This document shows, piece after piece, positions 1 to 64,000 of a stretch of 64,000 bases of DNA. The stretch spans positions 13,888,001 through 13,952,000 of the forward strand of contig CM120642.1 of the NCBI GenBank assembly GCA_051362555.1, written 5' to 3'. Both the position numbers and the translations under genes were made by a program. Every line of letters starts with the position of its first letter. The first letter of the stretch is position 1. The stretch is from Lingula anatina (Eukaryota; Animalia; Brachiopoda). The notes below the pieces were generated by a model. It saw only the letters and a list, made by a program, of their open reading frames with translations, ran no database searches and was not told the DNA's origin.

Positions 1-3000
1 GTTACCCATTCTCTTCACATACAACCATTGTGTGTAGCCCCTGTTTCCTCCACCCATTACATAATGCAACAGAACCTTAGATTGAATGTTTTGGGTTGGT
101 CAGAAGGCCTGACCATCATATATATATATACACTAATGGTGGCTAGAGAAATTTCTTTGTACCTCCACAGCCTAATGGTCTCATTAAACCTTCCCCCATC
201 TCCATAACTGCTCTTTAATCGCAGAGCACCCTGTGACAGCATTATGAGTTCTAATGACATTTTCGTGTTTAAACGTTAAACTGTTAAAGAGAAGAACACA
301 TCAAAGCAGTGCTTTTTAATGAAGGTTGGGACATTTTTTGTGCATTTAGCGCTCTTGTTTTTGTGCACTTTTTGAGATTCTTCTTAGATCAAGGGATAAA
401 TGTTTGATGTTCTGTGTCTGTTAATAAGCCCACACACACAAGCATACGTATAGATCAGTAGACCACTAAATGAGCATCTACTAAAAAATAATAATAATAA
501 TAATAAGGAATTAAATTGCTCTCTTCACCAGGACATCATTATAACATCAGTTTTCTTTTGATTTTCAAAAATGCTTGCTTATTTACAGTTCATGTCCAGT
601 GCCATAACAAAAAGAGAAAACTGAATGAAAGATGGCTTTGCTCTATTTCACTGGAAAATTTTATAACTTCATGCAGCGTTAGTCACATATTATTAGAGAT
701 GTCGTTTTTCCTTTGTGAAAAATCTGCCTGTATGTAATGACATTAGAATGGCTCCTTATTACTCACAATACATGTAACTGCTATAAGTGGATGGCATGGT
801 CTTTTTTCCAGGCTTTGTGGTTTTTGTGTTTGAATGATTTATTCCACCCATGTTAAACATCCAGTATTTCTATGGCACACATGCATTTATTAATTTTCCA
901 TAACATAACGTATAATCAGTTCATGTAGGAAATTAACCCTATTGGTAACAATAGCATTTACACTGATATGAATTGCAATTTACTTAATATCAAATATAGA
1001 TACAAGTTTGCTTTTAAACAATATGTGTGAGTTTTGAGGATTATCTGGCCTGGTTTTTTACTGACTATGGAAGGAAGCACTTGATTAGCTCCAAACTTGA
1101 AAAGAAATGACCTTTCACATTATTTGAGTTGACAAGAGCAAAGCTTTAAACAAGGAAGAAAAACAAGGGCAGTCTGGTAGACTTCCCTGTCTCTCAGTCT
1201 GGAGTTGCCACCTCAGATATAAAATACATTTTGAAAACCAGTTTTTTATGAAGCAACACAAAGCGGCAGACAACCAAACTTTAAAAAATCTATATCTTTG
1301 GAGTTTTCCACCTAGTGATGTTAAATGTTAACATAATCTAGGTTTTAAGAGAGAAAGGAAGGTAAAAATGTAAACCTTTCTTTGTTATCTAGAACAAAAC
1401 ATCTAGGAAGGATTAAGTGAAGTCATGCTCAGTACAGGAGTGACTTGCACCGACAAAAATTAGACTGACTGTGACATGATGAAAAAAGGCCTTGGGGTTT
1501 CTATTATGCAACAAAGATTCCTATCGTAGAGAATCGTTCAATGCAGTTAATATTTCTAGTATACCTTAGTCAATTTGTGAACATGCACCAACATAGGTTT
1601 TAGTAAAAGTCATGCCTTTGTTCAGAACTGTACTGGCTTGAAGCAAATAGTATATCAGTGGAGATTGGGTTGAGATAATTATTATGAACTGAAGTCAAAT
1701 TGAAAGGGTTAGTAAGTCACCCTAGCCCACAGGGCATTGGGCAGTAGTTTTCCAAACTGAATTGTAAGAATTACAGTTTAGCTGGCATGATTAGGTGGAA
1801 AATTGTAGTGCGTACAGAAATTTCTTAGGGACCAACTTGACACCTCCCCTCTTCCTCTAATCAGTAGAGAGCATGGGTGGTAAAGCGTCAGGTTAAAGAA
1901 TGTTTCAAGATAGTGGTCAGTTTTTAATAAGGAAAAGAAAATACTATTTCATATACTTTTACACATTTCTGAATACATTTCAATATTCCTTTAAATAAAT
2001 TCAAAGCACAAGATGCAAAATAATCCCTCCAAGATGAATTTGGGGATCATCTTGGTCATGAAGCAATGTTCGACATTTGTCTCCAGTTCCCCGAGGACCC
2101 GTTATCTGACAGAATCAGCTCACACCATAAATCATGTACCGCAGCACAACGCTAAGGCTAACCCCGCTCATGTGCAGCGCAGAATATTGATTTTTTAACG
2201 CTTAGGTTTTTTAGTCACATTAGAAGGATTGTTGCCAGGGGACAAGGTAGATACTGATAGCTATGTTACTGCATTGAGCATTGACATTGACTATTCACAT
2301 TGAGGGCAGCTCTGTCACGAGCAGGCCCCTGGTCAGGATTTTAATGACAAATAGCTCTTTAGTGGAGTGTTTTTATTGAAAAATGCATATATTTGGTTTG
2401 TCGGTAATGCGTAGGTCCCTGACCTGGATTTCTGTAAGATTTGCCATGGGGATTAGCCTTCTCTCCTTCTTTGTGTAAACTGTGATGAGCCGCTAGTTTG
2501 GTTAACTAGTAAAGGTATCTGTCAGGCACTGGGGCAGCAGAGGAGTGCCACACAGGCAAGACTTCCATTACAACACACGGAACCTGAAGCGCAACAGATA
2601 TTGCTCAAGGGAGCTCTGCTGTCTGAGCTTTGTTTACTTTTTGATAATCCATGTAAACAAGAGGGTTAAAAGTAAAGTCTGCACTGTAAGAATTTGTATG
2701 GCCCTGTTTAAGTGAGGTCATGGGGGAAAGATGGCGAGAGGCAATTAATGTGATTTAGGGGGTCTATTTCAGAAAATTAGGAAGTTATCAGATTTTTTTC
2801 TTGTGGGCTTGATTTTATCATCTGAAAGTCAATTAATTCCTTGAAAGAGGTAAAGATAAGACATTTGATTAAGGAAGGCTCAGTAATGGCTGGATATTCT
2901 ACAAAATACAGCATCAATATTATCCCATCCCTTAACCTATGTGAATGAAGAAATTTTCCAGTTTGGCAGAGGGCTTCTCTCGTAATTATTCAGATCAGAC

Positions 3001-4697
3001 AACAATATGGTATTATGTTGTTTCCATGCCTTAGCACATTACACTGTATCCACATCCTTTGGGTTAATTTTTTTAGACTGATGAACACTGAACTCTGTTA
3101 AAGAGGTAATGCCCTGGGCTTGCTGTAGTGCAAATTTCATTGAAGCCAAAATTCAAATGTCAAGTCTTATGGTGATAAATTGGCCAAATTTTGAAAAGAG
3201 ATTTTTCACTCTGTAACCCAAGTGCATTTTCCCAAGTATTTAGTGAAAATTTTCTATGCTGGCATCAGCCTAAGTATTGTATTAAGGCCTTGCTGGGTCA
3301 CCAGCATACCTTTTATTACTACACATTCTACACTCTGTTTTACAAGATTAGTGTGCTGTTTTATGAATGGACCAGAAATTGCAATTAATGTACAAGGAGT
3401 CAGTGTCCCATGGAGAGAAGGAAAAGAAATAGAGGGCAGAGTGTTCTTTATGAAACAAGGCAGAATCATTTCTCAAGTAGCTTGTTAAAACGCTATCAAC
3501 ATATGTAAAATGAGATGTTTTCCAGCTCTCCTATGCCAGAGTTGTGCAGAGGATTTTTATTCTTTTCTGATTGGATTTGACAGTCAGAATGTAGAAGAGG
3601 AATAAGAGAATATAAATGGGTGTTGTTAGCTCCTAAGACTACTACTGTGCCAACAATAGGTGTCTTTTGGAATCTGGAAGCACTTCTGTATAGCGTTTTT
3701 AAGATTTTATCAAATATTTTCATTTTAGACAAATCAAATTGGAAATTACATAAAATAAATAAAATATTTATATAGTCTCAGTAGTCAAAGTGGATTATTT
3801 TGGTCAGTGATAACACAAACCTATGGAAAAAGCATGCCTCAGTCATTAGCTGATGTTTGACTATGATTTAATTTCCTATATGAATTAACCTTGATATATA
3901 GTACGGTCCTTATGTCTGTTCATGTGATGAGACCCATTTCCTGGCTCCACCCCCTGTAATTCTATGTTTCAAAACGAAAGGGAAATTTTCACCAGGAATT
4001 ACATATCATGTACACTTATTCCCCTCTTCTGTTGGGAGATACTTATCTACTTCCTACCTGAACCATTTCCATAGTCATGGTGTGAGAATGGTAACAAAGC
4101 TCTGAAAGCTGCCTTCAGGGTTAGTAGAGCACATGACAGGAGTTGAGGAGGTTTTCATCCTCAGAACTTGGTATTTTTAGGGAGTGGATGTTTGGAGAGA
4201 AAAAGAAAGAGTTCGGGCTTTCCCCCCAGCCAAACTGGAATAATAACAGTTTGCATTTAATTAGAGGGCATATGTCATCTTATTCAGAGAAACTAGTTAT
4301 ATGTAGACTGTTACCAGTTTTATAGTCAGTTTGTGGTCTAAAGAAAGGCTGTGGACAAAAGGGAGAAAGTCGTTCCCAAAAGCCCAAGAGGCAGTTGACA
4401 TTGAGTTCATGTTTTACAATGGAAAAAAAATGATAAGATTTTTTGGTTGCTAAATTTGCTTTTCATTGTTAGAAATTTTGCAAATTTCAGATGGGAATTG
4501 TCTGCATCCATCTAAATGGACATTTTCTGCTGGAAGTGAATTTCACCTTAGAGATTTGGTACAGAGAAATAAACTCATACATTTGTTTTGTGTGAATAAT
4601 GCATGATCTACTCACTTTTCATTCAGAGAAAATTATATTATGGGGTATACCCTTTCTACAAGTCAAATGAGTTCTATTGATTTTCCCAGACGGGATT

Positions 4698-4727
4698 CTG
4701 ACAGTGACCGATGACTGACAGCTGTCA
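4698..4727. promoter_or_regulatory. Candidate TALE (Pbx-Meis/Prep) binding cluster in PBX intron
   Basis: TGACAG, then TGACTGACAG (4712-4721) overlapping the palindrome TGACAGCTGTCA (4716-4727). Confidence 0.4.
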
Positions 4728-7700
4728 TTAACAAGGGTCATTTCCAATGATAATGAGAGCATGGGGCTCCCAAGGGTGTACTTATATGGAGATAAGACTT
4801 TTATAAAAATTGAACTTTTTCCCAATCAGATTCACCTCGCCCAGTAGGGGATTATGTTATTTCTTCTGTAATGACTGAAAAGATTATGAATAGAGAAATT
4901 AAAATTAAACTTTGTGAGACCTTAGTAATCTGGGTCAGATGCTTCTTTTTTCTTCTTGGCGTAATGTTGCCTTTGGTATAGTTTTCCACAGAGCTGTCAA
5001 ATCATTAGTTTTAACAAAATCTGTGATTATGCTTCTGCATTTTTTTTTTTACTTTAGCCAAAATAAAGTGTTTAGCCTTTGGTAAAAATAGTAGTACATA
5101 CTACTAAATAGTACTAGCTCTCCCAGCTTAATGTATGAATGAATGCATAAAGATGATTAAAATGACTAAGATACCCTGCAGCCAAATAGTTAAACCACTA
5201 TGTTGCAATAAACCACTATGTTGCAATATGGCACCAAGCAGGCACCATTTGTACTGGGGATATGCTTGAATTTTTACACAATCAATATTTGTAGTATCTG
5301 AACTAAATTGCAAAAAGGTTAGGAAAGTTTTTATGAAACTGTGTTTCGTATTTACATTATTTGATTTGTTTTTCTGGGTGTGAAAAAAAAGTTTCTTGGA
5401 TTGCAGTAAATGCACTAGGGCCATTCCGTGGTATTTTTTTATATTGAAGGACATTTTACACTTCAAATGAAAATATCTAAAAAAGTTAAAAAGGTGGAAG
5501 GCCCATTTTTATGTTTATTCCTATATATGTGAGTTACATTTAGGCAAAAATTTGGGATTTAGTTTAACAAAATTTAGTTAGCAACATTTGTTGACAGTAT
5601 AAGAAAATGAGCACTAAGAAAAAGGTGCATGAACATGTATAACAGTTGTCAATCAGTGTAAAAGATCAGTCATTTCTTACTTGAATTACTGTTATCTTCC
5701 CCGCCTCTTTGTGATCTACGACCTCTGATTAACTCCTATCTTCGGGTCAATCTGTCTTTAAACCACCACCTTCCGGTGTTAGAAGAAGACCCCATTACAG
5801 AGAGGAGTGTGACACCTGACGGCGTGACGAGATCAGATTGGTGGCATTGTTATCTGTCAATTACAGAACCCATGCATATTTGTGGAAGGATGGAAAGTTG
5901 AAGTTGGTAGTTATAAACTGAACCTTGTGTTAAAATCACTGGATTCGTAGAGAAATTAAAATTCAAAAGAAAAATCATGAATTATTTATATTCAAAGCCT
6001 CTCTCCCCACCCCACCATTTCTCCCCCCTTCAGAAAGTTCTTCGCTTATTAAGCACAGTGAATAAAATACATCTTAGCTGCAAATATATTAAAACATGTA
6101 CACAGTCAGTGGCCTATGAAACTGCCATTGGTGACACTAGGGTTTTTACTTGTAATATATCAGACTTAACTAGGCACTTGATCAATTAGGAACTGGACCT
6201 CTGTGCAGATTTCTTTCAATTCTTATACAAAATATTCATAATTTGTTGAATAATATGGGATCCTTATTCTGAATTTTATTTTTGCTCTGCAGAAAGGCAA
6301 TTTGTTTTTGTTATATTGTCTTAAGGAGCACCACAAAACTTAGCACTGGCCATAAAACCTGTATGTTGTTTGAGCTTAAAGACAGTGTAATGTAATCTGG
6401 TCAGCATTCATGGTTCTTGTGACCACTGGACGAGAACTCTGGGGCTTATCTGACCTCTTGACCTTTTGAAATGCACCATGCTGAGAGTTTGCACAGGTGA
6501 CCTTTTTTTAAATAAATTGAGGAAGAATGAAGAATTGTTTGTTGTTTTGAAGAGAAGTGCATGTATTGTGCCACAGTTGATAATGATTGTTGAGTTTTAT
6601 TATAACAATAATGTTTGTGAATTGAAGTAGAACTGCCAGGAAGTGTTCATGATTTCTCTTAATGTATTGCGCATCATTACTAAAAAAGCAAAAAAGAAAG
6701 GCAGTGATATTATCTTGTGAAATTCAGTAATATGGATTTCACTTAATTTTGGATAAGCAATACTTAAACTCATGCTTGAGCCTGTTTGGAAAAAAGAATT
6801 GATAATGAACTTATGACTTAAAGTTAATCCTGGTACCAAAAGAGTTGTTTTATTTAAGAACATTATGACTGATACTGCAAAAGAATAATTCTGTAGTCAT
6901 TAGCTGTGATTTCTGAAACATCAGCCACTTGGGCAGGGAATTCAACCTTTTCCGGGCCTGCAGTTATAAAATTGTCTCATCACCTGGAAAAAAGGTTATA
7001 ACAGCTAATCACATTTTCTGCCAGGCCAAGAGCTTCAAGGAGAAATAAATAATTGGCAAATTAGAAGCAAAATGATTGCACACTTTGCTTATTTATGGCC
7101 AGCAGCTGGCATAGATGGAGTTTCTACAGCCTCTGGTGCAAGAGTTTGGTATGGATGATAGCGTTTACTAATAGATGGCTTTATCACTGGAGTAACAAAT
7201 ATTAAAAGAAACAAATGCTTCTTAAAGCTCCCCTCCCTAGTTTTGTTCTTCATGCGATATGTATCTGTTTTAATCTGGACAGTCGTAGTTTAAAGATGTA
7301 GAAAAGATTGTTTATACGAATTTTGAAGGTTTACGAGTACAATAGGCAAGAATTTTACTATTTCTTTTCACATGTATTGTGCCATATAAAATATATACAT
7401 TCATCCCATTAACTGCCTTGTAATAAGTTTAATTTAAAGAGTCTGGGTTTTAAAGATGGATTTTTTCTTTTCTGAACATCCAGTTCTTGTCTGTCATCGT
7501 GCCATTTCTACTGTTTACGTAAGCTTCAGGATCTATTTTTCAGTTGAAATTGCTCAAAGTCTGATGAAAATAAACCAAGAGCTGTGAAAATAAGCTATGA
7601 TTTGCAGAAATAGATGTCAGATTTGGATGTATCTTTTTCTAAAAAAAAAGCGCCATGATATGAATGCTTGCATAACTGTGCAATGCATTTTTAAAAGACA

Positions 7701-9534
7701 AAAAGACAAACATAACAGAAAATGCTGAAACGATGTTAAAAGTATAACATCAGATTCCAAAATAGCCCACCTCCCAGCACCCAGCCTTTTGTTGCAGTAG
7801 AGTAGAAAGAAAAAAGAATGCAAGAATGTCGCAGACCCTGAGCTAATTGGTGACCCCCACCACATAACGTCACCTCTAATTCTGCAGATCCCATCACTTG
7901 AGTCCAAGTAACAAGTAGAATTCTTGTGGTAAAACAATGGGGAGTATTTAATTGGTAAAATCACACCAGAGAAGTGGCCTGGGGTTACTCACATGTGCTT
8001 TGCTTGGCATCTGTTTTTCAGGCACCCTGTGTATAAGGAAGCAGAGACATTGTTAATGGCATTTTCAGCATTGAATCCCTTGTCTTTTTTAGAACACTAC
8101 AGGCTTTGAACATTGAATGGATCTTCTTTTTGTTGTCTGGTTGCATTAATTTTGCACATTAAGAAAGAAAATTTCATATTTGAATATCGCAATATATTTT
8201 ATTATTTATATGATTATATTGTTGTTAGAAATAAAGTGTTCATGTAACACTTCAGTATTTCATGAATGAAAATTGGATGAGGTATATATTTTATGATTAT
8301 AATACCATATAATGAGGAGAAAATTTGGCCAATATTTCTGTTCTGTTTTATTGTTGTGTCTATTTTTGGTAACTTTTTGATTTGAACAGATGTTTGCTTT
8401 CAAATCTGCTATTCTCTCCCACAGAGAAATTGTGCAAGTATAAGATATTCACTGGTTTGTTTAGGGGTGCTTTTAATGTTTAATCTTATTATTTTATTCT
8501 CAACCTATCATTTCAAAAAGATGAATAAAACATTCTCTTTACTGATCTTTCAGCTTTAATCCTTACTTTGGTAGGAAAGCTTAAAAAGAAATTTAAAATT
8601 GAAAGAAAAACTTATCATGGTTCACTTTTTTGAGAAACAAGGTTTGTTGGATATTGCCCTGCAAGTTTCCCCCAGAGGAATAGAAATTGCATCTCTAGTT
8701 CTCTAAGCTACACTGCTTATTGGCACGTAACTCTCTAAAGGTAGAAGAAAGGAATAATAGGAAATAAAATAGAGATTTCTTCCTACTAGATATAACTTGC
8801 GTATGTGCACAGACTTGTCTCATCTGGTGTTATGTGTGAACTGTAGGATTGTCAAAGGGAATATTGTTCATATGGTTTTGTGTAGATGAGTACATTGCCT
8901 AATGGTTATATTATTTCTTTAAATGTTCATTTTATATATGATATAATAGATCATTGCAAATATATTTCTTTGGTTGCACTCTACAACTCTGAAGGTAGCA
9001 GCAAAAATACATATCCCATCAAAAGCATAATTCCCACATTATTCATGCTTTAAAAAGGAAAAAAATTCAATTTGCCGTCTCCTGCAGGAATGATGAGCGA
9101 GAAGTCATCTGTCTAATTGCTTGCTCATCAAAGTCTGCAGAAATGCTGTGTTCCTCATTATCTTGACAGTAATTGGCAGTGGTGTGGGCTGCTGTGACAA
9201 ATTTGTCAAAGGTATCAACAACTTGGGTTGAAATTGACAGGAAGATAAACCAAACTCTCTAATTACCTGTCTTGTCTTGGGGGAAACGTGTGTGCAGTGA
9301 CACCTACAGCACAGAAACTTATTTTAATGAGATGGCGTGTGTTGGAGCTGTCAGCAGTGGTCTCAAAGTGGAGGTTGGGCATCTTCTTAAATTGTCTGAT
9401 TTTATCTCCCAGCGAAAGAAACTGTGAAAAAAATTTGTTTTTGCCTTATTTCTTTACTACCCTTTTCCCTTGAATAAATTGTGAATCGGCTGTAAGAAAT
9501 TCAGCTTGACTGTGTCTCTTCTTCATTTTTTTTT

Positions 9535-9537
<3 letters not shown>

Positions 9538-9568
<31 letters not shown>
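9538..9568. repeat. (TG)n microsatellite
   Basis: Read directly from sequence. Confidence 0.95.
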
Positions 9569-9572
<4 letters not shown>

Positions 9573-10584
9573 GTTTTCAAAAAATTTAAATATTTCTTGT
9601 ATATCTGTTAATGTGCTTCTATAGCGAAAAGATGCCTGCGTGGTTAAGTACTAAGTGGCCCTGACTAGAATATGAATTATGAATGATCTTTATTGATCTC
9701 CTTGTGCCAGTGACAGGCTGACAGCCTTATTTATTTATTTCCATCATCCGTGACACCGTGTAACAGTTTGGATTTGACAAAAACATGCATCATGGTATTT
9801 GTTGTTCTGACAAGAGGATGAATTCTTATGTAGGTAATAAATAAATCTGAATATTGAAAAAATAATGGGCTAGCAGAGCAGAGGAAAAACAGCAGCAGAT
9901 GAAGCTTTTGAAGGTTGTTGAAGATTGTCAAAATTTCAACAGGTAAACCTAAAAGACACATGCTATACAAATATATCTGATGGTGATAACTTAGCTAACT
10001 AGAAACTAGGATCCAAAATAAAGAGGATAAGACAGTGGCTCAAACTTCAAAGGGAGTCTCCCGCGGCGCGCGTCTCATGATGCCTTCGGGTTGGTACGGC
10101 GAGCCTCGTTTTCAAATGACCAGGTAGCTTGTCTACGGCAGAGTGAAACGAAGGTCCCGCTTTAGTCGCGTTTTTTTCATTGTATCCGGAGAATTTCGTC
10201 AAAAGACAAGAGGAGCTGATTAAGGAATATGCAGTGAAGCACCGTGAGTATTTATATTGCAGTTTGTAGCTTCAATAGACAGTAATATCAATTTCAATAT
10301 CCCCGTCCGTTAGATTTGCAAAGATGGCGAGCAAATTTACACTGCCGTGCATGTTTACGCTCTCGTTGTTATTTGGCGGATGCACTTTCCGAATATTTGT
10401 CAATGCAGAGTTATTCGGAGTACAGTTTTGATATGGCAACACCTTGTAATGTGGGAAACGAAATAAGTTGGATTGTAAAAAGAGCGTAGAAATAGTGCCC
10501 CCAACGCCAATAATGGCGGAGCGATAGTTCTGGGAGGTAGTTTACCTATACAAAAAAACTTTACATGGGACTGGCTTGCTAATT

Positions 10585-11108
10585 TTAAACCCACATCTAT
10601 ATTGTACGTTTTATAACAAAAGACGTTACGATGGATATTAGTGGATTAGAGTTTTTATTCCAGAGATATCAAGGACTTAAATTGCCTAATCACTCTAAAT
10701 TCAACATGGCCGAACGATGTAACGCCGCGGGCCCCTTCTTTTAGATACAAATGCACACAATTATAACTGATATGTCTCATTTTAAACCTGCATCTATATT
10801 GTATGTTTTGGGACAAAAGACGTTACGATGGATATTAGTGGATTAGACATTTTATTCCAGAGATATCAAGGACTTAAATTGCCTAATCACTCTAAATTCA
10901 ACATGGCCGAACGATGTAACGCCGCGGACCCCTTCTTTTAGATACAAATGCACACAATTATAACTGATATGTCTCATTTTAAACCTGCATCTATATTGTA
11001 TGTTTTGGGACAAAAGACGTTACAATGGATATTAGTGGATTAGAGTTTTTATTCCAGAGATATCAAGGACTTAAATTGCCTAATCACTCTAATGTCAACC
11101 TGGCTGAA
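10585..11108. repeat. 197-bp tandem repeat, about 2.6 copies, inside the transposon
   Basis: CATCTATATTGTA recurs at 10594, 10791 and 10988; copies are near-identical. Confidence 0.93.
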
Positions 11109-11232
11109 TGGTAAAAAACATGACCTTTTTCTTCATAAAAACATATATGTTATTTATTTTTTAACAATGTGGTCCAGAGTTAGTATAACACTGACTGGTC
11201 GGGAACATAGTAATACATATTTCTTTCCTCAG

Positions 11233-11904
11233 ATGCCAATTAAAAAGAGAAAGAAGATAGGCAAGAAGGTTAAGAATGCCCAGGCCAAGAAATATGGTAA
11301 ATCAGCAAAGATTTCCAAAGACACAACTACGTATCCAAGGACAAATGACAACAGTGGTAAAGGTTTTTGCATTGTGTATTATACAAATAACCAGGTGAAT
11401 TTTATAAATGAAACAAAATGTTGCTGTTATATTCTTATTTAATCTGCCAGCTTGCAACCAGAGTCTTTAATTTTGGAATGCTGTGAATGTGGTGTATATT
11501 ATTATTATCATCTTAGATGCCTGTAACATTAAGTTATTTATGATTATTATTAAAACTGGAGTTCTAAATGTTTCTTTCTTATGCAGAATGTGTCGTGTCA
11601 CGTCAACAGTTCATTGACTCTGAGGATGACATGCCTTTGAGCAGTCTGAAAGATGTTTCTTCTGACAACTCAGAGACTCAACAGTCAAATGGTAAGTGAT
11701 TGATACAATGGATTGGTTTATTTTAATTAATAAAGTGGTTAACATTAATTTATTTGGTATTTTTAAAACTGGAGTTCTAAATGTTCCTTTCTTATGCAGA
11801 ATGTGCAGTGTCAAGTCAACAATCTAGTGAACCTGAGGATGACATGTCTTTAAGCAGCCTGAAGGATGTTTCTTCTGACAACTCAGAGACTCAACAGTCA
11901 CATG
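11233..11904 (+). pseudogene. Spliced gene fragment carried by the transposon (Lys-rich first exon plus two duplicated acidic 105-nt exons)
   Basis: Exons 11233-11356 (MPIKKRKKIGKKVK..., phase-1 donor), 11587-11691 and 11800-11904 (CVVSRQQFIDSEDDMPLSSLKDVSSDNSETQQS and a near copy, phase 1-1). A probable further exon starts at 12123. Upstream donor gtgagt at 10244. Confidence 0.6.
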
Positions 11905-13994
11905 GTGAGAATCTTATACAATGAATTGCTTCGTTTTCATCTACTTTGTTCCCTACAACATGAAATTCATGAAGTGTTAGTCAGTTACATTAGTTCACTT
12001 ATGAATAATCTTAAGGTGCCATTTAAATAGTTTTATATTTAAGGATATTCTATAGAATTTTCCAGTGACACCTTTATAAATTTTATTGTTTCCAATAACA
12101 CATATTTTCATTTTTCATTTAGGGTCCAGTATACCAACATTTTTTGACAGTCTGCAAACCTGTGCCACTGGGGATTGGCACTTCATGAAGGGTCCATGTA
12201 AAGTGCATCTTTACAAGATGGTGTTCTTTTTTTTTAACTCTATAAGCCATGATTAATAGATAAATGGTGTTGTGGTGACAATTTTGTTGATCATAAATGA
12301 AATGTTTTGAAGTTTTTTGGGGTTTCAATTTGTTGATAAACTTAGATATAAGTAAATGTGTACAGGTTACATTTAACAGGCTGCATCTTATTGGGAAATT
12401 ACAGTGATGAATTGCATGAACAAGTGAATTCGTTTAATAAACTTATTTGAACTGTACATCTGGATTTTTTTCACTTGGTGTTTAGGGGGAGAGAGAACTT
12501 TCAAGGGATATTAACTGTTCATTTTGGCCAAAAAATGGCTTTTCCTGGGGTAAAGGACAATTAACCCGTGCTAACCAATGGTTTGTGAATTCATTCTGAC
12601 ATTCAAAGTTAGTCCCTGATTTTTTTTTCTAAAAGTTTTCTTTTTGTAGTATTTTCTTAAGAGATTATTACAGAGTGCAGACATCTATGGAGAACACACA
12701 AAGTGATGGCAAGCATAGATTTCAGAATAATTTGATTAACCGCTGTTGTTGTGGTATAATAGCATTTATTTTATTTCTATGATCAATGCATTCATTGTGA
12801 AATTTGGATCTCTTAGACAGTTAAATGACAGTACAACGCAACAGAAAAATGCAACAAACCCAATGTCTATTCAATCTATCAAATTACACAAGAAATCTGA
12901 GTTGAGTGTAAAAAGAGTGCTAAAGAATTTCCTTTACAAGATGCAGTAACTATTTACTAACAAATCATCTACTTAACACGCCCTAAATAATTTCCAATTT
13001 TTAAGTCACCAGCATTGTTGAACATCATTGGTGAAATAGCTTATCTGTATGTTGTGATCTATTAAGAACGTTCTGTTAATTATCTAAAGTTTGTTTGTCA
13101 CAGCGACACTCCGAGCTTGGCCTTCGCCGACAATTTGCTGTTATTGTCCTTCTTGGAATCTTCTAACAAAAACATATTTTACGTACAATAATGTAACATG
13201 ATACGAAGTGAACACTTCATGTCGCATAGATAATTCAAAAATCGCCGGAACGACTGGCAAAACCAATGCACATTGTCATCTATTTCATGTCTGCGTGTTA
13301 CAATTACCTGTTATAGCCCTTTTTTCTTCTTGTCTGAAAGCATGCTGTTCTTCATAATATTCCAGTGACAACTTTATTTTTTGTTAAACACAATATCAAA
13401 AAAGAACGTTATGGTATACAGACCCATTTTTTAATACTTCCTGCAATATTTAACGTTAAAACATTTCACGAAATCAACCGCGTTTTGAAACTTACAACCA
13501 ACATGGCGGACGGGAACGTAGCAACCGCGAGAATATACGGTAATGTGCGATAACTGCCTGTGCACGCTTCGTCACGCTAGCCTGACCACACGCTGTCTAA
13601 GCTATCAAAACAGCTTAACTAGACAATAGGGGAATGTTTACCCGAAGGTATCATGGTTCAAAGGCGATTTGCCGCTTTCTTATCCTCTTTATTTTGGATC
13701 CTAGCTAGAAACCACTACGGCACCACTCCAAGACAATAGCGCACATTCATGTCCCACTCCTTGCGGAAACCCCAAGCACAGATTTGCGCTGTAATTTTCC
13801 CTGATTAAATGTGGAGTTGTATTGTATTCCCCATCATTTCTGACCCATGCAGTCTTAGATGTTGTAAAACCCCTGTGGTGAGGCACATCAGTGGATCATT
13901 TGTTCCACTCTAGGGTCTTTCCCCAGGCAGACTATATAACAAGGACTGCCTGCCTGTGAGCTGGCCTCTGGGTGAAGTCACTAGGGATGTTTTT

Positions 13995-14169
13995 GGCTGT
14001 ATTCAGAACAATGGACTAACTAGTCCGAGAGTCAAATAACGTGACCCACTAAAAAGCTTGCCATCTAATCCAGTAATAGGCACTGAATAGATTCCCCGTG
14101 GGGAAGTATTCATGTGGGTCGGCCACATTTGACCCTCGGACTAATTTGCCCACTGTTCTCAATGCAACC
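13995..14169. mobile_element. MITE (Tourist/Harbinger-like)
   Basis: Imperfect TIRs of about 43 bp, GGCTGTATTCAGAACAATGG...CCACTGTTCTCAATGCAACC. Confidence 0.7.
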
Positions 14170-16264
14170 TTAGATAATAGGGTGTTTTTTTGCAGTCGAT
14201 GTTTGACATTTGTAAAGAAATAAGTCCCTCTCTCAAATGCTACTAGACCAGTCTTTTTTGCCCTTATTTTCTAATGCTTTGACAACCAATATTGTTAAAT
14301 GCTTTTTGTTTTTGAAAATGTTAGTCCTTTGTTCGTAAAGCTCCAAGCTGCCTTATGAAGTTCTTTTTACCTTTGTCAATCTCTCAGATGTTGCGGAAGC
14401 CTTTTAAATGGTCTCCCTGATACGTGAAGAGTCAGACAATTGTCAGACAAAAAAGGTCATTAACTATTTTTTGTTTATTAATTAAATAATCATTAATTTA
14501 TTATTTATGATTATATATTGAAAAAACATAGACAAATTAAAATTGAACTTTTCTGTTATATGCACAAATTCTTGTCTCAGATTTGTAAGGATTCAGTCAG
14601 CTTGAATCACTTTTAAGGGTCGTGCTTTTCAAATAGTGATATGTTTCCATTGATCTAGGCAGTGAAGAGAAAAATAAAGGCTAAAGACTTTTCAAATTAG
14701 GGCTTACAGTACATAAAATTAAGTCTGGAGGGAATATCTGTCTATTGTGTCATTTAACTTTCGCTCGATATCAGTAGTGCGTTTTATACGTTTTGGGCCT
14801 CTATGAGAAACTCTGTGAAAAGAGAGTAGGTTTTCCAAAGTTTTGGTCTTTTGTCCTGACACAGGGCATGGAGCATAAATAAAACTAGCCCTGAGCACAT
14901 ATAAATAAGAGAACGGAGAAAAGCCATATACTCAGTCATCCAGAAATTGCCCACAGCTCCCAAGGTACATGGATAGGTATTCACAGAAAACTTATCATGT
15001 AAATTGCCAGAGGTTCTTTATTTGATCGAAAATCCCATTAGTTTAAAGACTGTAACATTCCAGGTCACTTTCCTTGCAAGCCGCCTCTAATCAGCCGGTC
15101 CCTAACGGCAAAAAATTCTATCTGATACGACAAGGGTAGTTTCAAAAGCCATTTATCACCCGGCCTCAGAAGCCTCGGGAGATTTCAAATAAAATATTTT
15201 ATCAAGTACTTGCATGTGTAGTGTATAAGAGAATGCCTGAGACTGGAATTATTGTTCAGACTTGTGAATCTAGGCCCCAAATGAAAGTTACGGACCCCAG
15301 TTCAGCATGAAGAAAGTGTAATCGTATTTGTGCATTTTCTTTGTTGTAATTGCCTTTTTGATGCCGGGATTGTGGATAATGGCCTTTTTCTGTCTACAAT
15401 ATGTCTGGCACTTTCCAAAGCATTGCCTCTCTTGAGGGGAAATTAAAAAGTAATATAGTCAGCGTAGATAAAAAATGGTGCTGGGTAAAATGCAAACGTT
15501 CATCATGTAGGTTTAGTAAAATTGACAGATTCACCTTTGCTAAGGTGGCATGAAAATTTCAAGGCATTTTCAGGTTTTTGGATAGAAGGCAATTTGATTT
15601 TCTCTCACGAGTGATTCATTATAAGGCAAACGGTATCAGTTCAAAAATACTTCTACTGTAACTGCTATCCGATAACTTTTGCTTTAAGATAATGAACAGT
15701 TTTTGTCACCTTAAATTAGATTTTGTTTGTTGAAAATGTGCAATTTCCTAACACTATGACTTACTATTACTGATATAGTTAACATATTTTCTTTTCTGCT
15801 TGATAATTTTATTCATGAATTGGTGTAGTATGTTTGTGATAAATGGGGAATTGCTTTATAAATTGTTTGAAACAATTGAAAACTATCATCTGATGAACGT
15901 AAATCTGTGTACATTTATCTTTCTACACACAGTCAAGACAATGATGAGCTCTGTAATGTCATGAGTAATAAAGATGATAAATAGTTTCATTATGTCAAAT
16001 GTCCTGGGTTAATGCTAGAACACAGAGTATTTGCTAATTGCAAAAATTAATTTCATTTGACCTAAGACGTACCAGACATTGAGAAATTTTACAATACTTT
16101 AATTTCATCACTTTTGTTTTACTTATAATATGTAAATATAATTTTCTATTTTGTTTAAATGAAAATGTATACAAATTGTGAAATCAGAGTGACTAAATAT
16201 CTTATACAATATTTACACTTTTTGGTGCCAGTTATCTAATACAGTACTTTTTTCTAACCCACAG

Positions 16265-19200
16265 TTCTCAGTATACGAAACACAAATGAAGATGAACCGC
16301 CAGATCCTCAGCTGATGCGATTGGACAATATGTTGATAGCAGAGGGGGTGGCAGGCCCTGAGAAGGGGGGTGGAGCAGGAGCTGCTGCCAGTGCATCAGC
16401 GGCAGCATCAGGGGGAGACAATGCTATTGAACATTCAGATTATAGGGCAAAACTGGCTCAAATTCGACAGATTTATCACACAGAGTTGGAGAAATATGAA
16501 CAGGTATGTGCAGATAAAGTTTTTCTGAAACATCTGTTTTGGAAGAAATGTTGTATTGAGGATGGATTTATCAGAATGAACTTAATAAGTATTTTTATGT
16601 GCCCTTAATTCAAATATTATTGATTCAGATTTTTATCTCTTTGTACAAACAGTTCATTATCTGTAAATACACCTGCAGTAGTTAATTGATTTAATATTGA
16701 TAAAAATGTAAAATCATTTATGCATTTGATTACCAGAATTTTTTTAACCCCAAACACATGCAATGTTTTTATCTCGGAAGGCTTGTAATGAATTCACAAC
16801 ACACGTGGTGAATCTACTACGAGAACAGAGTCGAACCCGTCCTATTGCCCCCAAAGAAATTGAGCGGATGGTTAGCATTATTCGTAAGAAGTTTTCCGCC
16901 ATAGAAATGCAGCTCAAGCAGAGCACGTGTGAAGCTGTCATGATACTGAGGTCACGGTTTCTGGATGCAAGGTAGGTTCATGCTACAGGGACTGCTAAAC
17001 CTTGGCAGAAATTCCTCCATTCCCAGCAGAATTTTTGTCAGAGCTCGGGAATCGTCGTTTTAATCAGAGCACCGCCTGTGAGAGAAATATTGCATTATTT
17101 TGATGTATGGGGAGAGGGAATTTTAAAAAGAACTAAATCATGATTTCCCTGGGGTGGAAATAATAAGTTTGCATGATTGATTTTATTAGATTAACAGGGA
17201 AAAGATCGCAGAAAAGTGATAGTTAGCTAAAAGAACTTTTTTTACTTTTTTTCTTTTCTTTTTTCAAGTTCGACAGTGTGCGTTGAGAATCGTTAGTAGT
17301 ACAGAGTATGTTTGTTCTTGAGTGTGAAAGCCTTAATATGGTCTTATCATGTAATGTTCCCTGACTGGATAGTAAAGGTCTCGTGACTGGTTAAGGATGG
17401 GATACTGTGCCAGTGACACTAACTGAAAGGGATTAGACTTAACTTACCAAGACTTTGCCTGAATATTATGAAATAAAAAGTTAACCAAGAATCGTATAAA
17501 AGAATTTATTTTCAATTATCATTTCCTTTTTGTTGTTATAATTGTCGTTGTTGTTGTTGATGATGTATTTTTTGTTTTTGTTTTTGCTTTAATTTAGGAT
17601 GATGATGTCTATAATTAACTGTGTTGGCCCAATCACCTAACAGACCCTGTTCATTCTAATGGCATTAAAAAAACTCTCTATACCCATTTCATTTGAGGAA
17701 ATATAGTTTAAATTCTGCACCCCCTAAACAAAGTAAGTCTAACCCATGCCAGCCTGTCCTTGAAAATATATTTTAAAACATTTCCTCCATTATTTTTGAT
17801 GACATAAAACAAAGACAACTTTGTTGACTTCGCAAGACCAGGAATGCAGCGGGGCACTCCGTGCTTGCTTTTAGAAGCATGACATGATTATTTTATCGTG
17901 GTGTGCTGACATATCGTGTGAAGTACAGGCTTGAAATTGTAATAGAAATCTCATAAAAAATTGACATATCTTGTTGAAGAAATTTTGCTAAATGGGATGA
18001 TGAATTATTGAGAAGAAATTCCCAAAGGGAGGATGACAGCAGCTGTTTCACAAAGAACGTCACTGAGTAAATACTCTAATGACGAAGTACAAAGTGGAGA
18101 CAATCTGGCAGTTTTATTGGAGTTTGATTGTTAACAAGGGGAGTTTTTACATTCTTAATTTATTTGTTTTTCTTTATATATTTTTCTTGGAAAGTTGGTT
18201 TGGTATATTTCTTTTCTAATATGGAGTAGCATTAGAATATCCAATAGATTATAGTATGGAATCTCAATTGAATCAGATTTCAGGTAAAACAAATTTAATT
18301 TGATGATGATTTGCTGCCAACTGTTTGTCTTCTCTGGTAATGACTGGCAGTCGTTTTTCAATTGTTATATGCCCACTCCAAATAAGTTTGTTCAGACAAG
18401 TGCTATTTTAAGCCCAAATGTATATGAACTTCAATCATCAGATCACTAGGGGGGTACTAGAGGGGGGGGTTAGATGTCTAAGGGGTATAGGTTGCAAGGG
18501 GGGGTGTTCACAGAGCACATTTGATGACTTTTATATAAATGACTGGTAAATCTTACAAGCCCTCTCATGTCAGAAATCAGTTCAATTTCTGGTCAAAATA
18601 AGTCTTGTGTGAACTGGCTTATGGTGGACCACTTTGACTAGGACTGTAAACCTGAAATGAATTCTTTGACTTGTTGACTTTTTTTGTCATGGATCAAAAG
18701 CTATGCTGCGACCCCATTTAATTGCTGAAAACAGCAGCAAATTAGCTTGGTTCCCCTTGGGGATGTCTCCATATCCAGAGGAAGGAATGATATGGGATTT
18801 CTGGGGTTTGTTTGATGTTTCTGTACAAGCCTATTACTAAGGGTGCAGATACTTATTGCAGAAAAGAGCACATGTGCAGGTTGTGGGTGAATACCATGTC
18901 TTTCTGTCACAGCGGTTAAAAAAAAAATGTATAGCAGCGTATGCTAATGCTGGTGTGCCAGGGAACAATTAAGTGAGAGCTTACCGCTGGTGGGACCATT
19001 GACCCTGTATAGAACTGCCTTTACATGCCACATTCACCAGTAGTTCCATTTTTCTTCCAAGCACATCACAACAGATTGAATTTTGAAAAAAAAAAAACTG
19101 GTCTCTAGCTTGCATTTTAAATATTTTTCAAACGTCTTAAATTATTTTCTTTTCTATAAAAATTATTAATTTTTTAAAAAGTTATATTTGGTTCATTCAG

Positions 19201-22200
19201 AGGTAAAAACATGATAAAGTGACCTTATTACATTGTGTCACTAGTAAAGGCCATAGTGGACCATCATAAAGATTCCCCACTGCAGAGCTTATGTGTGCGT
19301 GTGTGCTTGCCTAGCAGGTTTCTTTGATGTCCTTTACTGCTGTGCTAATCACGATAAAGGTATACACAATCAGTAATTGCATCAATGCATGAGAGATTGG
19401 GAAGAAGATATCAACACATCATGGAGTTTGGTCAGAGGTTGGAAATATTGGTCACAATATTTTTTTTTTTTTTTTTTTTAGCAAAAGTTTGTCATATTTC
19501 CAAGTAAAATTTTATTTATTAATTTCATGTAATTATATGAATAGAAACCCTTGACTTTTTAATGTGTTTCCTGTATCTTTAAGGTGAATTAGTTCAAGCA
19601 GAAAAGTTGGTATTATGGATTTAAAATAAATTTGTGTATCAGAATGAATGAAACACTGGCCTCTTAGAAATCCCAATACTTAAAAAACATTTAACATGGT
19701 AAAGTACAAAATTGACTTAAGTAAAATTATTGAAATTTATCAGAAAAGCTATGTGCTCCATTATTGATATCCTGTTGTTGTAAAATCCTTACTTGCAGCT
19801 GAATGGTCAAATGAATTTGTATTAAGCGTGCCTTAATTGCCCAGAATTGCAGAGGTCACTGGAACCTTCACTGCTCTACTATTTCTTAGCATGCTTTCAT
19901 CAGTGCTAGTAACTGCCCCTCATTATCAAAATTTTGAAAATTCTCAAGATATAATACCTTTCATCCCTTATTACAAACATGAAGTTTTGCGGGGAGAAAA
20001 TGTTATTGAAATGTCCTGAAAAAATCATAAATCATCAGCCTAGGCACAATACAATAGTGTTTTTAAATGTATAATCCTAAAAAATGTAATTATATGGATT
20101 GCTCTCCCCTTTCATGTGCTTTCTCTTCAAGTCTTGCAGTTGACATGACAGAAAAAATGCACCCATTTGTGGATATGTAAGTGCAGTAACCACCTCTGCA
20201 CACAACAAAGCGGCCGTGTCTTTGGCGATAATCGAGTACATTGCCATAGTATTAGTCAGTTATAGTCCACATAAAAAGGAAAAAGACATTTGAAGATGTC
20301 ATGCTCATGAGTTTACAACAGTAAAGCATTTGTTAGTTTTTCATTTGGTTATTGATGGACCTTGAAATCACTGGTGGACATGTGTATACTTCTTTAGGTC
20401 TTTTCCCATCAAGTATTATATCTTAGTGATGCAGCTGCATCGTTATGCTTTAAGAGGTTCTCCCACGAAAATATGCTACTTGGAACTTTCTTTCTTCTCA
20501 CAAGTTCTCTGAGTGTTTGATATGCAAGTGAATTATTTCTCAGGTGGAGGGGGGGGTCTTTTAGGCGACTATCTTGTGAAATAGCCAGACTATTAAGTTT
20601 TTGATCTCTCAGAGTGTACAAATACAGTTGTGCCACTGAGATTTAGTGCTCCATTTACAGTTTTTACAGTCAATTCAGGGAAGTCATTTGAAGAACAACA
20701 TCAGAGTGGATTTTAAAAAATATACGCAAATTACACTGCAAGAAATTCAGTTCCGACCTTTTTGATAAATTCTCCAGCAAGACCCTTGAATTTAACCGCT
20801 ACCATCTCCTACACATGCATGCACACACATGCACGGACAAATTCTCTATTATCTTTTTGTCATCTGACCCAATTATCATTATGCTGATTGCTAAACTAAG
20901 GTATTTCAGAGGAAAGTCATTTGCCAGTAGGAAAGGTTGTTATTATAATAGTATATATGTGTAATATCATGTGGTAGTTGCAAGCTATACCTGCTTAGTA
21001 TAGCCTATACTTTACTATAGGTAAGAGATGAAGTCTGTCTTGAAGGCAGATGCCCCTCAAGTCTAGTTCAAGCTTCTTGTGACAGGTATTTTATGCCGTG
21101 TGCGTCAGGAAGAGTAACGGTGAAGTCAGAATTGCTTGTCAGTTCATAACTCTGTGCTTGACAATAACATAAGACGGTAGAAGGTGTTCCTTGGTACAGT
21201 CATTTAACGTTTCATAGAAAACAAATGTGCTGTCTGCCTCAACTTTTGACAGTTTTAGATTTCTTTTTGTTTTACCACTACCTACACTTATGAGACACGA
21301 AATAAGTTGAATTTTGATTGGCTAAAGATGTAAATGGCTGTTTTTCATAGTCAAAAATCACATGGGACTTAAAATCAGTATTAAAAGATTTTTTTTGTTA
21401 AAATGAAAGTATGAATGCTCTTCTCAGACTGACACTGAGTAATGATTTTAACATGATTAACTAAAGTGAAAAAAGAGCAGTAATACAATTTTTGAAACAA
21501 GATAAAAAGAATATAAGGCTAAATTAGCCATTTTTTCTATGTATTCAATTAGACATATATTTTTCGTGCATTTGTAAATGTCTTTTTCTTCTGAACTAAA
21601 GATAGTCCTCTATAAAGAATGTCAACTTTGCCTTTTCCATTCATTCAAGTTATGTATTTAAAAGTACTTTCTATATCATTTTTTTTCCTTGACTGTGTAA
21701 GCCTTTGAATTTTTATTTTCCCCTTAAAAAGAATGCTGCTGCAGTTACAAAACTTGCTGTATGTTGATACAACAATTAGCCCCCCTTGTTTTCAGAAAAA
21801 TATTTATAGTACTTATTTATGTTCATTACAGGCATTTAAGAAATATTTCATTAATGGTGTCAAAATGTGAGGGCAGTAGTCGAGAGTGCGTGCCAGAATA
21901 CGGAACAGTCAGTATCTTGAACCAATTTACTGATAGATTTCGCAAGCGGTTCAGTTGAGCGAGACCATTAGTTCTGACAAGTGGGCATGAATTATGTACA
22001 CTTTTTCCGTGTGAGATACAGATGGTTTACGTAGTAGTGTGAATTTTTGGAGGTACAGGGAGGCCATAATTCCAGTTTGCTGCAATTTGTTCGGCATAAG
22101 AATTACACCATATTGTTACCGCTGGATGGCAGTTCCCATCATTCCCACAAAATATTTCCTCTTTTAAAGTAACTGAGTTAATTTTTATGTATGTTCAGAA

Positions 22201-23907
22201 AGTTATTTATTTATTTAATCAGCACAGTGTGCACTGGATATAATACATTTAAAATATCTTATTGTTTTGTTGACAAAAAAAAATTAAAATATGTTAAACA
22301 CTGGAGTGTACAAACAGTGAGGCTGAATGGAAGTACCCAACTTGTTTTTTTGGTAGTTATGTATCAGGAACAACTCTGATTTTTTGGGGAAGGTTAGTGA
22401 ATGTTTGTTTGGATATATTCAAGTAGGATAGGTAAATGTTGACTTGTGGGTGTGTATGTTTAAACTTATGTTAGTGGCACAGACAAGTGACCAGCTATTC
22501 AAGTCCACACGGGCTAGTCTGGTTAGTTTACAGTAATGGGACAGTCATTATTTGCTCATTATATTGTTTTCTGTGCTATTTATATGGAGTGGACTGTGCC
22601 TTATTGCTAGCAGCATGCACGTTTATGTTGTCAGAAGAAAAATGAATCAGTTGTTATAATACATGTCACTTGGCCGTGAGGGAGTCACTTCAAGGTTAGA
22701 ATGTTTGCTACACCGGTAATTTTTTTTTTTTTTTTGTAAATTTAAACAACTAGTAGAGACATATCATACATTTGCACCCTGTCATTAAGATAACAATTGC
22801 AGTTTTGGTACATTTGAAGTTGTTTCTGGAGAATAATGAAATCGGGCAAAAACCATTTAAAGATATTTGAATTAACTTTGTTTGACTAGAATGAATTCTG
22901 TCCTTCAATCAAAATATGAAACTCATAGGGAACTAATTTCTGTATTAAAATAAAGGACTAATTTCTGTATTAAAATAAAGCATTTAAGTGTGTCGCATTT
23001 TAAATATTTAAATTACATAATCATGAATTGAGGATCAGGCATGGGTGCTTTTAATTGTCATTCAATTGTGTTTTAAAATCTTTGATCAAGAAAATATATT
23101 GGTGTTCTAATCATAAAGTAAGGTGAATATAACACGTGAAATCTAACACAAAATATCTGAAGTAATACTAATCTGTTTCATGGAGTATTTCTAGTCGACA
23201 ATTACCTTGCTGTTCTTGTTAACTGGAAGTTTCAAACATAGGCCAGCAAAAAGCTTCTGACCAGATTTCAACGTTTTTATATTTTTCTTTTCTATTCTTT
23301 TCTAGGCGCAAGAGACGTAACTTCAGCAAACAGGCATCTGAAATTCTGAATGAGTATTTTTACGCCCACTTAAGCAACCCATACCCATCAGAAGAAGCCA
23401 AAGAGGAATTGGCAAGGAAGTGCGGCATCACAGTGTCCCAGGTAACTATTATTTATTGTAAATGTATTTGGGTTATTTTCTACAAACAATTTTGAGATTT
23501 TACTCACTCAGGTTTTAAATTGTTATACATATTTTGTGAGACTCAACTTTATTTCTTTAACATAATTTTTTTCATTCCAAAAAGTTTTTATTTCATTAAA
23601 AAAAAATCTCTTCCAAGTTTTGACATCATTTATGTTCTGAATCATCATTGAGATAAGCTTTTGCACATTTATTAATATATTATTTAAATGTAATAAATGA
23701 GCTTACTGGAAACACACTAGCCTGAATTCGGTTTTAGTCAAGTAAATTTTAGCTTTCTCAAAATTATGTTTAAAAATATGAATTAAAGCAGCGAGGAACA
23801 GCTAACATTTATTGTCAAGGAATTAACTAGTAGAAAATTTGAATGCTGTTGTTAGTCAAGCTTCAATTTTGTACGTAAATAAATGTAGTTAATGAAATTG
23901 CTACACC

Positions 23908-23962
<55 letters not shown>

Positions 23963-24779
23963 AAAACAAGGACTAAAAGATTTTAAGACATTTTAACTCA
24001 TTTAATTAATTTGGGGTATCAGAATCACATTATTTATACAAAATATGTTTAATATTATCACTTTACTAATATCAGTTCCAGCAACATCTAGCTCAGTGCA
24101 GGGCATCATCCAAGGCCAATATATAGACTGAGATTAATTTCTTTTTCCAGAGTTCTTAAACAAATTGTCCTCATGTTGATGTTTCTAGGTTTCTAATTGG
24201 TTCGGAAACAAGAGAATCCGATACAAGAAAAATATCGGGAAAGCCCAAGAGGAAGCAAACCTATACGCTGCCAAAACGGCTGCAGCAGCTTCTCAGGGTG
24301 GAGTTCATGAAGGTAAGCCATTTCTCGGGTCATTTATGTCTTCCTGCTTTATACCCTAGGTTTGCAATTGGTTTGGTAACAAACGTATCCGTTACAAGAG
24401 AAACACACAGAAGGAACAGGAAGACATCCGTTTACATGGCGTTAAGGCTGCTACTGCAGCAGCTATGCAAGGGCCCAGTCAAGGTATGTCAGAGAATCGC
24501 AAAAAAAGAAAAAAAAATGGGTTGGACTTTTTACCTCCATGGAGAGACAGTGTCGTCTGCCCGCTGCTTCTGACATTGCAAGCTTAGGGTATATTTTCTC
24601 ACAAGTGACTAAATCTTTTATATTTCGACTCTCTGTGTAATCCTCATCTTTTATCTCTGTCCCTGTTATACTAAATAGATAGAAAACAATCAAACATTTA
24701 AGGTAAGTGTTAGATATGTGTGGTAACTATACTGCCAATATCATTGCGAATCTCCTTCACTGCATGTGTGCGCGCACGT

Positions 24780-24813
<34 letters not shown>

Positions 24814-25351
24814 CATCCTCCTCAGAGTAAGTACCCATTAACTGGATTATTTTTAATCTCACAAAGCCAGACTTTTATCCCTCCAAAACTATGTGCATTG
24901 TATACCAACCAGATATTTTGTAATTTTACAGTGCATACAAACATCCATCAGGGAGACTTTCTCATTCGAAATGACACTTATTGCTTTTGTTGGACAAGGT
25001 GCATGTCTTGCATAAGCATTGTTAGCATGTCAAGCAGGACAGGTACCCAGTGTTCTCCCCAGTTTATAGTACAATGCCACATTGGTGACAGGAAACTGGA
25101 AAAAGAAAAACTAAAAAGGCTTTTAAAAATCACTTAGAACATACATTTTGTATTAAATGCACATTTTACAAAACACCTGACCAGCAATTTTGGTTGGAAT
25201 CCCATTTGCTCTGAGAAATTTAAATCTGTCAAATTATGTCAAAATTTTTCAGCAAGTTTTGTTTGCCAAATATAAAAGTCAACCTTTCACAATATATTTC
25301 ATATTACTCTTTTAAGTTTGTTACAGGAGGGGTTATGCATTTGCAAAAAAA

Positions 25352-25398
<47 letters not shown>

Positions 25399-28300
25399 CT
25401 GAAAAGTACATGTAATTTTTGTCTTCTTACATTATTCCTGTTTAGGCTACATGCCCCAAGGTCAGCTGGGTTCCTACATGAACCTCAATGGAGATAACTA
25501 TCAGGCAGACTCAGTTGGAGCAAATGTACAATCACAGGTAAGATCAGGTGTTTCACTGAGGCAAGAATTGAAGTCAGACCAACATTAAATAATGCATTTA
25601 TTGCAGCAACAGATGACCAGAGTACACTGAGGGGCACCTACAGGGTCACTTGCCTATGAATGTATATTAAAATCATGTGACCGGCTACTCTGGTCATCTG
25701 GTGACTACAGATGGGCAATATTCTGGAGAAGGTTGACCTGTTTTGAATGTGCATTTGATATAGAAAATTGATGAAATTCAAACAACTCCACTATAAGTTT
25801 ATATAAGTGGCAAATTTGAAGTATTCCAAGGATTGAGGATATTTGATTGATCACCAGGCTGCCAATGGAAAAGATTGCTTGATGTTGGTATTGGCTTGAA
25901 GATGGATACCTTGGTTGCCATAGCAACACAATTTAATGTATTACTGTGATGGACAGATCAAAGGGGAATTGACAAGATTGGCAGGTCAATTTAGAAGATG
26001 GTGTTCTTGCGACTATGGCTTCCAATGAAAACAAATGTGCAATTCCATTTCCTGGAGGTCACCCTTGAATTTCCGTTCTAGATTTGGTCGGCATTCATAT
26101 CTTCATTTGTTCCATCGCAAATTATCCTGAAAGTAAAAAACTACATTGCAACTTCTTTAACACTGTTTAAGTGGAAATTTTGGGCTTTCATTGGTTTTGA
26201 ATCAATTTGGTACTTGTAAGGATCATTAAACAAAAAATCATAAAGATATGCCATATTTAAAGGGTAAAGGATTATTTACCAAATTTTATTTTCTGTACGA
26301 CTCCATGCATTTGTGCTGAATTCCATTATATTTGGTTAAACACTTTCTTTTCCTAAATCTCCCACAATCAGATTTTCAGACAGTATTCACACATGCTGCC
26401 AAAGCAAGTCTTAAATGTTATAAATGGCTTAAGGTGTTTTCTGTTAGCAAGATTAATTTTATTCTAGCTGTCTTTGCAAATCTCAGGTGACTCTGGTTTG
26501 AAATTCTGTATACACAATAGAAGTTTAAAGTTATTCCATCAATTTTAGAAAGAGATTTTCAGTTCAGTGAGCAGCAATCAACACAGATTTTATTATTGTT
26601 ATTATTATGTAATATATGTAGAGTGATATGCTGACAATTATCACTATGGAAACAATGCTCTGATTGTGACTTTTTAGTGACATAGCCTGTCTAGAGAAGG
26701 TAATTATGGTTGCTTTAGCAGAATTTTTTTGCAGAGTTATCATATTATACAAAAGATTGTTTTGGGAACAGTTGCATAAATATTTGAACAAAAAATTTGA
26801 AAATCAGTTAAGAGTAATGGCTGACTACTGTAGGCGTTCCAGTCATTCCTTATAGACAACATTTTCTTTCACCAATCCCATATACTTTGTTTTCATTCCT
26901 GTTTAGAGAGTCATTTCGATTACTAAATAGAAAATTTTAACTCCGAGCTTTAGAATAGGCAGAAAATGTTTTCCACATGAAATATGCATTAAATGCTGAC
27001 AGAATCAGTATTATGTTACATCAAATTTGTCTCCGTAAAAGTAAGGGACCCTTGAAAAATTCTTCCCTAATTTTTGTACTTTTACATTTTTAACCTCCAT
27101 CAAAGTCCCACCCTCCCACTAAAGTGAAGCGTTTATTCTCTTCCGTAGGTGAACTCCTTGCGTCATGTCATTAATCAGACAGGGGGATATCAAGACAGTA
27201 CCTCCTATGACATGCAGGTACAGTAACTATAGAAACCAGTTGTATCATGTGCTGCCTAGACAGGCAAGTGCTGCCATCTATGTTCAGTTTGTCACTGCAG
27301 GCAGTGTAATAAGCACCAAGAGTGAACACAGGGCACTTTTGATTAAAAATGAGAACCTCTGGATATGAATACAGTGGTTAGATATTGTATATGGTATTGT
27401 GGTTGTGAGAGGGCCAGAAGGTGACTTTTTTGTGACTGGTTCAATCTCTGATTTTTTTTTCCCCTTCTTTGTAGTGAGGTGCAAAGTACTAATTTTTCAC
27501 TCAAATTATAGTTTCGACAAACGGTATCTGAACTGATGTAAACTTATGTACTATGGTTTTCTCTGATATGGTATCAGTAAACCATACTGTAGTTAAAACT
27601 GTTCTGATTACATTATCAAAATGATTTTGGATATTTTTTTTACTTAAGAAATCATAATGTATGGTTTTAAAACCACATAAGAAAAGAAAATCACCTTTTC
27701 TTCAGATACTGTGTTGCAAATATGAATTGTAATTTTCTCCTTCAAATTAATCACTGAAGAAGCAACTGTGGCTTCCTTTTCTGTGTGTGTTTCAATAATC
27801 ACAACTGAGCCATCATTCGGTTTAACATCAGAATATCTCTGCCTAAAAACTTTCTACTGTCTCCCTGTGTGACTTGACTCGAAATCATTTATGCCTGTCC
27901 ACTTTGCGTGACCTGACATTCCCACTGGTTGTTTACACTAAAGCTTTTTTCAAGAAGAGACCCTTGTGTCTTTATTTGTGTTCTGCAGTGTGTCACAAGA
28001 GCATTGTTTCCATAGGTCAATTTCTATGAAGCAAACTTTCTTACTACTGTCCATGCACATCGTAAACTCACTTGAAAAAGAAGAGACACTTTAATTACAG
28101 GTATTTTATAAGTACATTTTTTCATGATTGTCAGAATTCATTTGAAAACTTACTTGCTTTGCCAGCTGTGGGTTACTGCCATATTGAAATTCTGTTTTGA
28201 ACACTTTAAGAACTTGTTCCTTGAATCTCTCTCTAACACCTTTATATAAAAAAAAAGAAAATAAGACTGGATTCCCAGCCCTAGATCGATCTAACAGGAT

Positions 28301-31300
28301 TGGTCCATCTCCACAGGGTCCCTCGCAAAATTGCTTTCAGCCCAAGCGGCTTAGATGTCTGGGACGGCCACTAAAGCTGCTAAACGATAGTTAATTACCC
28401 TCTATCAGTCTCAGCAGGCATGACAGACATCTAAGCTGACCAAGGTAATTGCAATTAAGCGAGAATCCACTCGGAGATTGTTCGATCCAAAGTTAGTACG
28501 ATAGTCTCTGGGAATGGTCTCTTAGATGAAAATGATGAGATGCCAGACACTTATTCAGAAACCCACATAGTGCAGATTGTAAGCAGTGATAACTGTTCTG
28601 CCCAAGAGTATTGCAAACTTTAGCAATAAGCTTATATTCTTGATTTTTACAAATAGATTAAAAAAGAACTTGATACCAGTTCTGTTGTAAACTTTTACGA
28701 TATGACAAGATAAACTCAGAATTCTATATATAACAAGTTGGGCCATGTTATTGTAATCTTCTGAAAAAAAGTATGGCTTAGACATGTTTGTCTTTTATCC
28801 ACATTTCAAATTGCAATTTTGAATTTGTCTTCAAAATTGAAGTGCTTGAAAACTGAACACCTTTCAAAGCATTAATTATGAGAGTGTTTTAAAACCTAGC
28901 CTCTGCTGTTCAAAGGTGTTATTTTCCTGTTTCTCTACCCTGTACTTTAGTTTTTATTTTCTCCACCAGGTGTCAGGCATGCATCGTGGGTATGGTCACC
29001 ACACCAGTAGTAGCCCCCCTGATATGGTAGGTTACACGTGAGGGGATGTCAGTACTGGGTAGACTTTAAAAAGACTTCTATAAGTGAGATGTTGACATAA
29101 TGTCTCTCTAAACCATTGTGTGAAATTCTTTTAATGGAATAGATATTTACAAAATGTCTCTGTCATCCCTGATGGCACATTTCAGATTGTTTGGTCACAA
29201 AAGTTTCAGTTCTCATCTTGTGACCACTTACTGAACAGTGCCATCTACAGGTGAAATTGTATACTTGCCTGTTTGAGGCTTTGCATGATATTTTGGAAGT
29301 GAAATATTTGTTGTAATATTTTGAGAATAGACCTCTGAGGGGTTGTCTCTTCTTTTGTTTAATATGCCAGTTAGAGCTATAAAACTGCCAATGCAGTTTA
29401 CTGGACCCTTAAAGGGGTAGTGTATATCATTTTAAGTGTTCCCATGTAGTTTTATTACAGTTATGTTAGTGGAGGAAATTTTATAGTGGAAAGTTGTTAA
29501 ATTTAACACCAGGCAAAGAAGTATTTACTCAGCTGGGTATTTTGATATTTAACAATTCTCATGTGTATCTCGAGATCCAGTAATGCAGCCTTAGTTGTAG
29601 ATTTACTTATTCCCAACATCTGCAATTATGTTTTCTAAACTTACTCTTTACTGAGAATGTCTCATGATTCAGAAATAATTCATAGTAGAAATTACAAAAG
29701 TGTATTGGACAGATTGCATCAGATGGATACAGTGTTTGCAGTTTAGATGACAGAAAACTTGTGGGACCATGGAAAAGAAGCTCCTCAAACATTTGTAGAA
29801 AACTGGAAAAACAAATGTGGAACTCTTGCTTCTGGTCACAGGCCAGACTTTTGTTCTGGCAATCAGAAACAGTGACTTCTTTCATGAAAGTGTAATAAGG
29901 AACAAGCAAATTGATGAAAAGCCGGGTTGTTCAAAATTGAATAAGCATTTATGTCAGAAATCTGTTCTGTTAAACAATGTCATTGTTTATCTGTTGTCAC
30001 TGGATAACATTTGTCTGATAACATTTTTTTTTTCAAGAGAGCATTCACATCGAGAAGAGCCGAGGTCTAGCAAGGCCGAGACCTAAATATGGCAGCTCTT
30101 CTCGATGTGAATGCTCTCCAAGTTAATGTTGCAAGTTAAGTAATGTAGGCAGTAAAGACTCCATAATTATGCACCTGAGGCAATTATTGGCTTCATAGAT
30201 TTGCTGGAGAGGATGTGGTCATGCAGGAGAAGTAAAAATATAAAATCATATTCAAACTCCATTGTTAAGGGAGGAGCAAGAATTATAGAAGATGGCAAGC
30301 ACAATACCAAAACATGCATGCTTTGCTAAGCAAGTAAAAAACAACAGGATTTTTGCATCAGTAGTGACCTATTTAAGAATCTGTGTCCTCTTGGCTTGAC
30401 TGAAGAAACTTTCTTCATAAATAACACAACTTACACAAGTAAAACACCAGTCCAGTGGATAAAGCCAACAGTACTATCGAACTGTTTGTAGGATCTTGTT
30501 TTCCTTCCTGCAATGTTTGTAAAATGACAATTGATATAAAACCATACTTTCAGGGTATAACAGTGGGTAATTCAAAAAGAAATGTATCATTTCTCAGGAA
30601 GCTTACTGCTGCTTCTTTTTGAAAGACTTTACAGACATTTATGATATTGTGTACCAAAAATGTTTTTACAGGTACATGTTTTGCCTCCCAGAGACATCAT
30701 CAAAAACAAGAACTCTTAGTCATTGCCTTTTTAAAACTTGAGAAGAATTATTTTTGTAAAACATGGTCATACCAAAATGAGGTAGATTTTACAATACCAG
30801 TTGTTGTTTTGCCTTTGAAAAGGAAGTGGTTTCTTTTTGTAGAATTAGTGAGTTTAAGTGGTGTAATGTTTCAAACTAAGGGCAATATTTTATCGTACAT
30901 TTTTGTTAAAAGCAAGATGCCATCTGGTAGAGAGAGAGAAAGAGAAAACGAATTGATGGATATGATTATATAACTTGTTTGTAGATACTTTGTTAGTGTC
31001 CCAACATAAAGGTACGGGTACAAGACTGGTACCTTAATTATACCATTAATTACTTTGTCACTGCAAAGTTTTTGATGTAAAGAGTTAAACTACAAGTTTG
31101 ATTAAAGACCTAAGTGTGACTGCGCCTATATTTCTTGCCCTTGAAACTATTCAGTACTGTTTCGTAAATTAATGTTTTTGAGTGGCGAACAGAAGTGCCC
31201 CTAAACTGTAAATGTAAATTCAACTTGAAGGAAGTCTTATGTGTATTAAGTCAGTTCTAAACTGTAGTGTTATATTTTTGAAAGTGTTGATATTTTTTGG

Positions 31301-33510
31301 TTAAGTATTATTTTCTGAAGTTAGGTTTTTGTCCTACAGCATTTGTAACTTTATAAACAAGTGAGTGGGTTTTGAATATATAGTGATATCAGTTAAATTG
31401 ATACTTCACATGTATATCTAAGCCTTGGTCCATTCAGTGAGCTACTGACAAAGCAAGCAAACATAAATCAACTCTAGTTTTCAAGATGTTACCTTAGTTC
31501 ATATAATAATTACTCAACATTTCTTATGAAAAATCCTTTATAAAAAAGACCAAAGAGTAAAAGGCTTGTAGCTTGCTGTGTTGGACAGACTTTGTGAAAA
31601 CTGGTTTTTAAAGCCCGGGTTTTGGTTGCACAAAAGAAGTTGAATTAAAAGTTGAGCTCATTTTTTTTCTTAATATTTTAACCTGATTTGACCTTAGATA
31701 AATCTTGGTTTTCCTAAATGGGCATTTTGGGTCTTCATTACAAAAAGTTTTAGCTGGGATTGAAGAACAAAAATTTCAGAAGTTGAGACCAAGTTTTGTC
31801 CAAGTGACAACATATTATGTGGACATTTCTCAAAAGAAACAAACCATTTGTGAAATTATCATCTCAGTCTTTCTTAAGAGATGTAATTAACTTAGGGTAT
31901 ATTTGGGTATTCATGTCAAAGTCATGAATTTTGTGATGTCAATTTTGTTAAATGTGTTCTATTGTTTTACACTGATTTTGTCTTTATGATCATTTATAGT
32001 AATTTACTAACACTGTGGAGCGTCTCATATTTAGCTGAACATGTTTTTGTAGTCAGATCATGGTTAAGGCATTTTTAGATTTATTCTGTATGAATCATAT
32101 GTTAGAAATACCATACAGCACCTTAGTACAATGTGCAGGATTTTAGAAAATCTCATTTTTGTTGAAGTAAACTGTCAGCAACTGGTCTTACTGTCATAAA
32201 AATATTTTACAAGTGTAACCAGTTTTCATTATCACTTTTGTAAACTTTTTGCATGTGTTATACAACACATTTTATTTAAAGTGTGGATAATGACAGTGAC
32301 AACGTAGCAACTACAATTATATGCGAGTCAGTTTTTGGTGATTTAACCCAGAATTGATTATGTAAGCATTATAGCTTCATATGGCATGCAAAAAAAAATA
32401 TGTATAAATGACCTTTTCATTTTGTAACCACTGACTGTAATATCTGCTTATAAAGAGAAAGCATTCTTTCCCTTAATGTTACATTAGAGTTGTATGTATG
32501 TAATAATATGTATTGTAAGTTTCATGCCCTCATGGAACTAGAAATAAATTAAATGATATACACAAATTATTGAATGATTTTTATCACCTTTATATATGTA
32601 CCTACCTTCACTAACCTTCAACACTTTTATTTGCTTTTGTTGTTTGCTTTATTTATTGATTTATCACAATGCACCCTCAATGTCTACTTTGTGTATGTTA
32701 GCTCTTTTCGTTTCAGTAATCACACTATTGCAAACCTTTTTTCTTATTTCAATTATCCTTGTTTCATAATTTATACTAATTGTTCACAGATCTGCTTAGA
32801 GTTTGCACTTCAGACTAACAGAATGTAACAAATTATTATAATCCATTCAAACTTAATTTTATCCCGCCTTGCACATTTTTGCATATGACCTCGACCCTTG
32901 CCCTAAGCCTTTTTTCTCCTCTGTTGGCTTAAACCTACACTTCTTACATGTCTGCATGCAGATAAAAAAAAAAATCAATCCATAATATAAAGAAATGTGA
33001 TGTGATGGAAATAAATCCAAGTAATCATCAGGCATGCCATTTTCATCATCAACACAAAATTCTGTTTTTATCACCAGTGCATGGTTTGAAAGCTTTCAAG
33101 CTAGAAGCAGATCTGTTGAACAAATTTTTTAGGATTTTTGTGGGAAAAGGGTTTATTATTTTTGCTGAAGTGCATCATTCACTTTTGAGATTTTAATGCA
33201 TGAAATGTTTGGTTTCTCAAACACATTTGGTTGCCAAAATTGCACTGTATGGAATTTGTGCTTCTTGTAATAAAAAAAAAAAAGCAAGTAAGCAACTGAT
33301 TTTGCATGTCATGGCAAACTGAAAATGAACCAAAAGGATTGAAGGTCACATCACGTTTCTTTTTAGGGTTCAAGAGATGGAGGTAGTCGAACGACTTCAC
33401 CCGGAGGGGAGGACAGCAATAGTTTCCCAAACATTCATGATTTGAACAGCAATTCTGGAGATGGCAGTTACCATGATGATGAGCCCTCCAACAAAAGGCC
33501 TAAGGTCTAA
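16265..33510 (+). CDS. PBX: PBX/extradenticle TALE-class homeobox protein, 5'-partial (first exons not found, presumably upstream of the window)
   Basis: GT-AG exons in continuous frame: 16265-16503 ([36 protein letters not shown]...YEQ), 16781-16971 ([22 protein letters not shown]...RFLDAR), 23306-23441 ([45 protein letters not shown]), 24189-24312 or 24360-24483 (helix 3, [10 protein letters not shown]), 25446-25537 (..[18 protein letters not shown]), 27149-27217 ([14 protein letters not shown]..), 28970-29026 (or read-through to TGA at 29041), 33367-33510. The PBC domain and TALE PYP loop are diagnostic. Confidence 0.97.
24189..24312 (+). CDS. PBX: PBX homeodomain helix-3 exon, canonical copy A (mutually exclusive exon)
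   Basis: tttctag|GTT...GAA G|gtaagc; 124 nt, phase 0 to 1; [41 protein letters not shown]. Confidence 0.95.
24360..24483 (+). CDS. PBX: PBX homeodomain helix-3 exon, divergent duplicate copy B (mutually exclusive exon)
   Basis: ataccctag|GTT...CAA G|gtatgt; 124 nt, same phases as copy A, no stop; [41 protein letters not shown]. Confidence 0.88.
24781..24811. repeat. (CA)n microsatellite
   Basis: Read directly from sequence. Confidence 0.95.
25349..25398. repeat. (AAAT)n microsatellite
   Basis: Read directly from sequence. Confidence 0.95.
28265..28521. mobile_element. MITE family A copy (ATTCCCA...GATCGATC...TGGGAATG)
   Basis: Fold-back structure, similar to copies at 42.0-42.4 kb, 45.9 kb and 62.2 kb; TAA/TTA flanks. 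Confidence 0.75.
30037..30118. mobile_element. 82-bp mini-MITE hairpin
   Basis: Perfect 24-bp inverted repeat GAGAGCATTCACATCGAGAAGAGC, flanked by 3-bp direct repeat CAA (Harbinger-like TSD length). Confidence 0.75.
33367..33510 (+). CDS. PBX: Putative distal (alternative) last coding exon of PBX
   Basis: Polypyrimidine tract plus ttttag acceptor; phase 0 matches the donor ATG|gtaggt at 29026; open for 47 codons [16 protein letters not shown]...EPSNKRPKV* in a GC-richer patch within AT-rich DNA. Confidence 0.7.
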   Translation, partial: GSRDGGSRTTSPGGEDSNSFPNIHDLNSNSGDGSYHDDEPSNKRPKV

Positions 33511-36500
33511 GAAAGTCCAGGTCACTGTCCTCAATGTCAAAGTTCAAGGCCATCATCACTGTGAAAGAAGAATGGCTGAAGAACTTATGTGAACTGTCTC
33601 AAGAATATGTTGGATTTTTATGCAGTTCTTTACATGTGTGTATGTATATGAGCTGTTCTTTATTTAAGAAATTTGTTTGAATGTGTAGATGTTTAATGTG
33701 GATTATTTTCTTCCATGTAACATGTTACTCTGCCCCTATACTCTAGACAGAAAAAGGGAATTACTTTATGCAAATATGTAGTCACATTTTTCTTGAAAAC
33801 AAGCAGAAAACCCCAGAATAGTACATCCTGAACATTTTATGAAATATTGTTGGTCCTAGTTTTTCCTTGTTGCTCAAAAAATCAAAGGCCAATCCATCAT
33901 GTTTTAAGTCACTTTGTTATGGAAGATTAAATCAAAAGTTAAAGACAAAACCATTAGTTTTAGAGCAGTATGTTGATATGTTGCATGATCTTGCAACACG
34001 CTAGTCAGAAGTATTTTAAGCAGCACATATCATTTTAACCTTGGGGAGGGTGGATGTGTGTGTGGATTTGGCCAATTTGCAAAATGCTTCCAAGAAGTTA
34101 GCTGGTGCTGATATTGTTGGTTCATTCTTGATATTGAACCAATGAATGCCATCCAGAATGGTACCTTCATTATAAGAATACTTTTTTGTGTGGTCAATCA
34201 AAAAGACAGTCAGTGATGAAGTTTTCTTGTTGAATATAAAGTGGAAATGAACAATATTTTTAAAGATTTCCTTTTCAATATAACTGTAAACGAATTTTTC
34301 TTACTTTTGGCAGTGTTTTTTACATGAATATGTAAGTTAAACTTTAAAGTTTAAGACAATCCCTTTTGTTTGTTTTAGGTTTAATCCTTCTTGATCTCTC
34401 AAATAATTTATCCCTTCTACTTCCAATATCAGTTAAATACTAATTTTGTCACGGTTGCCATGAAGGCCTTGCATGATATCAGCTTGTTCTTTCAAGGGTA
34501 ATGGACAGTTTAATTCATCGGCTTGTCAAATAATAATGGGATTCATTACCCCTTCCACATAAAGTAAACAGTTTTACCTATTGGTGCCTGAAAACTGAAT
34601 GGGTGAGACAGATAGAGTATTGAAATAGTTGAATAACTGTCTTATCTGTATCTAGCCTAGTCATTATGAAAGATTATGTACCTACTAGAATTTTTGAAAA
34701 AGGTTACTTAAATTTAAGTAGTGGATAGCTGTAGGGTACATTAGTGTAACAATTTATATATATATTTTACTACGTGTTCTAGTCCTCTTTTTTTTTAATT
34801 TTTTAAGATAAATGTTATTGGTGCTGTTTAAAGTAAGTGGACATGCAAAATTCACATTAATGGATTGTTCTGTTATGTTTTATACTACTTTAAGAGAGAC
34901 ACATTTCCATAAATTAAGTGTTCATACCAAGACACAAATCTTTTCAAATTTATTCATGGTGAAATTAACAGTTTATATCTTGGGCATATGTTAGACTCTA
35001 TAAAAATGTATACCTTTTCTGAAAATTTTCAGTTGGCTTAATTTTAATTGTACACAGATACTATTACAAGGAGACACCTAAAATTTTGTCTTGTGGCTTT
35101 GTCTTAGTAAAGTGGCTGTCTTCAACATGGCATTTTTTATCTCAGTGAATTTTTACTTGAGAGTTAAATTAACTTCAGATGATTTTCAGCCTTCAAAGGA
35201 ACTTGCATATTTCAAAAAAGTTTTTTTTTTTTTAAACAAAGGTTTTCAATTATCTGAAATCACTTATTTGCAACATAAATTTCATGCTCCTTTTTTTGAC
35301 TGGTATGTCCATGTCTTATGAAGATCATTAAGATGATATTTGTAAAAAGTGCTGTTTATTTGCTTGGATTTATTGCTGTGTAATTCTATATATATACCAA
35401 AGGGAACAAACAGTATTGTACTTATATTATGGCAAATTGGTCCTCAAGACCTTAAAACAGATTTTTTTAGTATAAACCTTCCAAACCAGGTGAAACTCTT
35501 TGTTTTCAGAAAAATCAGGCAGCCCCCACTCAATATTATATTATTATTGCATCAGTGATACCCTGAAAGCGTTCTTGACTTTTATACGAGATGAGAATGT
35601 AAAGAAGCACAGTGGGGACAAATGTCTATGACAAAATGAGTTAAATCTGGTTTTAGAAATATTTATACCTCATCTAGCCTTCACTTATATTTTGAGTTAC
35701 TTCATTTTTGCAGTGGTACGGAATTTCAACTATTGTACTTTCCCCATAACAGTTGTATAATTATACTACTTCCCCCCCCCCCCCCCCCTCCTTTTAAAGA
35801 AAGTATTTGAAGTGGCTTGTTGGCTTCAGGATTCTTTCATGAGAGTACATATTTTAATGAGAATATTTTGGGATATATTTGCCAACACAAAATTGATGAA
35901 GTTCTTTTCCCAACTGACCTTGAAATCATAATAATTTTTTTTTTTCATTTATTATAATTATTTCAATTAAAAGTAGAAATCTAAAGTTTTTGTACCACTG
36001 ACATATGGTAATATGCAAGTGAAATATTCAGTCTCTTAAATTTAATTTTTTTTCTTATTAATTAAAATATTTATTTTTATTTTATTTTTTTCTGTACATA
36101 GGACAATTTTTCCAACTTTATTTCTGAACTTTGCTTTTTGGTTCACAATTAATTTGATGGTTGTAAAGTAATAGTTCAAAGCTGCATAACAAAGCGGAAT
36201 ATTCTTTTTGTTTGTGATATAAATTGTTTTAAAATGTGCTTTAGTAGAAGGTATATCTTCATGGTGCCTCTTTAGATTAACAGGCTAAACTTTTTTGTGC
36301 CTTTTTTCCAAACTAAATACAGAATCTCAGAAGCCGATAAAAGTCGATATAAAAAGTATATAGCAAACTGATCAGTGTACCATCTATTCATTGTCACTTA
36401 TCTTGGAATTTAAATGTATCAATAATTTAGATATTTAAGATGTGGCCTTTGAATGAGACCTTACCTGGCATATGTAGATTTTTAATAGAAATTACTGTTA

Positions 36501-37585
36501 TCATAACAATTTTCATAAAATAACAATGATTTATACATGTAGTACATTATTTGTATGTAATATATTGATAGAGAAATATTGTATTTTTCTGAAACATTTC
36601 AAATAAATGTTGCTTTGCTTTTAGTTGAATTTATAGGTGGGACTTGGATCATTTTGAACACTTTCTGGAGTTATTGGTTAAAAACATGATAAATTGGATA
36701 AAGGCATGGTGTAGAAAAACGAAATTTTGATTTCAAAGAGCATTCAACACTTCCTTACATAGATACTAATGCTACTTTGATCAAATGCAGATTCTGGCAT
36801 TGAAAAAAACTAGAAACAACTCATCAAATGGACAAGCATTGAAGATTGTTAATTTTCATTCATGCTGACCCTGCATGGGTAAACTTTACATCCTATATAA
36901 AAAGAAAACACCAAAGCAGGAAATTGTTTCGTTGACAATAGTATAATTCCCTGATCTAAGTAAGAGACCACATGAACTGAACACTGCCCGTTTGCAGTGC
37001 TTCTACTGTTGGCATTTAGTTTTATCAAGTCCGCTGTCATCACCAACACACTGACTATATTAAAAATCCAATACTTCACTTGTTTTACCTCTCACTCATT
37101 AATCTACACCCGTGGATTACTTCTAACTGTCAGCAACATAAAGGCGTTTTTGTGTCAAAACAAAGCCTATTTCTTATTAACAATATGACTTGCAGTTGCC
37201 ATGTTTAAAAGATTACCTTCCAAGTACTGTTCTGAAAAACTTCTGCAACTCATGACTGCACAAAGGTATATAATGTTAACAGATGAAGATAAATCAAATC
37301 GTTAAATATATATTTAAAACTGATGTGAAAGACTATGTTGCATGAAGTATTGAGTATGAATGAATTATTGAGTACGAATGAATTATGTTGAGAAAAAAAA
37401 ATTGAAAGTGCAAGCATAATCCATTTTAAGTATTGCACCAATAACTAGCCCCTCCAAAATTTGATTGTTAAAAAGTTACTCTGAATGTGACCAACCTGGA
37501 GTGTTACTTTGACACTAAAAGTGAATGCCTAAATGGGTTCCTGTACTGATGCAGTAACTTTATTCAAATGTTCCATCAGGAGTAT

Positions 37586-40500
37586 TTAAATATCATCTTT
37601 TATTTGAGATGCAGGAGTATTAAAGAAATTACCAGTGTGAGTAGAGACGCTTGATGTTAAAACAAGTTTGCATGCATCACACAGGCTTCCTATGTCACTG
37701 CCCCATCTCACAGCTTCAATCTTCCTATCTATGGCGCCCTGAGAATCACAGCCTGGCCAGCAGCATTCCACAAGGTGGGCTAGGCCATCTGGGCTGTTTT
37801 TCTTGGAAAATAATCTATAGGCTGGGGCAGTCTGAACCTGGTCCACAGCGCAATACCAATTCTCATCATCATCAGTAACTTCAATCAGTTCTCTAGAACA
37901 GTTTAAAAAATTATTGCCAGGAATTTTATTACCCTGGATTCCTTCTGTTGAGTTGAGATTAACACCCTGGTCTTCTGTAGATTCATACCAGTCATTCTTC
38001 TTACAAGTCGTGGTATATCTAGAAGTTACACCTGAGCAATTTTCATTTAAACCATCGCCATCATCATCATCATCATCCCAGGTTTCAAGTAATCCCCATT
38101 CTCCGTCTTTCCATTTCGTGTAAGCACCTTTACTGTCTTCTTGTGCTGCAACTGTTGCTGAGGCAGTATCAGCATCCCAATCTTCTTCCCAATTACACTG
38201 ATTCTGCTGATACTGTGAGTCCCAAGTCGGGTTGGAGGAGCACTGGTTATCTACAGTGTTAGAGTTCCCAACACCTATGTTGTCCTCTATGCATGAGTCA
38301 CTGTGAGATGACACAGAGCTCTCGGTGTCTGAATAACAGAAGTAATCCTCTAGATTCAGGGTGTGTGTTACTGCCGTCTCTGTAGCATTTAGACTTACGT
38401 CTGCTCCTTCAAGAACATCCCTGTAAAAAGAAAAGAAACTATCATTTGAAAATATTCCCAAGTAAATGGAATATAAATTCTATCATGTGGAAAACATGTC
38501 TCAAATCACATCACTTCTGTATTTCTTTTAATTTTATTCATTTTTATTTTCATTAGTTTAAGTTGTTTCCAGTCAGGTTAAATACGTTGGCTGTGGTGGA
38601 ATTATTGTTATCAGAGGGCCTAGTGAGATGGGTTGGATCAAGACACATTGCCTCAACTAAGAGCAAGACCTAATTTAGTCATGTGGACAACCCAACAAGC
38701 TTAAAAGTACTTTTACAGCATGATATTGGGAGAATTTTTTCAACTTAAAGAAAAAGAACACTTCAATACATCAGTATATTGGAAATCTTTTACCTTAAAA
38801 TGCCCATGTCTCCTCCACACAAATGTTTGACATCTGTGAACCTGGCCACAGCATCCAAAGGCACCTGCACAGTTACTGGCCTGGGACCATAAAATAGAGA
38901 TAAAATGATAAATTGATATCGGTGCAAAACACCCAAATTCAGCACATTTCAGTATTGTCTAATTCCAGCTGTTTGCTTCACTTTTTTGTGTTAAAACGAT
39001 AGGCGTTCAGAAATGGACCATCTCTTATCAATATCAGTTAAGTGATGTAAAAATAATAAGGCCTAATAGGTCAGGTTCCTAATAAAATGCAATCTGATCA
39101 ATGAATTAAGACAGTCACTGATCTCATAAATCTGCTAGTCTGGTAGTGTTGTCAGTCACAAATTTCTGGTACAATTTCAACCATTTGTAAAAACAGCAAG
39201 TTTCTTTTTCATGTACCTAATTTAGCATGCTTCAGTTGAGTTTCTGTCTAAATCTTTAGGTAAATATTGCTGCCAAAGCAGAATGATGACACATCCTCTG
39301 TTCCCAAAGTTGATAGTAATTTGAAAAAGAATGCCTCTCCATTCTCAGACGCATGTAATATCTAAAGAACACATCCTTTATAGCCTAATCACATGAAAAT
39401 TCTTTCAGATAAACTGAGACCAAGCAGACAATAAAATTGTGTTATCTAAAAATATAACCTACCCTCTATCTCCTAAGATATATTCATCTGCATCATCTCC
39501 ATGCTGTCTCTGATAAAGTACATTGGAATATGCCAATTCTTGGATACGCTTTGTGGCTGCAGCCAGAATCTGCTCCTCTATACTGCCCTCGGGTTGTTTG
39601 TATGGGAAAACATGCTCTGCTATCTAAACAAAAAATCATCGTGTAAAATGACACAATGCATGGAAAATGTTTAAGCATTGATATCCCAAAGAGGTTTATC
39701 ATTAACAACAAAAAGTTAACCTTTTAGGAACGTTACACATTACAACTAGCAGTAAATAATTCAGTCAACCTCTGTTTCTATTTCTATGCCAGTAAGTTTT
39801 TCTATTTTTCAAACATCAAGAGGCCATATCATAATAAAAGTAGAAAAATAAAACTTGAAATCTTTTCAAGTTGACATGCAGAATACTACCTATCCTATAT
39901 ATTTGTTTCCCAAACTTACAATGCTATAACACTGAATATCTTCAATATCATGTGCACCAGGCTTGCTATGGGGCAGTCTCTCAAATATTGCCAGCTGAGA
40001 ACAAAAACCTACATCAGTTCCCTCTGGTGGCTCACCAACACCACCAAACTCCACTGTGTATCCATGTAAACGAGCCAGATTGAGACACCTGAAATGCAAC
40101 AAAAATTTTTTGAAGATCTAACAGGGGATGTCATCAATATAAGGAATTGTTTTGTTGCAAAATGTAACTACTCATTTATAAGCATGATTCAACACAAAAA
40201 CAGATCAAGGCAAAAAAATAGAAATATTCCTAAACAATTATTTAAAATATAAATTTTTGTCTATATTTTAAGGTAATATTCAATTGTGGACACAGAAACT
40301 GACACACAGAGAGAAACAGCTTATAAAATTACTGCCATAACTTTCCCCCCAATTTTCCGGCTTTGAACATTTTCTATACTATCCTGTCTACACAAAAGGA
40401 AAGAAATCTTCAAATGATGAAAAGTCACATATTCATTGCAGTACTTTTGGCCAAGTATTATCAAATTCACACACAGGCACTACCACCTGGTTTTCTGCCT

Positions 40501-42831
40501 CATATGTTTGCATACCTATAAAGCCATATATTAATTGGGATATAAAAAGATTCTATTTAACAAACAACTGAAAGAAAGCCCAAGTTACCATGAGCTAAAC
40601 TCCTGTCTTGTCCACTCAAACTTGTGATCCCAGTGCCTCATACCAGAGAAGTCTGGGAACAGTACGTTGAACTCAGCATTTGGGGTTGTCATGACAACAA
40701 GCGCTGGCTTAACCTGGTTAAATATTACCTCTGTTGATCTTTCCAAAGTGTCTGACTCAAGATGTTCTATGCTAAAATGTAAATATTTTAAAAATCAGAT
40801 GGTTATTTAACATTTGCAAAATTTAGTGTCACTGCTGGCTCCAAACTAGAAGTTAAAAGTGAGGAGGGAAACCACCCCTATTTTCAGATGCGTACAGGGG
40901 GCAGCAGTGCAGAAGTCCAAGAAGCACAGTCATACAGAGAGTACAACTGTTACAGTAAGTAATGTCATCCCAACCAGGCTGTAAATTATGTAGCCTAAGT
41001 TAACAGATTTCTTGTTGTAGGATTTGTTTATTTTCTTTGCTTAAAGGGATAATAACTCTTCATATGAGATCTATATTTCACAATAAAAACATTGTAAGCA
41101 ACTCATAGAAATATAATATATTCTGTTTTACCACAAAAACGGCAGTTATAGCTATTATTCTGATATCTGAGCTTGTTATCAGACCACGTGACTTCCATAG
41201 ATGGCTATACTCTGTAATAGTCTCTTAAGAGATTATAACATAAAACTAAACTTTTTAGAAAAAAAAACAGGGACTAACTTTGAATGTAGAAATGGATTCG
41301 TTAACCATTGGTAAGTATGGGAAAATTGTTGTTTAATTCATTTTTTGGCCAAAACGAACAGTTAATTTCCCCGTTAACTTACACCTCAATTAATATCATT
41401 GCTTCAAACTCCAGTAATCTACTGTCATATGCTCCAATACTGCCACAGAACAGGCTTGTCTTGAGTGGTGTTGGCCTCTTGTGAACATAATCTCTCAAAC
41501 ATGGCTTTATTATGTATCTGTTTTGTTCCAGTAATGCTGCAAAATCATAAATAATAACAATTATTGTCAAAGATTCAGAAAAGTTCCTACTAATTTGGCA
41601 TTCTAACTCTAAAACATTTTTGCAATATATCTTAAGTATTTGAATTTTAAAGATGGTGTCCTTTAAAAGGCTGAGCTATCTGTTCCATACATTCTTTCTA
41701 ACAAAAATTGTTTTGCTCAAAATCAAAAGAACAGCTATTAACTGTTTATTACACGTCGTACTTACGTACAATAGTCAGAAATGTTACATATCCCTAGTCC
41801 TCTCCCCCCCCCCCCCCACCAAAAAAAAACAAAAACATTTTAATAGTTATTTTGTCTGAGATAAAAATACCTCGGTCTATATCAAGACCAGCTATGGACT
41901 CCAGCGATGGCACAGTGTTCTTCAAATGTCTCAGAAATTTACATTCGGCACACCCAATGTCAAGAACCTGAAAATATTTAAGACTCTGTGGTTCCTTACA
42001 ACTTAACAGCAAAAACATGTGTGGACCTTTCTTAGACCCCATTCCCAGAGATAAGATCGATCCAACTAGATCGACCTAACTCCCTGGGGTTCACGCTAAA
42101 TAGCTGTCAGCCAAGCGGGCACAAAAGTTAATTACCCCCTTAAAGCTAGTAGTAGGCGGGACGGACATTTCAGCCAGATTATCTGACAGTAATCTAGTGA
42201 GACTCCCCACGGGGATAGATCTATCTAAAATCTATGGGAATGCACCCTTAGACCCCATTCCCACATATTTTAGATCGATCTATCCCTGTGGGGAGTCTCA
42301 CTAGATTACTGTCAGATTAGCCGGATTAAGCTGACTGCAATTTAGCATGAATGGATGGATCGAACTAAATCTCTGGGAATGCACTCTTTAAGTACATATC
42401 TGAAAACATTTACAGGAGTGCTGGCACTATTTTCCGGTGCTTTTACAAAAACCCCACCTCACACCCAACCTTTGGCTTTCAATGTATTTGAATAGCATAG
42501 ACATTGATCATAGTCACCACATAAGTGAGTTTTGTAAAAAAATATCCAAGACTAATATTAAGTGAGGGTATAATGCAGAAGTATCGAATTTTCTTGTTAT
42601 CGTTACTTTTTTGTGTACATGTACTAGTACCTTTTTTATGTCCCTGTCTCTAAGAATTTCGGCGACGGCAAGATATCTTTGCCTGTATAAAGGAGGATCG
42701 AAAAGAGATCCTTCAGCCCTTTTCTCTCCATCTCCTGCTTCACTCGGGTTTGCACTCGGGTTTTCATTTTTAATATCATCTCCTACAAGGACCCCAGTCT
42801 CTTCTGAAATCAAAATCTCGAACTTACTCAT
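37586..42831 (-). CDS. HENMT1: Small RNA 2'-O-methyltransferase Hen1, 8 exons, about 628 aa
   Basis: Exons (minus strand): 42831-42631 (FDPPLYRQRY), 41967-41871 (VLDIGCAECKF, SAM motif), 41536-41383 (..ILIEV), 40771-40589 (IEHL..TTPNAEFN..RHWDHKFEWTRQEF), 40088-39920 (GYTVEFGGVG..GFCSQLAIF), 39623-39463, 38880-38794, 38420-37586. All junctions are GT-AG and phase-consistent. Confidence 0.95.
42032..42390. mobile_element. Two adjacent MITE family A copies in HENMT1 intron 1
   Basis: TTAGACCCCATTCCCA starts at 42032 and 42248; TGGGAATGCAC ends at about 42245 and 42385. Confidence 0.8.
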
Positions 42832-43290
42832 CTGGTACCCAGTGTTATTTTCGAAGTTTGCTCAGTGTAGATGGTTGGTAGGTCCTGAGGTTCGGGTATT
42901 CAACTTTTTTGAGAGATGGGGTTTGGTCTTATTATAATTCCGTGGTACGATATAATGTAATCGTAAAAAAAAACTTCACTTGACAGCGGACGCATGCTTC
43001 CCCTCCCCTGAGACGCCCAGACTCTTTGGTTGCTGAAGAGTGGAATGGAATATTTCATACAGATGTCAGAGTAAAAAAAAACTATCTAAATGTATTCGTA
43101 GTCTCAAAAGTGTAGAATATGGGAAACAAAATAAAAAATCTTGGCAATAAGAACGCTTGATAGTGTTTAATAACGTTTGCTCGTTCGCTCGTGCCTTTTA
43201 TGTATTCTCTCTTTTTGCTATAAACATATTTCCGGTGTAAACATCCGACTGTACATGCGCAATGATCTTGCCGGGAGAAAGTTCCTACAG
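42832..43290. promoter_or_regulatory. Putative bidirectional promoter HENMT1/ABHD14 plus non-coding first exon of ABHD14
   Basis: Divergent genes. CpG-richer segment with an ETS-like TTCCGG (about 43230) and NRF1-like CATGCGCA (about 43255). Strong donor CAG|gtgagt at 43290. Confidence 0.6.
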
Positions 43291-43708
43291 GTGAGTTAAC
43301 GTGTTACCTGTTCAGTCGATTGATTCGTTTAATGTGATCAACCCTCTTAGAAACACTACTTTTAAATAAAAATACCCTTAATTGGCGATGGCTGGTATCT
43401 AACTGACCAAAATCACAATTTATTTTGAACTGTCTTAATTCCTAATTTCTAAGTTCACCTGTATCATGAGTTGTTGTTGTTAAAACTGGATGGCACAACT
43501 TAATGATTTGCATTTATAACAATGCTCATTTAACTCTCCCCCCCCAAAAAAAAAAATAAATAAAAATTACGCAAATCAATCTTATATAATAAAGAAGAGT
43601 GTAACGACAGTGATCTTAGAACTCCCTCTTATATCAATTTTTTATGGATGCTTAATATATTGCTATTAATATACTTTATAGTGGAAAATAAAGTAGCTGA
43701 ATTATACT

Positions 43709-43709
43709 A

Positions 43710-43740
<31 letters not shown>
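43709..43740. repeat. (ATT)n microsatellite
   Basis: Read directly from sequence. Confidence 0.9.
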
Positions 43741-43742
<2 letters not shown>

Positions 43743-45073
43743 AAGCTTAATTTAAAGAGCGTAAAAGTTATCTTACACATGACCCTGTGGACTGAATTTT
43801 GAACCTGATGCTGCATATATATACAGTATACTATATAGTGCCAGGCAATGTGAATGTGTGAACATATTTATATACATATTTTATTAACTTCAAACTAAAT
43901 ATGTGGGCATATTGCTCAGGAAAGGCATGGCATATATTGTGACTAATTCTGTAAAACTGTTAAGTGTATGCAGAAGTCAGTACTAGAATACTGTAAGTCT
44001 AAGTAAATTGGATCAGCATATAGGTGTGAGAATCTTCAATATCAAATTGGCCAGGGTCTCACTGCATGTGACTAGTAAGTTGAATGGTACCGGTACATTT
44101 TTCAGCATTTTATATATGATAGTGCTTGGTTACTGATTGTCTTATACTTGCATAGGGAAATGGCATTTATAGCCAGAAAACACATTATTTTAGGGGTATT
44201 TAAATATACAAAAAGGTTGGTTTCTTAGTTTTAACTAAAAATTAAAATTAAAATTTGAATTGATAATAAAAGACCTGAAAGCTCGTTTTCCAGTTTACTA
44301 TTTATTGCTTTGATTAATCTGTGAATCAACAATTCAACAATATCATATGCCGTTGTGGTAATACATTTGATTACCATAAACCATAAAGATACCAGTCAGT
44401 GTGGCTTTGTGTATTGAAACTTGAATTATACTTCTTTTATCTATAGGATGTCACACTGTTGTTTGTCAATACATACATACCTGTAGAATAGAACTGAGTA
44501 CTAGTGCATCTGGTGTTTCATCCTGGAGGCTGTCACAGTAGAAAAGGTGTGTGGTGCAAGCAAAGTTTTGAAAGCTGATGTCTCTTTTTTTATCATCATT
44601 TAACTTTGGTAGCTGGGTTTTTTTTTTTTTTTTTTTGTAGTTAACTGTATGTTCCTGGCCAAGCTACAATTTAAATTTTCTCTGTCCTGAAAAATGATGA
44701 AAATAGATTTTTAAAAATACATGATTCAGCTGAAATGGACTTAAGTTAATATTATTATTGTTGTTGTTGTTCTATATAATTTCCACAAATGCCTTCCAAG
44801 TTACTGTACTACTGCTTTTTAAAGGCCCTTTCTTGTGTTTACTGGCCTGTCAATGTTTAGGAAGAAGGCTTGGTTAGAAATAGTTAGATGTGTGCTAATG
44901 TTATCTCTTTAATAGCAGTTGCATTTCACTCACTTTTTCTCAAGATACAGTCGACAGACACATTCACCGTGACATACTGACCTCATTTCACTTGATACAA
45001 GGTCACTAAGATTAGACTGGCATAATATCAGTATGCAAACACTGGAATATCTTACCTGTCCTTCTAGCTCCCC

Positions 45074-47621
45074 ATGTCTAGGCCAAAGAGTGGCTTGCTT
45101 GATATGAAATTCAACAGACTGGTGGCAATTTGTCTATTGCTGACCCTTGCGCTCATACTGTACCTGTATTTTGGGAGATCTAAGAAGATGGTGGATCCAC
45201 ATGCAACCTGGAAGACAGGGAGGGAATTTGAGAGTGTACCACAAGAGGCTTTGGACAAATCCAGAACTGTCACAGTTGACACCAGGACCATGACAGTCAG
45301 GGTTGGAGACAAGGTGAGAGTAGGATGGTGTCAAATTACATTTTATAACAATGGCATTCACAGCAGGTTTAACTGAGTGTCACGTACAAAGTAGATTTTC
45401 TTGGTATTAGTTTTCTAACTGTTATTCTAGCTAGCATAAGTGTGAATTTTGACTCAATATATGCGTAGATAAATTTTACTCTGTTTAATATATCAAGCAT
45501 ACAATTTACAATACTTGCATGTATGATGTAAACATTGTATAACATTGAATTTATTTTAGTCAAGCAGAGGAAAAATCCATTAAATACAAGATTTTGTTTT
45601 CTTTTGATCATCCTTATTGGTTTTTTACCTTTCATAAAGAAAATGTTTTATAAAGTAAAGATCAATATATGTTCTGTTGTGTCGTAGGAAGCCAAGGTGT
45701 TTTATCGTGAGGCTATCCCAGAAGGCACTGCCAAGCTGTCAGTCCTTTTCCTCCATGGCATGAGGTTCAGTTCCAAGGACTGGAATGACATTGGGACACT
45801 GCAGATAACTGCTGCCTTAGGCTATAGAGCTGTGGCCGTTGATCTCCCAGGTGATAATTGGTACTCATACTGGTTTTAAGGTGGATTTACAGTCAGGTTA
45901 GGTTGACCTTCCTTTGGCCCCATTCCCATAGATACCATCATTCTATGTGGATCGACCCAACTCTGTGGGGACTCTTGCTGACTGTCATTCAGTAAAACTG
46001 ATTCCACTCAGCCAGAGTCCCCACGGTGTTGAGTTGATCCAAGTAGACCACTGGTGTCCATTGGAATGGAGTCTTAGAAGTAATTTATTCGAAGATCATG
46101 TCCTTATGGGTTTGAAAAAGTTATTCTATTTCGTGAACATATGAAGCCAATCTAATGGCAGTATACTAATATAAGTGTTATAATTGCAGTGGGCAAAGGG
46201 ACCTGATTCTGGTGGTCTGATTATAGAGCTCATGGTCAAAGTTGCGTTGACCCATGTTGATTGGCATTCACCTTGAAACAGTTTCCAAGCCTTTGATGCT
46301 ATATGCTGAATCTAACCAATATTTCAGGGATGTAAAAGCCTGAAGTGCAGAGAATAGGAGGGCAGAAGTACCTTTCAGTACCCCAGAGATGAAAGGGGCA
46401 AAATATCCCTTTAATATAATCAAATAAGACCAGCTGTCAATATTTGGGTGCTATAAAAATACTAATCATCAGTGATATGACAGTATCACTGATTGATCCA
46501 AGGTTTGGCTGGGCAATGGAAGGGGGGGTGGCAAGCTTAAGATATTTCAGGTTCATTCACTGTCATCTGCCCCTCCCCCTCCTTCCCCTCCACCAGGCAC
46601 CACTGTTGTAAATTATCTACTAGAATGTTTCTTTACCCTATCTGTAGTCCTTTAAATTTTCTGATTAGTTTATTTACTTTCCAGGATTTGGACAGAGCCA
46701 CAAATCCGAGGCTTCCTCTCAAGCAGTCCCCTTTATGAAAGCGCTGATTACTGAGTTAGATTTGCAGCGTCCAGTGCTGGTCAGCCCATCCATGAGTGGA
46801 CAGTTTGCCATTCCATATCTAATGGAGAATCCCGTCAAAGCACAGGAACGTCTCCGTGGTTACATCCCTGTGGCTCCAGTAAATACTGGGGCTTTTACAC
46901 ATTCAGAGTACCACAGAGTAGAGGTAAGACTGGGCAAGGAGGTTGATGAGGTTCATTCACCTCCTTGAGCTGGGTGAGATTATTTCAAGGAGGGGGGGCA
47001 TTGCTGTTGATTATGGAAAACAAATGGTGCCACACAGATGTACTTGTACTAGAATGCTCGGAATTTGGGAGGAAAAACTACCTTACACTCATCAAAGTTT
47101 ATGTGATATTTTTCAAATCATCCAAATCCATAACAATTTCTCTGCTTCTCAAAATAAAAAAAAAGTCATGTTTATACTTAAAAGGAAGTTTGTAAATTTA
47201 TTTTAACATTGAAATTGGTCTTCTTGCAAAATCTTATATTCTGGAATAAACCCAAATTTACTAAAATATATATATATTTTAACATCCCTTTCAGATTTTA
47301 TAAACAAAACCATTTGGGAGAAATGGCAAAACCATTTAATTCAAATTTGTTGAGCAATCACTGTAATTATTTATGTAATATATTAAATCTACAAAATAAA
47401 GTAGAAGTTTCATTTATCATGGTACCTCTTTCTTTCAGGTGCCCACCATGATAGTCTATGGGTCCAAGGACACCTCACTGGGCCTGACCTCACTGAATGA
47501 CCTGCGGAACATCAGAAATAGTGCTATATTCAAAATAGAGGATGCAGGGCACCCTTGTTATTTAGATAAACCAGAGAAATGGCATGAGCTGTTGTACAAC
47601 TTCCTAGCTGCCATTGAGTGA
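45074..47621 (+). CDS. ABHD14A: ABHD14A/B-like alpha/beta hydrolase with N-terminal membrane anchor, 4 coding exons, 274 aa
   Basis: Exons 45074-45313, 45688-45850 ([24 protein letters not shown]), 46685-46923 (VSPSMSG nucleophile motif, YIPVAPV), 47439-47621 ([17 protein letters not shown]). The hydrophobic [18 protein letters not shown] near the N-terminus favours the 14A type. Confidence 0.92.
45916..46076. mobile_element. MITE family A-related copy in ABHD14 intron
   Basis: CCCCATTCCCA...GGATCGACCCAAC-TCTGTGGGGACTC / GAGTCCCCACGG..GTTGATCC..TGGAATGGAGTC inverted arms. Confidence 0.65.
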
Positions 47622-48478
47622 TGTACCACAACTTGATTGTCTTTCTTTTTTTTAAATTATATTTTGTTACAAATGTTTTTTTAATCTTGCCTACTACCTG
47701 ATTTCATTGATTGCTAGAAATGAATTTGCACAGATCATACCAACATCAAGGAAAAGTATAGTTTTGACAGGGTATTAAAAAAGCATTAAAATTATGTAAT
47801 TGGAAGTGCTGAGAATTGAATTAATTATCTCATGAACACTGGGCAAATGTCATTTTCAATTAATCATGCATTTTTGCATGGTATTATGTCTTCCTGCAGA
47901 TTATAGGCTAATAAGGTCATATTGTGAGCTGGCATTTCTATAAAGGGAGAGTGCATTGGAAAATATAGCATCACATGAACAATTTTACCTGTAGAGGTAT
48001 CTTGCTGCTGTTAAACTCTTCACTGTATATTTCAAAATCCTTGGAGAATGAAAATGAAATCAAACATTTTTGTTTTTAACTTTGAATGGTCTATAAGACA
48101 TACTCTTTTGCTTATGGTTAACATTTTTCAGCAGTATGCAAACTGAGAAGCAGTCTATTATGGAAACATTCCAGGGCAGTTTATTGCTTTGTTTTCCTGG
48201 GCAGAGCAACAGCCATGAGATCTGTATGATCTGTACATTGCATTTTTATGTTAGGTGTAATATTTAGCATTACTTGAAAGGACAACACAGCTGCTTTATA
48301 CTGTACATTGTTGATCAAGGTTGCTGTTAGTAAGGCTATAAAGACTACAAGATACATATAATTTCTATATTGGTTTTCATTGATATGTAGCTGTGTTTTT
48401 TCAATTTTTAAGGAAGAAACCTTTTATGTTGGGATCTGTATTTGGATAAATGTGTTAAAGAAACGAATTTGTGGTGCC

Positions 48479-48516
<38 letters not shown>

Positions 48517-49983
48517 TCGGTAGTCAAGTTAAAGGTTGAGTATAGCATTTTTCAAATGTATCTATGGATACACCTTTGTATGTTGATGCTTTAGTAAATT
48601 TATTCTTTTGATACTTAGAAAATGTAGAAGCACTGGGCGATACGCGGTTTGTTGATATTCATATTCAGGGGCTGGGTCTAACGTTTTTTTCTTTGTCATA
48701 ATAAAATGTTTTTAAAAGGATTAAATGCATTATGTTGATAGTTTGAAAGTTGGTTTAACAGGGTTGGCAAATGTGCAATTTTGATCACGTTTTCGGGCAA
48801 TGTTTACAACATGACATACCGAACACCTGTGCCCAATGTCACCAATGCTGGATAGCGCTATCCCATTGGTTATCCCATGTTTCTCTCTCCTTTGCCCAAT
48901 TTTGTAACAGGTAGACGGGCCTCTGGAAGAGAAATGTAGGGTCGCCTCTGCAACTGGTTGCAAAACGCGGTCGGTTGCAAAATCCGGCGATATTTCCAAT
49001 CGCAACGCATTATGCAATTAGGTTTTATTTTTAAATCACTGAAACGGTTTCAAGTACCATAAATGCCATAGAGAATATCTATTGGGGAAGAGGGCACAGT
49101 GTACTGAATCCGATGGGACTGAGACAGGAACTAAAACTTTTTCTGTCATCAAGGATGTGCACGGACCCGCTTGAATTTCAGTGCGAATGAGGGAGGGGCC
49201 GTCTCCGGGATGAATTATTCCAATTTTTCTCTTGTAATTTCCGCTATCTCCTCCTAGACCATTAGTGTGACGAACTTGCCCTTGCACATCCCTGATTAAA
49301 GCTCTATCAATCCCAAAATTTTTAATTTACTGTAATGGTTTAGGAAGAGATTATCGGAAATTACAATATGTATTTAAAAAATCCTCTCCCCTCGGGGACG
49401 GATGGTGGCATGTTATTTTGGGAGGGCCCTTGCATTCCCTAATGACAGTTTTTTCAGGTTTCAGATCCCTTACCAGATTCGGCGTAAACTCATTCCTACC
49501 CCATCCCTATTTCTCTTTCTAAAATCCGCTTCAGCGACTTAGATATAATCTGGCAGCAAAGTGCGTTGCGGTTGCAAAATGCGGCTCCACAGAGTAAGGG
49601 TATCTTCTCCAGAGGAAATCGCTGTTTCATGGGCAGAGAATAGTGTCATAAAATATTAAGAATAACAATTTTATCCAGTGGCCAGTGTTAACCAAAACTT
49701 AGCGCTATCCACTCTGTCGAACGTACATGTGTATGGAAGTGCAACTTTATTGATGCGGGAAAATAATTACGTATGAAACAATATATTTGAATGTACTGTT
49801 ACAGTGCTATAGTTGCTTTATGAAAGTAAAACGCGTTCGACAGTCATACATGTCTTAAAAGACAAATGAGCAGCGGTATGCTATTCATTGCTATCACTGT
49901 GATGTGATGTGCTCCCGAATTGTGACAAATATGTGCAACTAAAACATTGGCGTCATCTCCTTTCCTTACTCTGTACTATAGGT

Positions 49984-50209
49984 CTCTCTAGCTGTAACAA
50001 TTGCTGTTATAAAACAATTATGAAACTATTATGAAACTGTTATAAAGCTATTATAAAACTGTTATAAAACTCTTATAAAACTCTTATAAAATTATTATAA
50101 AATTTTTATAAAACTATTACAGAACAGTTTAACTGTTGTAAAAAGTTATAAAACTGTTATAAAAGTGAGAAAAAGACGCCCTTAGTCCAATTTTTTAACG
50201 GCTAGAAAG
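49984..50209. repeat. 11-bp minisatellite (TTATAAAACTG-like), about 13 copies, inside a probable small TIR element
   Basis: Repeated ttataaaact units at 50006-50164, bounded by the inverted motifs CTCTCTAGCTGTAA and TTAACGGCTAGAAAG. Confidence 0.7.
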
Positions 50210-53200
50210 GCCTCTGGTAGAGTTTCACGTCCCCGTGGCATGCCCAGGTGGAAGATTTTTGTGCACCCCCCCCCCCCCCCACACACACACACACACACCA
50301 CCACCACCACCACCATCACCACCACCACCACACCAAAGGCACGAACGTGTATGTGTGGATAAATAGACACGGAGGTATTCTTAACAAAAGTTAAGGTATT
50401 GTTGATGAAAAGGATTTAATCCAGGATTTCGAATAGGGTTGCGATTAAGATTCTGTCCTTCAGAGTTTCAAATACCCACCAGATGGTTTACAGTTTATCA
50501 GTATCACAGTTGTCAGTCATGTCTTCTCTATCTGGTCTTCTCTGTAAGAATCAAATATGATAACGCAACCAACCGGGCTCGTAGTAGCTAGTGCTAGTAC
50601 AAAGCACACGCTATTATTTATTTATTTATTTATTTCAAAAAAAGCATCAACCACTTCATTTTGAACTCAATGGTGATATAAGGCTTAAAAAGGTTTTCTC
50701 AGTTAAAGATTTAGGCCATTGTCAAAACTTATTAGAACCTCCAACCCATGAAAGATTGCATTTATTCGGTACATCTAAACTTTGTCCAAGGAATGTGCCT
50801 GGGATTTCATAACAAAAGCTTCGTTTTTTAGTCATGGTAGGGGGTATCGTTTAAGTGATAATTATGTAAATTGTGATATAATTGCTAATTAGCATACATG
50901 TCAACTATCCCGGATAAAAAAACGAATCTCCAGGTCTCCTGTACGGGTAATCAAATCTGGATAAAAGTGACTTTGAAACGTCCGCTAACGTCCTGTCTAA
51001 AATTCCTAAATCAAAACAATTTTAGTTGTGTTTATATTTTTAGGCAAACTATTGAAAATCGATTTGTCTTCACAGTAATCGGGTAATCTTTTGACTCCCC
51101 CCCCCCCCCCCCCCCCCCCCCGCCCCTCCCACTGTGCAAAATTATAGAATCTTCAAATTTTAGATTTCCAGAGGTTGGCATCTCTGAATCAGACACACAT
51201 CAAGAATTTAAGACACATTTCGGTTTATGCTCAAGGGGGCTATCAGACCATGTTGTCTGCACATGTGCATTTGTAACTGAGTATCAGTTTTTAGGGTATA
51301 AATATCAGGCTAAGAAAACCTATGAAGCGTTTTATCTCATAACTATTGGGTAATAATGTAAGGATATGAAAATCTGTTGAAATAAGCCTTTTATTGATAT
51401 GCAACATGTCGTTCGGTTAAGAAGATAGCCCCGTTCCTGCCAATCCCCCTCTCCGCATCTTAAAGTGTGGGTTAAGGGTTTTTTAATTTTTCCAAATTGT
51501 TGCAGTGTTATAGCGATAAATTGCCAGGAGAGAAAGACCAAAGGTTGGTTAGTCGGTGAAAAAATGGATTTTTTGTGTTGGTAACCACTTGAAAAGTAAA
51601 ACCAATTAAATTAAGCATCTTTGGCTTTCTGTAGATTCACTTGCTGATCCGACATTATAATAGTCTGCTTGTGGATTTGGTTTCACAAACACTGGAAAAT
51701 ACACTGTTGTCCGTTCCATATATTTGTGAATATCATGTAACTCACGACTTTTGTTTGTCTTAAGATATTGCAAACATAACATGGATATAACCACATGAAC
51801 ATGACTAGAACGAGGAATTATAGTATATAGTACTATACTTCCTTGACCAGAACGACATTAAGATGCAAGTGAAACACGCACTACGCTGGCAAATTCAAAA
51901 AAATATTTATCGTTATAACGTACTTTCCTGAAATGAATTATGGTAATATATAAGACTTTTAGGAAGTTAATTTTTTACTGAGTACTGTATGCCCTTATTT
52001 TGTTTAAACATGCTCTACTGGGTTCTTTTCTTGGTTTCAGGAACGTTGTTTCATGTCCAAAAGAAATTGATGGAAGATATTTTTGAATATGTAGGCTGGG
52101 TGCTCTAACCAGCCGTGGACTGATAGTAAAAAATCCCCAGTTCAATGTCAAACAAAAAAGAAATGAAGGACGGGTCCAATGGATCAAAATAAGTACACCG
52201 CGACCCAAGCACATGTAGAGTGAAGGAAAGAAGACCATTTGCCAAATACTAACGCGCAACCAAACTCTGTCATGCCGTTCTTGCTTGTGTTCTGACCGAC
52301 AAGGTTCCAGGCCTTTGAAACGATAATTGCCGTTGTCTAACGCGTGCCTTGAGTTTGGTAGCATAAATGCACAAATTAACGCGTCTAGCCACTTGCTAAC
52401 GACCCCAACGTAAAATTGCTTGCCACAAGCTTAGCGTTTCGTTACACAAACAAATTGGCCAGCTTCCGTCCTGGTCTCTGCATAGGCCCCCTACGGCTTC
52501 TTTTCATACGGCAGCAATGCGTTCTCAACGATGTCCGGTGTGGCATGATAGACCCGTTCCGTGACAAAATCGTTCTGCACATGCGCATTAAGGGTAGATT
52601 GCAAGAAGGAACTGCCGGTATGACGATGTCGTCCTAAGTAGGCGCTATGTTTGCACTGAACTATGCTCTTTCAATTCATAATTCAGTGGTTTATGTCATG
52701 AGAGAGTATGTATTTGATAATCTTATAACTATACGGGGGAATGCTGGAAATGAGCTTTTGATCGTGACTGAACTGTTTTGCTCTGTGAGAAAAACGTGCT
52801 AGATCTACATATGTAAGACTCGTAGTATAAATTTTTTCACGCTACAATGTTCTTTCAATTCAGAGTTAAGTAATTTTCGTTAAAATTAAATTGTGTGTTT
52901 GATAAAACTATAAATTTCTCTGCGGGAAAATGTTGGAAATGCATGTGCAGCTACGTACTGTAAGTCAACGGACTGCTACCCCCGCGTGAATAATCCGTCA
53001 GGACGGTTTATTCACGACGACGGTTTCTTCACGTGACACCTGCTCACACGTTATCACTGTTTTAAAAAGCATTAAAAAACCTTTTTAATTAAAGAACATT
53101 TTGGTTAACTTTTATCTTTTAATCTTAAATACTTTAATGTTAGTTTTTAATTTATATTTGTAGTTTAAGTTTTTAATGACTGGAGTTTTTAATTTGGGCA

Positions 53201-53306
53201 TTTGTGCTTATTAATCTGAGGCTCGAGTAAGAAAACGCCTGATCCGTTTTTTGAGGCCTTGGTCCGGAGATCATGATATGAGGACCCTCAGGAATGTCGT
53301 TGATGG

Positions 53307-53462
53307 CCGGTGTGACAGGGATGGAAGTCCTAGGAGTGGTAGTCTGGGGTCTCATATGATTTGTACAGGTTAGGGTTAGTTGGAGTATTGGGGTTAGAAT
53401 ATGCACAAGGCAGTGGGAAGCGGAATGCGGTTCCTAGCGGACTTCCATTCCTGTTACACCGG
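53307..53462. mobile_element. MITE family B with internal GGTTAGGGTTAG
   Basis: TIRs CCGGTGTGACAGGGATGGAAGTCC / GGACTTCCATTCCTGTTACACCGG; a related copy lies at 61195-61354. Confidence 0.75.
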
Positions 53463-53482
53463 TTCCCACTACCTCATGCATA

Positions 53483-53937
53483 CCCTCTACCAGGGCGACT
53501 GATAGATTTTTACAGATATTCACAGATATGTCTCTAGCTAGATAGATGGTCATTTTGGGCTGAAGTCACCCTGTTGAGAAATCTCAAGGCTGATTACATG
53601 CCTGGTAATTGTTTGCGTAACTGCTCAGGCACTGCCACTTAGCAGGTCCAGTCTAAGTCAGACAGCAATCAAGGCAGTTAATTGCTCTGACTTTAATCAC
53701 TTGCTCTTCTGTGACAGATAAAAAAGCCTTAGTCTGGTTGTGTAACGAGCAGTTATCACATCGTTGTGAAGCCCAGCTCATCCAGAGCGAATACAAACCC
53801 TTTGGCGCGCGCGCAGAGATAATTGTTTCCACATGGGATTTTTCAACAGGGTGACTTCAGCCCAAAATGACCATCTATCTAGCTAGAGACATATCTGTGA
53901 ATATCTGTAAAAATCTATCAGTCGCCCTGGTAGAGGG
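53483..53937. mobile_element. Young MITE with near-perfect TIRs of about 100 bp
   Basis: CCCTCTACCAGGGCGACTGATAGATTTTTACAGATATTCACAGATATG... is mirrored exactly at 53840-53937. Confidence 0.88.
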
Positions 53938-54832
53938 AACTTTTGATCGTGCATATCGTTGGAATTGTTTTATACTGTCAGCCTTCCACATGTTATGCAA
54001 TTTTTATTTAGGTGTTGTGCTGACACGGTGTTGTCGGATTTACTTATCGCATTCATTGATCATTTATTAACTTAGTATTTCTTCGACTTAATTGTTCATG
54101 ATGCGTTTACTCAGTTTGGTATCTATACTGTTAGACATAGATTAATTGAAATGGCTTATCAGAAAGTGATAAGTCCACCAGATACGTAACATTTATCTTA
54201 TCATTACATCAAAAGGCAATCATTTCCCGTATTAGGTAGAGAACATGGCAAATAAACAAATACAGACGTAGGCGTTTATTTTGCTTTGTGCCTACAGCTG
54301 CCTATTAAACACCGAAAGCAACAGCTTTATTTCTTAAGCTTACTACTGTGTACAAATCTAATATACATATTTTCCAATTGTCTGTAAATACATTTAGTAA
54401 TAGAATTATTGCAACTCCAAATCGCAAGTCGTCTTTAACGAAACATCATCCCTTTGTCCTAAAAAGGATAAAGACAGCAATTGATTCATTTTTTATATAC
54501 ACACTTGAGTCATTTGTTCCTGTGAACGAAGGCGTCAATTCCATGTCTATAACCGCCAAACAGTAGCCTATGTATTCACTTAAAATATCTGCCTGTCTAG
54601 TGTGTGTGGAATCGCACGCCTTTTAAGAAGACTGTTTTGGCGTTTTCAAAGTGTTAGTGAAATTTCACAGCCCTTCATTTCGTTTATCTGCATAGACATT
54701 GTCACCACACTCGAGGAAGTTTGTAGCCAACATCGGTTTGTGATGTCACATGCAGTAGATGGTTAGATTTTATAGTCAGACTTATATCCATGTTTATTAT
54801 GGTTTTGTAACATGCTTAGGATTAAGTTGGAA

Positions 54833-56043
54833 TTAACCCACCATACAACAGTGAGCAGTCAGTTTTGTCAGATCAAATACTTTCCCGTTGTGAATGACTT
54901 TTCCTGTGGGTTTCTTTGTTGTCTGCTTGGCGTGCTTAGCCCATGCTTTAAACCAGGTTTTCAATATTTCCTTAGCTTTAGAATCTCTTCTCACTCTCAT
55001 CTTGGCACTAGTCTCCGTTCTGTTAAGTTTTATATCATTCTTATTGTCCAACTGCTCAACAGCACGACGGATTTGTGCCACGTCTACTGAATCTTTTCCT
55101 GGTAATTTGTGACTTTTGTGATCTTTTTGACCCCGGAATGCTTGAGTAGGTAGAAGTATGTCTACATTGTGCCATTTAGTGTTTTGTGTCTTTTGTTCAT
55201 TGACATAGTTTCCCTTGGAGGAGTAAGCTGTTCCTAGAAAAAAATCAAAATGCAGTTGTATTGACAAAGGCACATACAGAGGGACACAGGCAACAGGCCT
55301 ACTCAACTACCAGACTCGGCACCGAATGATCCCGAATTCACCGGTAGATCGGACCACACTACTCGTTTTCAAGGTATGCGTCAGTACGCATTTCACAGTA
55401 TCATACCACGGAACAAATTTTTGAGATGAGATGCGCTACTTTCCAACCCCGCTGAGAATCATCGCTATCACATCGCGTGCTAGGCAAGAGCGGTGTCGCG
55501 TCTGATACTTCGATGCTCGTCCTGACGCACACCTTGAAGAAAGGTAGTGTGGATTCAGGATCATTCGGTGCTGAGTCTGGTATTTGGGTAGGCCTGGGCA
55601 AGCTATGTCCAATTCAAAAGGGTTAACAAAGCCTCTCCGACCCAAGAGCTTGAGATTTTTGTCTTTCACATTGGTACATACTTTTAGTACTTAGAAACTA
55701 TAAGTTCTTCTCTAATATTAAAAATTTCACAGGAATTTAAATTAATGCAAACTACATAACGCAAACCAAATTAATGTAACTGTCAAATTTGCTGAAACCT
55801 ATGAATGAAAAAAACGTTAAAAACTTATTTTCACCCCTTTTACCCCTTGTTTTTGTTAAGGTCCCTTGACACGATTATTTCATAACAACAAATGTACATT
55901 TAAGAATACTTACTTAATCGAGTTAGCATAAGACCAAATTCTGAAGAGATGTTACTGTCATAATTCTTTCTTGTTGGCAACGCGTGGGTATGGAAAGTCA
56001 ACTGGAAGCAGACGAGGGCTTGCAAAAGTGAGAACTCCATCAT
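54833..56043 (-). CDS. Uncharacterised secreted precursor 1 (176 aa): signal peptide, pro-region, RVRR furin site, 50-aa cationic peptide ending HCCMVG
   Basis: Exon 56043-55914 (MMEFSLLQALVCFQLTFHTHA-LP..., phase-1 donor gtaagt) joined to exon 55233-54833 (acceptor tttttctag). AATAAA on minus at 54798-54793. C-terminus is homologous to the neighbouring gene. Confidence 0.72.
55294..55596. mobile_element. MITE with CAG...CTG termini and 5-bp TSD, in intron of secreted gene 1
   Basis: TIRs CAGGCCTAC(T/C)CAA..TACCAGACTC; TSD GGCAA at 55289-55293 and 55597-55601. Confidence 0.8.
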
Positions 56044-56330
56044 GTAAAAAACTGTGGAACCCTGTGCGACATATAGGCAGGCTCACCGCGTGAACCTTCA
56101 AGCAAACGGTTTGGTGAAATCTTCAAGTTAACAAGGAAAGCTATTTCCTCAAAAGTCCAAGTTTGTTGGGTGCACAACTCCCAACATATATTCAGTTGAG
56201 TTATAAAAACCGACCGGTTGAGCAAGTAAACAATGTTTCCACGACTTGGGGTAAAATGAAAATGACAATATTTGGACCTCAGTTAGCGTATCGTTAGATT
56301 TCATTATTTGAAATAGGCCGAACATCTATA

Positions 56331-56533
56331 GAGGCCATTCAGAATGAGTAAAACCGAGTGCTAGCTAGGCCACGACTTAAATATGGCAGACCTACATGAA
56401 AGGAAGACCGCTTAATCATGTAATGGTCTCTCCGCCTCTCACACGCCCTCCCACGCGTCGTCCCGGTCGAGGGACGACACGTGGGGAGTCGTGGCCTAGC
56501 TAGCACTCGGCTTTTCTCATTCTGAATGGCCTC
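56331..56533. mobile_element. MITE
   Basis: TIRs of about 47 bp, GAGGCCATTCAGAATGAG..AACCGAGTGCTAGCTAGGCCACGACT and its reverse complement. Confidence 0.82.
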
Positions 56534-58881
56534 AATGGGGTCCACTGAGCATACAAAACAGATAAATGAGCAACGTCCAATCAAACATATCAGCTGTTTA
56601 TTCTGATTATTCATTAACTTTATATTTGCGCTCTACTATATAAGATACATGTACCCTCATTCACGTAAGTGGGCTAAGACCCACCAAACTCGTACTTAAT
56701 TCCGGAATTACAAGATATGAATGGGGTGTCCCAAAATATACCAGCCTAGCCGGATATATGCTTCATTTACATTAGCAGGTAGATAGAATTTAGTTTTTTG
56801 GCAAATGATTAAAAACCTAATAAAATCTGTGGGTTATTTGTCTTGTTTCCCCGTCTTCTTTTAATTTAGCAAATCAAACTGACATTGCGCCAATTCCCAC
56901 GGCCATAGTACCCGCGATCTGATACCATAAATGTCAAGTACTCATTTAGTTCAAAGTAAAGTTTACCGTCAAAATCCATAATCGATTTAATAACATTAAT
57001 ATTTAGAATGTCAGAGGTTTTTTTTAGACTCAGTGGAAACCTAAGGCGCTTCTGTATTTCACATATCCCAAGTTTGTTACTCACCGCGACTTTGCACTAT
57101 GAGATTTGTCACGTGCCCATTAGGGACAGTAAGTATTGCAACATAGTAAAGGTAGAAGTTTTGTATTACATATATAAAGCAATGAAAGTTGGTTTCCGTG
57201 ATAAAGATATTTTTCATTATTTTATTCTACAATAAACATGGGTATGAATTAATATAAATTTTGCTCGTGTAGCCATGTAAACTTTTAACGACCACTATCA
57301 ATCTTTCGACTTTCGTATTCAGTCCTGGCTGTAAAAAATGCAAGAACAAATGTATCTGTCAACGGGTGAACTTTCAGTATTTTCTTTCCAATATCGTTAC
57401 GTGTCTTTTCTATTAAGCATAGACAAATTTTAATAAGTCCATGTATTACATGTACGTCTTCAGTTTTAATTGCCTGTAAGGCAGAGATTTGCAGAAAGCA
57501 AATAACAAACGCAGACTTTGCATCAAGTCCGATAAAACTGGTTAACGAAGGAAGTGATTAATTTTCACTACCATGCTGTTGTGTTGTCAGACGGAACTGC
57601 ACAGCATTTGGAATCTACTTATCAAAAACTATCTACTACTCAGAGTGTCACCATAGTTGAACGTAATTAATATCACATTGCTTGGCGCAAATTGAGACTG
57701 AGTGTGAAATCTTGATTTCCTGATCACCGCCAAAAAAGGCACAGAACTTAAGTTCTGCAATGAACTGTCGGAAAACAAACTACCGTGTTGACACTTAATA
57801 TGGAATGCTTTTTCCAAATTATTTTTTCTTTGATATTTTCCAATTTTTCTGGGTAATAAATGAAACAAATAATTTAATCGCGTTTTAATATATTTTAATA
57901 ATCTAGAAGTTCTTAAATTGAATTCATCAATAGAGAATTACAAAAATATGTGGCTGATGTGTCTTTAAACAAGCAGTCAAATGGGTTCCGTCTCCCGGTG
58001 GTAAATTTTGGATGCCTTGGGCGTGGCCTCTGAGTAGGTGCAGTCTGAGCATGCGTCTGTAAGGCTGTGTGAACCGTTCCACGTGAAATTAATTTGTCTG
58101 GCAGTGGGTATCTGTTTCGCTCCATGCTTGCAAGTGCATAAAGTATTGATACGTTTTCTCATAGGTGTGTGTGTGTCATTTGGCCCCTTGAAGAAGCTGC
58201 AGGGTTAACTTCGACGTTTTGTTCTGTAAAAGGCCAAGGAGGGTGGAATAAACGCAAGGGACTCGGCTTTGAGTATGGGAAGACCTCAATGAACTCTCTA
58301 TCAAGCATCTGCGAAAGAGGGCACTGTTTAGATTTCGTATTGACCCAGTAAACACACCAAACTGTATCAACTAAATCATGGGCAGTATCAATGTATGTAT
58401 GTATGTAGGACTAAGTGCAAAAGCTCAAGTATGTGACAGTGAAGTCAATATTGGTTTGAGGTTGTGCCAGGCCAGTTTTGTCTGGTCAAACGACAGGTCA
58501 GATTCCCATTCGCGTCAGTTTTAGCTGAAAATGTGGCTACAAGACAAAGTTATCAAAGCGGCAGTACATGAGATTTTTGCTGTCTTAAATATCTTTCAGG
58601 AGTCATCCCTCTACATGCACACTTTCAATGAATAGGTATACATCTTTATTTCAGATCTGACGAAAATTCCTTTGCTTTCAATATGTTTAATTCCATTCCA
58701 GGAAATAAAAAACACACGGAGACTTGAATATTTAGCCACTAAACGTTACTGTTTTTCTCTCTCTCGGAAAAAAATCTGGACACTGAATTTCTTAACCACT
58801 GGATGTTGAATTATTGTTTCAGAGTGTTCCCTTGGTGATAGGGAGAGAGTAGGAAAAAAAATCTACACCTCCGTTGTGTCT

Positions 58882-60060
58882 TTACCCAATGAGGCAGCAA
58901 TGGTCTATCAGGCTGCTTACATGGAAAGTTTTTCCAAGGAAGTTTATGGTACCATCTGGAGAAACACCATTTTGTTTAATTCTCTGGACTTCTCTCCATA
59001 TTTGCAGCAACTGGGTTAAATTCAGGGATTTTAACCAGTCGTATATTTTCTCGAGATCACTTCTGTTGTCACGATCCTTAAAAATGGGAGTTGGTGTCGG
59101 CAACGGATAGTTTTTTGCTATCTCTAAGAGTATTTTGAACTCCGCCATTATTTTCTTAATTAGGTCGTTCTTCAGTTTTTCAGCATACGTTCCTGTAAGT
59201 ATTGAAGGTTCATCAGTTACATTGTATCTTTATCACAGTTTCACACAAGAGTTTACAAGTATGTGTGAATCAACTTTATTAGAAGTGAAAAAGAGTGCAT
59301 GTCTATTAAAACCTAGTATTCTTGAATCAAAACCCTGCACACAGCCCCTTTAATAATTGTCTACCGGTATATGTGTAAAATGAACAATTACTCCCCTGGC
59401 CCAGTTCTAAAATGTGACCAACTAATGAGCGCTCTAAAGGTGTGCTTGGAGTTAAGATGGGACAACCTAACTTATAACGTTCCACTTTGTATCTTAGCGG
59501 GTCGTCAGGTTATTATGGCTTTTATGTTCAGGGCAGTGGTGGATTGAGGCTGTCTTCTGGGTCTTCCGGAAGACAGTCAGATTTTCAAGTTTACTTTGAT
59601 GGGTATCTAACTTTTTTGTCGGAAAAAATAGAGGATGGATTTACAAAGATACTTTGGAAGACTGTCAGAAAATTTATCTGGATCCGCCCCTGTCAGGGAA
59701 ACACTCTAATCGCTCTGGCGTCCCACCCACCTTCATTTTACATGAGGCACATGTAAGAATTGACTTCCTTGGGGTAAAATCGGGCGATATGCTGATATAG
59801 TACATACTAAGATAGGACGAAACATCTTCAATGAAATAATTCTCATTTCAAACAGCATGAACAACAGGAAAGGGTAGAAATCCTCACACGAATGTCAAAT
59901 TATTTTCATACGAGGCCAAAAATTAGCACTGCCTCCATGGAACCTTCGTTAATACCCAGGAATATTGTAATAACATTAATTACGTACCAATAAACGTTGC
60001 CGAACACTGACCAGCCACACAAACGGCTAGAAACAGCAGGCATGGTAGTTTAACGTCCAT
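58882..60060 (-). CDS. Uncharacterised secreted precursor 2 (127 aa), paralog of precursor 1, ending HCCLIG
   Basis: Exon 60060-59988 (acceptor ttctcattctag directly before ATG; MDVKLPCLLFLAVCVAGQCSA-TFI; phase-1 donor gtacgt) joined to exon 59192-58882 (acceptor acttacag). RDNR (RxxR) site. AATAAA on minus at 58650-58645. Confidence 0.75.
59534..59692. mobile_element. Small TIR element with 6-bp TSD, in intron of secreted gene 2
   Basis: CAGTGGTGGATT...GGATCCGCCCCTG; TCAGGG repeated at 59528-59533 and 59693-59698. Confidence 0.6.
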
Positions 60061-61194
60061 CTAGAATGAGAAACAAAAATAATACTATCTAGCATCTGCC
60101 TTGTTTATCAGGTCAACGAACTTATTCACACAACCCTCTTGATAACAAATTTAACTATCGGTTATCAGTGAATAAGTGCTGATCACACCCATTGCAAAAA
60201 CATCATGTTTAATGTGATAATAAATAACATTCCACACTATGTTAGACTATTGGCATTAGATGAGAAAAAAACCTTGATATAACCACAATACATTATCCGC
60301 TTAAAAATGCATACAATATATGCATGCATGCATTAACAAAACACAAGTATCATGTCTACATACCAAGTAACTAAAAAGTTTTTTTTTTTTTTTACTATTT
60401 TCTTTCTATGTAACCACCATAATTGAGTCTAAAGTACATACGTAAAACTAGAAAAAGTTTAAAAGTTAGCTGCTCCTGCGGGCTACCCTCTCATATCAAG
60501 GGGGCACTAAAATACAAAATCACACTATGGGCTTTTAAACATTTTTGTAACAGACTACCAGCTGCAGCGCACTCTGTGGTCAGAGAGTAAATGCGGGCTA
60601 CTGATATAGCTTCAGTCAGGGTCTAACAATGTATCATTCTATTAAATCTGATATATAGAAATAATGGCATACATACATTTATACAATTATCTCGACAGAT
60701 GATAAGACTGAGCAGTACAAAATGTTGTACTTTTGACTTCCAGGGGCTGAACGCACTGGAGATAAAGCGACAATTCTTGATTTTCTGTGCACGTACTGGA
60801 GGCAAAACGCTGTCCAAAGCAAAAGCCATAAGCTGTGCACTATAACGTTACTTCAGACACAGTGTCTCTATGTCCAAGCAGTTAAAACGCACCGAAAAGT
60901 GATTCATAGGCATTCAGACGTGTTACATATTGAATTGAAGGCTACATCCTGCATGTTAAGCATATGTTACAGAAAAAAAAACGACTGTAATTTTTACTAC
61001 GGTACCACCCTCAACAAATTGAAATGCTAGTTTTGATGTTACTGAATGTGTCTCATTACAACACGGGCCAAAACATCACAGAGTGAAATGAGTGTCAATC
61101 TTACTTGAAACTGACCAAGATTACGAAAAACTGACACAAGAAAAAAACTGATTCAAACTGAATAATTTGCTGTTCAGAAAATAACTAAAGAATA

Positions 61195-61354
61195 CCGGTG
61201 TGACAGAAATGGTATTCCTAGGAATGGAAATCCGGGGTCCCATATGACCAATACAGGTTAGGGTTAGTCGTACCACTGGGTTAGTTTATGGGACGAATGT
61301 CGCCTGTAGGTGATGGGGGACGGACCAGTTCCTAGCGGACTACCCTTCCTGGCA
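61195..61354. mobile_element. MITE family B copy
   Basis: Colinear similarity to 53307-53462 (CCGGTGTGACAG..CCTAGGA..CATATGA..TACAGGTTAGGGTTAG..GTTCCTAGCGGACT). Confidence 0.7.
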
Positions 61355-62166
61355 CTTGACTGATACAGCAAATAATTAACTAAATAGAAAGATGTATGAA
61401 ACACTCGCATTAAAAGCTACATGTAATAAATAAAAAAAAAGATTCAAAACAGTCCTTCACCCAAGTTCGAAGTTATCTCAGAACTCTGAGGCAGTAAAAG
61501 TCCGTCATTCATGACGTTAATGGGTCACCATAGACGTTGTATCAGTTGGTGACTTATTTGTTGTGTATGGTGGATGGACAGAACACGATCAATGTCGAAT
61601 ATTACATCAGACAAACACTTAATATAATCTTCTTATACATGGCCGTGATTGCTTTTGAGACATCTTACAGTTTGACAAAATGTAAACCGTGTTTTCTACA
61701 TTCGCAAAGGTGTCATAAGGTATCATAAAAGCATCATTCTTGCCAATCCCGACTCTTTTTTGCTCTTGTTGAGAGGCTATTTTTGCCGACCTTTGTCCTT
61801 GTCACCTTGAAAGTCACGGTCGCACTGTTGTGCTACTGAGATAAAGCTGATTAAGTTGACAGAATCTCCACTCTGATTAAGTTAGGATTAAGTGAGCAAG
61901 ATGTTTTCATTAGTATTCAAACCTCATAATAAAGAGCTCACGACTTTTACAACCCGGGATGAGTGAATAAAACGGTTTACCAAACAATATTATCATCTAA
62001 ACGTATATCCTCTTAATTTCAGTTTTGTTGGCAAATATGATCGAGCTAGAATTTTGATCATTCAATCTAGATTAAAGGTATCAGTGTTTATCGCCATCTT
62101 TTAATTCTTATTTTATTGATCTGTATATTTATTTACTAATTTTCTTTTTGCCACGTTTGTCAGTGG

Positions 62167-62568
62167 ACAGTCGGCATCAACAAATGTACACACGCAATGT
62201 GTCAGCCTCTTCTACAAGTCATTTCTTCCGTGACACTTAGACTGGGTTCCCATGCCTAGATCGATCCATCTGGATCGACCTAACTCCCTGGGGAGTCTCA
62301 CTAAATTGCTATCAAATAACCGGCTTATATCTCTGTCACGCCTACCGAATCAGCTAGGGGGTAAAGATAATTACCCCCTAACAGCTTTACTAGGCGTGAC
62401 AGACATTTTAGCCGGCCAAGTTGACAGCAATTTAGTGAGACTCCCCAGAGAGATAGATCGATCCAGATGGATCGATCTAGGCATGGGAACCCAGTCTAAG
62501 TGTCACGGAAGAAATGACTTGTAGAAGAGGCTGACACATTGCGTGTGTACATTGTTGATGCCGACTGT
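62167..62568. repeat. Fold-back palindrome: MITE family A copy plus inverted duplication of about 70 bp of its flank
   Basis: 62167-62278 is the near-perfect reverse complement of 62458-62568 (one 1-nt indel). Confidence 0.88.
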
Positions 62569-63868
62569 GGGAATGTGGGAATGGTCTCCAAGTGTCTATC
62601 CCCTAGAATCATCAACCCAGAAAACACGTAACGTTACAAAACCGTTACCATAACGTTTATATGACTAAAAAACGTTATGGTGACGTTGCAAAACGTTCTG
62701 TGTTTGCTGGGAACAATGATAGATTCAGTGGAAGAAAAAAATTCTCTTTATCCAAAACAATATGGCAGAACCAACACCTCCTCTCCCCCCACCCTCACCC
62801 CTAAAATAAGAAAAGAAAGACTCACTAAATTGCTATCAAATAACCGGCTTATATCTCTGTCACGCCTACCGAATCAGCTAGGGGGTAAAGATAATTACCC
62901 CCTAACAGCTTTACTAGGCGTGACAGACATTTTAGCCGGCCAAGTTGACAGCAATTTAGTGAGACTCCCCAGAGAGATAGATCGATCCAGATGGATCGAT
63001 CTAGGCATGGGAACCCAGTCTAAGTGTCACGGAAGAAATGACTTGTAGAAGAGGCTGACACATTGCGTGTGTACATTGTTGATGCCGACTGTGGGAATGT
63101 GGGAATGGTCTCCAAGTGTCTATCCCCTAGAATCATCAACCCAGAAAACACGTAACGTTACAAAACCGTTACCATAACGTTTATATGACTAAAAAACGTT
63201 ATGGTGACGTTGCAAAACGTTCTGTGTTTGCTGGGAACAATGATAGATTCAGTGGAAGAAAAAAATTCTCTTTATCCAAAACAATATGGCAGAACCAACA
63301 CCTCCTCTCCCCCCACCCTCACCCCTAAAATAAGAAAAGAAAGACTCACTAAATTGCTATCAAATAACCGGCTTATATCTCTGTCACGCCTACCGAATCA
63401 GCTAGGGGGTAAAGATAATTACCCCCTAACAGCTTTACTAGGCGTGACAGACATTTTAGCCGGCCAAGTTGACAGCAATTTAGTGAGACTCCCCAGAGAG
63501 ATAGATCGATCCAGATGGATCGATCTAGGCATGGGAACCCAGTCTAAGTGTCACGGAAGAAATGACTTGTAGAAGAGGCTGACACATTGCGTGTGTACAT
63601 TGTTGATGCCGACTGTGGGAATGTGGGAATGGTCTCCAAGTGTCTATCCCCTAGAATCATCAACCCAGAAAACACGTAACGTTACAAAACCGTTACCATA
63701 ACGTTTATATGACTAAAAAACGTTATGGTGACGTTGCAAAACGTTCTGTGTTTGCTGGGAACAATGATAGATTCAGTGGAAGAAAAAAATTCTCTTTATC
63801 CAAAACAATATGGCAGAACCAACACCTCCTCTCCCCCCACCCTCACCCCTAAAATAAGAAAAGAAAGA
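62297..63868. repeat. Tandem triplication of a 524-bp unit
   Basis: CTCACTAAATTGCTATC at 62297, 62821 and 63345; copies look identical. Confidence 0.95.
62616..62711. mobile_element. 96-bp CCCAG...CTGGG mini element (also at +524 and +1048)
   Basis: TIR CCCAG(A/C)AAACAC, internal AACGTT repeats, AA on both flanks (EnSpm/CACTA-like). Confidence 0.65.
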
Positions 63869-64000
63869 CCTTTTCTTTTACTTGAAAGTGAAAACCCATC
63901 CCATGTTTTAAAAATCTGGTCATAAAATAGCATAAAAATCAAATGTGCTACTAACTTCCGCCAATGTGCCATTTTTCAAATCAGTGCTTATAAAAGCTAA

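Follow-up and report, generated by a model that had tools for sequence, protein, structure and literature searches.

Mutually exclusive tandem exons for helices 3 and 4 of the homeodomain in the PBX gene of the brachiopod Lingula anatina

The DNA analysed here (the window) is a stretch of 64,000 nucleotides from Lingula anatina (assembly GCA_051362555.1, contig CM120642.1, positions 13,888,001 to 13,952,000 of the forward strand), and holds, on its plus strand, the part of the L. anatina PBX gene that begins midway through the PBC domain and ends with the stop codon; the 5' exons are not contained in the window, and tblastn with the RefSeq isoforms gave no match within it to the N-terminal 92 residues. 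PBX/Exd proteins are general Hox cofactors, with an extended homeodomain that is among the least-changed protein stretches in animals. Six RefSeq isoforms of Lingula PBX exist, which use one or other of two adjacent homeodomain exons: X1 and X3-X6 contain exon A, and X2 (XP_013405201.1, our P0003) contains exon B, the translation of which it matches at 100%. Both forms give Pfam matches to PBC (E 3e-82), Homeobox_KN (E 1-2e-16) and Homeodomain (E 2-6e-15), i.e. the PBC domain and TALE homeodomain that together identify a PBX/Exd (PBC-class TALE) protein.

The first PBX exon in the window (16265-16503; tblastn and splice sites) encodes part of the PBC domain, and is followed by an exon for the end of PBC-B (16781-16971; tblastn, with loose ends of RNA reads before 23306 running on into it). 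The N-terminal arm, helices 1 and 2, the TALE loop and the start of helix 3 of the homeodomain are encoded by the exon at 23306-23441 (tblastn, RNA depth and joints), which is single in the window, where no second helix-1/2 exon was found. Next come exon A (24189-24312; tblastn, RNA joints), for a canonical helix 3, helix 4 and a short tail, an intron of 47 nt (24313-24359) with branch-point-like adenines at intron nucleotides 20 and 24, and exon B (24360-24483; RNA joints, RefSeq X2), for a near-canonical helix 3 and a diverged helix 4. A common downstream exon (25446-25537, phase 1 to 0; tblastn, RNA joints) leads to two cassette exons of the C-terminal region, at 27149-27217 (missing from RefSeq X5 and X6) and 28970-29026 (missing from X4 and X6), both placed by tblastn and by RNA loose ends at 25539, and to the last coding exon with its stop codon (33367-33510; tblastn). 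One residue in this last exon is Asp where the RefSeq proteins show Glu, so that the window probably represents another haplotype or assembly than that of RefSeq.

Elsewhere in the window, exons of a methyltransferase-like gene lie on the minus strand at about 37000-42900 (weak Pfam match to Methyltransf_23, E 0.074), which from its motifs we take to be HEN1-like, and exons of an alpha/beta hydrolase, presumably ABHD14-like, lie on the plus strand at about 45070-46970 (Abhydrolase_6, E 0.0005). An open frame of 115 codons on the minus strand (58885-59229) has no Pfam match. Inverted repeats that are long (up to 104 bp) and nearly perfect occur at 42181-42317, 53305-53937, 55308-56533 and 62167-63733, and a unit of about 524 bases is tandemly repeated near 62-64 kb; together these are probably small mobile elements.

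Exons A and B are each 124 nt long, preceded by AG and followed by GT, and run from phase 0 to phase 1; adjacent, equal in length and phase and bounded by canonical splice sites, they have the properties of homologous mutually exclusive exons, and the tandem pattern describing the pair matches once in the window and in 0/100 shuffles. An earlier note, made from the sequence alone, had described the exon lengths, phases, splice sites and 47-nt spacing, which proved exact on re-reading, as did its translations and its list of synonymous differences; its statement that joint inclusion shifts the frame is likewise correct, joining of A to B bringing a TAA stop into frame at 24377-24379. Skipping of both copies leads to a TGA stop at 25479-25481. 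In a gapless alignment 72 of the 124 nucleotides are identical and 18 of the 41 codons differ in residue, with pS saturated at 0.87 over the 41 codons. Codons 1-15 combine a low pN (0.08) with saturated pS (0.76), on which pattern of substitution the helix-3 part of B is held by selection; the purifying selection that the note had proposed for B is upheld for this part. Nine exonic variants were present in RNA reads, one of them in B, and all nine are synonymous.

Past codon 15, pN climbs to 0.39 (codons 16-30) and 0.47 (codons 31-41), and no orthologue of B was found among the proteins searched (28 matches, the best 120 of 2046 and the best 150 of 244 representatives), the best non-Lingula matches examined having at most four of B's 12 changes in common; the divergence of B's helix 4 could therefore reflect relaxed constraint. 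Both observations favour a reading in which B is an old, tolerated duplicate, where selection would act on helix 3 alone because a broken homeodomain would do harm, and helix 4 would have drifted to leave a weak form with no role of its own. We regard this as rather unlikely, and it has to contend with the survival of the open frame, the exact length and both splice sites of B past synonymous saturation.

Use of the two copies was assessed in eight of the nine listed raw-read RNA runs, from 6-30% of the reads of each. The upstream exon is joined to A in 66 reads and to B in 37 (23441>24360), and the downstream exon is joined from A in 118 and from B in 31 (24483>25446), giving 252 junction reads in total, 184 for A and 68 for B (27%; 36% at the upstream and 21% at the downstream joint). 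B is used in all eight runs, and neither an A-to-B joint nor one that skips both copies is listed at three or more reads per run in any of them; across these 252 reads each copy is spliced to both common flanks. A and B are used mutually exclusively in mRNA, and constitute an old exon pair that is expressed. The earlier note had anticipated two isoforms with one copy per transcript and had proposed comparing reads at the joints of A and of B with both flanks; the counts at all four flank joints bear out this expectation. The splicing of B in every run, and its inclusion in a RefSeq model, eliminate a pseudo-exon or an assembly artefact, and retention of the spacer as a main product is not seen, since depth in the spacer bin (6.9, 2.8, 11.0 and 11.0 in four runs) is near that expected from exon A alone (4.5, 3.6, 11.0 and 9.2), a coarse comparison that would accommodate a little retention. 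The share of B ranges from 8 to 43% by run, a spread that hints only weakly at regulation (p = 0.018 when reads are counted, p = 0.10 for distinct read starts) and would also suit a duplicate that is tolerated; a 27% share of junction reads is less easily reconciled with such a duplicate.

The earlier note had called exclusion obligate and ascribed it to steric interference across the spacer. Mutually exclusive use and the frameshift both stand, but the steric cause is not singled out: the intron, at 47 nt, is within the range given for steric interference (<50 nt) in PMC5740500, and the locus thus has both a donor-to-branch-point distance under 50 nt and, through the stop at 24377, a frameshift on joint inclusion, either of which would serve as an exclusion mechanism. 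The early stop in an A+B transcript could expose it to nonsense-mediated decay, so that its absence from mRNA fits steric exclusion and decay alike. In the mechanism that we propose, the spacer, with its donor no more than about 24-39 nt from the branch point, would enforce exclusion, and any products with a shifted frame would in addition be removed by decay. Incompatibility of U2 and U12 splice sites was rejected, as none of the donors (GTAACT, GTAAGC and GTATGT) fits the U12 donor consensus.

A candidate element for the choice between the copies is a predicted RNA helix in which positions 24350-24368 pair without interruption with 24575-24593, an intron segment 92 nt 3' of exon B, over 19 bp (17 Watson-Crick and 2 G-U). 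The 5' arm runs across the AG of the B acceptor into the exon, where it takes in the first three codons, including the Cys codon, and the 3' arm pairs with this acceptor at a computed -27.1 kcal/mol as against -8.7 kcal/mol with the acceptor of A. The predicted probability of the helix is 0.66-0.95 across three folding contexts; a helix of this length is found at 1/17 splice sites of Lingula PBX (next best 14 bp), and none of 100 shuffles reaches 19 bp. In the real DNA of the window, 12 complex helices of at least 19 bp form within 1 kb and cover 72 of 3716 AG dinucleotides (1.9%), which implies a chance of a few per cent that the helix at the B acceptor is a coincidence. The acceptor AG of B is predicted to be paired (0.84-0.91) also without the 3' arm, folding of the whole region is no better than that of shuffles (z -0.83), and a search of Rfam gave five weak matches, all far under gathering scores. 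Over the acceptors of the multi-copy PBX loci described below (L021, L098-L100) no comparable helix was found, the longest being 11 bp. A long-range stem that includes an acceptor balances two acceptors in Drosophila Atrophin (Raker et al. 2009, PMC2724269), and resembles the Lingula stem; the Atrophin stem, however, is conserved and was tested by compensatory mutation, whereas that of Lingula is predicted from one genome. We put the chance that the predicted stem has a real role in the choice of B at about even; if so, it would hold B at the level of a minor isoform.

At the protein level, positions 47-57 are identical in A and B, which share the PBX/Exd helix-3 signature of G50, N51, R53 and R55, and only two changes, S46C and K58R, fall within positions 45-59. 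The earlier note was right that G50, N51 and R55 are unchanged, but its description of a swapped recognition helix is hardly borne out, since the real swap concerns helix 4 and the tail; nor is Cys46 new to PBX, as it had suggested, for 11 of the 77 distinct PBX segments retrieved, including that of copepod Exd, have it (R58 is present in 9/77). These data also bear on the possibility that B shifts DNA-sequence preference, in the manner of the mutually exclusive FOXP1 exons 18/18b (FOXP1-ES; PMC11701043). The swapped exon does contain most of the recognition helix, and both S46C and K58R lie within it, but with positions 47-57 unaltered the change of base-contacting residues that characterises FOXP1-ES is absent here, and both substitutions occur in ordinary PBX proteins, so that we consider this explanation very improbable.

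It is over positions 59-73 that the copies part, B matching A at 6/15, which substantiates the note's claim of a changed C-terminal helix; only 2 of the 77 distinct PBX segments are as far from A over this stretch as B is. B residues E63, I67, R68 and G71 occur in 0/77 of these segments and Q61, D66 and H70 in 1/77 each, although E63 and R68 are also carried by P0457, a protein from a later search. K62, Q64, E65, L69 and K73, residues of the helix face, are retained in B, which tells against unhindered drift of helix 4 in a copy without a role. AlphaFold models (one best model for each isoform, from the same 44-row alignment and folded without DNA) differ in this region, a break at residue 297 separating helix 3 from helix 4 in isoform A and a single helix running from 280 to 318 in isoform B. 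Compared with the extended homeodomain of PBX1/Exd (PDB 1B72, 1PUF, 4UUS), isoform A is alike over all 73 residues and both isoforms share the three-helix core, but isoform B is predicted to lack the folded-back helix 4. On PBX1 1b72_B, A superposes over 73/73 residues (Z 12.5, rmsd 1.9) and B over 64/73 (Z 9.5, rmsd 2.6); on 1puf_B the values are 73 residues with rmsd 2.8 for A and 66 with rmsd 4.3 for B; and the three-helix core (4cyc_B, 58 residues) is matched equally well by the two isoforms (Z 10.3-10.4, rmsd 0.8-0.9). Confidence in the helix-3/4 part is 74-80 (pLDDT), and the folded-back fourth helix is thus predicted for A and not for B in DNA-free models of a helix that folds on DNA.

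In three sources (PMC4786136; bioRxiv 10.64898/2026.06.03.729869; PMC4391845), the PBX1 segment after helix 3 is described as unfolded and as turning into a fourth helix on DNA, which enhances binding of the Hox or partner peptide at a distant pocket; a Hox cooperativity motif is treated in PMC6426973. From this role of helix 4, together with its predicted loss in B, we infer that B would occupy unchanged sites but less tightly, and that its coupling to Hox would be reduced; the differing cofactor or affinity properties proposed in the earlier note stand as a prediction. Alternatively, contact with DNA may make helix 4 fold back in B as well, and its changed residues may form a new surface for another partner or a modification, in which case B would be altered in function and not loosened. 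The segment does stay helical in the B model at similar confidence (pLDDT over residues 291-310 of 79/74 vs 80/77), and net charge over 57-73 is equal in A and B; nevertheless, positions 63, 67, 70 and 71, which hardly vary and are otherwise small or hydrophobic, are now E, I, H and G, Gly61 of the turn is now Gln, and the B model does not fold back, and we consider such a surface improbable. The explanation that we prefer, with confidence a little above even, is that Lingula PBX splices one of two old tandem helix-3/4 exons, and that the DNA-reading residues are retained in B while the folded-back helix 4 is predicted to be lost, with likely weaker DNA binding and Hox coupling. With its PBC domains intact, B would remain able to bind MEIS/PREP and to recognise the same DNA sites, and would thereby tune or compete with canonical PBX.

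Alternative helix-3/4 exons of PBX occur in other protostomes, in four cases as read from annotated proteins. Among those of oysters, isoform pairs differ solely in this exon (P0406/P0407, P0249/P0243), and two gene models (P0246, P0247) contain both copies in tandem; in the nemertean Tubulanus, X1 (P0174; one of five isoforms read) differs from X3 only in the helix-3/4 exon, with helix 4 strongly changed; one model of the annelid Ridgeia (P0071) has both copies; and in the spider Parasteatoda two isoforms differ from three others by two residues of this exon. At the DNA level, L021 has one helix-1/2 exon followed by three helix-3/4 copies, and L100, L099 and L098, which belong to one contig, have the same three copies in the same order and the start of a fourth. 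The downstream exons of these loci resemble those of Ridgeia and Capitella, so that both genomes look annelid, and the copies differ between them by dN of 0, 0.01 and 0.04 at pS of 0.47, 0.74 and 0.90 (30 codons), a constraint on alternative copies (dN 0.01-0.04 at pS 0.74-0.90) that argues against simple tolerance of such duplicates. These multi-copy cases amount to 1/23 loci flanked by 1 kb or more at each end and one contig among the short loci, from at least 118 loci, and a close tandem like that of Lingula (spacing 142-202 nt) has 0 matches in metagenome contigs. Only one helix-3/4 form is present among the fetched isoforms of Haliotis (17), scallops (14), Gigantopelta (8), Sinanodonta (9), Littorina (16), Pomacea (10), Babylonia and kin (8), hemichordates, sea urchins and a scorpion, annotation gaps being possible in all of these.

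The alternative helix-3/4 copies of different phyla have no derived residues in common, which leaves a single ancient duplication common to all phyla unsupported, and which could also be expected of duplicates that drift because they are tolerated; a faint D-(I/V)-x-L likeness of B to the nemertean copy is too small to count. Moreover, A and B do not differ in length, and no gap is needed to align them across the variable tail, whereas tail length differs in the nemertean and oyster copies. Taken together, these features make repeated duplication of the helix-3/4 exon likelier than one event in an ancient ancestor, and the A/B duplication would have arisen within the brachiopod line, as one of several PBX homeodomain-exon duplications in protostomes.

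The helix-1/2 exon is also multiplied in places, namely in Pomacea and Babylonia (three versions each), Littorina, Biomphalaria, Mytilus, Owenia and Panulirus, the duplicated or triplicated exons of these snails, mussels, Owenia and lobster being seen in P0066, P0067, P0068, P0069, P0070, P0114, P0145, P0216, P0217 and P0232. One version, with T-K-N after the Phe of the arm and an altered N-terminal arm region, is shared by several gastropods and Owenia, and may be an old shared copy or the result of convergence. Several further observations were made on the fetched sequences. The last 30 bases of L099 (reverse strand) hold the start of the fourth, more diverged helix-3 copy, with a good acceptor, Cys46 and Met47; the rest of this copy falls beyond the end of the locus. 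Between copies 1 and 2, a 26-nt intron block is 96% identical in L021 (6328-6353) and L099 (reverse strand 2-27) and can pair with acceptor regions (-21 and -18 kcal/mol), making it a candidate splicing control element; more conserved intron blocks precede copy 2. In L002, L014, L033, L035, L041, L052 and L077 the only helix-3 exon in the fetched DNA is of the Phe56/Gly63 type, which is the alternative copy in Ridgeia and L021, and these genes may be paralogues that each retained one exon version after gene duplication. Divergent PBX sequences L088, L105, P0536 and P0547 have R58, T60 and Q61 as in exon B with a near-canonical helix 4, a likeness that is likely to be convergence. Oysters, scallops, mussels and a freshwater mussel (P0068, P0078, P0096, P0138) have an extra optional exon that is in part a repeat of the 3' end of the PBC exon before it; this exon has no match in the Lingula window. 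In L030 a complete PBX homeobox unit is followed by another, which has diverged and runs into an early stop behind helix 3; this is a tandem gene duplication and not an exon duplication.

Among published systems, the nearest case is exon 9 of Capitella teleta Meis (Irimia et al. 2011, PMC3140891), likewise a tandem duplicated exon of a spiralian TALE-class homeobox gene with one copy used per transcript, and situated within the conserved 5' ten exons that encode the Meis domain and homeodomain; it differs in that the gene is Meis and not PBX, the copies have 5 substitutions compared with 18/41 in Lingula, and no function is proposed in the available text. FOXP1 exons 18/18b (PMC11701043) and TCF3 E12/E47 (PMC6120717) resemble the Lingula pair as mutually exclusive exons inside a DNA-binding domain that give two full-length isoforms. 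In FOXP1-ES, however, the DNA motif changes and cell-type control is proven (PMC11701043), unlike in Lingula PBX, where base-contacting residues are the same and an allosteric helix is what is predicted to change. Vertebrate PBX1a/PBX1b are splice isoforms from the same gene family, but arise by PTBP1-controlled skipping of exon 7, which is not a duplicated exon, leave helices 3-4 untouched, and in PBX1b cost the C-terminal 83 residues with the homeodomain retained (PMC11701043). The earlier note knew of no such switch in PBX; in the literature searched, which takes in few subscription journals, no account was found of PBX/Exd homeodomain exons that are duplicated or used mutually exclusively. 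The arrangement is not confined to this gene, and isoform B was already a RefSeq model; other protostomes have alternative copies of the exon. The exon pair is apparently an undescribed PBX case of a known mechanism, duplicated mutually exclusive exons.

More broadly, and as a tentative proposal that we think doubtful though conceivable, protostomes with a single PBX gene may have repeatedly diversified an ultra-conserved homeodomain through duplication of the two exons that encode it, and so hold a hidden repertoire of spliced homeodomains with two to four versions of each exon, one Lingula version removing the allosteric fourth helix under the gating of an RNA stem, such that splicing would toggle a Hox cofactor between cooperative and uncoupled states. 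The recurrence of alternative exons in brachiopod, nemertean, annelid, oyster and spider means that surveys counting one PBX per spiralian genome undercount homeodomain variants. If one gene does exchange the helix through which binding of DNA is coupled to that of Hox, natural helix-4 variants would be available for testing the allosteric model of PBX1, and splicing would be a direct control on Hox-PBX cooperativity.

What the first reader, a model, noticed from the sequence alone, without database searches (positions are those of the whole stretch)
54833..60060. Tandem pair of unrecognised secreted peptide precursors sharing a C-terminal HCC-x-x-G-stop
Seen: two same-strand genes with the same architecture, a signal-peptide exon, a phase-1 intron and a large terminal exon, each followed by AATAAA. 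The ORF track shows only the second exons. The last 25 residues align without gaps at 10/25 identity: PTGKVIHNGKVFDLTKLTAHCCMVG* vs PDGTINFLGKTFHVSSLIDHCCLIG*. They are preceded by similar amphipathic segments (EILKTW and QLLQIW) and RxxR sites (RVRR, RDNR). The vicinal CC pair is the only cysteine content outside the signal peptides. The terminal Gly fits alpha-amidation. The gene 1 mature peptide (50 aa, 11 Lys, 3 acidic) is strongly cationic. Inference: a family of neuropeptide, pheromone, antimicrobial or toxin-like peptides, possibly disulfide-linked homo- or heterodimers. I cannot assign it to a known family.
Basis: partly seen in the sequence, partly recalled or inferred. Interest (0 to 1): 0.8.

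Follow-up and report, generated by a model that had tools for sequence, protein, structure and literature searches.

The report
Orphan peptide-hormone-like pair in lamp shell
Two neighbouring, anciently duplicated genes of the lamp shell Lingula encode small proteins predicted to be secreted and cut to 50-60-residue peptides sharing a cysteine-pair tail, likely amidated and likely acting as signals, but they match no known family and I could not show that they are expressed.

Summary
Two minus-strand, phase-1-intron genes end in HCCMVG-stop and HCCLIG-stop. Gene 2 (127 aa) is in no protein collection searched. The paralogy is beyond chance (0 of 5000 shuffles) and lies only in the last ~45 residues; 8 of 10 shared residues use different codons, so the tail was kept by selection after an old duplication. 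No Pfam family, outside homologue or clear fold was found. Both tails model as helix, beta-hairpin, helix. Insulin/relaxin membership fails: no B-chain cysteines, and the A-chain pattern stops after CCxxG. The cationic antimicrobial reading fits gene 1 (+8) but not gene 2 (net 0). Neither terminal exon got a read in 8 of 9 listed RNA runs (6-30% of each read), while a neighbour was spliced in the 4 runs where it was included. Best reading: a lineage-restricted family of convertase-cut, amidated signalling peptides made in few cells or stages (about 0.4). Real and uncatalogued, but small orphan secreted peptides are common and the function is untested.

The parts
60061..60083 (-). Polypyrimidine tract and AG acceptor directly in front of gene 2's ATG (implies an upstream exon, probably 5' UTR, not located)
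   Evidence: sequence
59988..60060 (-). Gene 2 first coding exon (73 nt): predicted signal peptide of about 21 aa, phase-1 donor
   Evidence: hydropathy peak 3.3 over 9 residues; SignalP not available
59193..59987 (-). Gene 2 intron (GT..AG, 795 nt), holds a dispersed repeat at about 59534-59692
   Evidence: repeat seen as loose-ended reads
58882..59192 (-). Gene 2 terminal coding exon: pro-region, RDNR, mature part, TAA stop
   Evidence: not found in protein collections
58885..59061 (-). Gene 2 predicted mature peptide, 59 aa, net charge 0; model helix-helix-hairpin-helix, ends HCCLIG
   Evidence: pLDDT 77, pTM 0.53
58645..58650 (-). AATAAA, candidate poly(A) signal of gene 2
55914..56043 (-). 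Gene 1 first coding exon (130 nt): predicted signal peptide of about 21-22 aa plus about 21 aa of pro-region, phase-1 donor
   Evidence: equals RefSeq XP_013405197.1; hydropathy peak only 2.0
55234..55913 (-). Gene 1 intron (GT..AG, 680 nt), holds a MITE-like inverted-repeat element at 55294-55596
54833..55233 (-). Gene 1 terminal coding exon: basic pro-region, RVRR, mature part, TAA stop
54836..54985 (-). Gene 1 predicted mature peptide, 50 aa, net charge +8; model helix-hairpin-helix, ends HCCMVG
   Evidence: pLDDT 67, pTM 0.33
54793..54798 (-). AATAAA, candidate poly(A) signal of gene 1

Best explanation
The two genes are old paralogues in Lingula anatina that encode likely prohormone-type precursors: a predicted signal peptide would route them into the secretory pathway, a convertase would likely cut at RVRR (gene 1) and perhaps RDNR (gene 2), the terminal Gly would likely become a C-terminal amide, and the released 50-59-residue peptide, predicted to fold as helix, beta-hairpin, helix, likely acts as a signalling ligand made in few cells or stages. 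Shown: gene structure, paralogy, conservation confined to the last ~45 residues, silent-site divergence, no family match. Inferred: secretion, cleavage, amidation, fold. Least supported: the signalling role. The CC pair sits at the end of the last helix and would be oxidised in the secretory pathway, either as a vicinal ring or as bonds to another chain; which one is not known.
For: Gene 1 equals a RefSeq model, so an independent annotation gives the same exons. Both have an N-terminal hydrophobic stretch with small residues at the predicted cut, one RxxR site each and Gly as last residue. Similarity is significant (0 of 5000 shuffles) and absent from the pre-pro parts (541 of 5000), the pattern expected when only the released peptide is constrained. 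DNA identity over the last 26 codons is 38/78 and 8 of 10 identical residues use different codons, so the residues were kept at protein level. What is kept is the hairpin (P-x-G, GK-x-F), a Leu and H-C-C-x-x-G, while net charge is not (+8 against 0): this fits a specific binding surface better than charge-driven membrane attack. Both models give the same order of elements (same two-sequence alignment, so not independent). Absence from bulk RNA where a neighbour is spliced is compatible with a restricted site of expression.
Against: No read on either terminal exon and no junction read in 8 of 9 listed runs, so expression is not shown; gene 2 has no protein record at all. No relative outside this pair, so no conservation across species supports a hormone role. 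Neither peptide is in the brachiopod/phoronid/nemertean proneuropeptide set of PMC8557429, though that screen looked for known families and multi-copy patterns. Gene 1's hydrophobic core is weak (peak 2.0). Gene 2's RDNR is only a minimal site and overlaps an N-glycosylation sequon. No receptor, tissue or activity data exist.
Confidence: 0.4

Rival explanations
1. Host-defence or cytolytic peptides: the amphipathic helix attacks membranes, and expression is induced by infection or wounding.
For: Gene 1 mature part net +8, pI 9.95; amphipathic helices in both (hydrophobic moment 0.66 and 0.85 over 11 residues). Signal, pro-region, convertase site and amidation are also typical of such peptides (own knowledge). 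Inducible genes would be silent in ordinary samples.
Against: Gene 2 mature part is net 0; the pro-regions are basic (+10, +3), not acidic; conservation lies in the hairpin and CC tail, not in charge. Only two copies in this window, with no sign of a recent array.
Confidence: 0.2
2. Secreted structural, adhesive or gamete-surface proteins in which the two adjacent Cys cross-link chains to each other or to a matrix.
For: Two Cys and no others in the mature part can make two inter-chain bonds. Orphan status and absence from the sampled RNA fit fast-evolving gonad or matrix proteins. Nearest Atlas clusters by features include SPACA7 and PRAP1, at 0.78-0.80, which is within chance.
Against: No repeats or biased composition. 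No hit for the accession or tail motifs in the supplements of two Lingula shell-proteome papers (no positive control, so weak). A terminal Gly and convertase site are not needed for this role.
Confidence: 0.15
3. One or both genes are now silent relics, gene 2 above all.
For: No reads on the exons in 8 runs; gene 2 has no protein record.
Against: Both frames, splice sites and poly(A) signals are intact although silent sites between the two are saturated; gene 1 is a RefSeq protein-coding model. Only 6-30% of each run was read and tissues are unknown.
Confidence: 0.1
4. Remnants of an insulin/relaxin-like gene that lost the B chain and the second half of the A chain.
For: The tail reads like the first half of an A chain: several insulin-like precursors in the supplement of PMC8557429 show CC-x-x-G-C, among them brachiopod ones. 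Relaxin-type genes have one phase-1 intron in the coding sequence (PMC11863921).
Against: No Cys between signal peptide and CC; both genes stop where the third Cys should be; no Cys pattern on read-through. No plausible completing exon behind three possible donors (0 of 300, 0 of 300 and 1 of 535 AG sites, the one lacking a pyrimidine tract and lying beyond gene 1) and no Cys-bearing cassette exon in either intron. The basic site is 45 and 54 residues before CC, against about 5-8 in the sequences. No Pfam hit.
Confidence: 0.07
5. The tail is a CCaaX lipidation signal (CMVG, CLIG with an upstream Cys), so the proteins are prenylated and acylated membrane-bound proteins.
For: Both tails fit C-aliphatic-aliphatic-X with an extra Cys in front, a motif described for YKT6 and FBXL2 (PMC12609287). 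Gene 2's exon could be internal, as its ATG follows an acceptor.
Against: Prenyltransferases are generally considered cytosolic, while both proteins start with a signal-like segment and gene 1 has a full furin-type site. Gly is not among the usual X residues (own knowledge, not tested).
Confidence: 0.05

Closest known systems
Single-copy amidated prohormone precursors in general (signal peptide, pro-region, convertase site, peptide-Gly)
   Same: Overall architecture, conservation limited to the C-terminal peptide, Gly as last residue.
   Different: No sequence match to any Pfam family or to the 72 spiralian proneuropeptide groups' listed sequences (tail and internal motifs absent); mature part is a 50-59 aa predicted mini-domain with only a vicinal CC.
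Insulin/relaxin superfamily A chain (Pfam Insulin; RGP, Dilp7/8 types)
   Same: Short helix leading into CC-x-x-G; signal peptide; phase-1 intron.
   Different: No B chain, no third and fourth A-chain Cys, cleavage site far from CC, a predicted hairpin in front; cannot form the three insulin disulfides.
Linear cationic amphipathic antimicrobial peptides made as prepropeptides (names such as cecropin, dermaseptin, arminin are recalled, from no call)
   Same: Gene 1: Lys- and Trp-containing amphipathic helix right after RVRR, net +8, possible amidation.
   Different: Gene 2 is neutral, pro-regions are basic, and the conserved part is the hairpin and CC tail.
Cytochrome b5 / MAPR domain N-terminal hairpin (PDB 1icc, 4x8y) and cytochrome bc1 hinge subunit (9f5x)
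   Same: Short local likeness around GK-x-FD and D-H-C at E 0.33-2.2.
   Different: All at chance level, mutually exclusive, not supported by Pfam and not among the listed fold matches.

Membership tests
Insulin/relaxin superfamily | B chain with two Cys after the signal peptide | tested here: not met
   No Cys between signal peptide and CC; 0 and 1 open cassette-exon candidates in the two introns, the one without Cys
Insulin/relaxin superfamily | A chain pattern CC-x3-C-x8-C | tested here: not met
   Stop after CC-x-x-G in both; no Cys on read-through; no plausible completing exon within 49400-58881. Transcript ends not seen in RNA
Insulin/relaxin superfamily | Basic cleavage site shortly before the A-chain CC | tested here: not met
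   45 and 54 residues upstream against about 5-8 in the listed precursors
Insulin/relaxin superfamily | One phase-1 intron in the coding sequence | tested here: met
   Exons of 130 and 73 nt; feature stated in PMC11863921; common in secreted-protein genes, so weak
Insulin/relaxin superfamily | Match to the Pfam profile | tested here: not met
   No insulin family listed
Amidated prohormone-type precursor | Cleavable signal peptide | tested here: inconclusive
   Hydropathy only: peak 3.3 (gene 2), 2.0 (gene 1); no SignalP available
Amidated prohormone-type precursor | Convertase site before the conserved peptide | tested here: inconclusive
   RVRR full consensus in gene 1; RDNR minimal and overlapping an N-glycosylation sequon in gene 2
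Amidated prohormone-type precursor | C-terminal Gly as amide donor | tested here: met
   Last residue in both, different codons
Amidated prohormone-type precursor | Processed, amidated peptide present; receptor activation | not testable with these tools
   Needs peptidomics and receptor assays
Amidated prohormone-type precursor | Spliced transcript | tested here: inconclusive
   No exon or junction reads in 8 of 9 listed runs, tissues unknown, 6-30% of each run read; RefSeq model exists for gene 1
Cationic amphipathic antimicrobial peptides | Net positive mature peptide in the family | tested here: not met
   +8 in gene 1, 0 in gene 2
Cationic amphipathic antimicrobial peptides | Amphipathic helix | tested here: met
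   Hydrophobic moment 0.66 and 0.85; helices in models
Cationic amphipathic antimicrobial peptides | Antimicrobial activity | not testable with these tools
   Needs assay
CCaaX lipidated proteins | C-terminal C-C-aliphatic-aliphatic-X | tested here: met
   CCMVG and CCLIG (sequence); motif in PMC12609287; suitability of X = Gly not tested
CCaaX lipidated proteins | C-terminus in the cytosol | tested here: inconclusive
   Signal-like N-termini argue against; topology not measured
Cytochrome b5 / MAPR domain | Significant sequence match over the domain | tested here: not met
   Best E 0.9 and 2.2 over 27 and 9 positions; no Pfam hit; protein ends where the domain would continue
Cytochrome b5 / MAPR domain | b5 fold | tested here: inconclusive
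   Not listed in fold searches of two low-to-medium-confidence models

The most novel reading that the evidence does not exclude
The two neighbouring genes encode the two chains of an undescribed brachiopod hormone with its own helix-hairpin-helix mini-fold: a basic and a neutral amidated chain joined through their CC tails, an A-chain-like end used without any B chain, and a candidate for the still unnamed peptide that triggers spawning in lingulids (that lophophore factor is recalled; search listed no paper).
Probability: 0.08. Interest if true: 0.75.

Novelty: new variant of a known kind. Interest (0 to 1): 0.36.

Why it matters
Brachiopod peptide catalogues were built from known families and multi-copy patterns, so single-copy orphans like these are missed. 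If the peptides are made, they add a selected, folded, amidated peptide family with an unusual two-cysteine tail to a poorly studied phylum, and both are short enough to synthesise and test. Gene 2 is also a gene missing from the public annotation. Against that, invertebrate genomes hold many orphan secreted peptides, and nothing here shows what these do.

Tried and rejected
Whole-genome search for further paralogues: no genome is held for this window, so copy number outside the window is unknown. Pfam: 0 significant families for terminal exons, mature parts, tails and full gene 1. Homologue searches: gene 2 exon, 0 of 3 candidates; gene 1 exon, 1 of 2, its own RefSeq record; two-sequence profile against longer proteins, 1 of 121, the same record; profile against 1.84 billion representatives, 4 hits, of which 1 is gene 1 and 3 are repeat-driven partial matches without the CC tail, dropped after reading. 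At that library size a relative as distant as the two paralogues are from each other could be missed. Metagenome contigs: 0 of 357 pattern matches confirmed. PDB by sequence: nothing under E 0.1. Fold searches: Foldseek 0 matches at E 0.001 for both models; VIA-align best Z 4.6 (rmsd 3.9, 48 aligned) and 3.7 (rmsd 2.9, 46 aligned), none at Z 5; this shows neither a known nor a new fold. ESM Atlas: best feature score 0.81 for gene 1, none usable for its mature part; gene 2 could not be looked up there. Complex prediction of two copies of the gene 2 mature part: no answer, score 0.01; the heterodimer was not tried. RNA index: no RNA holder listed. Literature: LOC106170033, 0 papers; truncated A chain terms, 0; brachiopod spawning peptide terms, 0; listings showed nothing on this family. 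bioRxiv supplements and most subscription papers were not searchable and may list these genes under other ids. Earlier scan notes: 0 near this place, 0 by either sequence, 0 by words. Rejected: the 'ECCWPGC' at 37765 is part of the last exon of another gene, not a third family member.
Full report
What is there. The window comes from the brachiopod Lingula anatina: the terminal exon of gene 1 matches, at 100% identity, RefSeq XP_013405197.1, 'uncharacterized protein LOC106170033'. Splicing 56043-55914 to 55233-54833 gives exactly that 176-aa record. Gene 2, spliced 60060-59988 to 59192-58882, gives 127 aa and has no record in the collections searched. Both introns are GT..AG and phase 1. AATAAA lies 35 and 232 nt behind the stops. 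Gene 2's ATG follows a strong acceptor, so an upstream exon exists that I could not place. MITE-like and dispersed repeats sit in both introns and upstream of gene 1.

Is the likeness real? Yes. The local alignment score of 74 was reached by 0 of 5000 shuffles; without the last six residues the score of 40 was reached by 75 of 5000; the pre-pro parts alone are unrelated (541 of 5000). BLASTP gives 14 of 45 identical. Of 5614 stop-to-stop segments in the window, 2 end in CCxxG, these two. The last 26 codons are 38/78 identical as DNA and 8 of the 10 shared residues use different codons. That is the signature of an old duplication with selection on the protein tail, and it argues against chance ORFs.

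Anatomy. Each protein starts with a hydrophobic stretch (9-residue hydropathy peak 2.0 in gene 1, 3.3 in gene 2), has one RxxR site, and has no Cys outside the signal region except the final CC. After RVRR gene 1 leaves 50 aa with net charge +8; after RDNR gene 2 leaves 59 aa with net charge 0. The pro-regions are basic (+10, +3). RDNR overlaps a glycosylation sequon, so gene 2's cut is uncertain. AlphaFold2 on the two-sequence alignment gives helix 2-11, helix 15-31, strands 38-41 and 44-47, helix 48-58 for gene 2 (pLDDT 77, pTM 0.53) and helix 2-22, strands 29-32 and 35-38, helix 39-48 for gene 1 (pLDDT 67, pTM 0.33). The shared residues map to the amphipathic helix (L, W), the hairpin (P-x-G, GK-x-F) and the last helix (L, HCC, G).

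Expression. Nine RNA runs of the same species label were listed and eight laid. In X1, X2, X4 and X7 a neighbouring gene showed three spliced junctions with 6 to 70 reads each, while the bins 54439-55005 and 58408-58974 had depth 0 and no junction of either gene appeared. In X5, X6, X8 and X9, at finer bins, both terminal exons and gene 2's first coding exon had depth 0; X9 had a trace of about one read pair just upstream of gene 1's ATG. That call had no control gene, only repeat-derived reads. Only 6-30% of each run was read and the tissues are not known. So transcription is not shown; the genes are at most rare in these samples.

Relatives. None was found outside the pair: Pfam, word-indexed searches, the full HMMER scan of 1.84 billion representatives (4 hits: gene 1 and 3 repeat-driven matches that I read and dropped), metagenome contigs, PDB sequences, fold searches and the ESM Atlas. 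Three short look-alikes appeared: insulin A-chain starts, cytochrome b5/MAPR hairpins (E 0.9, 2.2) and the bc1 hinge subunit (E 0.33, 0.86). They exclude one another and all are at chance level. The genome itself and other brachiopod assemblies could not be searched, so 'orphan' means orphan in these collections.

Insulin test. Insulin/relaxin precursors need signal, B, C and A chains with three disulfides and have a phase-1 intron after the B chain (PMC11863921, passages). Here there is no B-chain Cys, both genes stop where the third A-chain Cys would be, and read-through gives no Cys. Behind the three possible donors, 0 of 300, 0 of 300 and 1 of 535 AG sites would complete C-x8-C; the one hit has no pyrimidine tract and lies beyond gene 1. 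Neither intron holds a Cys-bearing in-frame cassette. Membership is not met. Descent from such a gene is not excluded but has little support.

How it most likely works. Secretion, convertase cleavage and conversion of the last Gly to an amide follow from established precursor biology and are inferred, not shown. The CC would be oxidised in the secretory pathway as a vicinal ring or as inter-chain bonds. I favour a signalling ligand (0.4) because constraint is limited to the released C-terminal part, keeps specific residues and an amidation-ready end, and does not keep charge. Rivals: defence peptide (0.2), cross-linked matrix or gamete protein (0.15), silent relics (0.1), insulin remnant (0.07), CCaaX lipidation (0.05; motif from PMC12609287, passages).

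Print. PMC8557429 (abstract, sections 5 and 21, supplement searched): the supplement holds Lingula precursors, a control term was found, and eight motifs of these two proteins were absent; its screen used known queries and multi-copy patterns. PMC4595640 (passages and supplement search) and PMC13425148 (listing and supplement search): no motif or accession found, without a positive control. The locus id is in 0 papers of the library. Other searches were seen as listings only.

Verdict. A real, selected, uncatalogued pair of precursor-like genes, one of them unannotated. It is a new variant of a familiar kind of gene. Without expression, relatives or activity the interest is moderate: 0.36.

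Noticed in passing
window 16258-16608 and 23223-23495, + strand: Exons of a PBX/extradenticle-type gene: PBC domain (E 5e-24) and TALE-type homeodomain (E 9e-11).
   Followed up: partly
window 37586-42861, - strand: Multi-exon gene that reads like the small-RNA methyltransferase HENMT1 (name recalled; the fragments scanned gave no Pfam hit), with a long acidic last exon of about 280 codons.
   Followed up: no
window 45068-48700, + strand: Expressed, spliced gene resembling an ABHD14-type hydrolase with an N-terminal membrane anchor (name recalled); junctions 45311/45686, 45846/46681, 46921/47437 in 4 of 4 runs. Used as expression control.
   Followed up: partly
window 53483-53937, 55294-55596, 56328-56536: MITE-like elements with terminal inverted repeats (104 nt at 98%, 48 nt at 90%, 50 nt at 94%); many copies occur in other transcripts.
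   Followed up: no
window 62234-63925: Tandem repeat with a unit of about 524 nt, about three near-identical copies (identical ORFs at 524-nt spacing).
   Followed up: no
window 49993-50175: AT-rich satellite with an 11-nt unit.
   Followed up: no
window 53307-53392 and 61195-61280: Two copies of a dispersed repeat, 79% identical, on either side of the gene pair.
   Followed up: no
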